Shown: one piece after another, positions 1 through 64,000 of the stretch | Position numbering within the stretch: position 1 is the first letter of the stretch | How the letters are laid out: every line of letters begins with the position of its first letter | Program-made: the position numbers and the translations under genes | NCBI GenBank assembly: GCA_977862235.1 | Contig: OZ374561.1 | Span: 496,001-560,000, forward strand | From: Dudresnaya verticillata | Taxonomy: Eukaryota | Direction of reading: 5' to 3' | DNA: 64,000 nt | The notes under the pieces: model-generated | Database searches by the model: none | Told to the model about the DNA's origin: nothing | What the model saw: the letters and a program-made list of their open reading frames with translations, nothing else

Positions 1-4
1 CGAG

Positions 5-50
5 CTGCATGCTGCACTATTGGCGCGCTGCATGCTGCACTAGTAGCGCA
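5..50. repeat. Short tandem duplication (GCTGCATGCTGCACTA, 2 copies, 23-bp period)
   Basis: Visible directly at the window start; may extend beyond the edge. Confidence 0.6.
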
Positions 51-788
51 CTTCCCCTCTACCAGCAGTGAACAGAAGCGCAATTGTTTGGTTACACACT
101 GCATGACCATTTCGCTGCAGTTCGAAACATGATGGAAGCGAGGTCAAACGAGTTAGAACAGTCCTGGAACTAGCCAGCTAGATTCGGGACGTGTTCTAGA
201 TTCCAGACTTGTTCTCATACTAGTAACCTGGTGGCACTCGCTCTCCTACGTAGTCGTTGACGCAACGGGAGCTCTCGAGAACGGTACTACATGCGATACT
301 CCTGATGCAATAATCTCTCGGTAAAATCTGAACACATGGCCAGCAGACGTGATGAAAACCAATTGATGTCCTTTCTTTTTGGAGACGAGGTCCTTATCCG
401 AGGAACATCCTTGGCAGCCGAACCCAAGTACGGAGATGTATTTCCTATGAACGGAGTGGATGCCGTCTAGTTCCCAACCCATCCTTGCAAGTGTTCAAAA
501 CCTTGCAATTGTGCCTCTCAGGCCCCGTATCTTACGTCTGTAATGTCGAGCTCAGCCTGCAGCCATATTGTCGAATTGATGACATTAGTCTTGCCAACCT
601 CACTCCGAGGACGACCTGGCCCTTTTGAAACCCTCTTGAGGAGTACAATGATATGCTTGCACCATGTTTCTGCTTCACAGTGCCCGTGCGAGTTGTTTAC
701 AAAATGGCAGTCCACTTGCACTCCGTTGACTACGCTTGCATCACAATGCCAACATACAGAATATTTAACCTAAAAACCCTAAAGCACC

Positions 789-2159
789 TCATCCAAAGAG
801 CTTCTGGATAGCGCTGAGAATATTGAGCTTCTCCAGATCGCCAAAGAATAGCACTCCTGAAAACGCAAGAAACAGTAGCAACGCCGTGCGGTTGATGGCG
901 TCCTGTACGCGTGTGGAGACTGGCGCACCTCTGAGTGCTTCGATAATTAGGAAAGTCATCTGGCCCCCATCCAAAGCGGGCAAAGGAAGGGAATTGATCA
1001 ACGCCAGGTTGATGCTAATGACGGCACAAAAGGTTAGCAAAGCAGCGGTATCATTTCTCGCGAGATCGGCACCCATGGAGACAACACCAATCGGGCCGGA
1101 CAAGTTCTGGGATGACCGACTGAAGTTTGAGACAATTGACGTAAGCCCTTTCCACGTTTGCTGGCCTAGCCTCGAGAACTCCTTGTTCGCCGTCTTGACC
1201 GCCTTGAGCATTGTTGGTGGGCGTACTCGTGTCACTGTTGCATTCGGCACCAACTGCACGCCCATGGCGGAGTTTCCATCCGGCGTGCAGCACTTGGGCC
1301 GCACGCGCAGGTCAAAGTCTTTCTCGCCTCGTTGCAAGCGGAAAGACATGGGGCGGCCACGCGACGTGCGGATCTTCTCCGCAACAACGCTGGCGTTGTC
1401 CAAGGACTCCAGCACGGGCTCGCCATCAACCGCAAGGATCACGTCTCCCGGGACAATCCCCGCTTCAGCTGCGGCTCCCTGCGAATCCACGACGTTCGCG
1501 ATTGACACACCCGGTGAGAAGGCATACGTCGGAAGGCCTAGCGACGACACTGATATGAAAATGCATGCCCAGGCCAGCGCCAAGTTCGCAATCACGCCTG
1601 CGGAGATCACAATAGCACGGTCCAGCAGCGGTCGGTTCTGCAGCAGGTTCGGGTCCGGATCCGGGACCGGGTCCTCCTCTGGGTCTTCAGGCGTCGACAT
1701 ATGGTCTGGGAAAGCGACGTAACCGCCCAGCGGGAGTAGACGAAGCGTGAACTCCGTCTCAGAGTCTGGAGGGGTATAGTTGAGCAGCGGCGGTCCAAAG
1801 CCGATGGAGAAGTTCTTCACACGGATTCCTTGGAGACGAGCGGCGAGGAAGTGTCCAGATTCATGCACAAAGATTATGAAGCCTAGCAGGAAGACGCCAG
1901 CCCCGGTGCTGGCTAGCGTCGAAAGCGAGGAGAGCAGCGTGGCCGTTGGTGTCAGCCGTGTCGGAGCCGGGGGCGGTGGTGAGTCGGCGCATGGCGGCGG
2001 CGGTGCCGGCGGAGCAGCTGGCCGAGGGCGCTTTGCGAATTGTCCACGAGGAACTGCGCGCAGCAGCGACGAAGTGCCGGGCGGGCGCAATGCACGGGCT
2101 AGAGAGGGCGTACAAGGGCAGAAGGCGGGCATGAGCGCACGGCGAGGCGGCCGCTGCAT
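789..2159 (-). CDS. rseP: Plastid-targeted site-2 (M50) intramembrane zinc metalloprotease, RseP/AraSP-like, with PDZ domain
   Basis: HExxH motif (FVHESGH), FSIGFGP and LLPLGGYV motifs, PDZ-like segment (AAEAGIVPGDVILAVDG), C-terminal NxLPLPALDGG motif; Ser/Pro/Arg-rich N-terminal transit-peptide-like extension; single exon. Confidence 0.93.
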   Translation of the reverse strand: MQRPPRRALMPAFCPCTPSLARALRPPGTSSLLRAVPRGQFAKRPRPAAPPAPPPPCADSPPPPAPTRLTPTATLLSSLSTLASTGAGVFLLGFIIFVHESGHFLAARLQGIRVKNFSIGFGPPLLNYTPPDSETEFTLRLLPLGGYVAFPDHMSTPEDPEEDPVPDPDPNLLQNRPLLDRAIVISAGVIANLALAWACIFISVSSLGLPTYAFSPGVSIANVVDSQGAAAEAGIVPGDVILAVDGEPVLESLDNASVVAEKIRTSRGRPMSFRLQRGEKDFDLRVRPKCCTPDGNSAMGVQLVPNATVTRVRPPTMLKAVKTANKEFSRLGQQTWKGLTSIVSNFSRSSQNLSGPIGVVSMGADLARNDTAALLTFCAVISINLALINSLPLPALDGGQMTFLIIEALRGAPVSTRVQDAINRTALLLFLAFSGVLFFGDLEKLNILSAIQKLFG

Positions 2160-2649
2160 GCTGGGTTATGTTTGCTGCGACGGGTGGGGTGGGGGGTTTG
2201 GTAGGGGGGAGGAAGCTGGACTTCGGGAGGGGTAGGCGGATGTCGGGCACGGTGATGTCGGGAGTCGGAGGCGTCGGCGAGATTGAGTAGGCAAGCGTGA
2301 GACCAGCAGGCGGATTTCCGCCGCTCAACCAGCAGTTGCGGTCCGTGATGATGCCACGGGGTATGATATGCGGTCTTCCTACCGTACGAGAGAGATCTTC
2401 ACTTGGCAAATTGATTCGTTTGGAGGCCGTGCAGTTTTCCGCGTGGTGCTCCATACGCTGCTCATTCTTCAGATCCAGATTTACAGCACATTACAGGACA
2501 TACGACTACGCATCTGCGCGAGGGCCATCACCGTCAAGCGCCCTCATCACCGGCCCTTGTCATCTGGAAAAGCTTGCACGGAATGTTCTCACCAGCGACG
2601 GTGCTCCTCCTCAGTCCCCGGCACTGACTTCGTGGGAGCTCCCTCAACA

Positions 2650-2883
2650 ATGCTGGGGCAAACCGTCGATAATGCGGCACCCAACGAGAGCCCTTCCACT
2701 TTGCGTCGCCGGGTGCACCAGGGCCAGCACTCTCCACAGCGGGGCCACGACGACCACGACGACGACCACGACGACGACCACGACGAGCCCAACCATTTCG
2801 CAATTTTTATGATCCTCAACGTCGCGATAGGCGTCATCGTCTACCTGGTTTACCACGCTCTCAACGTGTACCACAACCGTTAG
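2650..2883 (+). CDS. Possible small tail-anchored membrane protein (77 aa) with His/Asp repeat
   Basis: ATG 2650 (MLGQTV...), HDDHDDDHDDDHDE run, then one hydrophobic helix (FAIFMILNVAIGVIVYLVY) near the C-terminus. The ORF is also open from 2368. No recognised homology. Confidence 0.4.
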   Translation: MLGQTVDNAAPNESPSTLRRRVHQGQHSPQRGHDDHDDDHDDDHDEPNHFAIFMILNVAIGVIVYLVYHALNVYHNR

Positions 2884-4359
2884 CCGCCCCACTCATCCTC
2901 GTCCATTCCGGGAGTAACGGGGCTGCCAAACTCGAAGTCAAGCGCGCGCACACCAAATTCCCCGTCAAGCCGAATAGCCGGTACGCCTTTCTTCCCTTTC
3001 TGGATCTTCCGCAGCGCCGGTTCCTCCACCTCTGGTTCCGCTTGTGTCCAATCGTGATCATGCAGCCCGCGCATATCGATTCGCTTGCGCGCGTCCTTCT
3101 CCAGCGCCTGCTCTAGCACGTCGCGAGCACCAGCCGAGATCCACTCCGGCACCTTCAACGAATCGCGAACCTGGATCTGCTCCAATATCGTGTCTGTATC
3201 CCCAGAGTCACCTGTGTACGGCAGATACCCGGCCAGACACGCGTAAAGTACCATACCGCAGCTCCACACATCGAGCTTCTTCGCGTCATAACCTTCTTGC
3301 TGATCGCAAAGAAGCTCTGGGGGCATGTACTATAGGTCTGTTAGAGGTTGTTTGCAATGGCAAGATGATGCTTGGGTTTAGCGGCGGAGGCCTACCTTTG
3401 GTGTACCACAGGGCGTTTTCATGAGCTCTGAAGAACCGTCACTGTTTGATGGAGTGTTGTCATCACGACACCAGCCCATGCCGAAGTCTGCTATCTGAAT
3501 GCGCCACATGCGGGCCAGTGCAAATCGTGCCGCCGATATGCAAAAGTTAGCACTCCGCAATAATCAGAAGAGCAGAGACACAAACGGGAGAGGCATCTTA
3601 CCTTTATGTTTTCTTTTGACTCATCAAGCAAGATGTTCTCTGGCTGTGTGACAAGTGGGTGAAAAACCGCGAGCCAGTTTGAAAGACAAGAATGGCACAA
3701 GTTAGAGGCGATCGAAGTACTGGACTCAAAGTTGACATCTGCAATGGCTCACATATCACATACCTTAATGTCGCGATGCATTATCTGCTTGTCGTGTGCA
3801 TACGCCAAAGCGCTTGTTAGCTGACGAAAGTATCTTCTGGCCATATCTTCTTCAAGGTGAATGTTGTCAATGATTTGTTGATAGAGCTCACCTCCTTTAA
3901 CATATTCCAAGAACATATACGTGCAAGTCTACGTCCGCCACGGTCGTCGGGCTGTGATGTCAGTCCATGCACTCGTGCGTTATCTTCGTGTATGCACTGC
4001 AAACTCAAGTTACGTACCCTTGACTTCAAAATGCGTTGTACTCGGACGATATTCGGATGATCAAGCGTCTGTAGTATCTTGCTTTCTCGACGCACCTGTT
4101 GCTCGTAAACTTTCGAGTCCAACCGCCTTCGGTCGATAACTTTCACTGCATATTGCTCACCGCTGTCCCACAAAGTTGTTAGATCGTTCTGACCGCGTTA
4201 TGGTTTCTGTTCACGCTTTGCTTACACTTACCTTTTCTCGTCATGTGCCAACCTAACCGAAGCAAAGGTGCCCTTTCCGATTTCCTCCCCTAGGACAAAG
4301 TTTCCGATTTTCACAGGTCTTGCAGCCTTCCTTTGAAGACGACCTTGGTTGAAGGACAT
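2880..4359 (-). CDS. Ser/Thr protein kinase, CAMK group (SnRK/CIPK-like), 6 exons, 342 aa
   Basis: Hand-spliced exons 4232-4359, 4018-4162, 3764-3928, 3602-3643, 3396-3494, 2880-3329 (all introns GT-AG; total 1029 nt, in frame). Gives GEEIGKGTFA, YAVK, HPNIV, HRDIKPEN, DFG, TPCGTPKYMPPE and DVWSCG motifs. Confidence 0.9.
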
Positions 4360-6988
4360 GGCAGAAAGTTACTGTGTGCTGCAAGAAGCGGACGGGAGGT
4401 TTTGACAATCTCGCGCGTGCTAGTCCGGATGTAATGTATTGGGAATTACTCAATACAGAAACTCTGTACCATCTCTAGACTAGGAGGTAATGGCTTCACG
4501 GTACTTCTGAAAAAAATGCTGGACCATGGGCACACACATTCGTGGGCTCATGTTCGTGGCATGCGACTTGCGAAAGGCGTGAAAAGTCTTGAATGCACTT
4601 CGGACTCCAAGTGAGGTTTGCCACTGCCTGGCTACAAATGAATGTGTAGTCTTTCAGATTGTGAGATCATTTTTGTTTTTGTCATTCTAGTGTTGGAAAG
4701 GTGGCTCACCGGCAAACTAAATGCAAAGCAGCTGGTTTGACAGCCGCAGCGAGCAGCGCCGGGACGGCTCTGAAATGTTTTCCTCATTGCCCGGTAGCAT
4801 TGAGGGTTTCGATCTTTTTTGAAATGCTGCACTTTGTTACAAAATCTATGTGAAACTAAAGCTGAGTCTAATGCAAACATATAGCAGCGGGGCTCAGAGA
4901 TGCATTCGACAGTGGACCAACTGATTACAAGGCCTAAACTGAGCAACGGAGCCCGTAGTGAGCCCATAATCTACCTCTCCAACTTTCAGACAATCCCAAA
5001 GGTTGTCGATTGTGGGCCCAGCTAAGTCCTACGTTCATACCGCACTACACCTACACCTACAGTACAAGTCCCAGAAATTACTAGTCTCAGTGTGACGGAA
5101 GCATATCAGCAGCAAATAATGACCCACAAGCATTCTAGGGGTAGGAAGCACTCATCTCGGGCTTGTTTGCATTACGGTTACCTGCCTAGACGGGTTTGTG
5201 GGAGTAAACAGGAATGGTGGAAGGCTGTCTATTTCAGACGTTCATGCGTTTGCCTGACGCATGAAACAGGGGGACTTGTTTCTAAGAAAACAGGCATCCT
5301 CAAAAGCCATGACAATCTGAGAACACATTGCTTAGCCATCAACCTGTGCTTTATTTTCTTGGCGTTTGGTGGAATTGAGATATTTCATTGAAGCTTGCGT
5401 TGTTTCTACAGAAGTGGGTGGATTTCTGTTGCGTATGGAGCCTGGAAATAGAATTTTGAGTAGCGACTGGGAATGGATGTATCCTTCTTGGCACTAGTTA
5501 CTGGATTCTGCTACTACTTATTCGTAAAAGCCCCGACTGATAGTTGTAGTGGCCGTTGCGGAGATTGGGTGGTTGATGTTTGAGGAGGTTCATGGGTGTC
5601 TCAAGCATGCGTTACTTTTGTAAACGACACCAGTAATGAAGCAGAGAACCTGGAACCCTTATCAGCAACATTGGAACATAGTAGAACAAACTCTCCCCTC
5701 TAGAAGAATGGATGTGAGAGTCGATTGGCGACTACGGTGCAGAGCGTTTCTTGCAATCCTGCAAATGCTTTCGTGCCCAAATGGCTGTGGACCACAGGTG
5801 AACTAGGAAACTTGTTTAACGAGATGCCGCGAAATGAATGCATATCTCCGCTAGAATATATTATGGCGGAGTCTCTCCAAGGTGGCCCCCGTGATGGATG
5901 AGGTTCATCTGTTGACAGAAAACAGGGCGTTTTATGGGCCTTGAAAGGTTTAGTTACAGTTGTGACATATATCGGGGGTAGTGCAGTATAAAAGAAACTC
6001 TAATGGTCTGATGGAGCAATTTGCTCCAGCTTGAGGGCATATCTCAATGCTGGAAGGCGAGTCTACCCAGGATGGTGATGCTGAGCACTTGACTCCGTAG
6101 CGAGGCACCTTCCAGCAGTAGACAGAACTGGAAGGTTCGAGTTGAGGGAGCGTTGCTCAGTTTGCAGATTTTGTGCAGCGCAGCATAGTTTAGGCAGCCT
6201 CTCTTTGTCGCAGAGTAGTGGGTGAGCGGATCGCGTAGCGTGCAGGCGGTTTGCTCAGAGGCGAGGGAAGCTCCACTCTAATTGCAGGGCTGCTATCCTG
6301 TTCTGTGGAAGTGATGTGTGTGTTTTTTGATAAAAAGTTTTTGTGCTCTTCTCTCCAAGGTGAAGGGAAGGGACTGTAACTTCTGGCGCAGCTCCAGGGT
6401 CAGTTCCATCCTGTGTGGATGGGGCCGGCAATAGGGGACTGTCAGTTTCCGGGCCGTGGAGAAGGCCACGCTCGGTAATTAACAACGGGGACTGCAGTTT
6501 GGTGCCATGCCATTTATTCTGGAAATAAATTGGCAACTCACAGATGATGCATCGACGTGGCGCACTGCGATTTGCTTCAATGGAGGGCGTGGACTTGTCA
6601 CGCGCCGTGACCAATTGCGCCGCCGCCAGCCAGCAAGGTGTCCAAACCAGCTCACATTCACTGCTGTAAGTATTCTGTAATTCACACATTCACCAACTTT
6701 CAAATCTTCAAAGCTTTTCCTTCGCTCCGTTCTAATGCACTGCAAGTCCGCCCTTTTGCCTCGCTCGCTTCGCCTTCCTGACCTGTCCTCCCCCGTCCGC
6801 TTCCAATGCCACCAACGCCGCCCCCTGGCCCTTGTCACCCACCCTCTCAACTGCCCACCGACGCACTAACCCCACGGCTGCTACACCCGTCTCACACCTC
6901 CGCCCCTCCCCGCCCTCCCACCTAGTCTCGTCTCCCTCGCTCTGTCTGCGCGCGCGTGCGCATCGCGATACGCCCACACCAACAGCGC

Positions 6989-9900
6989 ATGGAGCAGACG
7001 AGCGACCCCGTTGCCGAGTTCGCGAAGCTCCCGCTGCCGGACCGCGTCGCCCACAAGAATTGGAAGGTCCGGGAGGCCGCGTACCGCGAGCTCACCGACA
7101 AGCTCAAGTTCGCCGAGGAGGATGCCCGTATCTACTCCGACTTTTTCCCCACCTTGGGCAAGATCGTCCGCGATGCAAACGCACCTGCCCAGCTGGCCGG
7201 CTTCGACGCCGTCGCAAAGTACGCAGATACCGCTCCCGCACCGCTAGTCCGCCGCGCTGCCGCGGATCTTACGAAGGGTATTGTTGATAAGGGCCTTTCC
7301 GGACGCCCAGCCAACAAGGCGAAGGCTGTGGAGGCCTTCCTAATGCTCGTTGGAGCCGACTGTGGTGATATTGTTGCCGACGTTATGGCATCGCATGCGT
7401 TTAAGCATCGCACCCCAAAGGTCGTTGCCGCTGCTGTCGATGCGCTCACCACCGCTATTGATACCTATGGTGCGGGTGCTGTCGCCGTGAAGCCCATAGC
7501 CACAAAGCTGCCTCCCTTGTTCGGCCACTCGCAGGAGATGGTCAGAAATGCAGCGAAAGCTCTGGCAATTGAATTGCATCGTTGGGTTGGCGATTCAATT
7601 AAGGTTGTGGTCAAATCTGCGAAGGAAGTAACCATTAAGGAGGTAGAAGCTGCATTTGCAAAGCATGCTGGGAAGGGGAAGCCCCAACCGAAAAAGCTGA
7701 CTAGGTCGATGGAACAGCGCGTGCGGGAGCGTGGTGCGGGCGGCGATGACGTTGATAGCGATGATGGATTTGGTGACGGTGGTCCAGAAGAGGAAGAACT
7801 TGACCTCGCTGAAGAGATTAATCTACTCGAAAAGTTGGCAAAGGTCAAGATTGAAGTTGAAGAAGGAGTTATGAAAGACTGGTACACTGCGGTCGACTCG
7901 AAAAAATGGAGTGCGCGGAAGCAAGCTTTGGACACTGCCGTCAACGTCATCGGCGAAGCTCGACTTACTCCGGCGAGTCACCAAGAGGTTTTTTCCCGGC
8001 TCCGAAAGATTTTGGCTAAGGACTCGAATGTGAACGTAGTGGCATCTGCAGCTAAGCTTGTGCGAGCGATGTGTGGTGGATTGAAAAAGCAGTTTCCTCA
8101 TGGAGCAGCGAAGGCCCTCACGGTTGACTTGTTCGGTAGACTCAAGGAGAAGAACCGCGTGGTTGTCGACACAGTTTCGGGGGCGCTCGACGCTCTACAT
8201 TCGAAGAAATGCATACGAGTTTTCGAAATGCTTGAAGAAATCAGTACTGCGGCGAAGCATAAGGTTCCAAAAGCGAGATGTGAGCTCCTCTCTTGGCTTG
8301 GACGTTGCGTAAGGGAAGGTACTTCTGGGGCAGACTTGAAAGGGCCTCCACTGAAGTGTTTTGGACTTCTCTTTCTCAAAGCTACGGACGACTCTGCGCC
8401 AGAAGTAAGGGACGCCGGTTTGGGTGGGTTAGCTTCTCTGGAAAAGGTAGTGGGCGAGAGAAATGTGGCAATCTACTTGGAAAAGTTGGACAAGAAGAGG
8501 AAGGACAAGGTCGCTGCCATTGTTGCCGAACTGCCGGAACCACGAAAGGTCGCTGCAAGCAAGCCAAAGCCTTCGTCATCGCCCAAGCCCAAACCAGTGG
8601 CAAAGCCCAAGGCCAAGACGAAAACTAGCACTGCAGGAAGGGCACCTGCTAAAGGCAAGAAGGGCGCTTCCCCCGCGAAGCGTCCCAAAGCTGCTAAACC
8701 GGTACGCCCTGTTATTGAAGAAAGCGATGACGAAGGCGAAATATCACACTCTCCTGAAGATGCGTTGGACCTCGCAGCGGAGCGCTTTGAGGGCTTTGAA
8801 AAGGACCAGTGGAGAGCCAAGAGTTTCAAGGCAAGAGTGGCCATCGTTGGGCTCGTCAATGACGGTTTGCGCGAGACGGGGGTTTTCTCAAAGCAAGATG
8901 TTTCTCTTGCCCTCGGTCTTCTATCGTGCGCGCCGGGTTTGGCAGACAGCAACTTCATGGCGTTAAAGCCAAAGCTAGAGCTTTTCGGCATGGTGGCTTC
9001 TCGGTGTTCGAACCCGCCTCCGCGAAAGTCACTACGACCTCTTCTCCGCAACTCTGTGGAGAAGCTTGGAGACATCAAATCTGCAAAAATGGCTGGGGAG
9101 ATAATGATGTCCTTTGCAGAGGCTACGAGTCCGCGCTATTTTTTTGAGATCTTAGCGGAGGCTATCCTGGAAACGAACAATGGCAGAGCCGTTATTGCTA
9201 TGCTGAAGTTCGCCGGCAAGATAGTGGAGGATTTTGGTATGTCATCAGTACCTGAGAAATCTTTGACGAAAGTTGCAGTTGCCAACATCGGGAACGCAAC
9301 TCCGGCTGCAAGAACTGCGGCACTAGCCTTAGCGTGCAAGGCTGCTTCCCGGCTAAAAGAAGGACAGTTTCGGAAGCTGATGGAAAATTGTGATGCGTCT
9401 GAGGAGGTTCTGGAACTGTTCGATGGCGAAATCCAGAAGTATGGGAGAGAGCCCGACCCACCAACGAGGAAGAAACGATTCGGGCCGTTGGCAGCATCCG
9501 CTGTGAGCAATCAGGTATCTGAGACGCCTACTGACGCCAATGATAGTGAGCAGGAGCCTGCGCCTGTTGTTCGAGCACAGGGAGGTGAGACCCTGCTCGC
9601 TAAGGGTGTCGACAGATTTGCAAATGCTGAAGAGCCACCAGTGATTGAAGCGCAGGTTGATCGGCCTCGCGTCCGAGTTTCGATTGCTGAACACTTCATG
9701 CCGGGTGCAAGAATATTCCTTGAGTTGAAGAATTCGAACTGGAAGAAGCGGCAAGACGCTCTTGCAGCTATTAACAAGGTCATGGAGGATGCGCATGACT
9801 TCATCAAACCGGATCTAGGAACAGAAATTATGATTGCAATTCGCGCTAGGCTGAGTGATAGCAATCGAAACCTCGCCACAGCGGCGTATGAAGTTGTCGG

Positions 9901-12900
9901 CAGACTGATTCGTGCTTTGGGACCTGACGGCGCGGTGGCCCTTAAGCTGCTTGCTCCAGCGGTCATGGGGCATGGATGTGTAGATATCAAAAAGACCGTA
10001 CGGGAGGCCGCTACGAAGGTGCTATGGAGCTGGTTTGATGTCCTTGGTCTGTCTCCTTTAGTACCATTTTGCAATCTTCCGCTGGCGTCGTTGAACTCAG
10101 GTTTCCGAAAGGAGTTTTTAGAATGGCTGGTACCACGGCTTCAAGGTGGAGTAGGATCTTTTGATGCGAGTGCGGAAGATTTACATCCGCTTGTTGATCC
10201 GATTTTGGTATGTCTTCGGGACCGTACAGCAGAGGTACGGCACCTGGCGGATCAAGTACTCGAACAGGTAATTAGAAGTGTGGGCATCGGGGCACTAGAC
10301 GCCAAGCTGGCGAATATGACAAAGTCGGCACGGCACCAGATTGAGCCGATACTAGAAAAGCATCGCAGTGGTCCGCAGGCTAATTCTGGATCTGAAGTGC
10401 AAGGGGGAAAGTTTTCAAGCGTATCAACGCCTAGAGCTGGTCGCGACAGGCCGCGCTCCATGGCTGTTCCTCGCACTCCGGGTGCTCGTCGTGGTGTCTT
10501 CAGTGGGGATGATCCAGGGACTCCAGCTGGTGCTGGGGCTAGGCGTCCGCGGCCTGCGAGCGCTCGGGTTTCTCCAATGGTTGCCTCTGGTGCTGGGTTT
10601 GGCGCAGCTGCAGCACGGTTGGATACAAACTTATTGCTGCAGAACGATGGACGAGATGTGAGGGCACGCCGCTTCATGAACAACCGACGGCAGTTCATGG
10701 AGGAGCTGACCCAAGTCGATCCATCAGGCGAGATACAGCCTATGATAAGTGAGGACATTGAGGATATTGCAGCTGACCTAGCGGAATGCTGCGCTCCTGC
10801 TTTGTGCTTAAAACTGACCGCCCCTGCAAATCGCTTTCGCATGCACGTGGAGGCAATAGAATTGGTTTCGGCACACCTTGAGAGCAGCCCGGAGACTCTT
10901 ATGTTTGGTGCCGACGTGCTTCTACGGTGGGCTGCATGCAGAATTGAAGACTCGCGCACTCCTCCCACAGTTCTTGTCAAATTGGCCAGTTTCGTGTCGA
11001 ACATCTGTGAAATACTGATGTCATCTGGAGCAAAGATCGGAGAATATGAAACTAGTGCGATTCTGCCCCCCGTTGTCGAGAAATGTGGAAGTAACCGAGA
11101 GACCATTCGACAAGCAATGCGAACTGCGCTACTGGCTTTGGGCGATGTTGTTGAAGATGAGGTGATGTTAATCTTGCTATCCTCTTGCTTGAGGTATACT
11201 TTGACTCCCTTTGCATATGACGAAGTGTCAGTTGAGATATGCCGCTTGCTGGACAAGCGATGTGGGTCCGGAGCAGGCATGCCTCCCGGTGTTTTGTCTA
11301 CTATCGGGAGAGTTGCCGGTGGGGAAGATGACAGTGCGGGTCGCGCTGCTGCCGTCTGCCTGGAGCGAGCTCATGAGTTTTTCGGGGATGACTTGTGGAA
11401 CTTGGTAGGAGACTTGTCTAACGATCAGGCTGCGCTGCTGGATGATCGGCTGAAGGGTGTAAGCGGTCGAAGTATGGACGCTGCTTCTCCTTTGAGACGG
11501 GAAGCGCATGAAGTGCTTGGCGCCGTGGCCCAGGAGGATGCTGTTGACGATAGCAGTGTCGTTACTGCAACTGAGCCCGGCCTTCCGAGCGATATTCGTA
11601 ACGAAGACTTCAGATTATCTGTCGCTCCAGCTCCCCCAAGCAGTGTAATTACATCAATATCTGAGTCCCTTAATACTGCCACCCCAGTGAAGACTCGCAT
11701 GGAAACGCAGCCGGATACTATACCATCGACTCCCTCGCTACCAGTGCAGTCACATGGTGGTGTCGGAAGCAATGAAGACGAGGAGTTAGCGTCGGATATT
11801 CTGCTTAGGTTGCAGAGTGAAGATCGCGACTTGCAACTGTCCGGCCTGGCTTCGCTTTTCGATGACTTAAAAAACGAATCAGTGCTTCTTCGATCCGCAG
11901 GAGGTGCGCAGTTGTTGCTTCAACTCGTACGGTGTTTTGTGAACACCTTGGCACGGTTGGAAGGGAATTCAGCTGTGGAAGATGATCCTGCGGTTTTAAA
12001 GTCCTTTTTAAAGGGGGTAATCCGTTTTGCTAGGGAACCGCAATTGTTACGACGTTTGGATCAGTCAGCTGTAGAGCGGCTACTAGGCGACGCCCTGAGG
12101 GCAATGATTCCGCAGACGGTGGAAGGTGTGGAAGATTGGGATCAAGTGAGAAGGGGCGTGAATCTGATGATTGTCAAGGTTCTGGAGTCATGTGATCAAA
12201 ACTTGCTTTACACAGCAATGATCAACTTGCTCCTCCAGAACCTAAAAGCAATCCAGAACCCTGGATCCGATGAAGTGTCTTCTGCTCTGGCGAGGTCCTC
12301 TATCTGCATCAAGTCAATTGCCAAAGTAACGAAGCGCGGTTTCGCTGATTGCCGGGTTAACGCTCTACTCCGGGACATTCACTTGTTCCTCATGGCGAAT
12401 CCAGTACGACGTGAAGGCTCTGCAGCCTCTACAGAGGATCAAACTTTCGCAATGCGACTGTTGAAAACCGTTGTCAACTCTATTATTGATGAGATCGGGT
12501 CAGACATATGCTTACATCTGGATTTAATTCCGCAACCGGATAAGTCCCAGCTTGTGCAGTATATTGACATGACGCTGATTGACTTGCGCCGTGCCAATGG
12601 TGATTCTGCCGATGCTGCTGCTGTTGCTTTGGGAAGGCGGCGAGAGGCCGAATCATCAGTCGAGAGCTGCTTGCAGAAGATTGAGCGACAGCAAGACAAA
12701 GATTCCTCTCTACGGCAGTTGCGTTCAGTCCTTGGTTGGTGTCCTGAAGTTGATCTTGGTCCGCATCTCGAGAAATACTCAGAGCGCACGAGAGTCTTCG
12801 TTGCTGAAGGTCTGAGGAAGCCAAGGAGACCGAGCTTGGGGGAGACTGTTGAAGACGAGACAGAGGTTCGAAAGCTGGAGTCGCAAGTAAGCTTCCTTGG

Positions 12901-13225
12901 GGCAACGCAAATTCGAAGAGCAGACCCAGTCCCTCTGCGACAGGCACAAGTAAGCGCAGCGGACGATTCCGGCACCGGGATGCCAGCAAGCGGAACAGTC
13001 CACAGCGCTGGGCAAGTTTATCTGAAACGCTTGCACGAGATTCAGCTCCGGTACGGGCTTCAAACCGGGTCTCGATCATTGAATGAAGGAGCAGGGACAC
13101 GTGCAGTTGAAAAGGAAAACGGCGCAATGCAGAAAGTTTCGGTAGATGATGCACGAGATAAGGCATCTTCTCTGCGGGAGCGAATGGCACGGATACGAGA
13201 GTTACAGGGCTTGTCGAAAGAGTGA
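6989..13225 (+). CDS. MOR1: XMAP215/ch-TOG/MOR1 family microtubule polymerase (multiple TOG domains), ~2078 aa, intronless
   Basis: N-terminus LPLPDRVAHKNWKVR, repeated TOG signatures (SKKWSARKQAL, NSNWKKRQDAL, DSNVNVV, LKEKNR), basic linker, conserved C-terminal region. First ATG at 6989. Confidence 0.93.
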   Translation: MEQTSDPVAEFAKLPLPDRVAHKNWKVREAAYRELTDKLKFAEEDARIYSDFFPTLGKIVRDANAPAQLAGFDAVAKYADTAPAPLVRRAAADLTKGIVDKGLSGRPANKAKAVEAFLMLVGADCGDIVADVMASHAFKHRTPKVVAAAVDALTTAIDTYGAGAVAVKPIATKLPPLFGHSQEMVRNAAKALAIELHRWVGDSIKVVVKSAKEVTIKEVEAAFAKHAGKGKPQPKKLTRSMEQRVRERGAGGDDVDSDDGFGDGGPEEEELDLAEEINLLEKLAKVKIEVEEGVMKDWYTAVDSKKWSARKQALDTAVNVIGEARLTPASHQEVFSRLRKILAKDSNVNVVASAAKLVRAMCGGLKKQFPHGAAKALTVDLFGRLKEKNRVVVDTVSGALDALHSKKCIRVFEMLEEISTAAKHKVPKARCELLSWLGRCVREGTSGADLKGPPLKCFGLLFLKATDDSAPEVRDAGLGGLASLEKVVGERNVAIYLEKLDKKRKDKVAAIVAELPEPRKVAASKPKPSSSPKPKPVAKPKAKTKTSTAGRAPAKGKKGASPAKRPKAAKPVRPVIEESDDEGEISHSPEDALDLAAERFEGFEKDQWRAKSFKARVAIVGLVNDGLRETGVFSKQDVSLALGLLSCAPGLADSNFMALKPKLELFGMVASRCSNPPPRKSLRPLLRNSVEKLGDIKSAKMAGEIMMSFAEATSPRYFFEILAEAILETNNGRAVIAMLKFAGKIVEDFGMSSVPEKSLTKVAVANIGNATPAARTAALALACKAASRLKEGQFRKLMENCDASEEVLELFDGEIQKYGREPDPPTRKKRFGPLAASAVSNQVSETPTDANDSEQEPAPVVRAQGGETLLAKGVDRFANAEEPPVIEAQVDRPRVRVSIAEHFMPGARIFLELKNSNWKKRQDALAAINKVMEDAHDFIKPDLGTEIMIAIRARLSDSNRNLATAAYEVVGRLIRALGPDGAVALKLLAPAVMGHGCVDIKKTVREAATKVLWSWFDVLGLSPLVPFCNLPLASLNSGFRKEFLEWLVPRLQGGVGSFDASAEDLHPLVDPILVCLRDRTAEVRHLADQVLEQVIRSVGIGALDAKLANMTKSARHQIEPILEKHRSGPQANSGSEVQGGKFSSVSTPRAGRDRPRSMAVPRTPGARRGVFSGDDPGTPAGAGARRPRPASARVSPMVASGAGFGAAAARLDTNLLLQNDGRDVRARRFMNNRRQFMEELTQVDPSGEIQPMISEDIEDIAADLAECCAPALCLKLTAPANRFRMHVEAIELVSAHLESSPETLMFGADVLLRWAACRIEDSRTPPTVLVKLASFVSNICEILMSSGAKIGEYETSAILPPVVEKCGSNRETIRQAMRTALLALGDVVEDEVMLILLSSCLRYTLTPFAYDEVSVEICRLLDKRCGSGAGMPPGVLSTIGRVAGGEDDSAGRAAAVCLERAHEFFGDDLWNLVGDLSNDQAALLDDRLKGVSGRSMDAASPLRREAHEVLGAVAQEDAVDDSSVVTATEPGLPSDIRNEDFRLSVAPAPPSSVITSISESLNTATPVKTRMETQPDTIPSTPSLPVQSHGGVGSNEDEELASDILLRLQSEDRDLQLSGLASLFDDLKNESVLLRSAGGAQLLLQLVRCFVNTLARLEGNSAVEDDPAVLKSFLKGVIRFAREPQLLRRLDQSAVERLLGDALRAMIPQTVEGVEDWDQVRRGVNLMIVKVLESCDQNLLYTAMINLLLQNLKAIQNPGSDEVSSALARSSICIKSIAKVTKRGFADCRVNALLRDIHLFLMANPVRREGSAASTEDQTFAMRLLKTVVNSIIDEIGSDICLHLDLIPQPDKSQLVQYIDMTLIDLRRANGDSADAAAVALGRRREAESSVESCLQKIERQQDKDSSLRQLRSVLGWCPEVDLGPHLEKYSERTRVFVAEGLRKPRRPSLGETVEDETEVRKLESQVSFLGATQIRRADPVPLRQAQVSAADDSGTGMPASGTVHSAGQVYLKRLHEIQLRYGLQTGSRSLNEGAGTRAVEKENGAMQKVSVDDARDKASSLRERMARIRELQGLSKE

Positions 13226-13398
13226 GAAAGCTCTCGACTCCGCAGCTGCTACACCCAAAATAATAGAAACGTGACAGAAGTGCAAACAGTAAAAGAATTT
13301 ATCAAACACCCCTCGCCCAGAGCATCACATGCTACACCTTTATCGTAGAGCAATCCCGCCAAGATCTGCAATGTTGTCGTATGCTGGTAACCGCAGCA

Positions 13399-13989
13399 CT
13401 ACTTAGATCCTTTCACGGCATTGTCAAGTTGCTTCTTGGCCCACGCGAAAAAGGGTAACGCCATGTCAGGGGAGATGACCTTAGTCGGTTGCTGGTCAAG
13501 CCCAACAGCCGCAACCTTGTATCCAAACTCAAGCTCCTTGGAATATTTCTTGAGCTGTGGGTACATTCGCAACGCGTTCTGCTGGAAGCGCTGTGTGTCC
13601 TTCCCATACACAGTCTGTGCAATACCCTTGTCAAGTGTATTCGCATACATCGAGCGAAGAAACCCACCTTTCATGGCATCGACCAAACCCTTCGAGCGAT
13701 CATCGCCTTGCACTGCACCAAGAGGATACCATAACTTGGCCCGTGGCGTACGCACGAAGATAGCAAATACTGGCGTACCATCCTCCGGCAATGACATCTG
13801 ACTCTGTCGTTGCGGTTGGATCGGCTGACGGAACCGGCTCTTTTTCATATGAATGGTCGCCCTCTGTCGTGTGGTGCTCTTAGCTCGCGTAGAGTGCACC
13901 TGATTGACAGCCTTACCAACGAACGAGGACATGCCTGTCTTGCAGGATGCTGCGGGCGTAACACCCAAGGGACCGACAAATCCCACCAT
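13399..13989 (-). CDS. Plastid-targeted HHL1-like thylakoid protein
   Basis: Transit-peptide-like N-terminus (MVGFVGPLGV...SSFVG); motif FAIFVRT..AKLWYPLGAVQG and YPQLKK...LEFGYK resemble HHL1-like proteins (from recall, not a search). Confidence 0.65.
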   Translation of the reverse strand: MVGFVGPLGVTPAASCKTGMSSFVGKAVNQVHSTRAKSTTRQRATIHMKKSRFRQPIQPQRQSQMSLPEDGTPVFAIFVRTPRAKLWYPLGAVQGDDRSKGLVDAMKGGFLRSMYANTLDKGIAQTVYGKDTQRFQQNALRMYPQLKKYSKELEFGYKVAAVGLDQQPTKVISPDMALPFFAWAKKQLDNAVKGSK

Positions 13990-15451
13990 AGTTGCAAGTC
14001 TTAACACGCAGCAAAGGAGTCAAAAACCCAGCGGCCGCCGATTGTGAGTGACACCAAAATCCTGGTAGAACCCGGACTACCGATAGCACACTTTGATGAT
14101 AAGGACTCCGTTCACAGCTGGACCCAGGCGCGTTTCACACCTTCCCGATTTCCAGTTCTGTGCTATGCGGAAGGCAGCCGATAGCAGGGAAATGTTTGGG
14201 TGGGCCGTCACAACACGGCGAGATGAGCTGAACCTGCACAGTCTTGAAGCGCCGCAACGCTTCGAATAAATGGTGCTTAGACAGCTCTTTCGAGCCAAGT
14301 GGCCCTACCGTGTGAGCTGGGAAGTATCTCAAAAATCTCACGCCTCTTCGCCAGAGCAACAGCCGCTGCCTGAAGGGACAGGCTGTCTTCTACTGCTCAG
14401 CATTATAAACCTTGATGTGGGAAGAACCGTCGAGAAGTTTGGATGCTTGCTGAGAAAAGGAAGCCAGTACATCTACCACCATCAGATGCTACCATCCCAA
14501 AGCGACGGTGGCCATACTTGGGTGATTTGGGACACAATAATAATCTTCCAATAGTGCATCTGAACTCCTTGGCAACCTGAGTTATACTGGACATCCGTGG
14601 ATCTGCCGTGCCTGCATTTTACTATTGGGGTCGTGTGAATCGCTTCCAAAACGAGGGCTGCTGCCTATCTGCATAGCTCACGGATAATGCGCTCTGGAAG
14701 ACTGCTCACAAGAACAGTGATCGTGTCGGAACTTGTAAATGCTTACCTAGAGATGATCTCCTGCGATAAGTTAGTTGCTCATGAACTAGAAGCCGAAAAT
14801 AAGTCGAGGCAATCCATTTCGGATGCCTCCGCTGAACCGGACCGAACGGCAAAGTGAAACGGTGCCGGTGTCGAAGTTGCTGCCTCGCATATCGAGAGGG
14901 ACAAAATCACATTCACAACCAGAAAACATCGCTCTTCCCAAACGCTGCCCCGACCTCTGATGACATGTGTATTTGACGATACCAAAATGCTGTGGTCAGG
15001 AACTGTACAGTGGCAAAACGCGGGACTCGCTCCACATTCAATTCAGAGCTCTGCAGACTGACGATGCCTATTACATCATTGTTCTTGCACTTCTTCCACG
15101 GATACCATCGCATTCTAAGCCTCACTAATGGCATGAGCGCGTGCTGCATGCATCGGAGTACTGTTGTTGCTTCTGTCAAGCCCTGGGAGTGACATCTCAA
15201 AAAAAAAAATCCTTCGCTCAAGATGCCTATCGGCCTTTTTTGGAACTACCAGCGTCTTGTAATATCGGATCTACGCCCCGAATGTAATCGCCAGGAGCGC
15301 ATTTTAGCTCTTCCGCACGAAAACGTTTCTCAACATTATAGACATGAAGGTCAAACACTTGTCTGACCTAGTGTCTTTCGAAGCCTCCGCATATCAGCCT
15401 CAAAGACTGGAAGCCCTGGACCGTGCGACTGGTTGCGAGCCATGTGCTACG

Positions 15452-16861
15452 TCATCGGTTTGTCGACTCTGCATCTTCCATTTTCTCGCTTAGCTCGCTG
15501 ATTAGGTCGATCTCCTTCACCATCAAGTCGAGGAACTTTTCAGGATCTTTCAGTCTGCTTGCATCGCCTGCTGCACCCATGAAGATATTGCCGGCGTATG
15601 AGAAGATCCCCACATCAACAGCCACATGGAAGTCAGGTGGTGGTAAGAAAAACACGGATGGCACATCGACTCCACCAATCTTCAGTCGTTCCCTCGGTCC
15701 AGGTACATTCGAAAATAGAGCCGAAGCCTTCGTCGCCAATCTATGCCACAACTTCCGCCTCAAGGCAGCAGGAAACGCGACGATTGCGTGCATGGCGGTC
15801 ATTGCCATCACTGGTTGATATCCGCGTTTGAGCCTGCACATGTAGTCCTTGCACTGCTCAACTCGTTCCACACGATCTTCCACGCACACAGGGAAGTACA
15901 CCGGAAGCATGACAAGCTGGTTAGAAACGTCGCTCATTTCGAACGAATCAAACACATGCTTGTTGAACGGCATCGCAATACGAAGCTTTCGAAGAGCATC
16001 AGGGTCATCGCCGGCATCCTTAACATAACTCCGCATCGCGCCAGCGCACGCAGCAAACAGCAGGTCATTGATAGTAATGCCCAGCCCGACACTTGCCTTC
16101 TTCAGAGTGGCAACAGTAACATGCTCCGGGGCGCGCAACGCGCAGACGTTTGTATCGGTAACCGATGCACGTGTGAGAACAGAGCTCGGCTCGCTGGAAA
16201 AGACAGACTTATAGAAGATATGAACAATATCACCGGCAGTCTCCGACAGCCATTGCAGCACGCCTCTCCGCGGCTCAAGCTTATCCGGAGACTGTGGCTT
16301 TGACCTTCGCGTCGCAATAAGCAATTGAGCTGGCTCGTGATTGGCGTCCAGGTCGGCAATGTGGGCGAGGAAGTACTTGAGGAGACCGATACCGTCCGAT
16401 AGGGAATGGTGCACGCGCAGTACCACAGTGCTGCAGGGCGCGGCGGCCCGAACTGCAAAATCACGGAAGAGATGGACGCGCCACAAAGGGCGAGCGGTGT
16501 CGAGCGGTGTAGAAACGAGCTGTGAGAGGCGAGTTGTGAAGGCGCGGTGGCGGGACTCCTGCGGGTGGTCCGGCAAGATTGGGGCCTCCTCGACGAGATG
16601 CGGGTCTAGCTGGGGAGAGACCGGGGTGAGGTTGGGGATCGGGGCATAACGAAAGGTGCCGCCGTGGGTGCGGGTGAGCGTGGATGAGAAGCGTGGGTGG
16701 AGCAGCAAGCGCGGGAGAATGGTTTCGCGGATGAACGGGATGTTGACGGACTCGGACAGCGAGAAGATGACGGTGATTATGTCCGGCTTGTCGGGCGTGT
16801 AGGGCTCCAGCATGACCTGCTCGAGCGGGCTCATCGACTGCCAGCCGAGGTCGGAAGACAT
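15452..16861 (-). CDS. Wax ester synthase/diacylglycerol acyltransferase (WS/DGAT) paralogue 1
   Basis: PLDTARPLW, catalytic HHxxxDG (HHSLSDG), TINDLL, C-terminal SNVPGP and FSYAG motifs. ATG 16861. Confidence 0.9.
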   Translation of the reverse strand: MSSDLGWQSMSPLEQVMLEPYTPDKPDIITVIFSLSESVNIPFIRETILPRLLLHPRFSSTLTRTHGGTFRYAPIPNLTPVSPQLDPHLVEEAPILPDHPQESRHRAFTTRLSQLVSTPLDTARPLWRVHLFRDFAVRAAAPCSTVVLRVHHSLSDGIGLLKYFLAHIADLDANHEPAQLLIATRRSKPQSPDKLEPRRGVLQWLSETAGDIVHIFYKSVFSSEPSSVLTRASVTDTNVCALRAPEHVTVATLKKASVGLGITINDLLFAACAGAMRSYVKDAGDDPDALRKLRIAMPFNKHVFDSFEMSDVSNQLVMLPVYFPVCVEDRVERVEQCKDYMCRLKRGYQPVMAMTAMHAIVAFPAALRRKLWHRLATKASALFSNVPGPRERLKIGGVDVPSVFFLPPPDFHVAVDVGIFSYAGNIFMGAAGDASRLKDPEKFLDLMVKEIDLISELSEKMEDAESTNR

Positions 16862-17753
16862 GGCTGCGCGGGTGGGGCCGTGTGGGATGTAGACGGCGCA
16901 CCGCGACGCGGGCGCAGGCACACTTCGTGTCTGCTGCGGGCGGAGGCGTGTGTGTAGCTGTTGGTCGGAACAGGGCAGCGACGTACAGTATCAAGAAGAT
17001 GTGCCGCCGCCCATGTACGCCCATGTATCATACGCGTTGTGCAGCTCGGAGGGCAAAGCTCTGAGGAAGCCGTTGAGAGAAATGATTGGTCGCACAAAGA
17101 TATGGTTGCCAATCATGGATTGAGGCACTTCACTCGTTATGTCCAAGTACATCAGAAGTGCACTCGCCTAGCCGCCTAGTAGGCACTGGAACGTTGCGCT
17201 GTTCAGTTTTTTTCAAGGCTGATGCTCGATGCAGCCGTTGCGCTCAGAATCGCAGCGGGCGCCGGGACGTCAGCGGTAGATTAATTCGCCTCTGAGACCC
17301 AAAGATGTGGTCTTCTTTTTTGATCCCAAAGGTTGCTGACGTCAAAGGGTCCTGATGACCTGACTCATCAGTTCTCAGGACGCACGAGGCGCAGGATAGG
17401 CTTCCCCATCCCCACACTTGCTCCTGCGGCGCAGTAAAATGAACTAAAATACTTGTACCCTTGTTTTCGTCATACCCTCATCCCCGCGTGCCTTTAAGAT
17501 TTCGACATCCCGATCACGTAATCCGGATCACGTGATCAACACGAACTCTCTCTTCTCCGCACTTCTCTTGGCTGTGGAACCCTCCGTTCGGGCCGGGGAT
17601 CATTTTCAACTTATTAGATCCGCGCATCAAACCCGACCCATTCGCTCTCCTCATACGGAAGCCAGGAAGCACCTCCATCCAAGAACGAGCACATCCATCC
17701 CGGTACCCGCACCACCCCGCACGCACCAACAAACCCCGCCAAGACGCGCCGCC

Positions 17754-19676
17754 ATGACCGACTCCTCGCAAGACTCCGTCCCGGCGACGCCCCCGCCACG
17801 CGAGCGCTCGCGCGCAGACGAAGAACAGCCGTGCCGCTTCCCGCTGACGCAGACGCAGCCCGCCCCGCCCACCTCTGTCTCGCCCACGCAGTCTCCGTCG
17901 CGCCGCCGCGCCGCCGCGCCGCCCGCGCCGCCCGACTCGCCGGACCACGTCTCGCCCACACAGCCGCGCGTCCAGCAGCCCCGTCCTCACGCTGCGTCGC
18001 GCCCGGCCCGCGCCCGCCGCTTGGCCCGCTTTGTACTCCCCGCCCTGGATGACGACGTGCGGGCACATACCCCGCTGTCGCTCCGCCGCAGCACGTCGTC
18101 GGACTCCGTATCGCCGACGCAGCAAGGAAGTTATACAGACCGTGCGCAGCGAACGCACGAGCAAAATGGATCACATGGTTCAGTATCGCCTACACAACAA
18201 GTGCGGCGAGCGAGTCGTGCCCCGTTACCTTCAACTGAAACTCAATCTGAGTCCCCCGATTTCGTCCCGCCAACGCAGCAAGAAGACTTTCACACTCCCA
18301 TTCAGCCTCCGCAACCCCTCCGACGCTCACGAAACGTAATCCCACCATTGACAGCATCTGACTTTTCCCAACCTGAGGATCACACGCAGTCGCAAGAAGA
18401 TTTGGAAGATACGGTCGCACCGACTCCCCCGCCACCGCAAAGTTACCCGCACAGTAACCATTTGATGCCGCAATACCAGTCCCCGCCAGCCCTGCCGGGC
18501 CATGATCGCCGACTGGGGCCGCAACTGTCCCCGCCCATTGTGCCGGTTCAGCCAAAGCCACGACAGCAGCACCTGCCTCAGCGAGTAATTCTTGCGACTC
18601 AACCACAGCCCACATCAGTGCTCGCATCTGGTCCCCAAGCAAATGATCCAGCGCCAGTGTCATCATCCGAACCTAGCTCTCCTCGTCCAGCAGACTGTTC
18701 AGATCCCGTTGCCGGAGCGCGAGCCCGTCTCACAGAGCTAGGCATGGAGACTGCCCTTGAAGAGCTCGCCGCTGCTGAGATACACTTGATCCCTCACGCA
18801 GCGCTAGTCCCTTTCGCAGAGACTGTCCTGGACACACTCGACGAGCCGCTTATTTTCACGCCCGTAACAGCACGAGATGGAACTGAACCATCCTCGAAGA
18901 TCCCTAAGGGCCTCCCAGAGCTGTATAGAGCGTTTTGCACCCAGGTGCTTAGCACAAATGTCCCTTCTCTGGATGCGCTCCTAGGGGGTGGATTGCCAAC
19001 GGGCTCGCTTGGTATATTCGAAATAGCAGGTCCAGCCGGTGCTGGCAAGTCACAGTTGGCGATGCAGCTATGCCTAATGGCAGCCGCGCCGGTCGCTTAT
19101 GGTGGGCTAGGGACGCGGGCAGTGCTAATCGGAACGGAGGGGAAGGTTCCATGGAAGCGCATCAGGGGCATTAGCCATGCTCTAGGTAGTCGCTTCAACC
19201 TGCCCCCATTATCCTTAGCCGAGAATGTCGGGATGGACCATTGCAAAACACCGGAGGATCTTCTCGACTTGGCCAACTTTAAGCTCCCGTACATGCTGCG
19301 CACCTCCGGGGCCAAAGTCGTTGTGGTAGATTCTATAGCCGGGCTGTACCGCAACGACTATAACGACGCACTCTCCCGAGCCGAGCCCCTTGCGATGGCG
19401 GCTGCGTTGCTAAAGCGAGCCGTAGCAATGGTCGGTGGAATTTGCATCTGTGTTAATCAGGTTAGCCAGGCACCTGACCCTTTCACCGGTGAGCTTAGTC
19501 ACACAGTTCCAGCACTCGGGGAAGTTTGGGGACACTGCGTTGAAACGCGGCTATTTCTGAAGCGAGCTAGGAACGGAAGCAGGTTCGCTTCCGTGCACCA
19601 TTCCAGCTTCTTGCCCAAGACCGTTGGCCCCGGTGCAGAGTTCGCCATCACGGAGGTAGGTGTTGTTGAGGCTTAG
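17754..19676 (+). CDS. XRCC3: RAD51 paralogue, XRCC3-like, with long disordered N-terminal extension
   Basis: LDALLGGG, Walker A GPAGAGKSQ, GGLG..AV.I.TEG, Walker B VVVVDS, NQV, PALG..W...V.TRLFL. First ATG 17754. Paralogue assignment is from motif recall. Confidence 0.75.
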   Translation: MTDSSQDSVPATPPPRERSRADEEQPCRFPLTQTQPAPPTSVSPTQSPSRRRAAAPPAPPDSPDHVSPTQPRVQQPRPHAASRPARARRLARFVLPALDDDVRAHTPLSLRRSTSSDSVSPTQQGSYTDRAQRTHEQNGSHGSVSPTQQVRRASRAPLPSTETQSESPDFVPPTQQEDFHTPIQPPQPLRRSRNVIPPLTASDFSQPEDHTQSQEDLEDTVAPTPPPPQSYPHSNHLMPQYQSPPALPGHDRRLGPQLSPPIVPVQPKPRQQHLPQRVILATQPQPTSVLASGPQANDPAPVSSSEPSSPRPADCSDPVAGARARLTELGMETALEELAAAEIHLIPHAALVPFAETVLDTLDEPLIFTPVTARDGTEPSSKIPKGLPELYRAFCTQVLSTNVPSLDALLGGGLPTGSLGIFEIAGPAGAGKSQLAMQLCLMAAAPVAYGGLGTRAVLIGTEGKVPWKRIRGISHALGSRFNLPPLSLAENVGMDHCKTPEDLLDLANFKLPYMLRTSGAKVVVVDSIAGLYRNDYNDALSRAEPLAMAAALLKRAVAMVGGICICVNQVSQAPDPFTGELSHTVPALGEVWGHCVETRLFLKRARNGSRFASVHHSSFLPKTVGPGAEFAITEVGVVEA

Positions 19677-22221
19677 GGAGTCGCGACATGAGGAGCGGAT
19701 CCCTCTTCGTGAGATTATGGGGCATTAGTCGATAGTGCATGTCGGCGTTGTGCCCCATCAGCTGAAAGTAGACCCTGTCCACCTCGTCAGCGTCAGAGTA
19801 CGCACCTGAAGTTTCTCTCAGGAACTGAGCATGCGCAAAATACTGCTTACCTGCCCATCGGTCGGCCTACGAGGTCTCTCTCGGTATGGCTAGAAGTGGC
19901 GATTTCCAGTCGTGCTCTTTCCTTTGTACTCACAGCGCATCCGGATATCCTGCAACCCCATTGGATGCCGCCTTAAAGGCCGTGGGGCTGCAGACACATG
20001 GTGCGATATCATTTGCTGCATATAAGTGCTCCGTGATGGTCCAGCATAATGCCAACGATTGTGATCGAGATGGTCCGCGTTTCTTCGTTGAGCTTTTCTA
20101 TAAGCAAAGTCCGTACTCAGACAGTCGACAAAGGCCATAAAAGTGGCGCCCTTTATACTAGTAACACAATGTAAACGCTATTCTCTTCCTTTTGGTATAG
20201 TAACCTTTAAACTAAAGATCTCCACAGTGTGGTGCAGTAGGTCCTGGTGGCAGAAGCCCCTCTGAAATGCAGCAGGGAAAGAGGATCTACCAAGTACCGA
20301 ATTGCGCCCAACTTGTGTAGACTACAAATCGCACATATGAGGCCTCTGTGTCCACTTTTATAAGGCCTGGAAGAAACCTCACGAGTCTCACTCTACGACA
20401 CTCTTTTCTCGATGCTTGTTTGAAACAGAATGCTAATAGACAGACGAGCCGAAAGAAAAGACCTGATGGGCTTTATTTTGGCTTTCTCGGAAATTCTGAA
20501 GTCCACCAAAGCTTAATACTACCGTGAATCCTTGATAATGGAATACTTCTTATCGATAATGGCTGCGGCCAAAGAATGCGAAGCCCATCCACCGATCCGG
20601 TCGGTTCCTTCTTCTAATCAGCCGGAGTGTTAGACATGCAAAGAAATTCGGGCTGGGAATAAAAGCGCCGAAGGTAACGCACCGTGGCCCGCAAAAAAAG
20701 ATGACCTATGAGACACACATTCCTCGACTCCAAGGATGTTCCGATGCTGATAGAGCATGGCGCCCTCCAAAGCAACCACCAAACCTGTGCGCGGATAGCG
20801 CCAGTAACTGCGGTGAGGATTTTGGAGTAATATGGAGACGCTGAGGACGCCATTAAAGAGAACAACGCGCTGCAGGAAAGCTTTGTCAACTAGCGAGAAG
20901 GTGAAGTGCAGCTCTGTTGTTTAATGTCTACGAAGGCTCCCGTTCATCGGCCCATGTTACATTAAGCCGAGTTTGACAGTCTCTGAAGCCCTAGGGGACT
21001 TAGCATATCCCCAAAACAATGGTGGAGCATTTCATTAGTTCGCAATCCAGCCCTCTCAGTGTTTTGAAAGACTGTGCCAGTGCGTGCTCGATATGTTCCA
21101 ATGACGTAAGGGATTATGAACCCGTCCACATTGGTTATTCTTATATCGAGGATTTTCTGTACTCAGCAATGCAGCTTTTTAGGTTAGACAAGTTTGATGA
21201 AGTCTGCACGAAGGGCCAGGCCCTGTGTTTGCACCTGGATTAATGCTAACGGCATACCACGGCAATACAGTCTAATCGCGCACGGGGCATTTCTCTTCTT
21301 CGCGTTAATGTATTGATACCCTACTACAAGTGCCCCAGCTCCAAAATATTCTGAGAATTGGAGAAAGGCAAGGAGGGAAAAACTCGGGGTGAGATTGAGG
21401 GCCATGTTCGGACCATGGTGCAATAGGATGCCTTTTCACGAAGCACTAATCGCCATAAACTCCATCATGAAGAGCACAGAGTAGTAATGCTGTGCCGAGA
21501 GATACAGCGCGAATGGAGATGTGAGCCACAACGGAAGCGGGAAAGGCAGAAGACTTCACGGCATGAGCATCATGCGCCAAACTGCTGAGGTTGGTATCAT
21601 AAAAATAAGACTCGCCTGCTTGGTTCCTGACGTCATATCGAGTGGCGAATGCCTTTAACTTACACGTGGCCACTCACATGCCGACAAATGCCGACGACCA
21701 CTTGCAGCTCAGGAGGACCGCCTCACACTTTGATATCTCCTGGTGTTCGGTCAGGAGTATGAGACAAGGAGCAATCAATCCCACATTTGGCAAATACACT
21801 ATCGACTGAACATTACCATGCTGTCACACATGCTCTTGCTAAGCATCTACCGCGGCTTGCGCACAGCTCTGTCCTCGTCCGCCACCGCCCTATAGTTATG
21901 GTACGCGCATACTGCGCTTGATAAGCACATCCGTCATTTTCTCGTGGCCCAAACCCGGCAATACCGATGAAGCCGGCTCCGGGCTCTTGAAATACCCGTG
22001 GCCACGGCTCCCATGCTCCTAGGCGCCCTCGTAACCAAGCGCAACCGGCTCGACGAGCGTGCACTTGTTCTGGCAACTCCCAATTCCCCCGCACCAAACC
22101 CATATTCGCTTCGAACAGGTGCTCTGCTCTGCACTCGCGCCTTCCCCTCGCACCCTTTCAACTTCCAAGCCACTTGAGCTGCGCGTCTGGACAACACAGG
22201 AACCTTAAGCATTTCTCCAAT

Positions 22222-23730
22222 ATGAACATCGCCCATCCTGCTCCAACAGCCGTATCGAGTGCACCCATCATGCAGAAAACTTGGCGCGACTTCTGCCCCG
22301 TCGAGCAGCTCATGGCCGATGTGGCCATCGCGGACAATCCCGTCGTGATAACGGCCTGTACATCCCTGGCAGAGAACGTGTCGCGGGCATGGGTACAGGA
22401 GATCCTCATTGCGCGCATGTTGCGCCACCCACGCTTCTCCGCTGCGCCGAACCAAAATAACAGTGGTAAGTTTCGCTTCGACCCCGTGCCTGGCTTCACC
22501 CCTGCGCACGCGGCTTCAAGCGAGCACCACCTTGTTTTTGAAAATGTTATCGACCCCTCCAAGACTCACAAAGAACGCGAGCAGCTTTTCTCGAAGCGAT
22601 TATCCGAAATCATGTCAACCCCACTCGATATGACTCGTCCATTGTGGAAAATTTTCGTCTTCCCGGAGTGGTCTATTGTTAAGGAGGATGGGAACTGCGA
22701 CCAGCGTAGCACGGTCATCATTCGGGTGCACCATTCCATTGCTGATGGTATTGGATTAATCAAATTCTTCTCTTCTGAGATTATTGACCAAGGTCAAGGG
22801 AAGGAGCTGTCCCGTTTTCTAGTCGTCCCGGAGCGGCAAAAAGACGCGATTTCGACTGAGGCGTTCGATGCTTCAGGCTCCAAACCAACGAAGCCAATCG
22901 AGCAGGTGATGAAGCAGCCGCTTATTGCGCCTGCAAATCATCCCGGTATTTTGCAAAAGATGTGGGAAGTCGCTGAGGATCTCTACATGTCGTCGGTGCG
23001 AATGCTTTTTCCAGACCCGGAAAGCGTGTTTACCAGATCGGATATCCAGCGCGACAAAGTTTGTGCGCTTCTCCCACCTTCGGAGTTTACGGTGGAGATG
23101 TTGAAAGACGCATCGCGTATCCTCGGTGTAACCATTAATGACATGCTGTACGCAGCAGTCTCGGGGGCATCACGAGCCTATCTTAGGGAGCACGGCGATA
23201 ACCCAGACGAGCTCAAGGACCTCCGCTGTGCCATCCCCTTCAACCGCCATATGCTCAACGAGTTCAAGATGAGCGATATCTCGAACCAGTTCGCCCTTGT
23301 GGTCCTCGACTTGCACGTCAACGAGGATGATCGTTTATCACGCCTGGAGCGGAGTGTCCAGACGCTACGTCGAATGAAAAGAGGTCATCAGTGCGGCATG
23401 CTCCTGGCTCTTCTTGACTTTTTATCCCGCCTTCCTCAGACCCCTCGACGTGTCCTCTGGCGCCACTTGACAAAGGCTACATCAATGCTCTTCACAAATG
23501 TACCTGGTCCAAAAACACCAGTGCAGCTCGGCGGCGTCGATGTCAGTTCGATACATTTCTTTGCTCCTTCTGACGGGCACGCAGGTGTAGTTGTTGCACT
23601 CTTCTCATACGCAGGTAGGATCGCGATGGGTGTTTCTGGTGATAAGGGTCGCATTAGCAACCCCCAACGCTTCGTCGAGCTCTTGGCTGAGGAAATTGAA
23701 GGCCTCCTTGAGCTGAGCAAGAGCGTATAA
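22222..23730 (+). CDS. Wax ester synthase/diacylglycerol acyltransferase (WS/DGAT) paralogue 2
   Basis: PLDMTRPLW, HHSIADG, TINDML, TNVPGP, FSYAG; colinear similarity to paralogue 1. Start at ATG 22222 or 22270. Confidence 0.9.
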   Translation: MNIAHPAPTAVSSAPIMQKTWRDFCPVEQLMADVAIADNPVVITACTSLAENVSRAWVQEILIARMLRHPRFSAAPNQNNSGKFRFDPVPGFTPAHAASSEHHLVFENVIDPSKTHKEREQLFSKRLSEIMSTPLDMTRPLWKIFVFPEWSIVKEDGNCDQRSTVIIRVHHSIADGIGLIKFFSSEIIDQGQGKELSRFLVVPERQKDAISTEAFDASGSKPTKPIEQVMKQPLIAPANHPGILQKMWEVAEDLYMSSVRMLFPDPESVFTRSDIQRDKVCALLPPSEFTVEMLKDASRILGVTINDMLYAAVSGASRAYLREHGDNPDELKDLRCAIPFNRHMLNEFKMSDISNQFALVVLDLHVNEDDRLSRLERSVQTLRRMKRGHQCGMLLALLDFLSRLPQTPRRVLWRHLTKATSMLFTNVPGPKTPVQLGGVDVSSIHFFAPSDGHAGVVVALFSYAGRIAMGVSGDKGRISNPQRFVELLAEEIEGLLELSKSV

Positions 23731-24085
23731 CGGATCACGTCTGCATTGCATTGAAAGCAACGCAATGCACTTGAGCAGATACCCAGGTGTGTTGCCTGGC
23801 CATACCCTTATAGAGCCTTGCAAAGGCACGGGGATGGGTGCTTGAGTTGCGGTGCTTGAGTTGCGTTGGGCATTTTGCAGTGACCCCTGAATGTAAATGA
23901 CACCACTTAAATACTTTACTACTTTATTAGTACGTCAGTTTTGATCTCATTTTCAGTTCGTTTCCCAGCTCCATTCAAGCCAGATCCGGCCCACGAATGA
24001 CGGCTGCCACCGCTGCCTGAGCATTTCGATTCGTTTCGCACTCTGCGGCGAAGAACAGTGAGGAGTATTGAGTATCGCGGCAAAC

Positions 24086-24745
24086 ATGGCAGCTCTTTTC
24101 GTTCAACCACAAGTGTCAACAGATTGGCTTGGCGGCGCATATGAACCGCGTATTCAACGGCGAGAAACTCAGCTGAGACCTATTGTTCATCGCACAACTC
24201 GGCAGCGGAGAGGCAGCCTTTGTTGTGTTAGAAACGAAGGGTACGACCGAAAGCCTTTGTCACGAAGAGAAGCGCTTGCTGTTGCGTTTGGCCTAGCAAT
24301 GAGCACCACAGTGTTGCCCCCTCAAGCCCTAGCCCAACCGCCGCGGCGGACAATATTTGACGAAGAGCGAGAGCTGAACGAAAAACTGCAGAGAGAATCA
24401 GAGGAAGAACGCCTTGGAGCCCTTCGAGCAGGATTCGATGCTGTAGTCATGGCCAGTGCCCAGCTCGACGATCTTCAGAAGCTAGCCGAAGACGAAGAGT
24501 GGGACCGTGTGAGAGAGTTTGCACGCTTGTTCAACAATTCTGTAGAACGAGAGGGAATGGAAGCTGTTGCCAGAAAGATTCGGGACAAGCAGATTAGAAA
24601 AGCAGCTCTGGCACTCTGCAGACAGGTCACAGAGTCGTTGATTGCAGCTGATCAATCGGCTGGTCAGAAGGACAGGGAACGAGCACTTGGTTACATACAA
24701 CAAACACGGGAATTGATTTCCAAGTTCCAAGACTTTAAGCCTTAG
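24086..24745 (+). CDS. PsbQ-like thylakoid lumen protein
   Basis: Bipartite targeting: transit peptide plus twin-arginine signal (LSRREALAVAFG...QALA), then a helical domain with a PsbQ-like pattern (LQKLAEDEEWDRVR...AALAL...LIAADQSA). Confidence 0.7.
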   Translation: MAALFVQPQVSTDWLGGAYEPRIQRRETQLRPIVHRTTRQRRGSLCCVRNEGYDRKPLSRREALAVAFGLAMSTTVLPPQALAQPPRRTIFDEERELNEKLQRESEEERLGALRAGFDAVVMASAQLDDLQKLAEDEEWDRVREFARLFNNSVEREGMEAVARKIRDKQIRKAALALCRQVTESLIAADQSAGQKDRERALGYIQQTRELISKFQDFKP

Positions 24746-24763
24746 CCCAACGGGTAAAGCTCC

Positions 24764-25627
24764 TCACCAATCTATCTCCTTGCCGTGCCGAAGGAACACT
24801 CCTGTTCTACTCTGCTGACCTACGTCCAGAACGTGCAACATCCTTTCGGCAGCTTCCTCGGGTTGCATTAGGACAGCTCCACTGTCACCCATTGCGGTAT
24901 CCACATCCCCGGGACATACGGATACAAACGCCACAGAAGACGACTCTGGACCCAGCGCTGGCCGCAGGGCTGCGAATCTCGTGTAAGCGTTGAGAGCAGC
25001 TTTTGACAGCTTGTATGCTTCTTGACCGCAAAAGATCGACATCTCCCAGGCGTTCTTCTCCAAAATGTCAGCAAGTATGCGCTTGACCTCGTCTGCTAGT
25101 TCTTGCGCACCCTTGCTTTTCACTAAGCTCTCAAGACGAACTCGGAGGGTCTCCGAAAAGTACAGGAGCTCACCATCCCCTGAGGAGACGTTTACAACTC
25201 GGGCAAATTGACTGGATGCTTGGAGCAGCGGAAGCACCCGCTCTGTCAGGCGCAGCGGGGCAAAAAAATTGACTTCCATTACCTCTTGCCAGTATGCGAC
25301 TCGGTCCTCCAACCCTTTCGGTTCCGCAGGGCAGACAGCAGCATTGTTCACCAGCAAATCTATGAATGGAAGTTCGTCGCGGAGGGCGCTAGCCAGACCC
25401 TCGACACTTGTTTGGTTTGCAAGGTCTACATAGACATACCTTACGTTTGGGACAGGTTGACCCAAGTCCAACGCTCTTCCAGCATTCCGTTGCGCACAAA
25501 CTACTATGAAACCGCTTTCTTGCAACTTGCTCACTAGAGCACGCCCGAGCCCACGAGAACCCCCGGTGACAACGGCAATTCGAGGTGTTTGACTACAGGG
25601 CGATGTCCTTTGGAGCAATGACGGCAT
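24764..25627 (-). CDS. Short-chain dehydrogenase/reductase (carbonyl reductase-like)
   Basis: TGGSRGLG nucleotide-binding motif, LVNNAA, VNVSS, catalytic YKLSK, CPGDVDT. Confidence 0.9.
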   Translation of the reverse strand: MPSLLQRTSPCSQTPRIAVVTGGSRGLGRALVSKLQESGFIVVCAQRNAGRALDLGQPVPNVRYVYVDLANQTSVEGLASALRDELPFIDLLVNNAAVCPAEPKGLEDRVAYWQEVMEVNFFAPLRLTERVLPLLQASSQFARVVNVSSGDGELLYFSETLRVRLESLVKSKGAQELADEVKRILADILEKNAWEMSIFCGQEAYKLSKAALNAYTRFAALRPALGPESSSVAFVSVCPGDVDTAMGDSGAVLMQPEEAAERMLHVLDVGQQSRTGVFLRHGKEIDW

Positions 25628-27039
25628 TGACGAAATGACCAGCAAATGAGTGCTGCCGCCAGTTCAGACCGTTCGCCGACGAACTGGGAATAGCTGAATA
25701 TGAGGGAATTGAAAACTCGACAAGACGAGAGGTACAGTAGTGTATGTGCGACGGCAGTGATGATGTGAGGTGGCTTGCCTCCAATGCACGCTGGGGGCGA
25801 CAACTCAGAAACTGCGGAAATTTTCGATAAATGATGTCGCAGAAGTGTGGCGTGGATCTGGTGGACCCCTTCATGTGCCCATTTGGGCCAGAGTTGACAA
25901 TATCGCAGACAGCAAGGATGACCAGGATCGAACCAGTTTAATACAGTAGTCACTCATTCAACACCTGCAGCGCGGCAACAAAGAAACTACAGAGCACTCA
26001 GATTGATCACATGTTCAGTTCAGATGAAGAAAAAAATCTTGTGCTCTGAGTGCTGAGTGCACTGACTATGTTCAGTGATGGAAACTCAGATGATAGCGCA
26101 TTTCTAAGTAGTGATTTCCAACCCTCCTCTTCGACGGGTTGCAACAACTTCATCCTACAAAAGTATATTCACCGCTGCACGTACCGAAAATCGTCTTTCC
26201 ACATTTGTCGCAATGCCTACCAATGCAGCATGCTAATGGTTAATACGATAACACGGTAAATGCTGTGCAACTGATCCGGTGACCTTTACAAACCCTCGCA
26301 GTCACCTCTTCAAGTTTCAAAACGGGCCAACCTAGTAGGCCTGCTATCAATAGATAATGCCGTAGGCCACGGAGTGAATGTCCTGTTGCCTAGGCGCTTC
26401 GCCCGACTCAATCTGTGGGGCTTTTGTTGCCTCCTCCCCACTCAGCTGATGAATGGCTCCGTACTTCTAAGCGTCCGGTTGGCCTGGCCACAAACAGGAT
26501 GATTGACATTATCCTTTGTCGGGGATAGCATGCTATTCGCGTCGTATCATTAAGAGCTAAAGTGAAAGCTCCGCAGGTACAAGTTGAGCATGGTACAAGT
26601 GTCTATCTAGTGCCTATTCGACTGCCGTTCTGCCTGTATCAAACCCTAAAACTCAGCTCTTATTATAGAATGGGGGACTTGATGGGATAGCACAGGGCGC
26701 TAGGTCTCCCCGCAGCAACGCAGATTCTTTTCATATAGCATTGTTGCATAATGCCGAACGCACTGGACACATTCTGAACGTCTATCTTTCTAGCTTTATC
26801 TTATACTTACCTTATGGGAAGAATTTATTGCCAATAATGTTTGCAGACTTTGAAGCCGTAGCATGTTCCTGGAGGCTTTCTAGCACTTGCTGGCTCCCTC
26901 AAATTCGAGTCAGCAAGTCGCCAACTTGCTACAGTACTTTCAACGTGCTTCCACGAGTAACTTCCCCAAAGCCGTCATTACAAGCACCCTCCTCACCCGA
27001 ATCACCACGACTATCCACTAGCACGTTAACCTAGCCATC

Positions 27040-27118
27040 GACACACGCAGGCCGAGAGTCGAACGTCTAGCCTCCTGGCCCCTGGACCCGGGCGCCTGAC
27101 CCTTCGGACATTTGTACC
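27040..27118 (-). pseudogene. Possible degenerate tRNA-like sequence or SINE head
   Basis: Minus strand A-box-like TGTCCGAAGGGTCAGG and B-box GTTCGACTC at tRNA spacing, but the stems pair poorly. Confidence 0.3.
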
Positions 27119-27766
27119 CTCTTTCTAGATTGAGGTAAAGGTATTTTAATGCCAACTTTCCAGTTAAGGCAAGACTTGTTGCCTTAGGCCTATGTACCTA
27201 CCATGATGTCGTGTCCAAGAACACCGCCTAGACAGCCTGTTTAAGGTACTACTGTAAAGGGACCATCCATATTCGATGATTCGATTCAGCAACCCTTGTC
27301 TTGGTAATGCTTGCAAAGAAGAGACCACAGATTGGCTACTGTAGACTACAATTGTACCAGTGTGTCTTCTTTATCAAGCACGACTTCTCCTCTTTTCTCC
27401 TGCGTTGGGTCTTGAGTCCGAGAGTCTTACTCGGTTTGACTCTAGTACGAAAGATGTAACATTCCGATCAGAATAATCCGAACCGCTTGTAATCATGTAA
27501 AGTGCTTCGCGTTGTACTTTCCTGTAGATTTACAGTGTGTGTTATTGCTTTCAAATAGCACCCTAGCCTTCAGTTCTAGAGACTAGAAATAAAGCAGGGC
27601 GGAAGGTATGCGCATGAGGCGCTGAGCATTACCTCAAAAGACTATAGTTGACTCTTCTTCGAGTGGACGGCCTGCTTCGTTACGTGCAAGATAGAAGGCA
27701 AGACCGAAGCGATCAGGCCTTTTTCACTCTAGTAACGCGGGACACAACAACAGCAAACGCCCTTCT

Positions 27767-28215
27767 TGAAACAAACACCTTTTTTCTCAATGGATCGATG
27801 CCCTCCGTCGCCGGCGTGAAGGCCGAGCGACGACTGATAAAGTCCTCACTGTCTGAGCGACCCGAGGCAGGGTCGCTCAGAGACCCCAAACAAAGGGGTG
27901 AAGTCCGCCTTACATGGCTGACATCCTAAAATACAATTAAAACTGGACGGTGCGACCGCAACCGCAGGAGGAGCAGATCGGCGCAGCCGATCTGGAGGGA
28001 AGTCCCAAATGTAGCCAGAAATAAAAACAAAACAGATAAGCGGCAGCGCGCAGCGCCGCTCCCGGTGCGCTCGAACCCTACCCTCGAGCGCCACCGGAAG
28101 CAAATCGGTGCTGGCGACCCCGCCAGGGCCACTTACGTCAGCCCGGCCGCGCCGGCCGGAGTACGAGTACGTATGATAAAAGAAACACGTGGGCTCACGT
28201 GGCATGACCGTTTCA
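27767..28215 (-). repeat. 3' LTR of outer element (449 bp)
   Basis: Matches 45962-46410; no mismatch found by eye. Confidence 0.97.
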
Positions 28216-28234
28216 TCCTTCCCACCTTCCCCCC
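28216..28234 (-). promoter_or_regulatory. Polypurine tract of outer element
   Basis: Minus strand GGGGGGAAGGTGGGAAGGA directly before the 3' LTR. Confidence 0.9.
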
Positions 28235-28248
28235 GATTGACGTCCGCG

Positions 28249-30425
28249 TCAATGCAAGTGCGACAGAAGGCCATGCTCGACGATGTAATCCCTGAACGCG
28301 GTGGTCAAGGTGCCATCTGTATCAACGAAATCCCTTGTAGGTTGCCACTCAGCTTCATGCTGCGGTGTGCCTTTCAGCAGTGTGAGCCATTGGAAACCGC
28401 GCCCACGCTTGCGATGGGCGAGGATACGCTCGACCTCGAACAACAACGCACCGGAGTCATCAGGGACGGGTTCAGGGCGAGGTACTACCGGTTGACTGAG
28501 CTCGGGAGGCTGTGTCTTGTGCGGGAAGGTATGCGAAACGTGCACAACGGGATGTAACCTCATATTGGAAGGTAGATCCAAGCGAAGGGCGTTCTTCCCG
28601 ACTAACTCCAGAATCTTGAATGGGCCGAAGCGCCTGCTACCCAACTTCTCTGACGATTGCGTCTTAGACACCGCATCCTTAAACAGTCCCCTGCTTATCC
28701 ACACGCTGCCACCTACTTCATACGACGACGGCGAAAGCCTTTGCGCATTGTACGCTGCGTGCCGTGCCTTAGCCAATTGATGCGCAAATCGAGCATCCTC
28801 AAGCGCACTGTTCATACGAGCGTTAAATTGGGCGACGCTCTCAATTGTCGTGTTCACTGGCAACGACATGTCCAGGGGGGCGCGAGGATTCCAGCCAAGG
28901 TCCACCTCGAACGGTGTGGCTTGTAACGCTTCACTCTTTGCGGAGTTGTAGGCAAATTCCGCCGCTGGTAGAAACGCGTCGCAATCATCCTGTCGCATGG
29001 AGCAATAGCAGCGTAGGTAGTTCTCAACCATTCGGTTCATGATCTCAGATGTCCCATCTGTCTGAGGATGATGCGTCGAAGATATTTGCAACTTGATCCC
29101 ACAGCGGGACATGAGGTGCTCCCAAAACTTGGAAGTAAACTTTGAGTCTCGGTCAGAAACGATTGCGTCAGGTAGCCCATGGTGTTTGAACACGTTAGAG
29201 AAATATGCATCGGCTACGTCCACGGCCGTGTCCGTCGTCCTGCTTGGAAGGAAGTGCACCCTTCGGGATAACCTATCTACCCACGTTGCGATGCTGTCAA
29301 ACCCTTGCTTAGTGCGGGGAAGTTTGAAGATGAAGTCGGTAGCAAGTGACCCCCATCTACGAGTAGGAACATCAAGAGGGGTAGGGATACCCAGCCTTCT
29401 CATGCGGCTGTCCTTCTTTTGCTGGCATGTTTGGCAGCCATCGACGTAACGCTTTACGTCGCGGCTCTTGTGCCGCCAATGAAAGCGTTCGAAACGGCCT
29501 AAGGTCTTGGAGAAACCGAAGTGGCCGGAAGTAGAGGCGTCATGTGCGGCGTACAGCACCTCCCTGGCGTTTTTTCGAGGAACACAAATCTTGTTCTCAT
29601 ACAACAGTCTCCCATTTGCGAACGTGAAGAGCGGGAGCAGCCTTGCTACCCGATCTTCTTGGACCTTGTCCTTCGGTAATTCTCCCTTCAATCCTTGTAC
29701 GATAGGGCCAAAGACTTGGTCCGTGTCGTACTCAAGCGTCGCTGGAAGGCCATCCATACTCGACGCAACTACATTGTTGATCGTAGTGTCCTGCTTGACA
29801 TGCGGGGCGCGGGAAAGGACGTCTCCAAGCACATGCACTCGTCCAGGCTTGAGTGTGATCTTGCTAATCCCAAATTGCGAGAACAAGTCCAAACAACGCG
29901 CCTCACGTCGATTGAGAGTGGGCTTTGTCAAAAAGTGCTTTAGAACCTGATTGTCCGTGAACACTTCGAAGGTCATACCCTCCAGGTAGCAACGAAAACG
30001 CTTGAGGAAGTACACGAGTCCCAAAAGTTCGCGCTCATTTGCAGTGTACCTTTGTTCCGCATCGGACAACTTCTTGGAGAAGAACGCAACGGCTCTTTCG
30101 GCTCCATTACAATCTAATTGAGTTAGTGTCCTTCCAACCGCTCTCTGAGATGCGTCAATGTGACAACGGAACGGCTTGCCCCAGTCCGGGGATATCAGGA
30201 TCGGGGCAGAGACCAACAGAGCTTTCAGTGTTGCGAAATACTTGTCGCAATCGGTGTCCCATTTTCCGACCCCGACGCCCTTCTTAGTCAGTGTCGTAAG
30301 CGGGGCAGCAATGCCTGAAAAGTTCTTGATGAAGCGCCTGAAGAACTGTAACAACCCAATGAAACTGCGTATTTCAGTAAGGGAGGTGGGCTTCGGCCAG
30401 TCATGGATAACTTGAACCTTCTCGG
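28249..30425 (-). pseudogene. pol: Outer pol, 3' part (RT thumb, RNase H, integrase, chromodomain), separated from its 5' part by the nested insertion
   Basis: WPKPTSLTEIRSFIG, DAS, ERELL, TDNQ (RNase H); HHCC zinc finger (HDA..SGHFG...CQTC); D,D(35)E (TDF, SDRD, TSEIMNR); GPF; chromodomain FEVERILAHRKRG...EWQP. Confidence 0.93.
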
Positions 30426-31210
30426 TGTGGTGCAACGCCAAGGGGCCTCCGAAACGGGCGCAAACGACCGGGCCAAGTGGGACGGTCAGCCCAATCAGAA
30501 AGATACATTTGGCCAACCGACGACAGTGCGGCCGAGCAGACGACGGTGAACACTGCGCAAGGAGCACACGTGTCCAACAAGTGTACACGTGTGTCACACG
30601 TGGCCACCGACGACACCTAAGCGCACCACGTGGCCCGCTGTACACGTATGATCGGTGTGATCGGATCTGGAAGCAAGTGCGGAAAGGAAAATGGATTTGG
30701 CCGCAAGTGAAATCAAGCAGGAGACAGCAGAAAAATCAAGGGAAAATCTAACTCATTTGGCCAACCACTAACGAACAAGTACTTGGTTTAGACTGGTAAG
30801 GGTACAACATTGGCCCGACACCGGTACACAAGTAGATATTATGGCCGACGGGGAGTAACCTCGGCCACTAACTGTAGCATACGTAGAATAGCTCTAGATT
30901 AGCTCTAGTGGCCGATTTTTGGGCCTACTTAGACGGCCACAGACTACGGCTCGGCCAGAATAGGTACGAAGCCGTCCCGCCAGAGGTTGGGAGTAAAGTT
31001 TTGCAACCTTTCCCCAGCTCGGCCATTTTCCACTGCTCATCCAGGATTTTGGCCGCGACTTCGTCTGCGCGCTCCCGCTCTACCACGCTTGCTACCGGCG
31101 CGCAGGTCCGTTCTACGTTCGGCCAGTTTCTACGAAATCCGACCGATCTTCCTGGTCCTTTGGGGTCTCATCCCGGCGCCGCATTCGGTGGTGCCGCTCG
31201 AGATACTACA
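30426..31210 (+). repeat. 5' LTR of inner element (785 bp)
   Basis: Matches 42921-43705; one substitution seen (C30449 vs T42944). Confidence 0.97.
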
Positions 31211-31211
31211 C

Positions 31212-31222
31212 TGGTCTCCCGA
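31212..31222 (+). promoter_or_regulatory. Primer-binding site of inner element (probably tRNA-Tyr)
   Basis: TGGTCTCCCGA 1 nt after the LTR; its complement ...GGGAGA-CCA implies G72/A73, the eukaryotic tRNA-Tyr identity elements. tRNA identity is inferred. Confidence 0.7.
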
Positions 31223-31687
31223 CCTAGAAGATCAGCTGAGGTTTCGGCCGTAATTCTCCGTTAGGAGACTCGAGTAGCTGGCCGTAGTCGACGACGGCCA
31301 GTATCTTCCTCGCTACTGTGGTGGCCAAATCCCGCAAGTTGCAGATTGCGGGTTAGTAACTACCCGGTCTCGCAAATCTGATTATCCGTCTACTTCAACC
31401 CGATTCCGTGGCCGCAGTCTAGGTCACAGGCCAGACACCCGTCGCTTGGTTCGTTCCCAGGTCGGCCGCTTTGCACACTCACTGGTTCGTTCCCAGCACA
31501 GGGAGCTTTGCACACGGCAATGTCCAACCCTTGGTATAGGGACTAGAACCCGGAATCGTCCGTTCCCACCCCTGTGTTTTGCACACGACAGTGTGGTTCC
31601 CAGGTAGGCCACTTTGCACACGTCGGCCACGGGGTATCCACGAATCGCAAGAAGTACACGGCCGATTAGTCTTCGAAGCACTTCTTC

Positions 31688-34027
31688 ATGTCTTCTTCTT
31701 CCTCACCGGCAGGCGGACAACCGCAGTCCTTACAAGACTCGGCCCCGCCTCCCTCCACGTTGGGCGCTCCCATATGCCCACCACCGGCCCCTGGCCTTTA
31801 CCCACCGTTATCGGGGCCAATACCAGCCCCTCCGGTCCCGCTAACGACTGGCCGGGGTATGCCTCCAACAGTCGGCCGAGCAGGGTCAGCTTCCACGGCC
31901 GGTGCCGTCCGCGATGAGGTACCGCCAAGGACAGCTCCTCCGATGTCGCCATGGCGCACGCCACCGGCGGCATCCGCTCCGCCAATGACTCCGCTGGCCG
32001 CTCCTGCCAATCTTCGGCCGCCTCCGGTTGACGATGATTCCCAGCCGGAACATGATGTCTGGTTGGGCCGGCAAGAGTTCTGCCAGTATAAGCGCCGTAC
32101 GGCCGATTGGCAACAAGAGGTGAAGAACCAGTTTGGCGAGATGCAAGTCAAGATGTCCACCACGGCTCTGATTAGGGACCAACAGCTTCGCCAGGAGATA
32201 CACTCCGTCATTCTCGACGGTGCACTTACGGCCATAGCCGAACGTTATGATGAGCTTCTGGAAAAGGTTGAGTCGGCCGTTTTCTCTTCCGACGGGAAGG
32301 TAAAACTCCCTGCTCCTCCTGCCCAGACAAGGTCCGAGTCCGCTCGGATGACACCGGCCAATCAACCAGTCTTGGCACCACAGGTTGGTGAACCGGTAGC
32401 AGCAGTGCAGAAGCAATTGGACAAGTTGCAAGATGAGATTACGGCCTTGTCGCATCCTGACAAGGCCCGGCCGAATATTCCAGTGGAAGGGGTACCACCG
32501 CAAGAGGGCAACACTCAAAACAGTGGTGCCGCCCCACAGCCTGCGTTAGTTGGCCCTTCGGGCCCAGCTGAGGTAGGAGAATCTTTCACGGGATATGCCG
32601 GCCATTTGGATGAAACAGGTCTTCCGATCGCAGCGATGGGGCCGATTGAACAGGGTCTAGAGCCTCTCAAGACCCTCCAGGAGCCCTTTCGGAGGGTGGT
32701 GGATTACCGGACCCACCGTCTTCTGGATACCCGGCCGACGATGACGATGGAGGATGCGCGGCGCCTGTCCCGGATGACTCGCCAAATCCGGAACTTGTTC
32801 CCGCAGATGAACCCATTTGATGGCCGACGCCCGATAGAACTTCTTTCTTTCCTTAAGGAGTTCAAGGATGCCTGTGATGGGACAAACGTTCATGAAGGGG
32901 CCGCTTTGCGTCTTCTGGCCTTCTTCACGGCCGGTGATGCGAAGAGGTTCTATTCTGGCCGGATGTCCCGTGGTATACGGTCAGTATACTCCATCTTCCC
33001 GATGAGTGGATTTTCACAAATCAGCTGGCCACACTTAGTCCATGCTTTCATCAAGCGCTACTGCACCGAAGATGTTCTGGCCGCCGCGTTTGACAAAGTG
33101 GCCAGAAGCAAACAGAAAGATACCGAGACAGAAGCGGAATTTGCCGACCGGTTAGGGGACGCGGCGCTGTCGTGCGCCGATGTCTTCTCGGAGAACACCC
33201 TGATCAACCATTATGTGAGGGGTTTACCTTCAACCACTCGTTCGGCCGTAGCTGAGAAGCTTATGCAGATGCGGCCGGAAGAGAAGGACTTCTCGACGGT
33301 GCGCCGCATCGCCATCGCCGAGGGGGAGACGCACAGAGCCTACTTGGCATCTGCACGTCCCAAAACTAGGTCGGCCAGTTCCAGAAGTGCGTTGGTCATC
33401 CCTACCCTTGCGGCCGAGCCTGCTTGGCAGGCGGAGCCCGAGGATATAGCGGCCAACTATGATGATCCGTTTGACACCATACCGGTTATGGCCATTACTC
33501 CTGGCCAGAATGGTGCTCAGCAAACACCGACAATGACACCGACCACACCGTCACCGGCTGGGTCGGTGTCCGGGGGTAATACCCCGGACCCACTCCGGAA
33601 GCCGCCAACATTAACGGCCGATGAGCTGACCAAAGTCGCTATTATGCTACGCAGTGACAAGACCAGCGCCCGTTGTTGGGGTTGTCGTGAATGGGGCCAC
33701 GATTTGTACACTTGTGTGTACTTACCAACGGCCATCAGGAACTTGGTTGCCATACGGAACTTCCGCTTCAGAGATGAGTACTCTAGATGGCACCCAGAAC
33801 AGTTTGCCGGCCGAGGAGGTCGAGGTTACCGCCCCGACCAAAGGAATGTCTCCTTTGGGGATGGAAGGGGACGCCCTCCCCCTCAGGGAATACTCCGACG
33901 GCCGCAACAATCATCTTCGAACCGTGGGAATCGGCAGGCCACGCTAGTCACTACGCAAGAACATCCCATGGATGAGGTGGTGGCCGACGTGGAGTCCGAT
34001 AATTCTTCGTTAGCATCGGGAAACTAG
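31688..34027 (+). CDS. gag: Gag of inner element (779 aa)
   Basis: Pro-rich N-terminus, capsid-like region (PFDG...FLKEF...W...F...Y...Q...ET..EF..RL), CCHC knuckle CWGCREWGHDLYTC. Confidence 0.9.
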   Translation: MSSSSSPAGGQPQSLQDSAPPPSTLGAPICPPPAPGLYPPLSGPIPAPPVPLTTGRGMPPTVGRAGSASTAGAVRDEVPPRTAPPMSPWRTPPAASAPPMTPLAAPANLRPPPVDDDSQPEHDVWLGRQEFCQYKRRTADWQQEVKNQFGEMQVKMSTTALIRDQQLRQEIHSVILDGALTAIAERYDELLEKVESAVFSSDGKVKLPAPPAQTRSESARMTPANQPVLAPQVGEPVAAVQKQLDKLQDEITALSHPDKARPNIPVEGVPPQEGNTQNSGAAPQPALVGPSGPAEVGESFTGYAGHLDETGLPIAAMGPIEQGLEPLKTLQEPFRRVVDYRTHRLLDTRPTMTMEDARRLSRMTRQIRNLFPQMNPFDGRRPIELLSFLKEFKDACDGTNVHEGAALRLLAFFTAGDAKRFYSGRMSRGIRSVYSIFPMSGFSQISWPHLVHAFIKRYCTEDVLAAAFDKVARSKQKDTETEAEFADRLGDAALSCADVFSENTLINHYVRGLPSTTRSAVAEKLMQMRPEEKDFSTVRRIAIAEGETHRAYLASARPKTRSASSRSALVIPTLAAEPAWQAEPEDIAANYDDPFDTIPVMAITPGQNGAQQTPTMTPTTPSPAGSVSGGNTPDPLRKPPTLTADELTKVAIMLRSDKTSARCWGCREWGHDLYTCVYLPTAIRNLVAIRNFRFRDEYSRWHPEQFAGRGGRGYRPDQRNVSFGDGRGRPPPQGILRRPQQSSSNRGNRQATLVTTQEHPMDEVVADVESDNSSLASGN

Positions 34028-37000
34028 CCGGGCCGAGATCTTCGGTCGTGATCCCGTTGCCCGTACACGTCCCAAAACCGGCTAGTCTCGTTTCCATTAA
34101 GTTCTTTCCTTTTAGCCACATCCGTTTTTCTTCCTTGTTAGCCATTGCATGGCGTTTGGCAACGCCAATCCAGGTTTGGTCAACCCATGATTTGACCTAT
34201 CACTGCCCATTTTCATCTAACGGTCTGGTGTGGTCACCGCCTTGGCGCGTCGGCCATACTACATCATCATCATGCACCCCCATACCAAAAGATGAGGGTT
34301 CCTTGCCAAAGAGCGGCCGCAAACTATTGACTGAAGAAAAGACAGAAGAATCCAAGTCGGCCGATGTTTCATCACAAGGTATGGTCTGCATCCTGGGTGG
34401 GGCCAACTATACCCTTTCGGGTTCTTTCGGTCTCACCATCTGTGCCTTGATACCCGGGCCCGTTGTCTTAGACACCTGCTCGGGATGGAACATCATCCGG
34501 CTGGATGCGTTGCCTCCGAATTGGAAGGACAACGCACTTGAGTTGACGTCCCCACCTCTCCTAGGGGACGCCAACCAACGGCCGATTCACTTTCGAGGGG
34601 CCGTTTCCTTGGTCGTGCGCTTAGGCCGTCATTCCTACCGAGTGCCGTTCCTCATCGCCGACCTTCGATTCGCTGTACCTATCCTACTAGGTACAGCCTT
34701 TTTGAACACGCACGTGGATAGCATACAGTGCCGTGGTCAAACCGTGCACTTAGTGCGCGGAGATATCCTTCCGCTTCTCCCTGACAGCACTTCAGTGGCT
34801 CTGGGGGCAGAGCCAACCGCTGCGAAGGGGGCCCCGCCTCCGGGTGGTAGTGGTAATTCCAATTCGGCCAAGCCTCCACGACACTACGCGGCCACTGTAC
34901 GCTTGACAAAAGGTCTGACCATACGGGCAGGTCAACAGGCTACCGTGTCTGTTCGCAGTGACGGCCGAGGATTGTGCGTGCTGGAGCCCAAACATTCTTT
35001 GAGCTTCCGGCACCATACGCGAATGGCCAATGGAGTTGCAGAAGTTCGGCCGCAGAAACCGTTCCAGGTAATGCTGGCCAACTGGGGACGCAAGGATGTA
35101 TTATTACCAAAGGGTACGGTAGTCGGCTACGCCGTCCGTCACCCTATGGCAATCCTGACGCCACACCGACAGAGCGTGGAAAATATGGCCAATGTACTTG
35201 GTCTCACCCCTCTGGTGGAGCAGGATATTAGTCAAGTAGAAGTAGAAGAGGTCGGCCAAGAAAAGGATAAGTCTTCGGAACCAGATCCACCCAGAAACGA
35301 CGCAGAAGAATGGCGGGACAAGATCAAGCTTGATCACATCCCGGACAAGAAGCAACGCAAGAAGATAATGGCCATTCTGGAGAAACACAGTGCGATGTGG
35401 GACGGTTCCTTAGGACAGATCATGGCCACCGAACACCGAATAGACTTGGAAGATGGGGCACGGCCAATAAGAGCCATGCCCTACCGACAGGGACCAGCGT
35501 TACGTGCAATCGCTGAGGCCGACATTAAGAAGCAGTTGGAGGCCGGAGTGATAGAACCATCGCACGGGGAATGGGCATCACCAATTGTCATGGTGCCCAA
35601 AAAGGATGGCACTCTTCGCTTTTGTGTTGACTACCGTCGACTCAATGCGAAGACAGTTGGCGACGCATATCCGCTCCCGCGTATGGATGACTGCATAGAT
35701 TCCCTTGGAGATGCGGCCGTGTTTTCTACCTTGGACTGTAACTCCGGTTATTGGCAGATACCAGTGGCCGAAGAAGACAAGGATAAGACGGCCTTCACTT
35801 CCCACTTGGGAACATTCCGTTATAATCGAATGCCGTTTGGATTGAAGAACGCACCGGCCACATTCCAGCGCGCACTTGATATCGTTTTGTCCGGGGTCCG
35901 ATGGCAAATATGTCTCATCTACTTGGACGATGTCATCGTCTTCTCTAAGAATGTGGAGGATCACCTCGGCCACCTGGACGAGGTACTTACCTTGTTGAAG
36001 GCGGCCGGTATTACGTTGAAGCTGAAGAAGTGTTCGTTCTTCCAGACCAAAGTAGATTACCTGGGTCACGTGGTGACTCCCGGGAAGTTGCGTATGGCCA
36101 TGCAAGGGACGAAGGCAATTCAAGAGGCCGAATTTCCAGGTACCCTTACGGAACTTCGGCCCTTCTTGGGAGCTTGCAATGTCTACCGGAGGTTTGTGGC
36201 CAAATACTCTATGATCGCCCGGCCGCTCACACGTATGCTATGCAAGGACGCAGAGCCAGACTTCGAACAGCCGACAGAGGAACAACGCCATAGTTTCGAG
36301 AAACTGAAGGCAGCCCTAGTCTCACCACCGATCTTAGCCTTACCGCGCTATGGACGGCCGTATGTCATTGAAACGGATGCCAGTGCTTATCAAATCGGGT
36401 GTGTCCTACTCCAAGAACAAGAGGACGAGACATACCACCCAGTAGGATACTGGTCTCGCTCCCTGACCTCGGCCGAGAAGAACTATTCAGCCACGGAGCG
36501 CGAGTGTTTGTCTGTGGTGTGGGCCATTACATCGTTACGGCCATATGTTGAAGGGACGAAGTTCACAGTCCGCACGGACCATGATGCACTTCGGTGGTTG
36601 ATGTCGCTCACAGATTCGTCAGGCCGCCTCACGAGATGGAGATTACGCTTGGCCGAGTTTGACTTTGTGATTGAGTATAAGCCGGGACGCAAGAATCAAG
36701 TCCCCGACGCCCTGTCCCGACTGGTAGCCCCGCTGGAGAGCGGAGACATACGGCCAATAGATGACACTGTACCTGTACTAGACGGTACCCCCTCTATTCT
36801 CACGACCACACGGGACAGGAGAAATCGAGAAGTAGCCAACGCGGCCGATAGGAGGGAACGAGAAAACGAAGACGATGTTGATGCGTGGGAAGAAGAGCAT
36901 CTGATGGCCGATTATACTGACTACGGTCGAGCAGAGGCCTTCAGTCGTGCAGAAGCAGAAGGGAAGGCATCGGAGACACTACCCGCACCATTGACACAGG

Positions 37001-38457
37001 CCGAAATTATAGAAGGGCAGAAAACCGACGACTTCTGCCAGACTATCGTAGCCACGCGTGCCGGTTTGGGGAAGTCCAAGAAACCTCTTTTCTTCGAGAG
37101 TGCCCAGGGAGTCCTCTCCCGGCGGTGCCCTACGGACGGCCGACATCAAATAGTGCTACCCGCTTCGTTACACGGCCGTATTCTTCGGTTGTGTCATCAC
37201 GCAGTTCTTGCAGGTCATCCCGGCCAGAACCGTATGTATCAGACGCTCCGTCGGACGTATTACTGGCCACACATGGCCGCTGATTGCCTTGCCACTATTC
37301 GGAACTGTGGCCAGTGCGCCAAGAATCGGATCCGCAGACTACGCCATACGTCAAGGTTGAAGCTGTTTCCGGCCAATCAACCCTTGGAGAGCGTGGCTAT
37401 GGATCTGCTTGGGCCGTTACCTCGGACGAAGAAAGGCCATGAGCATATATTAGTCATCACATGTCGTTTCTCTAAGCTGACACAGGTAGTACCACTGGCC
37501 AAAATCACTGCATACAATGTGGCCATAGCCTTTTGTACTCACTGGGTTTTCAAATATGGAGCGCCGAAAACAGTACTGACCGACAACGGGGGATAGTTTG
37601 CGGCCAAGTTCTTCCAAGCGGTTTGCCGCCAGTTACAAGTGGCCAATATATTCACGACGACATACCATCCACAGACCAATGGTCAAGTGGAGAGGTATAA
37701 TCGAACGCTGTCGGCCATGCTGCGAAGTTATGTGAACGAACACCAAACCGATTGGGACCAATATGCGGCCGCACTGACGTACGCGTACAACTGTCACGTA
37801 CATCGTTCTACGGGAACTACACCGTTTGACTTGGTGCTGAGTCGACCGCCGGGACCGTTTTCGTTAGAAGCCACGCTAAACCGGCCAAAGCCAACGGGAG
37901 CCGTCAAGGAAGCTTTCCTCCGAAGATTATCGGAAGCTGTGGACCGGGCGTCGGCCAGTCTAACTCGCACGCAGACGCGCTACAAGAAGGACTTTGACCG
38001 TTCAGTGCGAACGGGAAACAAGTCATTGGCCGCAGGGGAGTTCGTCTACTTGGACAACCCAGAAAAACAGCCGAAGAAACTGGAGCACCACGCACAAGGG
38101 CCGTATAAGATTATAAGTAACGATGGCCGAACATTCATGATAGACCGAGGTGGCCAGTTGGAACGCGTGAGCTCTGATCGAGTTGTCGCCGCTCCAAGGC
38201 CACAAGGGCAACCACTGGCTCCAGAAACTATGACCAGTGCTGCCCTTGGCAACCTCCCAGAGGGCGTAGCAGCGACGGCCGAAGAGTATGTCATCGACAA
38301 ACTCATGGACATGCGCCAAGATTCTACCGGCCATCGTTGGTTCCAAGTCAAGTGGTATGGCTATCACGGCCGAACCTGGGAGCCAGAAACTCTCCTACCG
38401 GCCACGTTAGTCTCCCGTTTCTTTGCGCGCATGGCGCGGCGAGCCACACCAACCTAG
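34018..38457 (+). pseudogene. pol: Pol of inner element (PR, dUTPase-like insert, RT, RNase H, IN, chromodomain) with one in-frame stop
   Basis: -1 frame to gag; VLDTCSG and ILLG (PR); RFCVDYRRLN, MPFGLKNAPATFQ, YLDD (RT); TDAS, ERECL, TDH (RNase H); HHCC; MDL, TDNG, VER (DDE); GPY; chromodomain EYVIDKL...VKWYGY..TWEP. TAG at 37594-37596; the frame resumes to 38457. Confidence 0.93.
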
Positions 38458-39285
38458 AGCGACGAAGGTCCGGTGTGAGGTCGGCCATCATAAGTCCAAG
38501 CAAGCGAAGTCAGGAGTTCGGCCGGGAATCGGTAAGCCAGTGTGTGTGTGAAGGAGTAGTGCGTCGGCCAGGTGGGACAGTGCTGGGTGGTAATAACATT
38601 TTGGTGAACACAGCGCGCACCAAAATACGACGGCGGTCATTTAGGGCTGGACTGACCAGGTGCATCTCGGCCAGATCGCGAATGAATGGGCCGAAATCAC
38701 TGAGGAGCACGAGCTGGGGTAAGATGAGTAATAATGATTGGATGGTAAAAACTCACCATCCGGCCCTGGAACGAGTAACGTTAATTGCAGCCAAAAACGT
38801 GCGAACACCCGACAAGACATGGCGGCGGTTCCGACCTTCACGACTTGGCCACTCGCACGGATGCTCCCTCGGAGAAAGACGGCCGAACCATTGCATCGTG
38901 AAGGAGGAACATCGGCCGAAAACGAAGACGAAGCAAATTGGCCGACCTACTGTAGTGCAACCAGAGTGCGGACGCAACCTTGAAATCGGCCAAAGGATGA
39001 AGCTGACGGCCATAAAGCAAGGAGGGGTTTTCGAGAAACCCCTAAGAAGAAGACGACCATTAACATTTAACTCAAGAATGGCCGAACATTAAGTGGAAGA
39101 GCTGTTCCGAAAACAGGGAACCTCTCACCCGATGTCGGCCGAGTACTTACTATTAATGGCCATCAACTTTTCAACATAACAACAACTATACGAGGACGGC
39201 CATGAACACACTAACTTAACATTGGCCGAAGAGGAAAGGACGCCAAGTCTCCACAAGAACTTGGCCATCCACTTGAAGCTGGCAG

Positions 39286-42200
39286 CTAACGCCGGACGTA
39301 GGGGTCAGCGTACTCGTTTGGCCGAGAAGGGTAGGGCATCGGGGACCTTGGTCCCGCTGCCCCACCAGCATCTGAAGAAGGATCGGCCGCACGTGGTAGG
39401 AAGGGACTGGCCGCAGGAAGTGACATAGAAGGAGTGCCGGCCATGCTAGAACGCGGAGCCGCCACTGGTGTGCCAGGTGCCGAAGGCCCAGCGCGAGGAG
39501 GCTCAGGTTGGTAGTCAGACGGCCGAGGAGCAACGCGACTTTGGCCAGAAGGGACATCGAAGACTTGAGCCGGAGTCGTAGGAACCGGCGTCGGTGTGGC
39601 CGCACCCGGCGTCCCAGCGAAGTTGGGCATCATCGGAACATTGGCCGACAATTGCTGGTAAGGGTGATGGTGAGACGGGAATTGGCCGAACGATGGAGCA
39701 GCCAGTGCCCTCATAGAAGCCATCTGGTGGAAGCTACGGTTGCGTTCCAAGTCCAGCAGCGTCTGCTGTTGATGGGCCGAATCGCACCAACGGTCGCGCT
39801 GACGCTTCCACTCCTCACCCTGTTCCTTCTGCATGGCCAATTTCTCTTGAACATCTTGGTTGATACCACTAAGGCGGTTGAGCTCCCGCTTGAGACCGGC
39901 CAACTCTTCTTCACGCTGCTCAATAACGGCCTTATCCGCATCAAGGCAACGTCGGTAGCGCGCGATATCGGCCAAGTCCTTCTCCCGCATCTCCCCGAAT
40001 CGGCCGATGCATTGGTCCAGCTGACGTAGGACAGTAACCAAGGGTGCTTGATTCAGATGGCCCCTCACGCTAAGCTCGGCCACAAGTCGAGGATGCGGCT
40101 GGAGAGTTTGCGGCCGAATTATCGAAGCTTCGTTGGCCACCTCCACGCCGAAGCTGCTACCATGGCGAAAGGTAATCTGCTTACCCCAGTCGAAACCGCA
40201 GTACTGCTCCTCTTTAGATCCACGACGAGAGAATAAGTGGGGACGGTGACGAACAGCATCGGCCAACTTATCGTAGAGGTCAACCACATCTGGCCAATAC
40301 ACGTCGTTGTACAAGTGCTGGTGTGCGGGGTTCACCGGCAACGAAGGAAGATCCTTGATGGCCGAAACTCTCTTCTCGATGTTCGGAAGAGGCATCCACC
40401 ACATCCGCTTGGAAGCTTGAGCTTCGTAGCGGAAGAACATAGCGGCCATAACGTGGATCTCCTTGGTCGTGATCTGCCGGAAGTACCCGCACCAATCCAC
40501 TTCTGTCGGCCGTGTGTTGTACTGATGAACGAAGTAATAGGCCGTCGGACTCAACAAGGGACACTCTCCAGCAGTCGGCCATTCAGACCAAAGGAAGGCC
40601 GGGATTGATGGGAAGGTAGTCACGGGCGGCCAGAAGCACTGTTGCCCACGACCACCGGCCAAGTAGATGTAGCAACCGGTCGTCTGATGAGCAACCCAGT
40701 CGGCCGGCGCAATCACGCGACGCAAGTCCGTGCTGGCCCACTTCGCGCTACGTACCACGGCCTGATCTGCGCGGTCCAACATCCAAGACTGCGGGAAGGC
40801 ATGCCACCAAGTCAACATGTAGGGCATTACGGAGGAACGGCCGGTAAGCGTAAGCCAAGCTTGGTGGACCAGCAGAACGTCGCCCATGTTGAGCAAGAAG
40901 GCGCGGTCGCATCCAATCTCCCATGGCACCCAATACAAGTGGCCGCCAGCGCGTGAGGAACGGAACTGGCGCCAATTATCGGCCAGGTTATCGGGACTCT
41001 CCCGAAGACGGACCATATCCAACTTCGGCGAAGTAGCCACCAACTCCGTGTAGTTGATATCAACTCTCGGAAATTTCGGCCATATGGACATGTCGGGCAA
41101 GCTCGCGTCAAGCAGCAACTCTGGGCCGTCGTGATCTTCGGTCCCCGGTGGGATATGAGACGGCCGATGAGATGCCGTCTGGTTGTGCCTGGCAGGGGCG
41201 GAGTCTTGCGGCAGAGGAGAAGAGACGGCCGGTGTAGAAATCGGCACAGAAGGGCCAAGAGTTGGACGGGCGGCTGATGAGGTCGGCCGATGAACTTCTT
41301 GACTAACGGCCGTGGCATCCACTACATCTTCACGCGGAATAAGTGCAGACTCCCTGGGGTCCGGCGTTGGAGCTGAAACGGCCGGTGAATATGTCTGAGG
41401 AGCCGGAGTGGGAGCCGCTGGGGCAACTTCCCCCTTTTGGTTCGGCCGAGATAAGTCTTCTAACTCGGGCAACTGACTGGCGAAGCGCCGCTGGTCGCCA
41501 TCACTCATCAACATGGCCGGTGGCACAGGGGTATCCGCATCGACGTCGATCACCTCGCTCCTCGAAGGAGGGGGTACCTTCTTTACGGCCGCTGTTTTCT
41601 CTTCTTCGGCCGTTCGTAACTTCTTCGATGGTGGACTGCGTGACGAGGAGGGTTTTAAGCCTGGGCCGGACCAACGAGTAGGCATGAAGGGCGAAGGAGA
41701 TGACCGCAAGCGAGGAGCTAAGCGGTGCACCGTCGGATTATCAGTGGCCTTCTCAGCTGTCGGCCGACGTGGGACAGCGATACCTGCTAAAGCACGCGCC
41801 TTCTCTCGCTCGGCCGCTGCTTCCATAGCTATACGCAAGATGGCCAAGTCCTTTGGGTTGGCCGTCTCAGCACGATCCACCTTCTTCTCATCGGCCGACT
41901 TCTCAGTGGCCGCTTCTGCCGCTTTAGCGTTGCCATCGGGTCCAACGCTGGCAGACGGGGTAGACTGTTTGGCCGAAGTTGGGAGTGGAGCCGGCGGCGC
42001 AATAGCGGTAACGGCCGAAGAAGAGCGTGTCGCCTTCTTGCTGGCCTGCTTGAGAACGGCCGCGTCAACAGGGGCAGACGATGCCCCCGCTACCACTACA
42101 GCGTCGGCCGGAGTTGCGCGCATCACCGGCAAGGGAAGAGCCGAAACCGACGGAATGTTCTTGCGGGAAGCCATATCAGAAGCTGCAGCCACCTTCGGCG

Positions 42201-42708
42201 ACGGTGGAAGAGCAGATATGGCCAACTTCATCGGCTTCGACTTGGTAACGGGAGGGAGCGACGGAGACGATGACGAAAGCAACACCGCATCGGCCGACGT
42301 CTTCTTAGTGGTCTTCTTCGCTTCTTCCAACGCGGCCAAACGACTCTGCAACTCCAAGATTTCCTTATCTTCGGCCGCACGACGTTCGCGGTAGTTGGCC
42401 AGAACCTTCTGCAGTTCTTCTGTATTGGCCAACTTCCTAGCTTCCTTGTCGGCCGTTTTCTTCTCTTGGGGCGCGGCCGTATGTTTCGATGATGAGGGCC
42501 CTGTGACTTTGGCAGGCGCACTCTTGGATGACGACGCCACCGCTTTCCGTAAGTCGGCCATTGTCGGCGGCGCCTTATTCTGCGCTGAGTCGGCCACGTT
42601 GTCGTCACTCGAAGAGTCTGATGAGATGATGCGCGGGGGCGGGGTCTTCTTCGCGCGACGGGAAGAGGGAGCGCGACGCGCGCGCTGCTTGGCCGGGCCG
42701 GTAGTCAT
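39286..42708 (-). CDS. Antisense accessory ORF of inner retrotransposon, 1140 aa, unknown function
   Basis: Uninterrupted 3.4-kb ORF from ATG 42708, between pol and the 3' LTR; protein-like architecture (basic N-terminus, coiled coil, low-complexity linker, Trp/Tyr-rich core, second coiled coil, Pro-rich tail). Confidence 0.8.
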   Translation of the reverse strand: MTTGPAKQRARRAPSSRRAKKTPPPRIISSDSSSDDNVADSAQNKAPPTMADLRKAVASSSKSAPAKVTGPSSSKHTAAPQEKKTADKEARKLANTEELQKVLANYRERRAAEDKEILELQSRLAALEEAKKTTKKTSADAVLLSSSSPSLPPVTKSKPMKLAISALPPSPKVAAASDMASRKNIPSVSALPLPVMRATPADAVVVAGASSAPVDAAVLKQASKKATRSSSAVTAIAPPAPLPTSAKQSTPSASVGPDGNAKAAEAATEKSADEKKVDRAETANPKDLAILRIAMEAAAEREKARALAGIAVPRRPTAEKATDNPTVHRLAPRLRSSPSPFMPTRWSGPGLKPSSSRSPPSKKLRTAEEEKTAAVKKVPPPSRSEVIDVDADTPVPPAMLMSDGDQRRFASQLPELEDLSRPNQKGEVAPAAPTPAPQTYSPAVSAPTPDPRESALIPREDVVDATAVSQEVHRPTSSAARPTLGPSVPISTPAVSSPLPQDSAPARHNQTASHRPSHIPPGTEDHDGPELLLDASLPDMSIWPKFPRVDINYTELVATSPKLDMVRLRESPDNLADNWRQFRSSRAGGHLYWVPWEIGCDRAFLLNMGDVLLVHQAWLTLTGRSSVMPYMLTWWHAFPQSWMLDRADQAVVRSAKWASTDLRRVIAPADWVAHQTTGCYIYLAGGRGQQCFWPPVTTFPSIPAFLWSEWPTAGECPLLSPTAYYFVHQYNTRPTEVDWCGYFRQITTKEIHVMAAMFFRYEAQASKRMWWMPLPNIEKRVSAIKDLPSLPVNPAHQHLYNDVYWPDVVDLYDKLADAVRHRPHLFSRRGSKEEQYCGFDWGKQITFRHGSSFGVEVANEASIIRPQTLQPHPRLVAELSVRGHLNQAPLVTVLRQLDQCIGRFGEMREKDLADIARYRRCLDADKAVIEQREEELAGLKRELNRLSGINQDVQEKLAMQKEQGEEWKRQRDRWCDSAHQQQTLLDLERNRSFHQMASMRALAAPSFGQFPSHHHPYQQLSANVPMMPNFAGTPGAATPTPVPTTPAQVFDVPSGQSRVAPRPSDYQPEPPRAGPSAPGTPVAAPRSSMAGTPSMSLPAASPFLPRAADPSSDAGGAAGPRSPMPYPSRPNEYADPYVRR

Positions 42709-42909
42709 CGCTACGCGACGGCCGAGAAGTAGCGTAGAAGAAGGTGGAAGGAGGTGAAGAGTAAGGAGCGCAGTCGGCCGTAGGGAGCGGGTGTGCACAG
42801 TGAAGGTGCGCGTGCTGAGGATGATGGCCGGGGGTGAGGGTGCCAGACGACGCGGCGCCCGTCTTGATATAACCGTGATCCGAGCTCGCGGCCGGGGGTC
42901 CGCGCTTGC

Positions 42910-42917
42910 GAAGGGGG
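42910..42917 (+). promoter_or_regulatory. Short polypurine tract of inner element
   Basis: GAAGGGGG ending 3 nt before the 3' LTR. Confidence 0.6.
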
Positions 42918-42920
42918 CTC

Positions 42921-43705
42921 TGTGGTGCAACGCCAAGGGGCCTTCGAAACGGGCGCAAACGACCGGGCCAAGTGGGACGGTCAGCCCAATCAGAAAGATA
43001 CATTTGGCCAACCGACGACAGTGCGGCCGAGCAGACGACGGTGAACACTGCGCAAGGAGCACACGTGTCCAACAAGTGTACACGTGTGTCACACGTGGCC
43101 ACCGACGACACCTAAGCGCACCACGTGGCCCGCTGTACACGTATGATCGGTGTGATCGGATCTGGAAGCAAGTGCGGAAAGGAAAATGGATTTGGCCGCA
43201 AGTGAAATCAAGCAGGAGACAGCAGAAAAATCAAGGGAAAATCTAACTCATTTGGCCAACCACTAACGAACAAGTACTTGGTTTAGACTGGTAAGGGTAC
43301 AACATTGGCCCGACACCGGTACACAAGTAGATATTATGGCCGACGGGGAGTAACCTCGGCCACTAACTGTAGCATACGTAGAATAGCTCTAGATTAGCTC
43401 TAGTGGCCGATTTTTGGGCCTACTTAGACGGCCACAGACTACGGCTCGGCCAGAATAGGTACGAAGCCGTCCCGCCAGAGGTTGGGAGTAAAGTTTTGCA
43501 ACCTTTCCCCAGCTCGGCCATTTTCCACTGCTCATCCAGGATTTTGGCCGCGACTTCGTCTGCGCGCTCCCGCTCTACCACGCTTGCTACCGGCGCGCAG
43601 GTCCGTTCTACGTTCGGCCAGTTTCTACGAAATCCGACCGATCTTCCTGGTCCTTTGGGGTCTCATCCCGGCGCCGCATTCGGTGGTGCCGCTCGAGATA
43701 CTACA
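42921..43705 (+). repeat. 3' LTR of inner element (785 bp)
   Basis: Direct repeat of 30426-31210, followed by TSD CTCGG. Confidence 0.97.
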
Positions 43706-45094
43706 CTCGGGATTGACCCTGATTCCATCCTTGCTAACCAACATCCCCAGGAACTCTGTCTCAGGTTGGAAGAAAGAGCACTTCTTCGGGGAGACGTAAA
43801 GTTCTTCAGACTGCAAGCGAGACAGCACTGTTTCAAGGTGCTTCAATTGTTCCTCCTTCGTGCGACTGTAGATCAACAAATCATCCATATAGACCACCAT
43901 AAAAACGTCAATACAGTCGTGGAACACCTGGTTCATAAGCGTTTGGAATGTAGCCGGAGCGTTGCACAGACCCATAGGCATGACGAGATATTCAAACTGT
44001 CCGTACTTAGTGTTGAAGGCGGTTTTCTCAACATCCTCCGGACGGACCCGTATCTGATGGAATCCCGTCTTGAGATCCAGCTTCGAGAAGTACTGTGCCC
44101 CTGCCAAACGGTCGAACATTTCATCCGGGCGTGGCAAGGGGGCGTTGTTTCGTTTTGTAAGGCGATTGAGAGCCCTGTAATCGACAACGGCCCTCAGTTT
44201 GTCCTTGTCCTTCACGAGAAATAAGGAAGCGCCGAAGGGAGATTTGCTTCTCCTGATTTTCCCTTTACGAAGTAGATCCACAACGTACTCCTTCACGGCG
44301 AGCAACTCGGCCGGAGATAGTTGGTACAACGGCCGCAAAGGCGGTTTTTCCCCCTCTTCTATCTCTATTGAGTGGTCGACGGTCCGCTTTGGGGGAAGTC
44401 CCGACGGAAGAGACTCTTGGAAAACGTCCTCAAAGCGTGACAAAAGATTCTCTAGCTGGGGGTCGTGGGACGGCTTGCGTTCTTGCTTGGATGGTGTCTT
44501 CTGAGTCACCTGGAAAACCTGGAAGTCTTGCCGGTTCCCTTTCTTCCGTAACATGGACCGAAACTTCTTTACCCCAAGCGAAGTGATAACTGGACCCTCT
44601 TCGCTGTCTTTCTCAATGGGTAAGTTGTCCTCATTAACGAAAACCGAATGCTTGGTGTAGTGAATACGGGGTGCAGTTCGCTTATGCCACGGCATACCAA
44701 GTAGAACATCATACCGACAATCTGCCACAACGAAGTTGGAACGATACTTGTGGTTCCCTAACCTCAACTCTGCATCTGTCACGAGCTGTGTGGCCTTTTC
44801 TACAGTACCTTTCTTAGAATGTGACATGACGGTGGATGTCGCTTTCACCACAAACAAGTTTGGGTTGCGAGACAGAAAGGACTTCGATACAACATTGGTG
44901 TTGCAGCCATCATCCTTCAATATGCGGACGGGAATAGAGTTTAGGAGCCCCTGAAATACGAGAAGCTCCGTAATCGGCACAGCCGATATTTCTGTAGACT
45001 TCCTTTGCCTGCGTTCCGTTCGCAGAGAGTGCACTCTTTTCTCAAGTCCTTCAGGAGTGTCTTTACTGTTCTGTGAAGGACTGACTAGTTTTCC
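43706..45094 (-). pseudogene. pol: Outer pol, 5' part (protease and most of RT), interrupted at ...GIRVNPE
   Basis: ILKDDGC and DVLLG (PR); VVDYRALN, MPMGLCNAPATFQ, YMDD (RT). Removing the insert and one TSD copy restores GIRVNPE-KVQVIHDWP in frame. Confidence 0.93.
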
Positions 45095-45915
45095 GAGTCA
45101 CCACTGTGCTCCTCGGTATCTTCGAAACCTTCCTCTTCATCGGCCTGGAAGTTATTGGCGGCAACCCCGTCGCCTTGGTGCTTCCACGGGCGGCAACCGA
45201 CTTTATGGCAAGTGAAGCACGCTTTGTTGCGATAATCTTTGAGTCGCTGACCCTCCAAGGCGCCACGTCCACGCCCACGTCCACGAACTCTGCCGCGTCC
45301 ACGTGATTCCATGTTCCCAATCTCCATGGGCGTGGGGCCTTGCGAGCTCGAACCGTCGCCTGAAGGCTGCATCTGAACGCCCCAGATTGCACTATCCACG
45401 CGCAGTGCAATCTTTGCCGCATCCTCGAATGTGGTCACGCTTGACTTCATCACTTCCAGCCTAACATCATATTTCAGACCGGCACTGAACTTATCCCACA
45501 TTTCCCCATCAGTCATACCCGGGACAGTGAGACAGACATTACGAAAGTCTGAGAGGTAGTTGGAGACTGAAGTTGTCTGCTTTAGCTTCCTAAGCTTGCC
45601 CCTGGCGCGACGGACGTGATCATCAGGCACGAACTCCGCAATTACCTTCGCCTTGAACTCGGCCCATGTAGCTGGGACGGTGTTTGCCTGAACGAGAGTG
45701 TACCACCAAACAGCAGCGGTACCAGTGAGGAAGGTAGAAGCGTAGAGAATCCTATTCCCGTCGCCAAGCTGTACTGCTGGGTTACTCAGCTGCACAAGAG
45801 CAAGATACTGCTCGACCTTGTAGATCCAGGTATTGACCACGAGATAATCCCGACGGCCATCGTAGGGTTCGGGCTTGTTGGGCTTCAGATTGATCGGACC
45901 TTGAGCTGCAGCCAT
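45085..45915 (-). CDS. gag: Gag of outer element
   Basis: KPEPYDG, LTGTAAVWW, TWAEFK, LKQTTSVSNYLSDF, PMEIG motifs typical of chromovirus-like Gag; RG repeat; knuckle-like C-terminus. First ATG 45915. Confidence 0.9.
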   Translation of the reverse strand: MAAAQGPINLKPNKPEPYDGRRDYLVVNTWIYKVEQYLALVQLSNPAVQLGDGNRILYASTFLTGTAAVWWYTLVQANTVPATWAEFKAKVIAEFVPDDHVRRARGKLRKLKQTTSVSNYLSDFRNVCLTVPGMTDGEMWDKFSAGLKYDVRLEVMKSSVTTFEDAAKIALRVDSAIWGVQMQPSGDGSSSQGPTPMEIGNMESRGRGRVRGRGRGRGALEGQRLKDYRNKACFTCHKVGCRPWKHQGDGVAANNFQADEEEGFEDTEEHSGDSEN

Positions 45916-45950
45916 TGCGGGGGCGTTATCAGTGAGATCGGTCACTGTGC

Positions 45951-45960
45951 GATGCTACCA
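45951..45960 (-). promoter_or_regulatory. Primer-binding site of outer element (initiator tRNA-Met-like)
   Basis: TGGTAGCATC 1 nt after the 5' LTR on the minus strand; TGGTAGC matches the 3' end of many eukaryotic tRNA-iMet (inferred). Confidence 0.65.
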
Positions 45961-45961
45961 C

Positions 45962-46410
45962 TGAAACAAACACCTTTTTTCTCAATGGATCGATGCCCTC
46001 CGTCGCCGGCGTGAAGGCCGAGCGACGACTGATAAAGTCCTCACTGTCTGAGCGACCCGAGGCAGGGTCGCTCAGAGACCCCAAACAAAGGGGTGAAGTC
46101 CGCCTTACATGGCTGACATCCTAAAATACAATTAAAACTGGACGGTGCGACCGCAACCGCAGGAGGAGCAGATCGGCGCAGCCGATCTGGAGGGAAGTCC
46201 CAAATGTAGCCAGAAATAAAAACAAAACAGATAAGCGGCAGCGCGCAGCGCCGCTCCCGGTGCGCTCGAACCCTACCCTCGAGCGCCACCGGAAGCAAAT
46301 CGGTGCTGGCGACCCCGCCAGGGCCACTTACGTCAGCCCGGCCGCGCCGGCCGGAGTACGAGTACGTATGATAAAAGAAACACGTGGGCTCACGTGGCAT
46401 GACCGTTTCA
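45962..46410 (-). repeat. 5' LTR of outer element (449 bp)
   Basis: Direct repeat of 27767-28215, flanked by TSD CTTCT. Confidence 0.97.
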
Positions 46411-49400
46411 CTTCTTAGCCGTGACCTACCGTTAAATTTGTGAAGATTATTTGAACCAAGAGCACTGCACAATAAAAAAAAAGAAGTGCAGTAGTGATAT
46501 CGCAGTGCCTCCAAGATTATAGGAATCCTCAGTGAATTTCAGCTTGATATACGATTTGTGTCTGGACAAAAGCAATTGTTGTATTGTCATGCTATTTTAT
46601 TTATTTTTGCTTAAGGCCTGAACGTTAGAAGTTCGGAGCTCTTTTAGAAAGAGAGCGCGACTAATGAACTACACGCCATGACATTAATGTTCATGTCGTG
46701 CACGTTGTGTAAGATTGATATTTTGAAGGAAGATGTGAATTGCATTAATGGTGACAGGAGTGCTATTATTGTTGATGACCCTGATTTGCGTGTCTCGCAT
46801 CTCGCAGTCGGCCCTTATTCCATAATATAGTACCACAAGCTCAGTAGTACAGTAGTACTGTAGTAGTAGTATGTAGGAAGTTATAATCGCAGAATGGCCA
46901 GCTGCTGACGACCTCTCGTGGGAGTGTCGTACAAAACCGATACAAACACATATCGAGAAGTTGGTTAAGAATTCGCTTTTTTTGTTATTCTATTGTTGTT
47001 ACAGTATCTATTAGTGCAGTTGTGTAGTACATGTACGTGCTACCAATTCAAATGTGGAAGCGTCAAATAGAACCCAGAAAGTTGACAAGAGCGGAGCTCT
47101 GACTGGTCATGCATTGTCAGCATTCTGCGTTGCTGGCGCTTGCCAAGGGTACAGTGGAACGGAAATGAAATTAGGCCGTATTGTTTTAACCTCAAGGCTC
47201 TCTAATTGCTGGTGTGTTTGATCCGGAACCCGTTGATGGCAATCAGGTACGCCACACATCAAACACTCGCCGCTCGTTGACAAAGTTTGCGAGCACATAT
47301 CCAAGTGTGATAATAAAAAAGAACAACGGGCCTCCTCCCGGCAGAAGGCCCCGTAAGATAAGGGTACCAGATGACACACCACAAGTTTTTTTTGGGCCAT
47401 TTATTTGAGAACGTGTACATCAGAGTGTGCGGATTGTTCATACAGTGGCAGCTAAGACGTTGTTTCGAGAATGAATGCTTTAAAAAAACAGGTTTAGGCT
47501 GGTGAAGAAAGAATATTAACTGGTACTGTCGCGACGCTAGTAACGCTGGACAACTACGAAGAAAAAGTACAGTATTGGAAGGATGGTGAGGTGAAGATGC
47601 ATTGTGCAGCGATGCTGTACTCGACCCATATCAAGATAATCTACAGACTCCATTAACGAGGATTATTACAACAGGATGTAAAACAGTAACTCCCAAGGAC
47701 GAGACGAAGCAGCGAGGAAAAATGTCTTGGGCAGGAGCAGGCTTAGGTCGGTTTGTGGATGGAGCAACTGACTCAATGAGTAAGTTATTTCTACAGTACT
47801 GTCTCTTTCTGAAGCACAGTATTTAAGCTCCGCCTTTCTTGAAGTATATCGCTCAGCAACAAATATACAGTACAGTAGTGAGAACAATACGTATAACTTT
47901 TGAAACTGGTGAGGAGCACAGACAAAGATCCACACAGGTGTTTAATTTTGGCCATACAATCAGACGTGTCTGCGGTTCTTTTGAGATAATCATAGCGAAG
48001 AGGAGACGATTCCGTGGTGTGGTACGGTAGCATGAAGGCGGAACGAGAATTAATAGGAAGGGGGTGGGGTGGATGCGAATGCGGGAAAAAGCGCAGAGGA
48101 GTGTTCTTGTCGCTCAAAGTAAGGTGAAGATGTGAACAGGGCGGGGGCAAAGGTTTGACAGGGATGCGGCATGTACATGTATGTGCACTGCGCTCGATTG
48201 CTCGATTGGAAGAAGGGGGGCTACTCGGCCGGCCAGGATACCGAAGCGGTGTCTCAAATTGTACGGCGCCAGCTAGTGCTTCGTTGTCAAAGACTGGAGC
48301 AATAGCTTTCAAGAAAGAATGGCTCCGCTCACTGGATGGACAGTGAGTTTTGAGGTGCAGCAAGTTGTATGCAGTCCATGCTGTTTTGTTTTTGTTATTT
48401 TGTTTTGTTCTGTCCATTTGTACAGTATCCCAATCTCAGGACTTGGGTAGGATGGTGAGAAAGTATTGGATGGAACTTGAGGGTTTGGGGGTCTTGCAGG
48501 ACAAAGAGTGGGGGTGAGGGCACGAGGCGTATCTTACCAGGAGGGTTTTGCTGGTAGTGTGGTGGGTATGGTTGGCTCACTGATACCTCTGGAGGTGAGC
48601 AGGCTCCGGGGTGCGTTGTCGAGAAGGTTGTGATTCGCCGTCAACAAGTCTAAAGACATTGGAAGCTGGATGATTCGTCATAATGCAGATAGTGCAGAAA
48701 AGAACGGACATTGACGAGCGGACTGCTGCTCAAAGTTGGGTAATAAGTTGAAGGTCGGAAAGGATTATATTGGGCTAGTGTCTTTCCAGGCGGTGACAAC
48801 AATGCTCTATTGTGTTAACAGGAAGCGCTCCTCTGGAAACCATGGGGCAGAAAAAATGCGTGGTACTGTGGCAAGGCGACTTTGGCGACGACGGGAAAGT
48901 GTTCGGGGCGTGGGCTTTGCGAAGTTTTGAGACGCGCGGTGCGGTCGCTGATCCGATGACAAATGGGGCTTGAGCGTAATGAAGTTCATGCAACTTTTTG
49001 CATCAAAGTGCGAAAGTGTTGAGTCGAAGAACGTGGGGGAGACAGCCCTACGAGGGCCCCGGGCGCGCACTTGTGATTGTCCACGTGCCGAAGATCGGAC
49101 CCGGTGGGGGTCAGCACGCGGCGGGGGCGCTAAAACGGCCGGCGGCAGCATCACGGTCAGCACACGCGGCAATAAAATGGGCTCGCGCTGGCCAATGCGG
49201 GCGCGCTGCCCGCCCGGGCATTACAGCGCGTGGGCGCCCCGCAAAGGGGAGCTATCCGCGCACATGCACTGCGGCGGCGCAATCGGGCGACGGGTGGACG
49301 CCCTTCGGGGCGCGACGAGCTCGCAACGGCGGCGTAGCCGTCTGCGGGCGGCGTAACGACCGACGGTGCGCGGCATCGGATGGCCAAGAAGCGCCGGTCG

Positions 49401-50142
49401 AACGGCTGCAAATTCGGCCCGCGGGGCGCGGCTGAGGGTTGGCGCGGTGCGGCCGCGGCCCGACTGCGCGGGGGTCGCCGCGCAGTCGGCGGCGCGTGGC
49501 CCCGTCCCGCGCGCTGATGCAATCTTGCACGCCGTGTCCGGCGCGGCGCGCCCCGCGCGCCGGGCCGCCCACTGCGGCGCCGAACCAGGCGCGCGACGCG
49601 CCGCGAGCTCGCGCCCGCCCGTGCCACACGGCGCGAGGTGCACGGAAATTGTTTGTGCGCGAGAGGGAAAAAAAGGGGACAGGTCACCCTCACAACGCGG
49701 CCGTCTTCCGCCACACGCGCGCGCATGGAGGCGGGTCTGTCTGCCCCGCTCGCGGCGTCTGTCTGCGCCAACGGCCCCAGCGGGGCACGCCCCCGTGCAC
49801 GCACGCGTGCCGAACAGCCCACCTCGCGAGCGGCATTGCCTGCCCACCCCGCACCCGTCTCGCCCCCAATGCCACCCCGTGCCCCCCTCCCTCCCCCCCC
49901 CTTCCCCCCCCCCCCACCCGCCGCCCCATCCCATCCATCGCGCCTCACACGCTCTCGCCACTCACCCCGGCTACCTTTTCTCACCTCACTCACCCCCCTC
50001 CCCCCCGCCCTACACGTCGCTGCACCGACCCGTGCCTCTTCACTACGCCTCCCGCCTTCGCCCACCTTTACCTTCTCAACCGTTCGTTTCGCTTCACTAC
50101 ACCTCAACCCCCCCTGTCCATACCCTCCCCCTGCGTGTCACA

Positions 50143-51687
50143 ATGGACTGGGTCACCCCGCGCGACGATACCGACGCGCTGCTGAACGACCTGTCCACGC
50201 GCGCCGCTTCGCAGCCCGGCGTCACGTCCGCCGCAGTGCCCGCAGCGGCGGCGGCGGCGGCGGCCGCCGCCGCCGCCGCCCCGGAGTTCTCCCCGCTGGT
50301 CACTGGCCTGCTAGGGTCGGGCACCACCCCGGCTGTAGCGGGCGAGTGGCCAATGCCGCACGTCACGCGCAACTCACGCAACGACTTCCGCTACGAGTTT
50401 TCGCTATCGGCTGGCCCAGAGTTTGACACCGAGTCGGTCGCTCCCGGCGACGATGACCGCGACCCGCGCGACGATGACAATATCTCTACCGACTTTCACC
50501 ACGGCGCTTCAACCAGCGAAGACACCTCGGTCGGTGTCGACGCCTCGGTCGGTACCGCGAAGGACCCCTTTGGCGACCCGGAAGACATCGCCGTCCTGCG
50601 CGCTTCCCCAGCCCTGTCCCCCGTCGAACAGGATGCTACCGCCCGCGACGACCCCAAGTCGGTGCCAAATCAGCGAACTGCTCAGCAGCCTGCGCTCGCG
50701 CAACGCCCTGGTAGTGAGAGAACTGACCCTGGGAGAAGCAGATCTAAATCACCGCCAAAACAGAGCACTACACCCCCAAAACCGGTCAAGGCCATTCAGA
50801 AGAAGAAGTCAACCACGGCTGCGAAAAAGCCTGCGAGCAAGCCTGCGTCGACCGGCCTTTCCGGTGCTTCTGCTACCGTGAGTGCAGGGACGTCGGCGAT
50901 ACAGAGTGGCACACTGTCGCATACCAAGATGTGCCGCGACCGTCTTAACAACATGTTCGAGCGTTTGCGACATACGTTGCCTCCAGCACCGACTGGCGTT
51001 GAGGTCAAGCATAAGGCTCAGGTCTTGGACTATGCAATCGCTGTCCTCAAGGGTATGGTTGATCGCACCTCGCAATTGGAGATCGAGCTTGCAGTTAGTA
51101 GCAACAAGGCCACTATGGAATGGATTTCGAAGCTTGTCAACAGGGTCGATACATTCCCAGAAGCTGCCGAGGAAGTCATGCGATTGTTTTGCAGGCGCCG
51201 AGGATGGATGCATGCGGAACTGTGGACTGCGGGAAAGCGCGCCGTGCCCTCCAATTCAGACCTGGAAGAGTCGACGATCCTTAACTTCTGCAGTTACGTA
51301 CCGAATGCTTTGCACGGCCGAAAGTCTGCCGGGCTCGAACAGTTTTCAAAAGAGTCCGAATCGTATGCGTTCAAGGCAAAGGAAGGCGTGCAAGGGCGTG
51401 TATGGTCATCTATGCGACCAGAATGGGTTACCGGGCTTTCCGACTCGAAGAATTTCAGGCGATCTAATCTGGCTCGTAAATATGGGCTCAAGGTATGTCT
51501 AGCTGTGCCTGTGACAATCACAGGCAAGATCGAAGCAATCATGTGCTTCTATGACGTCAAGCACAGACCTTACGATACGCAATGTCTGGAACTGGCGATG
51601 CGTTTGGCTTGGGCCCTTGGGAATGCTGTCGGCGGCAAGCGTGCTAAAGTCAGCGTCTTGACAACGTCGGGAACTTCCACCTCGTGA
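50143..51687 (+). CDS. bHLH transcription factor with C-terminal GAF-like domain (514 aa)
   Basis: HLH: RDRLNNMFERLRHTLP...KAQVLDYAIAVLK, followed by a zipper-like heptad. GAF-like: AELW...GVQGRVW...PEW...FRR...A...GL..CLAVPV. ATG 50143 follows a CT-rich leader. Confidence 0.82.
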   Translation: MDWVTPRDDTDALLNDLSTRAASQPGVTSAAVPAAAAAAAAAAAAAPEFSPLVTGLLGSGTTPAVAGEWPMPHVTRNSRNDFRYEFSLSAGPEFDTESVAPGDDDRDPRDDDNISTDFHHGASTSEDTSVGVDASVGTAKDPFGDPEDIAVLRASPALSPVEQDATARDDPKSVPNQRTAQQPALAQRPGSERTDPGRSRSKSPPKQSTTPPKPVKAIQKKKSTTAAKKPASKPASTGLSGASATVSAGTSAIQSGTLSHTKMCRDRLNNMFERLRHTLPPAPTGVEVKHKAQVLDYAIAVLKGMVDRTSQLEIELAVSSNKATMEWISKLVNRVDTFPEAAEEVMRLFCRRRGWMHAELWTAGKRAVPSNSDLEESTILNFCSYVPNALHGRKSAGLEQFSKESESYAFKAKEGVQGRVWSSMRPEWVTGLSDSKNFRRSNLARKYGLKVCLAVPVTITGKIEAIMCFYDVKHRPYDTQCLELAMRLAWALGNAVGGKRAKVSVLTTSGTSTS

Positions 51688-52355
51688 TTGCACCAATGGG
51701 TCTGTGCTGCTTCTTCGGACTGATGCATCCTTACCTTTTCGGCTTCCGGACGGGGCCGAAGCGTCTCGCTTTTAAGAGTCTTATATCTCTCTTCTACTCT
51801 CTCACCAACCGACCGATCGACCGACCAACAGAAACCCCACCCTCCCTCCCTCTATTTTCGGTTTTCGTGGATGCAGCTTCCTTGGACAGTGCTGCGCAAG
51901 TTTTTTTTTTGTACATTATTATCTGGTTGTGTTTGTGATATTGATGCTTTGGTCACTTTAGTAACGCCTCTGTCGGTGTTCGATAATAGTTACCGTATGC
52001 ACTCGCCGGTGCTTCCGGCGAGCGGAGTCGGGAACAATGAATGCTGGGCGAGGAGTTGCTGTGAGGGTCGAAGAAGCCCAGGACTGTCGGAGGCGGAAAT
52101 TTCCGCTCCGGTTTTGTACATTAGCCAATCAAGTTGCGAACTGCGAATTTTGTATCATATCGTCTTAGAATTAAAAGAAGAATCGCCGTATTCGCGGACG
52201 GTGCTACTCCAAATTCCTGCTCCGTGCCGCCCTGGAGCTCTGTTGACGCCTGCTCTGTGCACCTGTGCACCAAAACGCCATCACGGATCGTGGTCTCTAC
52301 AGATCTCAACGGTACGGCTCTCATCCTGTATCAAGACGCGTAGCTTGTTCGCGCA

Positions 52356-53331
52356 ATGAAGCTTTATAGCGATATTGGCAAGGTCGCTAAGAGTAAGATC
52401 ATGCTTGCATTCTTTCGATTTCTCGTAAGCAGCGAACGCACGATCTCTTCGTCGAAACCTGTCTCGATTCCATGTAGTCCTAACCCAGGCTCCGCATCGC
52501 CCGCATCGGGTGTTTCTCAATTGTGTTTCCGTAGAATTATTGTCTGATGATTACGTCTTCACGAACAAACTGAAGGTGTCAAGCAAGACCGATGATGGCA
52601 TCTCTTACACCATCGCGGGTGTGCAGAACGCGAAAGACGACGCCATTGATGCAGAGGTGAGTGGAAAGATCAAGTACCAGGGCGCCGCCTTCACTGGAAA
52701 GCTGTTCACAGGTGGTAAGGACCCAACAGCCGAGCTCAAGTACGAAACGAAAGATGCGCAGGACCGCAAGGTCTCCATGACTGGACTGGCGGGCCGCTCC
52801 GTTGCCACGACCTCTGTAGAACTCACGGGTGGTCCCCTAGGCGTCAAGGTCGGGGCTGACTTCCTCAAGTCCGACCTGTACGCTGCGGCTGCGCTTGCGC
52901 TATCCCCGGCCAGGTTCTCCGGGTTCGCCGTCGCTGGCGCGGAGGCCGAGTACAATATCACGGACAAGCAGGTTACGTCAACCAATTTTGCGCTCAGCTT
53001 CTTCGACGGGAAGGAAAGCGAGTGCACGATCCATGTGCTAGACAAAGCCAAGAAGGGAATGATCAGCTATTCGCACCATGTCCGTCCCGGATTTTCTGTT
53101 GGCGCGCAGATGACCTATGTTAGAGAGTCCAAGGACACCGTTCTGGCTATGGGGACAGCTTATCGCCTGGATGGGGCGACCACCGTGAAGGCAAAGCTTG
53201 ACTCCGAGGGATCTCTTGCGTTGTCGTACATTCAGGATATCCGTCCGAGCACGACTTTGATAATGTCTTCCAAATTCGATACGAAGAAGCTGGACTCAGC
53301 AAAGCTTGGCATTTCGTTGACAGTAGAGTAG
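52356..53331 (+). CDS. VDAC: Mitochondrial porin (VDAC), 2 exons
   Basis: Exons 52356-52392 and 52535-53331; intron 52393-52534 (GTAAGA...TAG, branch CCTAAC). Spliced N-terminus MKLYSDIGKVAKKLLSDDY; C-terminal TTVKAKL...KLGISL beta-signal. Confidence 0.92.
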
Positions 53332-53494
53332 CTAGCCCAACATGGGAAGAATGTATCTGCTCTTCCCAGATGTTACATTTTGTCTAGCATAGGGCATAGC
53401 TGTTATCGAAAGCTCGTTCTATTCTTGAGAAACCAATCGGCTCTTTAACACATAAACTCACTTTGGTCAGTATGGGATTGGACCAAGTTCAGTG

Positions 53495-53929
53495 TCACCA
53501 AGGGGGAATGGCATCGCCGACGGTATCAATGACAAGCTTATCTTTATAGCTCGGCACCTTTGTCACACATGATTTCAAGAACATCCTGTCACCAGACGCT
53601 TCGTCCAGAAGCAGCACTTCACACGTGCCACAATCCCCCACACCACAACTTTCCACTATTTCCACCCCAGCTCTCCTTGCAACGTCAGTCAATGGTTCAC
53701 CTGGAGATGCAGAAATCTCAATACCTTCGGGGAGGAAAAGCACCTTGACTCTCTTTTCTTCCTCTTTGGAACGATTTGCTGATGCGCGAAGTACCGACCT
53801 CGTTTGGCCTCGCGTTGTGATTCGCCTTCGACGCACAATTGTACCCCTGCTGTACATCGAATTGCTTAACCTTTCGCCGAGTGACACAGGAAAAGATGAA
53901 CAGACTGGCACAAATAGAGCACAAACCAT
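53495..53929 (-). CDS. Plastid-targeted [2Fe-2S] ferredoxin-like protein
   Basis: CxxxxCxxC (SCGVGDCGTC) plus a distal Cys (LKSC); V.FLP.G..I.A..GEPL..VA.RAGV pattern of small cyanobacterial-type ferredoxins; transit-peptide-like N-terminus. Confidence 0.85.
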   Translation of the reverse strand: MVCALFVPVCSSFPVSLGERLSNSMYSRGTIVRRRRITTRGQTRSVLRASANRSKEEEKRVKVLFLPEGIEISASPGEPLTDVARRAGVEIVESCGVGDCGTCEVLLLDEASGDRMFLKSCVTKVPSYKDKLVIDTVGDAIPPW

Positions 53930-56900
53930 TTCTCTTCGGCACCCTGGTGTTCTCGGAATACCCCGCCTGCTTTCAGAGGGCATGAGAGCTTACCAATTCT
54001 TGAGCCTGGACTAGAACTCTGCAGTCTGTTGCAGGAAGGAACAGAGCTCATTCACTCGGAAAATATCGCAAACTTGTATTGCGTGATCGGTTATCGGTTA
54101 CTGAGCACAAGTGGACCGAACCTCGCAATGAATCTCCCAGTCGATGCCTCTTTCTCCTACCATCCACAGGGTCCACAGCCTGCTGTACTGTACTGATATT
54201 GGCTGTACTCCATTTCATGGGGAAGGTGTACAGTGGCACAAGTATATTTTGAAGTCGATTTCTGAAAATCTACTGCACTTGGAGACACGCATCAGCTGAC
54301 TGACGTCAATGTTTGCTATCCCAAATACCACCGACCTGCGACGCAGGTTCGCTTCATCCTCTCCCCAGTATCAACTGCTGGTCACGGCAGTTCTCGAGAG
54401 CGTAGCCATGATGTTTGTCTCCATCCACAACCAAGGAAAATGCCCACTGTATGCGCGTTTTTGCATGACCCGAGTGCTCTGAGATACTGCACTCCGACTG
54501 GCATGACCGCGCCGCGGGGGTTAATGCCCGCCGTCGACTGAAAGATAGGAGTTGTGACAGCATTGTTTCTTCAATGGATTCTCGCCTTTCCTTTGTTTGA
54601 TCGGCTACATTCAGCGTCTTTCACAAAGCGTGGAACCACGCTGATGCCTGATGCCAATTCTGATCACCTCCGAAGACCACTCCAGACGCCTCTCAGTTTG
54701 AGAGTCTCAAAAGTGGGCAGTAGGGTTGAGCGACGCGATCTATAGCTAAATTTTCGTCTGCTCTAGCCCACTCCGAAACGAGAGGGGGAAATCTCAGCTA
54801 CAGGCTGACCGCAAATGTGGTTAGAAGTCAATGATGGGTCGACATAAATGCTGAGCGGAATGCATGTTCTCAGCGGGACCTTCTTTTCTCTTCACAGTCT
54901 TTATGTTCAGCTAGCAACTTACAACAGAAGATGTACGAGAGAATCAGACTTAGCTGGGCCGACAAACTTCCCAATAGCAATCTGCATGAAGGTCAAGTGG
55001 TATCTACGACGCCATCTTTCGATTCGTTACATGCTTGTCCATACTAAGTTCCTTAACTGGAGCATAGGAACGGAAAGACGGTCCTTAATTCAATGTTCGC
55101 AGTCAAGCGTACAAACTCACGTACTGAGAACTTTTTGTTTAAGATGCCCGGGCTTCTAAGGTTGCCTGTCACTATCCGAAGATCAACGTAGGAGTGCAAT
55201 ATGAAGAACAAAAAAAGCAGCTAGTCACTCTGAGGGATGCTGCGGAAAGTATCCGAATCAATTGGACTGTGATGCTGCCTCAACGAATTGGTGCCGTGTC
55301 TCGGGCTAGCAGCGTGACTTTCTGGGGAGATACTCAACATTAACCTACTTGGCTCTCGAAGTACGCATTCTGCATGCATTTGTTGCGACGCAAAGTGAGG
55401 TAGCCTGAGGGTTAAGGAAATGACAACTAGTATTCTCCTCATCCGTATGAGCATCATGCATTGATATCCTTTTGGGTAATTGAAGACTACCTTATGCCCG
55501 GGCGTGAACAGTTTGAGTTGACGCAGTGAACCTAGCAGCGAAACTAGCAGCGATAGGACCATTTACAGCACCTTCACCCTGAGACAGTTTTACAATGGCT
55601 ACTTCACTCCTGACGGCATCCTAAAAGCCCAAGGACATATTATTGTGGTGTTCACGCCGCTGTTTCCACTTCATTCGCTCTAGCTAGCTAGCATCCCCAA
55701 CCTGGCAACTGGCTTGCGACACACTCCTCAATGTGGCTTGCCTATCGCTGTCTTATCCATGCGAACAAACCGCAATGAATCACCTCTTCGTCACGCTTGC
55801 CAGATGCATTCTCTTCTGCTAACGCCGTTGAACTCAATCTACTGGAGTTGTGCACAACTGCTCGGGAGACGCACTCCCTGTTTTATATGCGTTCGGACGC
55901 CATTAGCACGAAGAGCACACAATAAAGTTTGGGTACAAACTTCACCAATCCTGCTTTGCTTCGTTCTGAAGATGCTAACTGAGGCGAGCCATTACACCAC
56001 TACAGCGAAACACAGAAAAAGAGGAGAGCAAGTCTTGCCCCACGAAAGGCTTAGCCAATTGCGCTATCTGAAACAAAGCGAATATGTGCCGAACTCCTAT
56101 GTAGCAAGGCGAGTAGCTTGATGGGATTAATTATTTATCAGGCACTCTTTTGTGCATTTACCTAATTGAACACAAGAGCGAGATAATCTTCATCGCTTGT
56201 AGTACACAATTAGTACTTTCTGACATCGAGTCTCCGAGTGGCCCGAAGAGCCTTATTTTCGTTCACGATTGTCTTCGCAGTCAATATATTCAGACTGGAG
56301 TTTTCGAACGTGCCTCCCATTGAGGATATTGCCTAGGACGGATCATGAACAGAAATCTTATCCGCAGATTCCTTGAGCCTTCTGGTACGAGCACAGCCGA
56401 AAATTCGGCAATCTTCTGCGGGCGGGCATTCCATTGTTTTCGAATCCTACCTGAATGGAGCATCTATAGTCCACAAGGAAATCGGAACTGAGATGGATGG
56501 TTCAGAGCATGTTCGGTTTTCCTGCAGTTCGAGCCTGGTGCGAAAGAATTGCAACGATTGGTCCCATCACAGAGGAAACTATTATCAACAAGCGCGTGAT
56601 TGTATTCTTACTTCTTCTATCTTTGCAACACAACCTGGCAAAGTTGCAAACTTTTGCGCTGAGGATGGGGATGGCAAAGGGAGGGTTTCTGCTTCCCTCG
56701 GAGCTTGAGCTAGGCCGGTCTGAAAACTTCTCCGAATTTACTTGCCTTTCACCTTGGTGTTCAAGATTGCGATTGCAGAACAGATCTCATCGAATTGGAG
56801 AAATGGGCTTCCAAGTGCCCTCATGTTGTCATGCTTTCGTGAAGGAGAACTCTCAGGAGAACCCTCCTCTCCGAATCGCAGGAGGGCCAAGAGAGGAGCG

Positions 56901-59124
56901 TTAGCCTGCACCTCACCCCCTACCGTTTACTTTTGTTGAATTTCACAGGTTGGACGCTCGACTTCGATCTGGCACTTAGGGTTACAAATAGCGCCCCATC
57001 GCCTAAAACACCTGTGCGGATTGCCTCATCTTACCATGCGTATCCATCTGTTGCGTACTAGCTAGTGAAGGGTAGCAGAGGTGTATCTTTAGTCACCTTG
57101 AGCAACGCAGTGGAAGGAAGAGCATCATTATTGAGCTGTTAGGGCATGAGGCGCCATTCATTGCAGTTGGGCAGCTTCCATAATGCGGCTACTGTGTCCT
57201 GCCGTTAGCAACAGGTGCCAATTCTGTTACCTCTTGTACCGTTCATGTGCACATACTGCAATGTGGTATTAGCCCAATTGGGAAGCGGGATGTGAAACAG
57301 CCTTGATCCAAGTTTCACTTCAATCTTCACGAGCAGAGGTGAAGGCCTATAGTGCGTGAAAGGCGTATTGCTCTACTGCCACTAGTTGCCCCGTTCACTC
57401 GTGTCTTGGTCATATGATTCCAGAATGCGTAGGCGCAGCATGAATCATTCCCTTGGGTTCGATGAGCTTGAAGACTGTCTTGCTTCTTTCTCTTGATTGA
57501 CTCTAATTAAGACCGAACTGATTTGCGGACGAGAATAGTTCTTTGTGCCCAGGGTCTTCATAATCCCCCTTTTCTGCATGTGCAGCATGGCACAGATGCA
57601 AGAGCATTCTTTAAGAATTAGAAGAAGGTAACATCCTGATACCAAACTCAGCTCTGACTCAGCTCTGGCTGCTTTTGGCCTCTGAAACGGTCAAGAAACA
57701 GATGAGTTATACTGGAAATTCTTGGTGCTAGCTAGGAGGAGGCAACCTCTGTTTACATCATGTCAGCAGTAATGCTACGCTGTGAGGTGAGCTGGTGTTC
57801 GTTTGCGGGGATTTATCCGCAAACTAAACATGCTGGCAGTATGCGATATTGACTTGTTTAGAAGACCTGGAGGTGGGGGAGCGATGGAGCTATTTGTAAG
57901 CGGCAACTCTCGTATTAGGTTTGCTGTTCTCTCTCTTCTATGTTTTGCATGAACAGCTTTTTCTTCGGCCGGGAAGCAACGCCTAGGACTTGGTGAGCCG
58001 TTTGCATATCCAAAAACTCATGATTTCTTTCCCTGGGATGATGCGCGTTGTCCTCAGAACTGTAACAGCAACACATGTATCTTTGAACCGATTCGAATTC
58101 GAATAACACGGTTTATTCTGAAGGGCTTTGTAGTTGTGAAACTTGCCATGCGCTATTGACAGCTACAATTGCTGTGGCGGTACATTTGTAGCACTGTTTC
58201 GAAACGGCAACAAGAGCCAAGATTTCATACCCAAGCCAGTCTGGAGGGGACGTTCACCGGCAAAGAGCCTCCTACGAATGAAATCACCATCAAATAAGGC
58301 AGATCATCTGTGAAGGCGCATCCGAGATAAAACGGCCCCAATGCCCAGCATCCTCTACACTGGGTTCTGTCGATGGAAGGGCAAAGTTCATCCTTCGAGT
58401 AGGCTGCAGGCCGTATGCTTTGCCAGGGCTGTATCGCGACAGCTGCCCTAGTGTATGCTGACATCAGGCATGTCCGGATAGGTTGGACACTCCATCTACT
58501 GTTCCAGCACACACGACTGGAGCAGAGGCCCGAGCGGTTAAATCTGGAGGGGTGCAGTAGAAGAACAGCACAAGGCACGCTTCTTATCGGTAAAAATTCC
58601 TTGTTTTTTCCGCGATTCTTCAGATTGCCCGGCTTGGGCCTGACGCGGCCTTCGCTCGTGAGAACTACATTCTGCTACGTCTGTATCTGTCACTCGCCGA
58701 CCGTGCGCGACTGCCCGCGCGAGGCAAGCTTTTGAGTCCTCTTTCAACGGTTCCAAGCGCACATCCGTCACTCGCTCTGCTCAGAAACACTCAATCCTGC
58801 AGCACACTTTGTGCCTCAACACGCATTGCGTCGGCGCTCGCAAGCGACGCTCCTTTCTAGAGTTTCCGCCCTAGCCAAGCCGAGTCACAGCGACTCATCG
58901 CACTCATCGCGCCCCGCAAGTGCCAGCAATTAACATTCGAGCAATCCAGACACGAGAGCCAAACCTCCCAGAGCCTCATCATACGTCTTCAAACTACATA
59001 CACATGCAGAGAGCTTAGGCACACAGTCCGTACAAGCCACAGTTTCTGCAGATCCTTCGAGAAGATTCATCCCAGCTTTGGATTGTCCCAGAAACTTGGC
59101 GCTCTTCAGCAGCAGACTTGAGGC

Positions 59125-62009
59125 ATGCCGCCCCTGGACGATCCTCTCGCCCGTCTATGGGGTCGCGCAGTCTTTGCGGACACGCTTAAATCAGTCTGGG
59201 ACAATGAGAGTCCCTTGAGGGGTGGCCATTTCTGGCCACGGTTCGGAGGCAAGCGGTTCGGTAAGTTCACAGCAGCGATTGTTGCTGTTGCCATTGTGGT
59301 TCATTATTCCTGTGACTGCGTCGTGCTTTTGGTGAACCACAGTGGGTCTAACAATATTTCTTGCTTCATGGACACTTCTCTGTCGCTGTCGTCCTCTGGC
59401 CATAACTCTTCGTCTTGCCTGCTATTGTGAAACGTCTTGTAGATCTATATGTCCTCTTCGAGACCGTGAGATGCTTGGGAGGCCTGGATATGATAGCGGA
59501 AAGGCGACGCTTTGCACTCGTGCGAGACCTCATGATGCTTCCTGCAAGCGCTACCAACTATTCTACAGCGATGCGCTCCAACTACGAACGTTTTATTGAG
59601 CCTCACGAAGACCTTCTTGAGAAGAAGTTAGAAGCGATATACGAGCAGCATGGACACCAAGCCAACACTCACGAGTGGCTGTTGAACAGACTTGGGCTGA
59701 GCAGATCGCTTGGGCCGTGGAGTTGCGTCATTGCCATTCGAAACGGATTCACGTCGGACCCTCAATCGGCAAGCATAGACCCTGACGCGAGAGAGGAATC
59801 AACCTTTCTGGCGCTTCCCGAAGCGACTCAAGCCGTACTTAGAGCTCGTCTCAGCGTAAGCACTCTGGAACAAGCAGAGTTTACTCACAAACTCTTTGAA
59901 TCCGATGAACCGAATCTGGTGTTGCTGGATATTCGCAACCACATAGTTCGCATGTGGTATCGTAACACAAGGGAGCGCCTTGAGCCGAGTGTTGCTCTCC
60001 TCCCCATCCCTGAGTGTTTCCGAGCTGTGGGTAGTCGAATTTTTACTTACTTGGAATGCACGGGCGTGATCAACTTCGGAGCTCTGCCTACAGCGTCCAT
60101 CCATCGACCTAGAGCAATCGTACCCCCAAAGAATCAGAAGCGGATCGCTGTGGTTGGTGCCGGTCTGGCCGGATTAGTGGCAGCCAGACAGTTGCATTCT
60201 TTGGGACTTGCTGTATCGGTTTTTGAGGGGCGGAATAGACCTGGTGGTCGGGTTTATACAGAAACAGAGGTCTTTTCTGCACGAGTCGACATGGGAGCAA
60301 TGCTGATACTGGGAGTGATACAGAACCCAGTGTCTGTTATAGCTCATCAGACCGGGTCCAGGATGCACTTTATGGACTCAAGCTGCCCATTGTTTGACAT
60401 AGACGGGACCTGGGTAGCTGATGAGTCTGACAAATGGGCCGAGAAAGAGTTCAATTCAATTTTGGACACCACGGGAAGGTATAGAAATCGAGAAGGTTCT
60501 GAAGAAAAGGCAAATAAGATGTCTCTAGGATTTGCCTTTCAGAAGGCCTTGGAGAAACGTGCATATCGACGAAGGGCTCGTCTGCAGGAACACATCCGCG
60601 AAGCGGGAACTGCGCTACATAATCAGCTCCTTAACCGGTCATTGTTGGATTCATCAGAGGAAGGTGATGGTGGGGATTCAGACTATTATCTTGAAATTCC
60701 CCCACCGAGTGACCGGAAGAAGACCGAAGCAGACCATTCCCAGTCCAGCAGCACTCCTCCCGGCTCTCTTACTATACCTACGAGAGCCAATAGACTCGAC
60801 TCGCCCATGCAGGAGCAAGAAGGTCCGCGGTCGAAGCGAATGAGAAGATCCGTAGACTCTGAGCAAGCCAGAGAAGCTTCACATGGCTCTCAGGAGCCAG
60901 CCTTCCTACCCCAGAGAATGACTTCAAGCTATTCCTTTGGAAGCAGTGTCACAATTGAGGACAAACTAGTGAGTCGTCTATTAAGGTGGCACATAGCCAA
61001 TCTAGAGTATGCTTGTGCGTCGGGAATTGATAACGTCAGCTTAAGACATTGGGATCAGGATGATCCGTACGCCTTCTCAGGGGAGCATGTGTTGCTCAAA
61101 GATGGGTACATGCCTTTAGTCGATGGCCTTGTCAATGGTTTAGAACAAAATATATTCTACGACTCGAAAGTGATAGCTATCAAGTATCCACACGGAGAGG
61201 GCATGGTCACAGTGGAGGTTGAGACAGGTAGCGGGGAGGTGGAGAGTCACGAGTTCGATTCCGTCTTAATTTCTGTTCCCCTCGGGGTTCTGAAACGGCA
61301 GTCTATTCATTTCGAACCTCCTTTGCCTGTCGATAAGAAGGAAGCCATAGAACGTCTTGGTTTTGGTGGCCTGATGAAGGTCGCCATGGAATTTTCTTTC
61401 CAGTTTTGGATCAAACCGGACATGTTTGGTGCTCTCAGAGAATCCGTAGACAAACGAGGGGAGTTTTACTTTTTTTGGAACCTAGCTCCGTCATCCGGAG
61501 CCCCTATTTTGGTTGGCCTTGTGGCAGAACCATGTGCGACGAAGATGGAAAGTTTACCAGATATTGCTATCAAGGACGAAGCTCTCAAAGTAATCAGAAG
61601 ATGCTTTCCTACCGCACCAGAACCAGTAGCATATGCAGTGACGAGATGGACCCAGGATGAGTTCTGTGGAGGGGCATACACGTACATTCCTGTCACTTCT
61701 AGTGGTGGTGACTATGACTTGATTGCCGAACCGGTGGGTAAGTCCCTGTTCTTTGCTGGAGAGCACACTAGTCGTCAGTACCCTACGACTTGTGCTTCAG
61801 CGGTAATCAGTGGACTTCGGGAGGCGAACAGGATTTTGGAAGCTCATGAGTTGACTGAACATATCGCAAGTGTCAATCGGGCAAATGTTTGTGATGACCA
61901 TAACTCCAGTAACAAGTCCAGCAATCGGCATCACCAACTTGACCTTGAGGCTGATGATTCTGCAAGCACAGAACTACTTGTTCCGTACGTCCGGAAAAAC
62001 TTGTGCTAA
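59125..62009 (+). CDS. LSD1: LSD1/KDM1-like histone demethylase with N-terminal ARID domain (ARID-SWIRM-amine oxidase), 2 exons
   Basis: Exons 59125-59260 and 59443-62009 (intron GTAAGT...TAG, branch TCTAAC) give P.FGGKRFDLYVLF..V...GG...LP....N....R..YE (ARID); IRNHIV.MW...YLE..G.INFG (SWIRM); GAGLAG, GGRV, WHIANLEYA, MKV (catalytic Lys), FFAGEHT. Confidence 0.88.
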
Positions 62010-62489
62010 TTGCTTCTTCGGAACGTCGGTTTGGAGGGTAGGTCAAAACTAACAAGAGACGCTCTGTACAATACTCTGAGTCTCTAAGTTAACATCAGAT
62101 GGGAGGAATAGTGCACAACTTGTGTCTAGGATTTCCAGAATCTAACTCAATAAGTAGAGAACTACAGAAGTAGGCAGTGACTCAGTCAACCTAGCATTAT
62201 TGTCCTCAGCTTGGAATACGGGGCTGATTTGGATCTTGACTCAATTGTCCTGAACCTTGGCTGCGGGTCTCCCCCCAAGAGTGTTGCACTGCAGTCCAAA
62301 AAAAAGAAAACTGGGCCACTTCATCATGTGTTTGTTACCTAGCGGTCAGGAGCGTAGATGAGTTGAGAAATGTGGCCCCTTGCAAGGCACTTTTTTGTGC
62401 GTAGCGACCTATTTGTCCTGTGACGCCGCATTGCTTCGGGTATGGATGAGTATGCGAATTGAAAGAGCACCTTCTACTATCAGCCGTCT

Positions 62490-63797
62490 ATGGCAAAAGC
62501 GAAGCAGCTCTTTTGGCGATTCATGATTCGAAGTCTTCTAGGCCTGGTTTTGTCGACATTTGTTTCTGCAAAGTTCGCTACCTCGGAACAGCTTCTCGAT
62601 GTTGGCGAGAATGCGGACTCCAATTGTGGCAAGTTGCTGATCACTCTTACTACAAGATGTGCTCACTTGAAGCTCTCACAGTTAGAGCCGTGCTGCGATG
62701 CAATTGTTGCCTGGAACCGTGGCCTTTGTTGGTGTGAGCCTAATGCTTTCAATAGTGCGGCCAACCTTGCCATGGACTATTTCGCGTTTCAGTTCAGAAC
62801 TAAGAAGTGTAACATGACCTCGACAGTATTTCATCCTGAGATTACTCTTCCCGTTGCTGAGAAGTCCAAGCTGGAACAGACTTGCCCAGCATTGCTGTCT
62901 GTCCCAGAATCAGAGACGTCCGAAGGCTGTAGCTCAGTGTCGCCTAGAAAGCTACGACAGCAACGTCTTGAATCACTGCACCTGTTGAACAGTGACAACG
63001 TGCTAAGCAATGAAGAAATTCAGGAATGGTCCGAGCGCATGGATGGGCTGTTGGTACCAGGAGCGTCTCTGTTCTCAGTAGGAAAATCGTTTCTGTTCCC
63101 ACGTATTAATGTGAAGAGGTATCTTCTATCCAGAACATCACTTGCAAACGGAGCCCTTTGGAAAAGTGCGATTGACACAGAGACTATTTTCTGGAGATCT
63201 GTGAACCAAGTGAGCTACAGTAGTGCCTACACGCTCGGGCCGTATTCTTTTGCAAAGATAGAATTTGTTACGTTCGAGAGGTGTTCTGCTCGAATCCAGC
63301 ATATCTATTCTCAAGAAGAGGAGGGGGTCCTACTTTTCAAACAATTTGTCTATGTGGAGCCATCAGACCGGGGGTTTTGGGAAGTGCAACTAAGCCCAAG
63401 GGAGTTGTGCATCGCCATTGGACGAGTTTGTAGACATGATCTGTTCCCCTTCCAGACCAAAGAGCACTGCTTAGAGATTTACAGCAAGTTTGAGCAAGAG
63501 GACAAGGTAACATGTGGGAGCGGCAGTCCAAGCTTTTCCGTGATTGCTTTGCACGGTAATACGTCGACGTGCAGAGGAATGTACCTTCGGCTTGCATCTA
63601 TCGATTCTAAGACGTATTGTCGATTTCTAGGCGAGAAGGGGATCGGTATTTGCAGACAGTCCGGATGCCCGGAAGGGGCCTACAATAACGTGTTCAGAGA
63701 GGAGAATCCCAGATTTGATTCTACTGCTGTGTATTCATGTTCGAGGGACGGATGCAGCGAGGCATGGCCGTATGAAGATGATACTGAGGAAGTCTGA
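62490..63797 (+). CDS. Secreted cysteine-rich protein of unknown function (435 aa)
   Basis: Signal-peptide-like N-terminus (LLGLVLSTFVSA), Cys-rich N- and C-terminal regions, long intact ORF. Confidence 0.75.
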   Translation: MAKAKQLFWRFMIRSLLGLVLSTFVSAKFATSEQLLDVGENADSNCGKLLITLTTRCAHLKLSQLEPCCDAIVAWNRGLCWCEPNAFNSAANLAMDYFAFQFRTKKCNMTSTVFHPEITLPVAEKSKLEQTCPALLSVPESETSEGCSSVSPRKLRQQRLESLHLLNSDNVLSNEEIQEWSERMDGLLVPGASLFSVGKSFLFPRINVKRYLLSRTSLANGALWKSAIDTETIFWRSVNQVSYSSAYTLGPYSFAKIEFVTFERCSARIQHIYSQEEEGVLLFKQFVYVEPSDRGFWEVQLSPRELCIAIGRVCRHDLFPFQTKEHCLEIYSKFEQEDKVTCGSGSPSFSVIALHGNTSTCRGMYLRLASIDSKTYCRFLGEKGIGICRQSGCPEGAYNNVFREENPRFDSTAVYSCSRDGCSEAWPYEDDTEEV

Positions 63798-64000
63798 GCA
63801 TACTTGTTTGTGATGCTAAGAAAAGTGGCACCATAAGAAAGAGATTGTAGTGAAGCGAGTAGGGGAGGATCTGTGGTTGTGCACATGGAATCTAGGGGGA
63901 ACAAGAGTGTGCAATATGGAAGGTCTCTGATTAAAGGCTTCTGTGCGATGGTCCATCCTCGGACAGGTTCAAGTAGAAAGTAGACGACTTTACTACTTGA

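Follow-up and report, generated by a model that had tools for sequence, protein, structure and literature searches.

Among described systems, the VANDAL elements of Arabidopsis, which are Mutator-like transposons, and their VANC proteins resemble the locus presented here in that an accessory gene occurs together with a short motif enriched in one family (PMC5735166, PMC13547354). As these two sources present it, in the portions drawn on here, the density of the motif gives the system its specificity, and in the accessory protein a conserved core and a coiled coil are accompanied by variable regions. VANC motifs are described as lying in non-coding tandem repeats in one orientation (PMC5735166), and the VANDAL motif as 9 bp long and oriented (PMC5735166, PMC13547354). 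The motif here, YGGCCR, is instead a palindrome of 6 bp that point substitutions have brought into coding and non-coding DNA. The carriers also differ, an LTR retrotransposon here and a Mutator-like DNA transposon in VANDAL/VANC. An earlier note on this DNA had drawn the VANC analogy; it holds for a dense motif restricted to one family, but not for the sites themselves: they are palindromic, they stand singly, and most fall in coding sequence.

Like the element here, the plant Ty3/gypsy elements Retand, Grande and RIRE2 carry a long antisense ORF downstream of pol and ahead of the 3′ LTR, and its product is suspected to bind DNA (PMC11963269). Retand-type elements are non-chromoviruses with TRP28 (PF04195) and tandem arrays, whereas the element described here encodes a chromodomain and lacks both a TRP28 match and arrays; a whole-element motif is not mentioned in the covered portion of that source (PMC11963269). 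In the PMD modules MAIL1/MAIN and MAIL2, a motif, palindromic in the case of MAIL2, is bound by a protein whose domain is transposon-related, and the modules oppose Polycomb silencing according to the part of the report covered (10.1101/2024.09.27.615353). These, however, are host genes with single promoter motifs, and a PMD match is absent here. No sequence similarity was found between the antisense protein and VANC or PMD. [quoted passage not shown] PMC6281560) are a comparable case. GORS is sequence-agnostic (PMC7642675), whereas our element carries a fixed sequence word; dispersed hairpins like those of GORS and packaging signals are found in its relatives and not in the element itself.

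The window, i.e., the whole 64,000-nt stretch of DNA that was analysed, contains a 13,280-bp chromodomain Ty3/gypsy LTR retrotransposon (30426..43705), here termed the inner element, which splits the pol of an outer Ty3/gypsy element. The features are as follows.

27767..46410 (-), outer Ty3/gypsy element with identical 449-bp LTRs and TSD CTTCT
30421..30425 (+), 5-bp TSD CTCGG, second copy at 43706-43710
30426..31210 (+), 5′ LTR, 785 bp, TG...CA, with 18 GGCC and 13 YGGCCR
31211..31687 (+), 5′ leader, opening 1 nt past the LTR with TGG, which we take to be primer-binding-site-like
31688..34027 (+), gag, 779 aa, with Retrotrans_gag and a CCHC zinc knuckle; 30 YGGCCR
34018..34024 (+), slippery heptamer GGGAAAC, immediately 5′ of the gag stop
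34003..38457 (+), pol frame with protease-like region, RT, RNase H, integrase and C-terminal chromodomain
38458..39285 (no strand), non-coding spacer that separates pol from the antisense ORF converging on it; 16 YGGCCR
39286..42708 (-), antisense ORF, 1140 aa, between pol and the 3′ LTR; 59 YGGCCR
42910..42917 (+), short polypurine run preceding the 3′ LTR, presumably polypurine-tract-like
42921..43705 (+), 3′ LTR
30510..43620 (no strand), dispersed YGGCCR palindromes, n=195, mean gap 68 bp

The inner retrotransposon, whose host is probably a red seaweed, is young, and its 5′ and 3′ LTRs show a single mismatch, at 30449. Pol, in the -1 frame, would be reached from gag by a frameshift, and an in-frame stop at 37594-37596 breaks it within the integrase core. 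Pfam matches in gag and pol are PF03732, PF00078, PF17917, PF17921 and the chromodomain PF00385, the last at E 2.4e-5 and 24.6 bits against a cut-off of 25.1. The protease gave no match in the Pfam search, and its probable place in pol is assigned from position. An Rfam search of 27000-47000 returned 0 matches.

YGGCCR occurs 195 times in the inner element (14.7/kb) and 54 times in the other 50.7 kb of the window; for GGCC the numbers are 257 and 194. All motif figures for the inner element come from one copy of the family. The hand counts of GGCC in the earlier note were reproduced (18 in the LTR, 19 in 35401-36600, 26 in 39181-40380 and 5 in 28801-30000), and with one LTR counted YGGCCR makes up the majority of GGCC (182/239, 76%) and GGCC gaps are mostly 20-70 bp (66%), both as it had stated. 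The enrichment is confined to the inner element, with density rising and falling at the LTR ends. The motif is found in non-coding DNA and in ORFs on both strands, in all three codon phases; 139 of 182 sites (one LTR counted) are located in the four ORF stretches tested, and 50 are within 34330-38454 of pol.

The excess persists under codon shuffling in gag, pol and the antisense ORF. In 500 synonymous shuffles, the observed count was attained in none for these ORFs: gag has 30 YGGCCR versus 9.3 expected (z 8.5), two pol stretches have 37 versus 12.0 (z 9.3) and 13 versus 4.0 (z 5.7), and the antisense ORF has 59 versus 15.8 (z 13.0). Under dinucleotide shuffling the LTR shows 13 versus 1.1 expected, the 5′ leader 8 versus 0.6 and the pol-to-antisense spacer 16 versus 1.0. 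Possible synonymous YGGCCR sites are used at 58-69% in the inner element, compared with 0-20% in nine control regions. As the earlier note supposed, host genes and the outer element lack the enrichment (z -1.7 to 0.9 for eight genes and three outer-element pieces; z -1.7 to 0.7 for the eight host genes in the window under synonymous shuffling). The end-to-end excess is read as selection, in agreement with the proposed recoding of the whole element. That it stems from composition, codon bias, tandem repetition or assembly has a negligible chance of being correct. The GC content of 0.56 is indeed above much of the window, but the excess survives shuffles that preserve composition, codons and proteins, CCGG and GCGC are not enriched in the inner element, YGGCCR tandem arrays looked for there were not found, and the element has LTRs, a TSD and long ORFs for which genuine homologues exist.

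The earlier note considered the bias to be nucleotide-level. The synonymous and non-coding excess upholds this, but the inner-element proteins themselves contain more residue pairs with codons that can form YGGCCR than expected (z 2.9-3.3, versus 0.19±0.94 in 132 comparison proteins, mostly Pol homologues), and among conserved Pol columns at motif codons 1 of 33 deviates. Selection for YGGCCR acts on synonymous and non-coding positions and on a part of the amino-acid positions. Bacterial DNA uptake sequences, Chi and HIP1 are likewise short words, dense in coding DNA, that serve as a self mark, and their density is kept up even at some protein cost; to our knowledge all are far sparser than one per 70 bp and none is confined to one mobile element.

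A replication-linked mutation or repair bias, e.g., very-short-patch repair at methylated GGCC or an RT error pattern, could make sites without function, but this is judged very improbable. One-off neighbours of GGCC are depleted 0.56-0.95x in the plain synonymous shuffle, which is in its favor. However, transversion neighbours are depleted like transition ones (CGCC 0.56x, AGCC 0.64x, GACC 0.85x), the depletion is mostly gone when motif codons are held fixed, with GACC near expectation, and conserved Pol columns are respected. A methylase plus short-patch repair footprint, the selective loss of the transition neighbours GGCT/AGCC and GGTC/GACC, was sought and rejected.

The spacing of the sites, which is regular, also bears on mutation. 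Where one site is in use, another less than about 18 bp away is filled at about the background rate, which is footprint-like. Gaps below 18 bp number 4 of 181 (one LTR counted), and possible sites at most 17 bp from a used site are filled in 6 of 36 cases, compared with 133 of 183 farther away. The protein-keeping null gives 18.5±3.0 neighbouring pairs under 18 bp where 3 are observed, and the 4 close pairs in the inner element match a neutral background of 2.3-5.5. In the pol-to-antisense spacer all gaps are at least 20 bp. Since filling depends on the distance to the next site, a dependence that mutational bias leaves unexplained, such bias is largely refuted. The YGGCCR sites show no nucleosome-type period of 10-11 bp.

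YGGCCR is strand-symmetric, i.e., it shows dyad symmetry, without extra gain for perfect palindromes: CGGCCG is enriched 4.7x, CGGCCA 3.2x, TGGCCG 2.9x and TGGCCA 2.4x, and the two flanks vary independently (p 0.58). The match is graded, with one flank off giving 1.9x, both off 0.8x and core mismatches 0.8-1.06x. Strand symmetry, flank independence and the exclusion of about 18 bp together fit a protein reading duplex DNA. The reading favoured here, which we hold tentatively and at somewhat below an even chance, is that YGGCCR sites are binding sites for an element-encoded dimeric reader with a VANC-like anti-silencing role, although the reader would not itself be a VANC. Such a reader would be a protein covering about 18 bp of DNA and is probably the antisense-ORF product, which would dimerise via its coiled coil; the benefit of the sites would be anti-silencing or self-marking. 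Bound to YGGCCR on double-stranded DNA, the putative dimer would sit at intervals of about 70 bp along the integrated copy, forming a coat that would keep this copy from host silencing and mark the whole element as self. Sites would build up through single substitutions, as we propose, because each extra non-overlapping site adds bound protein. Sites of 6 bp occur often in the host (about 1/kb), thus specificity would come from density and not from presence.

The candidate reader has a basic, low-complexity N-terminus with NLS-like K/R clusters, a conserved Trp-rich core at about aa 537-773 (41100-40390) and a predicted coiled coil at about aa 900-990 that is followed by a low-complexity tail. 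Judged from sequence, the antisense ORF belongs to a real, unannotated protein family with a globular core and coiled coil. Homologues of the protein include P0121 (E 4.5e-11), P0122 (E 8.7e-8) and P0142, and three further homologues of the ORF are encoded on contigs (E 9e-18 to 1e-7, one per contig); that the family is conserved and has a coiled coil speaks for the favoured reading. In L150, L157 and L246 the antisense ORFs are at most candidate homologues of the window family (profile E 0.06 local, 0.007 global). Homologues of the core were absent among 3600 candidates of 627-1995 aa, and relatives of the core numbered 0/461 in viral contigs and 0/10 in genome contigs. Pfam assigned the protein to no family and gave no match to the core up to E 10; a PDB sequence search with the core also had no match. 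Thus in Pfam and PDB sequence searches no recognisable DNA-binding domain was detected, which counts against the favoured DNA reading. Two structure predictions are of low confidence (pLDDT 32.7 and 39.0), and a fold search from these models gave generic helical matches (best Z 6.2) that are uninformative on fold.

The contigs with the closest ORF homologues, L228 and L229, carry 2.2-2.3 YGGCCR per kb and no dyad above 10^-5, and the antisense family is therefore not generally accompanied by a sequence tag. This also weighs against the favoured reading, and it would be accounted for if the reader were instead a host transcription factor, chromatin protein or cytosine methyltransferase with YGGCCR specificity, the element recruiting a host mark at high density so as to look active or be protected. 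Its DNA-level signatures are identical to those of an element-encoded reader, and YGGCCR is a bacterial restriction-modification site (EaeI/CfrI). We nevertheless consider a host reader unlikely: the host genes and intergenic DNA of the window have no YGGCCR excess, the outer element ignores the motif in the same nucleus, and a hit-and-leave methylase would not be expected to impose an 18-bp exclusion.

YGGCCR enrichment is found in 0 of 152 related pol regions, as anticipated for a trait restricted to the inner element, and the nearest relatives retain 1/35, 0/23, 0/24 and 0/20 aligned sites. The YGGCCR sites post-date the divergence of the inner element from its closest known relatives. The relatives show another form of recoding, a hairpin recoding that is absent from the earlier note. 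Excess 4-bp stems at synonymous sites are present in 56 of 87 near relatives versus 7 of 65 distant ones, and reach 1.4-2.0x in the five nearest, compared with 0.97x in the inner element, where local stems with loop sizes 1-12 are all at or below z 1.3. Selection for base pairing in the relatives, itself a point against the DNA reading, is stronger on the coding strand, and its lineage-wide occurrence with this strand bias points to RNA. The inner element nests among hairpin-bearing relatives in the tree, thus gain of the motif was probably accompanied by loss of the hairpins. Spaced palindromes are also abundant in relatives (CTC-N6-GAG 25 versus 3, CAC-N7-GTG 17 versus 3). They were considered as DNA tags in their own right, but the inner pair covaries (14/25, 18/25, 15/17), and they are therefore read as hairpins. 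Substitute motifs sought in hairpin-free clades amounted to a mild CAAG/CCAG excess of at most 1.8x. A single-protein query for RT relatives in viral contigs gave 0 of 37 stretches; an RT alignment query gave distant records only, and these (L085-L146) were left out of the analysis. In five contaminated genome bins, no dense-YGGCCR clusters were found among the matches listed.

The recoding of relatives for RNA hairpins keeps a reading at the RNA level alive. About 190 mutually compatible, self-complementary patches could pair any-to-any in genomic RNA, inside a single molecule or across the two that are packaged, so that the genome is compacted or condensed. This pairing would take the place of the local hairpins of the relatives, and the short duplexes formed may be read by a protein. 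As an RNA tetramer, GGCC forms a very stable duplex, on which a 3′ purine stacks well. Folding gain is large in two relatives (36-42% in L152 and L148), and in 450-nt folds of the inner element another GGCC is the pairing partner for 102 of 174 sites, partly by construction. The sites avoid hairpin loops; kissing loops are rejected because the sites lie outside such loops. A 5-bp stem encloses the YGGCCR core in 6 cases versus 15.4 in flank-swapped controls (z -2.6; shifted controls z -0.5 to 0.5), a deficit that a duplex-DNA reader does not predict, and on the genomic strand RGGCCR exceeds YGGCCY (31 versus 17, p 0.06), also a point against that reader. GGCC patches cross-link synthetic DNA condensates, as stated in the part of the report covered (PMC12058984).

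Other features are at odds with RNA pairing. Wobble bias is absent, in that CGGCCA, with a C-A mismatch, occurs 50 times and TGGCCG 34 times at equal enrichment; that the latter, the class favoured by G-U pairing on genomic RNA, is not favoured speaks for DNA. There is no drift toward a single perfect palindrome, RGGCCY cores are unenriched, and flanks do not covary between sites, those of adjacent sites being without mutual complementarity. Site pairs separated by 10-17 nt, the spacing at which hairpins would be strongest, are at neutral background, neither favoured nor purged. Folding gain over synonymous shuffles of 120-900 nt is just 3-13%: 7-13% in gag and pol and 1-5% in the antisense ORF, not strand-specific and partly due to the motif itself, and these percentages are not directly comparable with those of GORS, whose folding null differs. 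In 900-nt windows the two strands give 7.6% and 8.9% for pol and 3.3% and 3.9% for the antisense ORF; a gain that is small and the same on two strands is a further point for the DNA reading. Pairing of RNA patches is thus regarded as a possible but rather doubtful explanation. It is also conceivable, though we would not expect it, that this seaweed Ty3 lineage writes a self tag over its entire genome, with the antisense family as reader: as dispersed RNA hairpins in most members and, after a switch in the present family, as a scattered six-base DNA word close to saturation and with footprint spacing.

In the titles and abstract openings covered by a literature search, no motif-saturated retrotransposon was described, and a literature search for whole-genome RNA-structure selection in retrotransposons found no description. 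The subject bears on the role of Ty3/gypsy antisense accessory genes and on sequence-specific counter-silencing by retrotransposons. The inner element supplies a candidate protein, an exact candidate site and a footprint predicted at about 18 bp, with natural negative controls at hand, and its relatives show strong RNA-structure selection across whole retrotransposon genomes. If RNA pairing is true, a genome has exchanged local hairpins for about 190 interchangeable sticky patches. If the self-tag reading is true, the inner element would be the first retrotransposon to encode its own sequence-specific coat along the full length, and the family would offer a natural experiment in the joint change of reader and tag.

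A single retrotransposon copy, the inner element, carries a real and strong code of YGGCCR sites along its whole length. The parts of the element are listed below.

Features of the inner element
30426-43705, Ty3/gypsy retrotransposon, inserted in the pol gene of another gypsy element, which is just as young
LTRs, 785 bp, with one base difference between the two
Target duplication, CTCGG
gag, carrying a zinc knuckle
Slippery heptamer, leading into pol in the -1 frame
pol, with RT, RNase H, integrase and chromodomain
37594-37596, sole in-frame stop interrupting pol
42708 to 39286, antisense ORF of 1140 aa

The outer element (27767-46410, minus strand) has identical LTRs of 449 bp and the LTRs of the inner element display a single mismatch, thus both nested insertions are recent. 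The host genes of the window are eukaryotic, intron-poor and have ~52% GC, and the nearest relatives of the inner element are found in seaweed-associated genome bins, all of which suggests a red seaweed as the probable host.

The GGCC counts of the earlier note were all reproduced on recount. There are 257 GGCC and 195 YGGCCR (14.7/kb) in the inner element vs 194 and 54 in the remaining 50.7 kb of the window, and the density changes at the LTR ends. Confinement of the bias to this element, as had been suggested, holds: three pieces of the outer element and eight host genes are without excess (z -1.7 to 0.9). The enrichment persists in shuffles of synonymous codons made ORF by ORF, with 30 YGGCCR vs 9.3 expected in gag, 37 vs 12.0 and 13 vs 4.0 in two stretches of pol, and 59 vs 15.8 in the antisense ORF; three non-coding parts have 13, 8 and 16 vs 1.1, 0.6 and 1.0 expected. 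Places where the protein permits a YGGCCR are 58-69% occupied, vs 0-20% in nine control regions. The bias had been called nucleotide-level and not protein-driven. This needs amending: residue pairs able to spell YGGCCR are also over-represented in the element's proteins (z 2.9-3.3, where 132 stored proteins, mostly Pol homologues, give z 0.19±0.94). Conserved Pol columns are respected, with motif codons deviating at 1 of 33. The YGGCCR sites are under selection and are element-specific.

Several other features of the window were recorded. Host DNA outside 30426-43705 shows under-representation of GATC, GGATCC, GAATTC, GGGCCC and CGATCG (z -3 to -6, counting both strands). Two oppositely oriented WS/DGAT paralogues (15452-16990, minus strand; 21991-23730, plus strand) lie on either side of a RAD51-like gene that has a long low-complexity N-terminus. 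At 50247-50280, an Ala-run in a gene that matches GAF and bHLH-MYC_N holds a perfect 34-bp inverted repeat, (GGC)n(GCC)n. At 59406-62009 there is an LSD1-like amine oxidase, which has ARID and SWIRM domains; next to it comes an ORF of 444 aa (62463-63797) that matches nothing in Pfam.

The sites form a symmetric consensus, W-Y-GGCC-R-W. The flanks combine independently (66 CGGCCG, 50 CGGCCA, 34 TGGCCG, 32 TGGCCA; p 0.58), and enrichment over the synonymous null is 4.7, 3.2, 2.9 and 2.4, respectively. With motif codons held fixed, words with one wrong flank are at 1.9x, with two at 0.8x, and core mismatches at 0.8-1.06x. Bacterial uptake sequences, Chi, HIP1, the specificity of EaeI and RNA stacking energies served as background for comparison. 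A host reader or methylase that recognises the sites would fit the same DNA grammar; however the word is ignored by host genes and by the outer element, and this explanation is considered doubtful.

The sites had been described as evenly spread, and their spacing is indeed regular (CV 0.70 vs 0.91 for random placement), with only 4 gaps below 18 bp vs 31 under random placement. Permitted sites at most 17 bp from a used one are filled in 6 of 36 cases and those farther off in 133 of 183, thus the spacing is not set by protein-permitted positions. Since the 4 close pairs are at neutral background (2.3-5.5), adding a second site within ~18 bp seems to bring neither gain nor harm, as would be the case if a bound protein covered that stretch. 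Mutation bias as the source of the sites fails both the spacing test and the neighbour test and is very improbable. Across the element neither a 10-bp period in site spacing, nor tandem arrays of YGGCCR, nor flank complementarity between neighbouring sites was found. Dyad symmetry, flank independence and distance exclusion of the sites are established.

Relatives were fetched from 80 metagenome loci, 78 genome-bin loci and further contigs. Of 164 sequences loaded, 10 were dropped; in the other 154, i.e., 152 relatives and the inner and outer elements, the DNA that matches pol spans 1200 nt or more. In none of the 152 is YGGCCR, or any of 48 palindrome classes, over-represented at 10^-4. Of the aligned sites, the nearest relatives (RT identity 67-72%) have retained 1/35, 0/23, 0/24 and 0/20, thus the sites were gained on the inner element's own branch. 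Unexpectedly, among the near relatives (RT identity at least 47%) 56 of 87 have an excess of short stems at synonymous sites (stem z >3), vs 7 of 65 distant ones, counts that include non-independent copies of the same families. The folding gain is 42%, 36% and 38% in contigs L148, L152 and L228; in the first two the coding strand gains more than its complement. Local RNA structure at synonymous sites is very strongly selected in these related Ty3 elements (L148, L152, L147, L149, L228 and many of L001-L080). In an RT tree of 103 of 162 rows (identity at least 44%, length at least 300 aa) the inner element nests among hairpin-rich rows, in an 8-row clade (SH-aLRT 98; inner forks 84-90). Some clades have neither hairpins nor a strong motif, thus neither is obligatory.

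This lineage context favours the main rival explanation, that the sites pair any-to-any as RNA in place of ancestral hairpins; GGCC appears as a cross-linking patch in the available part of PMC12058984. Two results count against a purely DNA reading: stems surround the cores more rarely than they do controls (6 vs 15.4, z -2.6), and in the genomic strand RGGCCR is commoner than YGGCCY (31 vs 17, p 0.06). Against RNA pairing, a wobble bias is missing, the sites have not converged on one palindrome, and the folding gain is small and strand-neutral. RNA pairing is rather unlikely, if less so than a host reader. The inner element is without stem excess (0.97x), and GORS, as described in the accessible portion of PMC7642675, suits the hairpin-rich relatives and not this element.

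Among the relatives, dispersed fixed-stem hairpins resemble dispersed packaging signals: CTCN-tetraloop-N'GAG occurs 25 times (~3 expected) in each of the whole contigs L150 and L153, CACN-pentaloop-N'GTG occurs 17 times in L158, and L157 also carries such hairpins. A hairpin-free clade (L009, L011, L018, L006, L050) shows mild CAAG and CCAG/CTGG excess (~1.5-1.8x, synonymous shuffles). The bacterial bin G001 (L147-L153, L156-L158, L225-L246) holds many eukaryotic retrotransposon contigs, with 38 Pol matches, and is contaminated, as are many other bins.

The antisense protein gave no match in a Pfam search, and its predicted structures are too poor in quality for use. Its core is nonetheless genuinely homologous to P0121, P0122 and P0142 and to sequences on three contigs of G001; in most of these homologues a predicted coiled coil follows the core. 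The three contigs end before any pol gene, so their membership in an element is only inferred; they show neither an excess of YGGCCR nor any further strong dyad, and L228 is strongly structured. Further long antisense ORFs, which form a second group, lie downstream of pol (L150:7213-10233, L153:6695-8119, L157:10134-12692 and in L246) with the same layout of core, coiled coil and basic tail, and these are possibly remote homologues of the inner element's ORF.

The analogy to VANC drawn in the earlier note stands insofar as a reader would work alike. However this is not a VANC system, because the transposon class differs, the motifs are not in non-coding tandem repeats as VANC's are in the accessible text of PMC5735166, and no sequence likeness to VANC was found in the antisense protein. 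Retand elements, as far as covered by the available part of PMC11963269, have the antisense-ORF layout in common, but TRP28 is absent here. No description of a motif-saturated retrotransposon was found in the titles, abstract openings and passages covered.

Tentatively, and at somewhat less than an even chance, we favour reading of the YGGCCR sites on duplex DNA by a dimeric protein that would coat the copy and could counter silencing. The antisense product would be the likeliest reader, as it is the sole extra gene in the element and has NLS-like basic clusters and a predicted coiled coil. The VANC coiled-coil dimer (available part of PMC13547354) and, in the material accessible, PMD-motif modules are precedents for these steps. 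A coat with a unit every 70 bp may gain its specificity through density. In C. merolae, according to the accessible part of 10.1101/2022.10.24.513474, TEs are silenced by PRC2; on a Dudresnaya element copy such a coat could keep silencing out.

Follow-up and report, generated by a model that had tools for sequence, protein, structure and literature searches.

The locus examined here raises two questions: whether a long open reading frame (ORF) lying antisense to the genes of a Ty3/Gypsy retrotransposon encodes a functional protein, and whether that protein acts on a short palindrome, YGGCCR, that is scattered over the same element. The window, that is, the whole 64,000-nucleotide stretch of Dudresnaya verticillata DNA that was analyzed, contains eukaryotic, intron-poor genes and two nested LTR elements, with the inner one inserted in the pol of the outer one. 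The gene content suggests a red alga, and an exact look-up of the host proteins gave no match. The original prediction cast the antisense product as a candidate reader or anti-silencing factor paired with the GGCC tag. The parts of the two elements are as follows.

27767..46410, minus strand: outer LTR element with identical 449-bp LTRs and the TSD CTTCT
30426..43705, plus strand: inner chromodomain-bearing Ty3/Gypsy LTR retrotransposon with the TSD CTCGG and 195 YGGCCR over its full length
30426..31210, plus strand: 5' LTR, 785 bp, TG..CA, with 13 YGGCCR against 1.2 expected
31212..31224, plus strand: putative primer-binding site, starting with TGG, from sequence
31688..34027, plus strand: gag (Retrotrans_gag, E 3e-5)
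34003..38457, plus strand: pol with RT, RNase H, integrase and chromodomain, from the ORF and Pfam
38458..39285, no strand: non-coding spacer separating pol from the accessory ORF that converges on it, with 16 YGGCCR against 1.0 expected
39286..42708, minus strand: antisense accessory ORF, an open frame of 1140 aa
42910..42917, plus strand: putative polypurine tract, from sequence
42921..43705, plus strand: 3' LTR, with a putative antisense promoter inside

With its LTRs, TSD, gag, RT-RH-IN order and C-terminal chromodomain (Chromo match at E 2.4e-5, just under the curated cut-off), the inner element is a Ty3/Gypsy retrotransposon. The 3' end of gag carries GGGAAAC at 34018-34024 and pol lies in the -1 frame, the heptamer being the likely -1 frameshift site between gag and pol. 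The inner LTRs differ by 1 mismatch in 785 bases, and the element is young. Its pol is interrupted by a single in-frame TAG (37594-37596, in the integrase core), which had been contrasted with the intact accessory ORF; the contrast itself stands but carries little weight, because decay says little in so young a copy. No tandem repeat was detected within the inner element. The outer element has neither the YGGCCR tag nor space for an accessory ORF.

The accessory ORF has much of the organization that was predicted for it, one residue class being an exception. Its frame on the minus strand is free of stops from 43230 to 39289, with the first ATG at 42708, and is convergent with pol (end at 38457). 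Each of the remaining five frames contains 26-40 stops, and the probability of 1140 open codons by chance is about 1e-19. Because the frame remains open into the 3' LTR up to 43230, a putative antisense promoter can be placed in that LTR. The protein is not env-like, being antisense and devoid of a TM helix (19-residue hydropathy maximum, 1.41). Residues 1-529 are rich in S, P, A and K, the N-terminal half is disordered and basic, and the tail is Pro-rich. The core contains 5% W, 3.9% Y and 1.7% C, with a net charge of +1, so that the proposed enrichment holds for Trp and Tyr and is only mild for Cys. The internal features, including the predicted second coiled coil, are listed below.

42646..42690, minus strand: basic N-terminal patch resembling an NLS, from sequence, with a putative import function
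40039..41121, minus strand: conserved W/Y-rich core, aa 530-890, from comparison of homologs
~40345-40617, minus strand: block of ~90 aa inside the core, common to the wider family, from profile comparison
39739..39981, minus strand: predicted coiled coil, aa ~910-990 (AlphaFold pLDDT 82-92)

That the ORF is a conserved, functional gene, as originally proposed, is borne out by its homologs. A HMMER scan of 1.84 billion representatives yielded two of them, P0001 (E 5.8e-11) and P0002 (E 1.2e-7), and P0001 was the sole return of another profile search with the accessory ORF. A profile built from these two sequences retrieved three further homologs from a single assembly, G001 (E 1e-18, 1e-14 and 2e-6), in which a disordered arm, the core and the coiled coil follow in the same order; no pol is present on the contigs of these three. 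All are clear homologs, and their cores are under purifying selection: when two G001 homologs were compared, dN/dS was 0.066 and 0.035 in the core and 0.2-0.28 in the arms. Basic patches and a coiled coil are found repeatedly in the homologs. Core identity between subfamilies is only 12-25%, against ~45-70% for pol.

The antisense position itself is occupied far beyond this subfamily. An integrase profile matched at least 80 metagenome loci and 38 genome-collection loci, and the integrase loci that were fetched form one clade with the window element. Among the matches listed, 27 of the 32 related loci that extend 2.5 kb or more past pol (some of them near-duplicates, and many with broken ORFs) carry an antisense ORF of one superfamily, so that the slot is near-universal in the clade among these matches. 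Of eight pairs of wider-family ORFs, one was saturated; in the other seven, dN/dS was 0.26-0.33 apart from one value of 0.65. HHalign aligned the window subfamily with the wider family over ~90 aa at E 6e-5 and 2e-4 (probability 65% and 46%; reversed control, E 0.11), and a profile of 51 non-subfamily sequences recovered P0001 at E 2e-5 among 812 targets, without matching the window protein directly in that set. By these profile comparisons, membership of the window subfamily in the wider antisense-ORF family is likely, if short of proven.

Searches for a known identity returned nothing comparable. The core had no Pfam or PDB match, a PDB sequence search with the protein gave 0 matches, the best Atlas scores (0.84 and 0.76) were below lead level, nothing matched the full ORF in a word-indexed search, and scans of viral contigs gave one spurious match or none. 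In the structural check suggested at the outset, the AlphaFold model of the Trp-rich core reached a pLDDT of only ~30 and had no Foldseek match in PDB at E<=0.001. For a relative, L023, modeled from 56 rows, the ~90-aa block folds as a small helical bundle round one long helix (pLDDT 70-90); this model, confident over ~110 residues only, had no BFVD match, and its best score against VIA wide was Z 4.0 (rmsd 3.1, 68 aligned). Pfam matches to PF04195 or PF10536 were absent from the window protein and 18 relatives, and a suspected resemblance to TRP28 drew no Pfam support (no match at E<=1 to 10); matches to DUF1985, to the Plant Mobile Domain (PMD) and to methyltransferase domains were likewise absent from the accessory protein and its relatives. 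Judged by sequence, the accessory protein is an unnamed family within a known positional class.

The tag proved as real as the ORF, and it behaves like a set of selected sites. There are 195 YGGCCR in the 13,280 bp of the inner element (14.7/kb), against 54 in the 50,720 bp outside it (1.1/kb), and enrichment extends to the LTR, leader, gag, pol, spacer and accessory ORF (z 4.6-15.5). When the bases at codon junctions were preserved in the null, z was 6.2 for gag, 7.9 for pol and 10.8 for the accessory ORF, over which tag density is highest. The motif fills 50-72% of its synonymous opportunities in the element, compared with 0-20% in five host genes and the outer element. Such an element-wide, evenly spaced palindrome, written through synonymous codon choice, is unusual; a literature search, with most subscription journals and bioRxiv supplements outside its reach, retrieved no description of such a tag in an LTR element, nor of the accessory family.

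The arrangement of the sites bears on what might read them. The Y and R positions are independent (Fisher p 0.54), and flank preference is symmetric. No site has a neighbor within 9 bp, neighbors are rare to 19 bp, and their frequency is 21/kb at 20-24 bp and ~14/kb farther away, giving a sharp edge near 20 bp (an exclusion zone of ~20 bp). Spacing is correspondingly even (CV 0.65 vs 0.92), with 9 gaps shorter than 15 bp where 47 were expected, and under-dispersion persists against an opportunity-aware null (CV 0.42-0.69 vs 0.85-0.98, p<=0.003). Helical periodicity is weak (best period 22 bp, power 5.4). The tag has no hairpin context and shows no covariation, and a search of the window element for GGCC placed in hairpin loops found none. 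Because of this spacing, the independence of the half-sites and the lack of hairpin context, the pattern points to a footprint on double-stranded DNA with no gain from overlapping sites, and a dsDNA reader covering ~20 bp fits it best.

The strict pairing of the ORF with YGGCCR that was first proposed did not survive comparison with relatives. Among the matches listed, YGGCCR exceeded z 3 in pol in 0 of 77 other loci, making the window 1 of 78, and the contigs of the closest ORF homologs (L123, L121, L173 and L124) showed no YGGCCR excess (observed/expected 5/7.2, 4/4.5, 1/2.4 and 7/5.2) and, at 1-3.7 kb, no strong motif of their own. The ORF family is thus not dependent on GGCC, and ORF-bearing relatives without GGCC are an outcome that the original prediction had itself named as refuting it.

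What can be retained is a looser form of the idea, a cis tag with a trans factor, as other palindromes occur in some relatives. Degenerate palindromes were scanned against synonymous shuffles and scored as -log10 p. The window scored 31.9, null maxima were ~4-6.6 and eight controls reached at most 7.1, a value exceeded in 4 of 19 related sets (L086, L089, L155 and L083). Among the metagenome matches listed, it was exceeded in 6 of the 38 loci flagged for the ORF and in 2 of the 19 without that flag, in some cases by low-information patterns, so that no association between motif and ORF is visible. The pattern CTS-N6-SAG (CT-nn-N4-nn-AG) recurs in gag, pol and the ORF of L086, L089 and L155, with turnover of its sites (0 of 22 pol sites common to L089 and L155); the three genes of L002 all carry GGC-N5-GCC repeatedly, and CANC-N9-GNTG is repeated in both genes of L083, which may or may not have the ORF. 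Each of these motifs, which were selected from the data used to score them, is in excess in the family where it occurs but not in the window, and within G001 the elements L086, L089 and L155 differ in motif from L083. Two further candidates were discarded: CCNCGNGG and GSC-N4-GSC in metagenome relatives fell to z 3-4 (0.1 in L023) under a stricter null, and the half-site GCCAA, in 2.2-2.8x excess in three of the four contigs with the closest homologs, was over-represented in unrelated subfamilies too.

The motif of L086, L089 and L155 is enriched only where its inner bases are paired (29/4.8, 38/5.5 and 18/4.1), unpaired instances occurring at expectation, and looks like a hairpin rather than a dsDNA site. 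In several related subclades, perfect short inverted repeats are in 2-4.5x excess, which the window does not share. The signatures of the relatives are therefore not all of one kind. A dense family-specific motif is nevertheless found in the window element and, among the matches listed, in a minority of its relatives, which suggests that the different element-wide palindromes act as family-specific self-tags.

Our preferred reading, held tentatively and at a little under even chances, is that the accessory protein reads its own family's tag, in the manner of VANC. The protein would likely dimerize through its coiled coil and bind the evenly spaced YGGCCR palindromes on double-stranded DNA; binding would mark cognate copies for activation or for protection from silencing, and in each family the tag would diverge together with the protein, so that GGCC need not be shared by relatives. 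From sequence, we infer every stage of this scheme: expression, nuclear import, dimerization, DNA binding, the identity of the reader and the anti-silencing outcome. Reading by the accessory protein is suggested by tags that are element-specific within one host, by a protein that changes rapidly from family to family but is under constraint inside each, and by a layout of basic patch and coiled coil like that reported for VANC and TnpA. A reader encoded by the element is favored because the outer element in the same host is untagged and G001 elements differ in motifs. Against a DNA reader counts the core, which is not basic (net +1), as does the modest link of the subfamily to the wider family (HHalign 46-65%, via P0001). 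Extended to the clade, the proposal that algal chromodomain Ty3 elements combine a family palindrome at silent positions with a fast-diverging antisense reader of a new fold family is conceivable, with somewhat more doubt than conviction on our part.

A live rival places the signal in RNA or single-stranded DNA structure: Gag (nucleocapsid) or integrase would read the tag on RNA or cDNA, where its scattered copies would signal packaging or assembly, and the antisense protein would have a task of its own, for example in nuclear transport or transcription. Gag is likewise element-encoded and variable, and the inverted-repeat excess of the related subclades, together with the one subclade whose signal has a 4-bp stem with paired inner bases and a 4-nt loop, would be expected of such a signal; in the window, the sense-strand fold of gag-pol is 22% more stable than synonymous shuffles, and about half of the GGCC pair with a neighbor in local folds. 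The fold excess drops, however, to just ~2-4% over the accessory ORF, the most densely tagged part, the window tag has symmetric flanks without covariation or hairpin context, and G-U pairs are not clearly above A-C in the stems of relatives. We regard this reading as rather unlikely.

Recruitment by one family of a host DNA-binding protein or modifying enzyme that reads YGGCCR, with the accessory ORF unconnected, would account for the dsDNA-like footprint and for untagged ORF-bearing relatives in other hosts; neither the outer element of the same genome nor the host genes of the window has an excess, however, and the different motifs in one assembly would call for several host readers, which makes this explanation unlikely. 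We consider it improbable that biased mutation or repair, for instance by the element's reverse transcriptase, generated the tag with no reader. Some one-mismatch neighbors are depleted, with strand asymmetry (GGCT, o/e 0.2-0.3 on the plus strand), and the relatives' excess of perfect inverted repeats resembles template-switch correction; such a bias would place sites at random, in conflict with the strong under-dispersion and its sharp edge, and transitions and transversions are depleted alike in non-coding parts. A functionless frame, captured or open by chance, might be suggested by the dearth of Pfam, PDB and Atlas matches; this reading of the ORF is very improbable and effectively refuted by the core dN/dS (0.035-0.07), and homologs with E values of 6e-11 to 1e-18 and an identical placement in 27 of 32 relatives, among the matches listed, also speak against it.

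The proposed reading of the tag by the accessory protein can finally be set beside known systems. In the reports on aORF-3R of plant Ty3 elements (Retand with TRP28, gene23 of Grande, RIRE2) and of fungal Boty, an antisense ORF lies between pol and the 3' LTR in most members; its function is given there as unknown, with a nuclear role proposed (PMC7264820; PMC11963269). The accessory ORF, which is long, antisense and conserved across family members, shares this position. Retand is a non-chromovirus, whereas the window clade has a chromodomain; Retand encodes TRP28 (PF04195), for which the window protein and 18 relatives have no Pfam match, and holds tandem arrays in its pol-LTR interval, whereas the window element has none and disperses its motif through coding sequence. 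As these reports present the function of such ORFs in LTR retrotransposons as an open question (PMC7264820; PMC11963269), antisense accessory ORFs would, if our preferred reading is true, gain a directly testable function, with YGGCCR and its ~20-bp footprint as the predicted target and relatives supplying different ones.

Other chromodomain LTR elements are described as carrying DNA methyltransferases (DAM, DNMT) as epigenetic cargo (10.64898/2026.05.21.726589); accessory cargo is thus common to both, while the window ORF has no methyltransferase Pfam match. The Plant Mobile Domain (MAIN/MAIL1; PMD-A in retrotransposons) is reported to be transposon-derived, tied to DNA motifs and opposed to Polycomb silencing, and the same source describes H3K27me3 on transposons of distant eukaryotes (10.1101/2024.09.27.615353). 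The window protein has no Pfam match to this domain, the best fold score being the Z of 4.0 for L023 (68 aligned), and a role of H3K27me3 at the window element is speculation.

The closest parallel is VANDAL/VANC and Spm/TnpA, described as sequence-specific anti-silencing systems of Arabidopsis DNA transposons in which VANC and TnpA bind family-specific motifs, with coiled-coil dimers predicted (PMC5735166; 10.64898/2026.08.24.746577; 10.1101/2024.04.02.587720). As described there, these systems share with the window element an accessory protein with a predicted coiled coil, a dense family-specific short motif and fast divergence between families. The motifs reported for VANDAL and Spm are 8-10 bp long and clustered in non-coding or terminal DNA, as tandem repeats in VANDAL, whereas the window element is a retrotransposon whose 6-bp palindrome is dispersed through codons without a tandem array; no sequence similarity was found between VANC or TnpA and the window protein, which is a candidate binder only. 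The two-part system, at first thought unfamiliar, hence has precedents in plant DNA transposons: the positional class and the principle of a cis tag with a trans factor are known, while the accessory-protein family is new and the element-wide tag unusual. If the preferred reading is true, the clade would possess a self-recognition code that is the retrotransposon counterpart of VANC.

The signal CT-nn-N4-nn-AG is scattered through gag, pol and the antisense ORF (on the strand opposite gag/pol) of three elements related to the window's inner chromodomain Ty3/Gypsy element, all from the bacterial MAG G001:

L086, contig C60
L089, contig C90
L155, contig C50

Pairing of the inner bases is required (38 paired sites in L089 vs 5.5 expected), and the sites show turnover; they look like dispersed mini-hairpins. 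Perfect Watson-Crick short inverted repeats are 2-4.5x over-represented, with small G-U tolerance, in the coding sequence of certain subclades (loci L002, L124, L157, L159, L050, L065, L077, L031 and others) and occur at 0.5-1x in other subclades. G001 holds many contigs of eukaryotic LTR retrotransposons (25 pol matches; loci L082-L084, L086, L088, L089, L120-L164, L168-L173), probably mis-binned host DNA, and a few such contigs also occur in assemblies G002 and G003.

The window has four further features:

27767-46410 (-), outer LTR element, interrupted by the inner one
42709-43230 (-), accessory frame upstream of its first ATG
49357-51687 (+), host gene
15452-16990 (-) and 21991-23730 (+), pair of similar intronless ORFs

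The two LTRs are identical in the outer element and nearly so in the inner one, and therefore both nested insertions are very recent; both elements carry a chromodomain (outer Chromo E 0.005). The accessory frame continues without a stop for 174 codons before the ATG, reaching into the 3' LTR, and this stretch could encode a non-AUG-initiated or spliced N-terminal-side extension.

The host gene encodes a bHLH-like region (E 0.14) and a C-terminal GAF/NLP-like domain; a perfect palindrome of ~34 bp (50245-50280) lies within its Ala-repeat region. The intronless ORFs are candidate wax ester synthase/DGAT-like genes.
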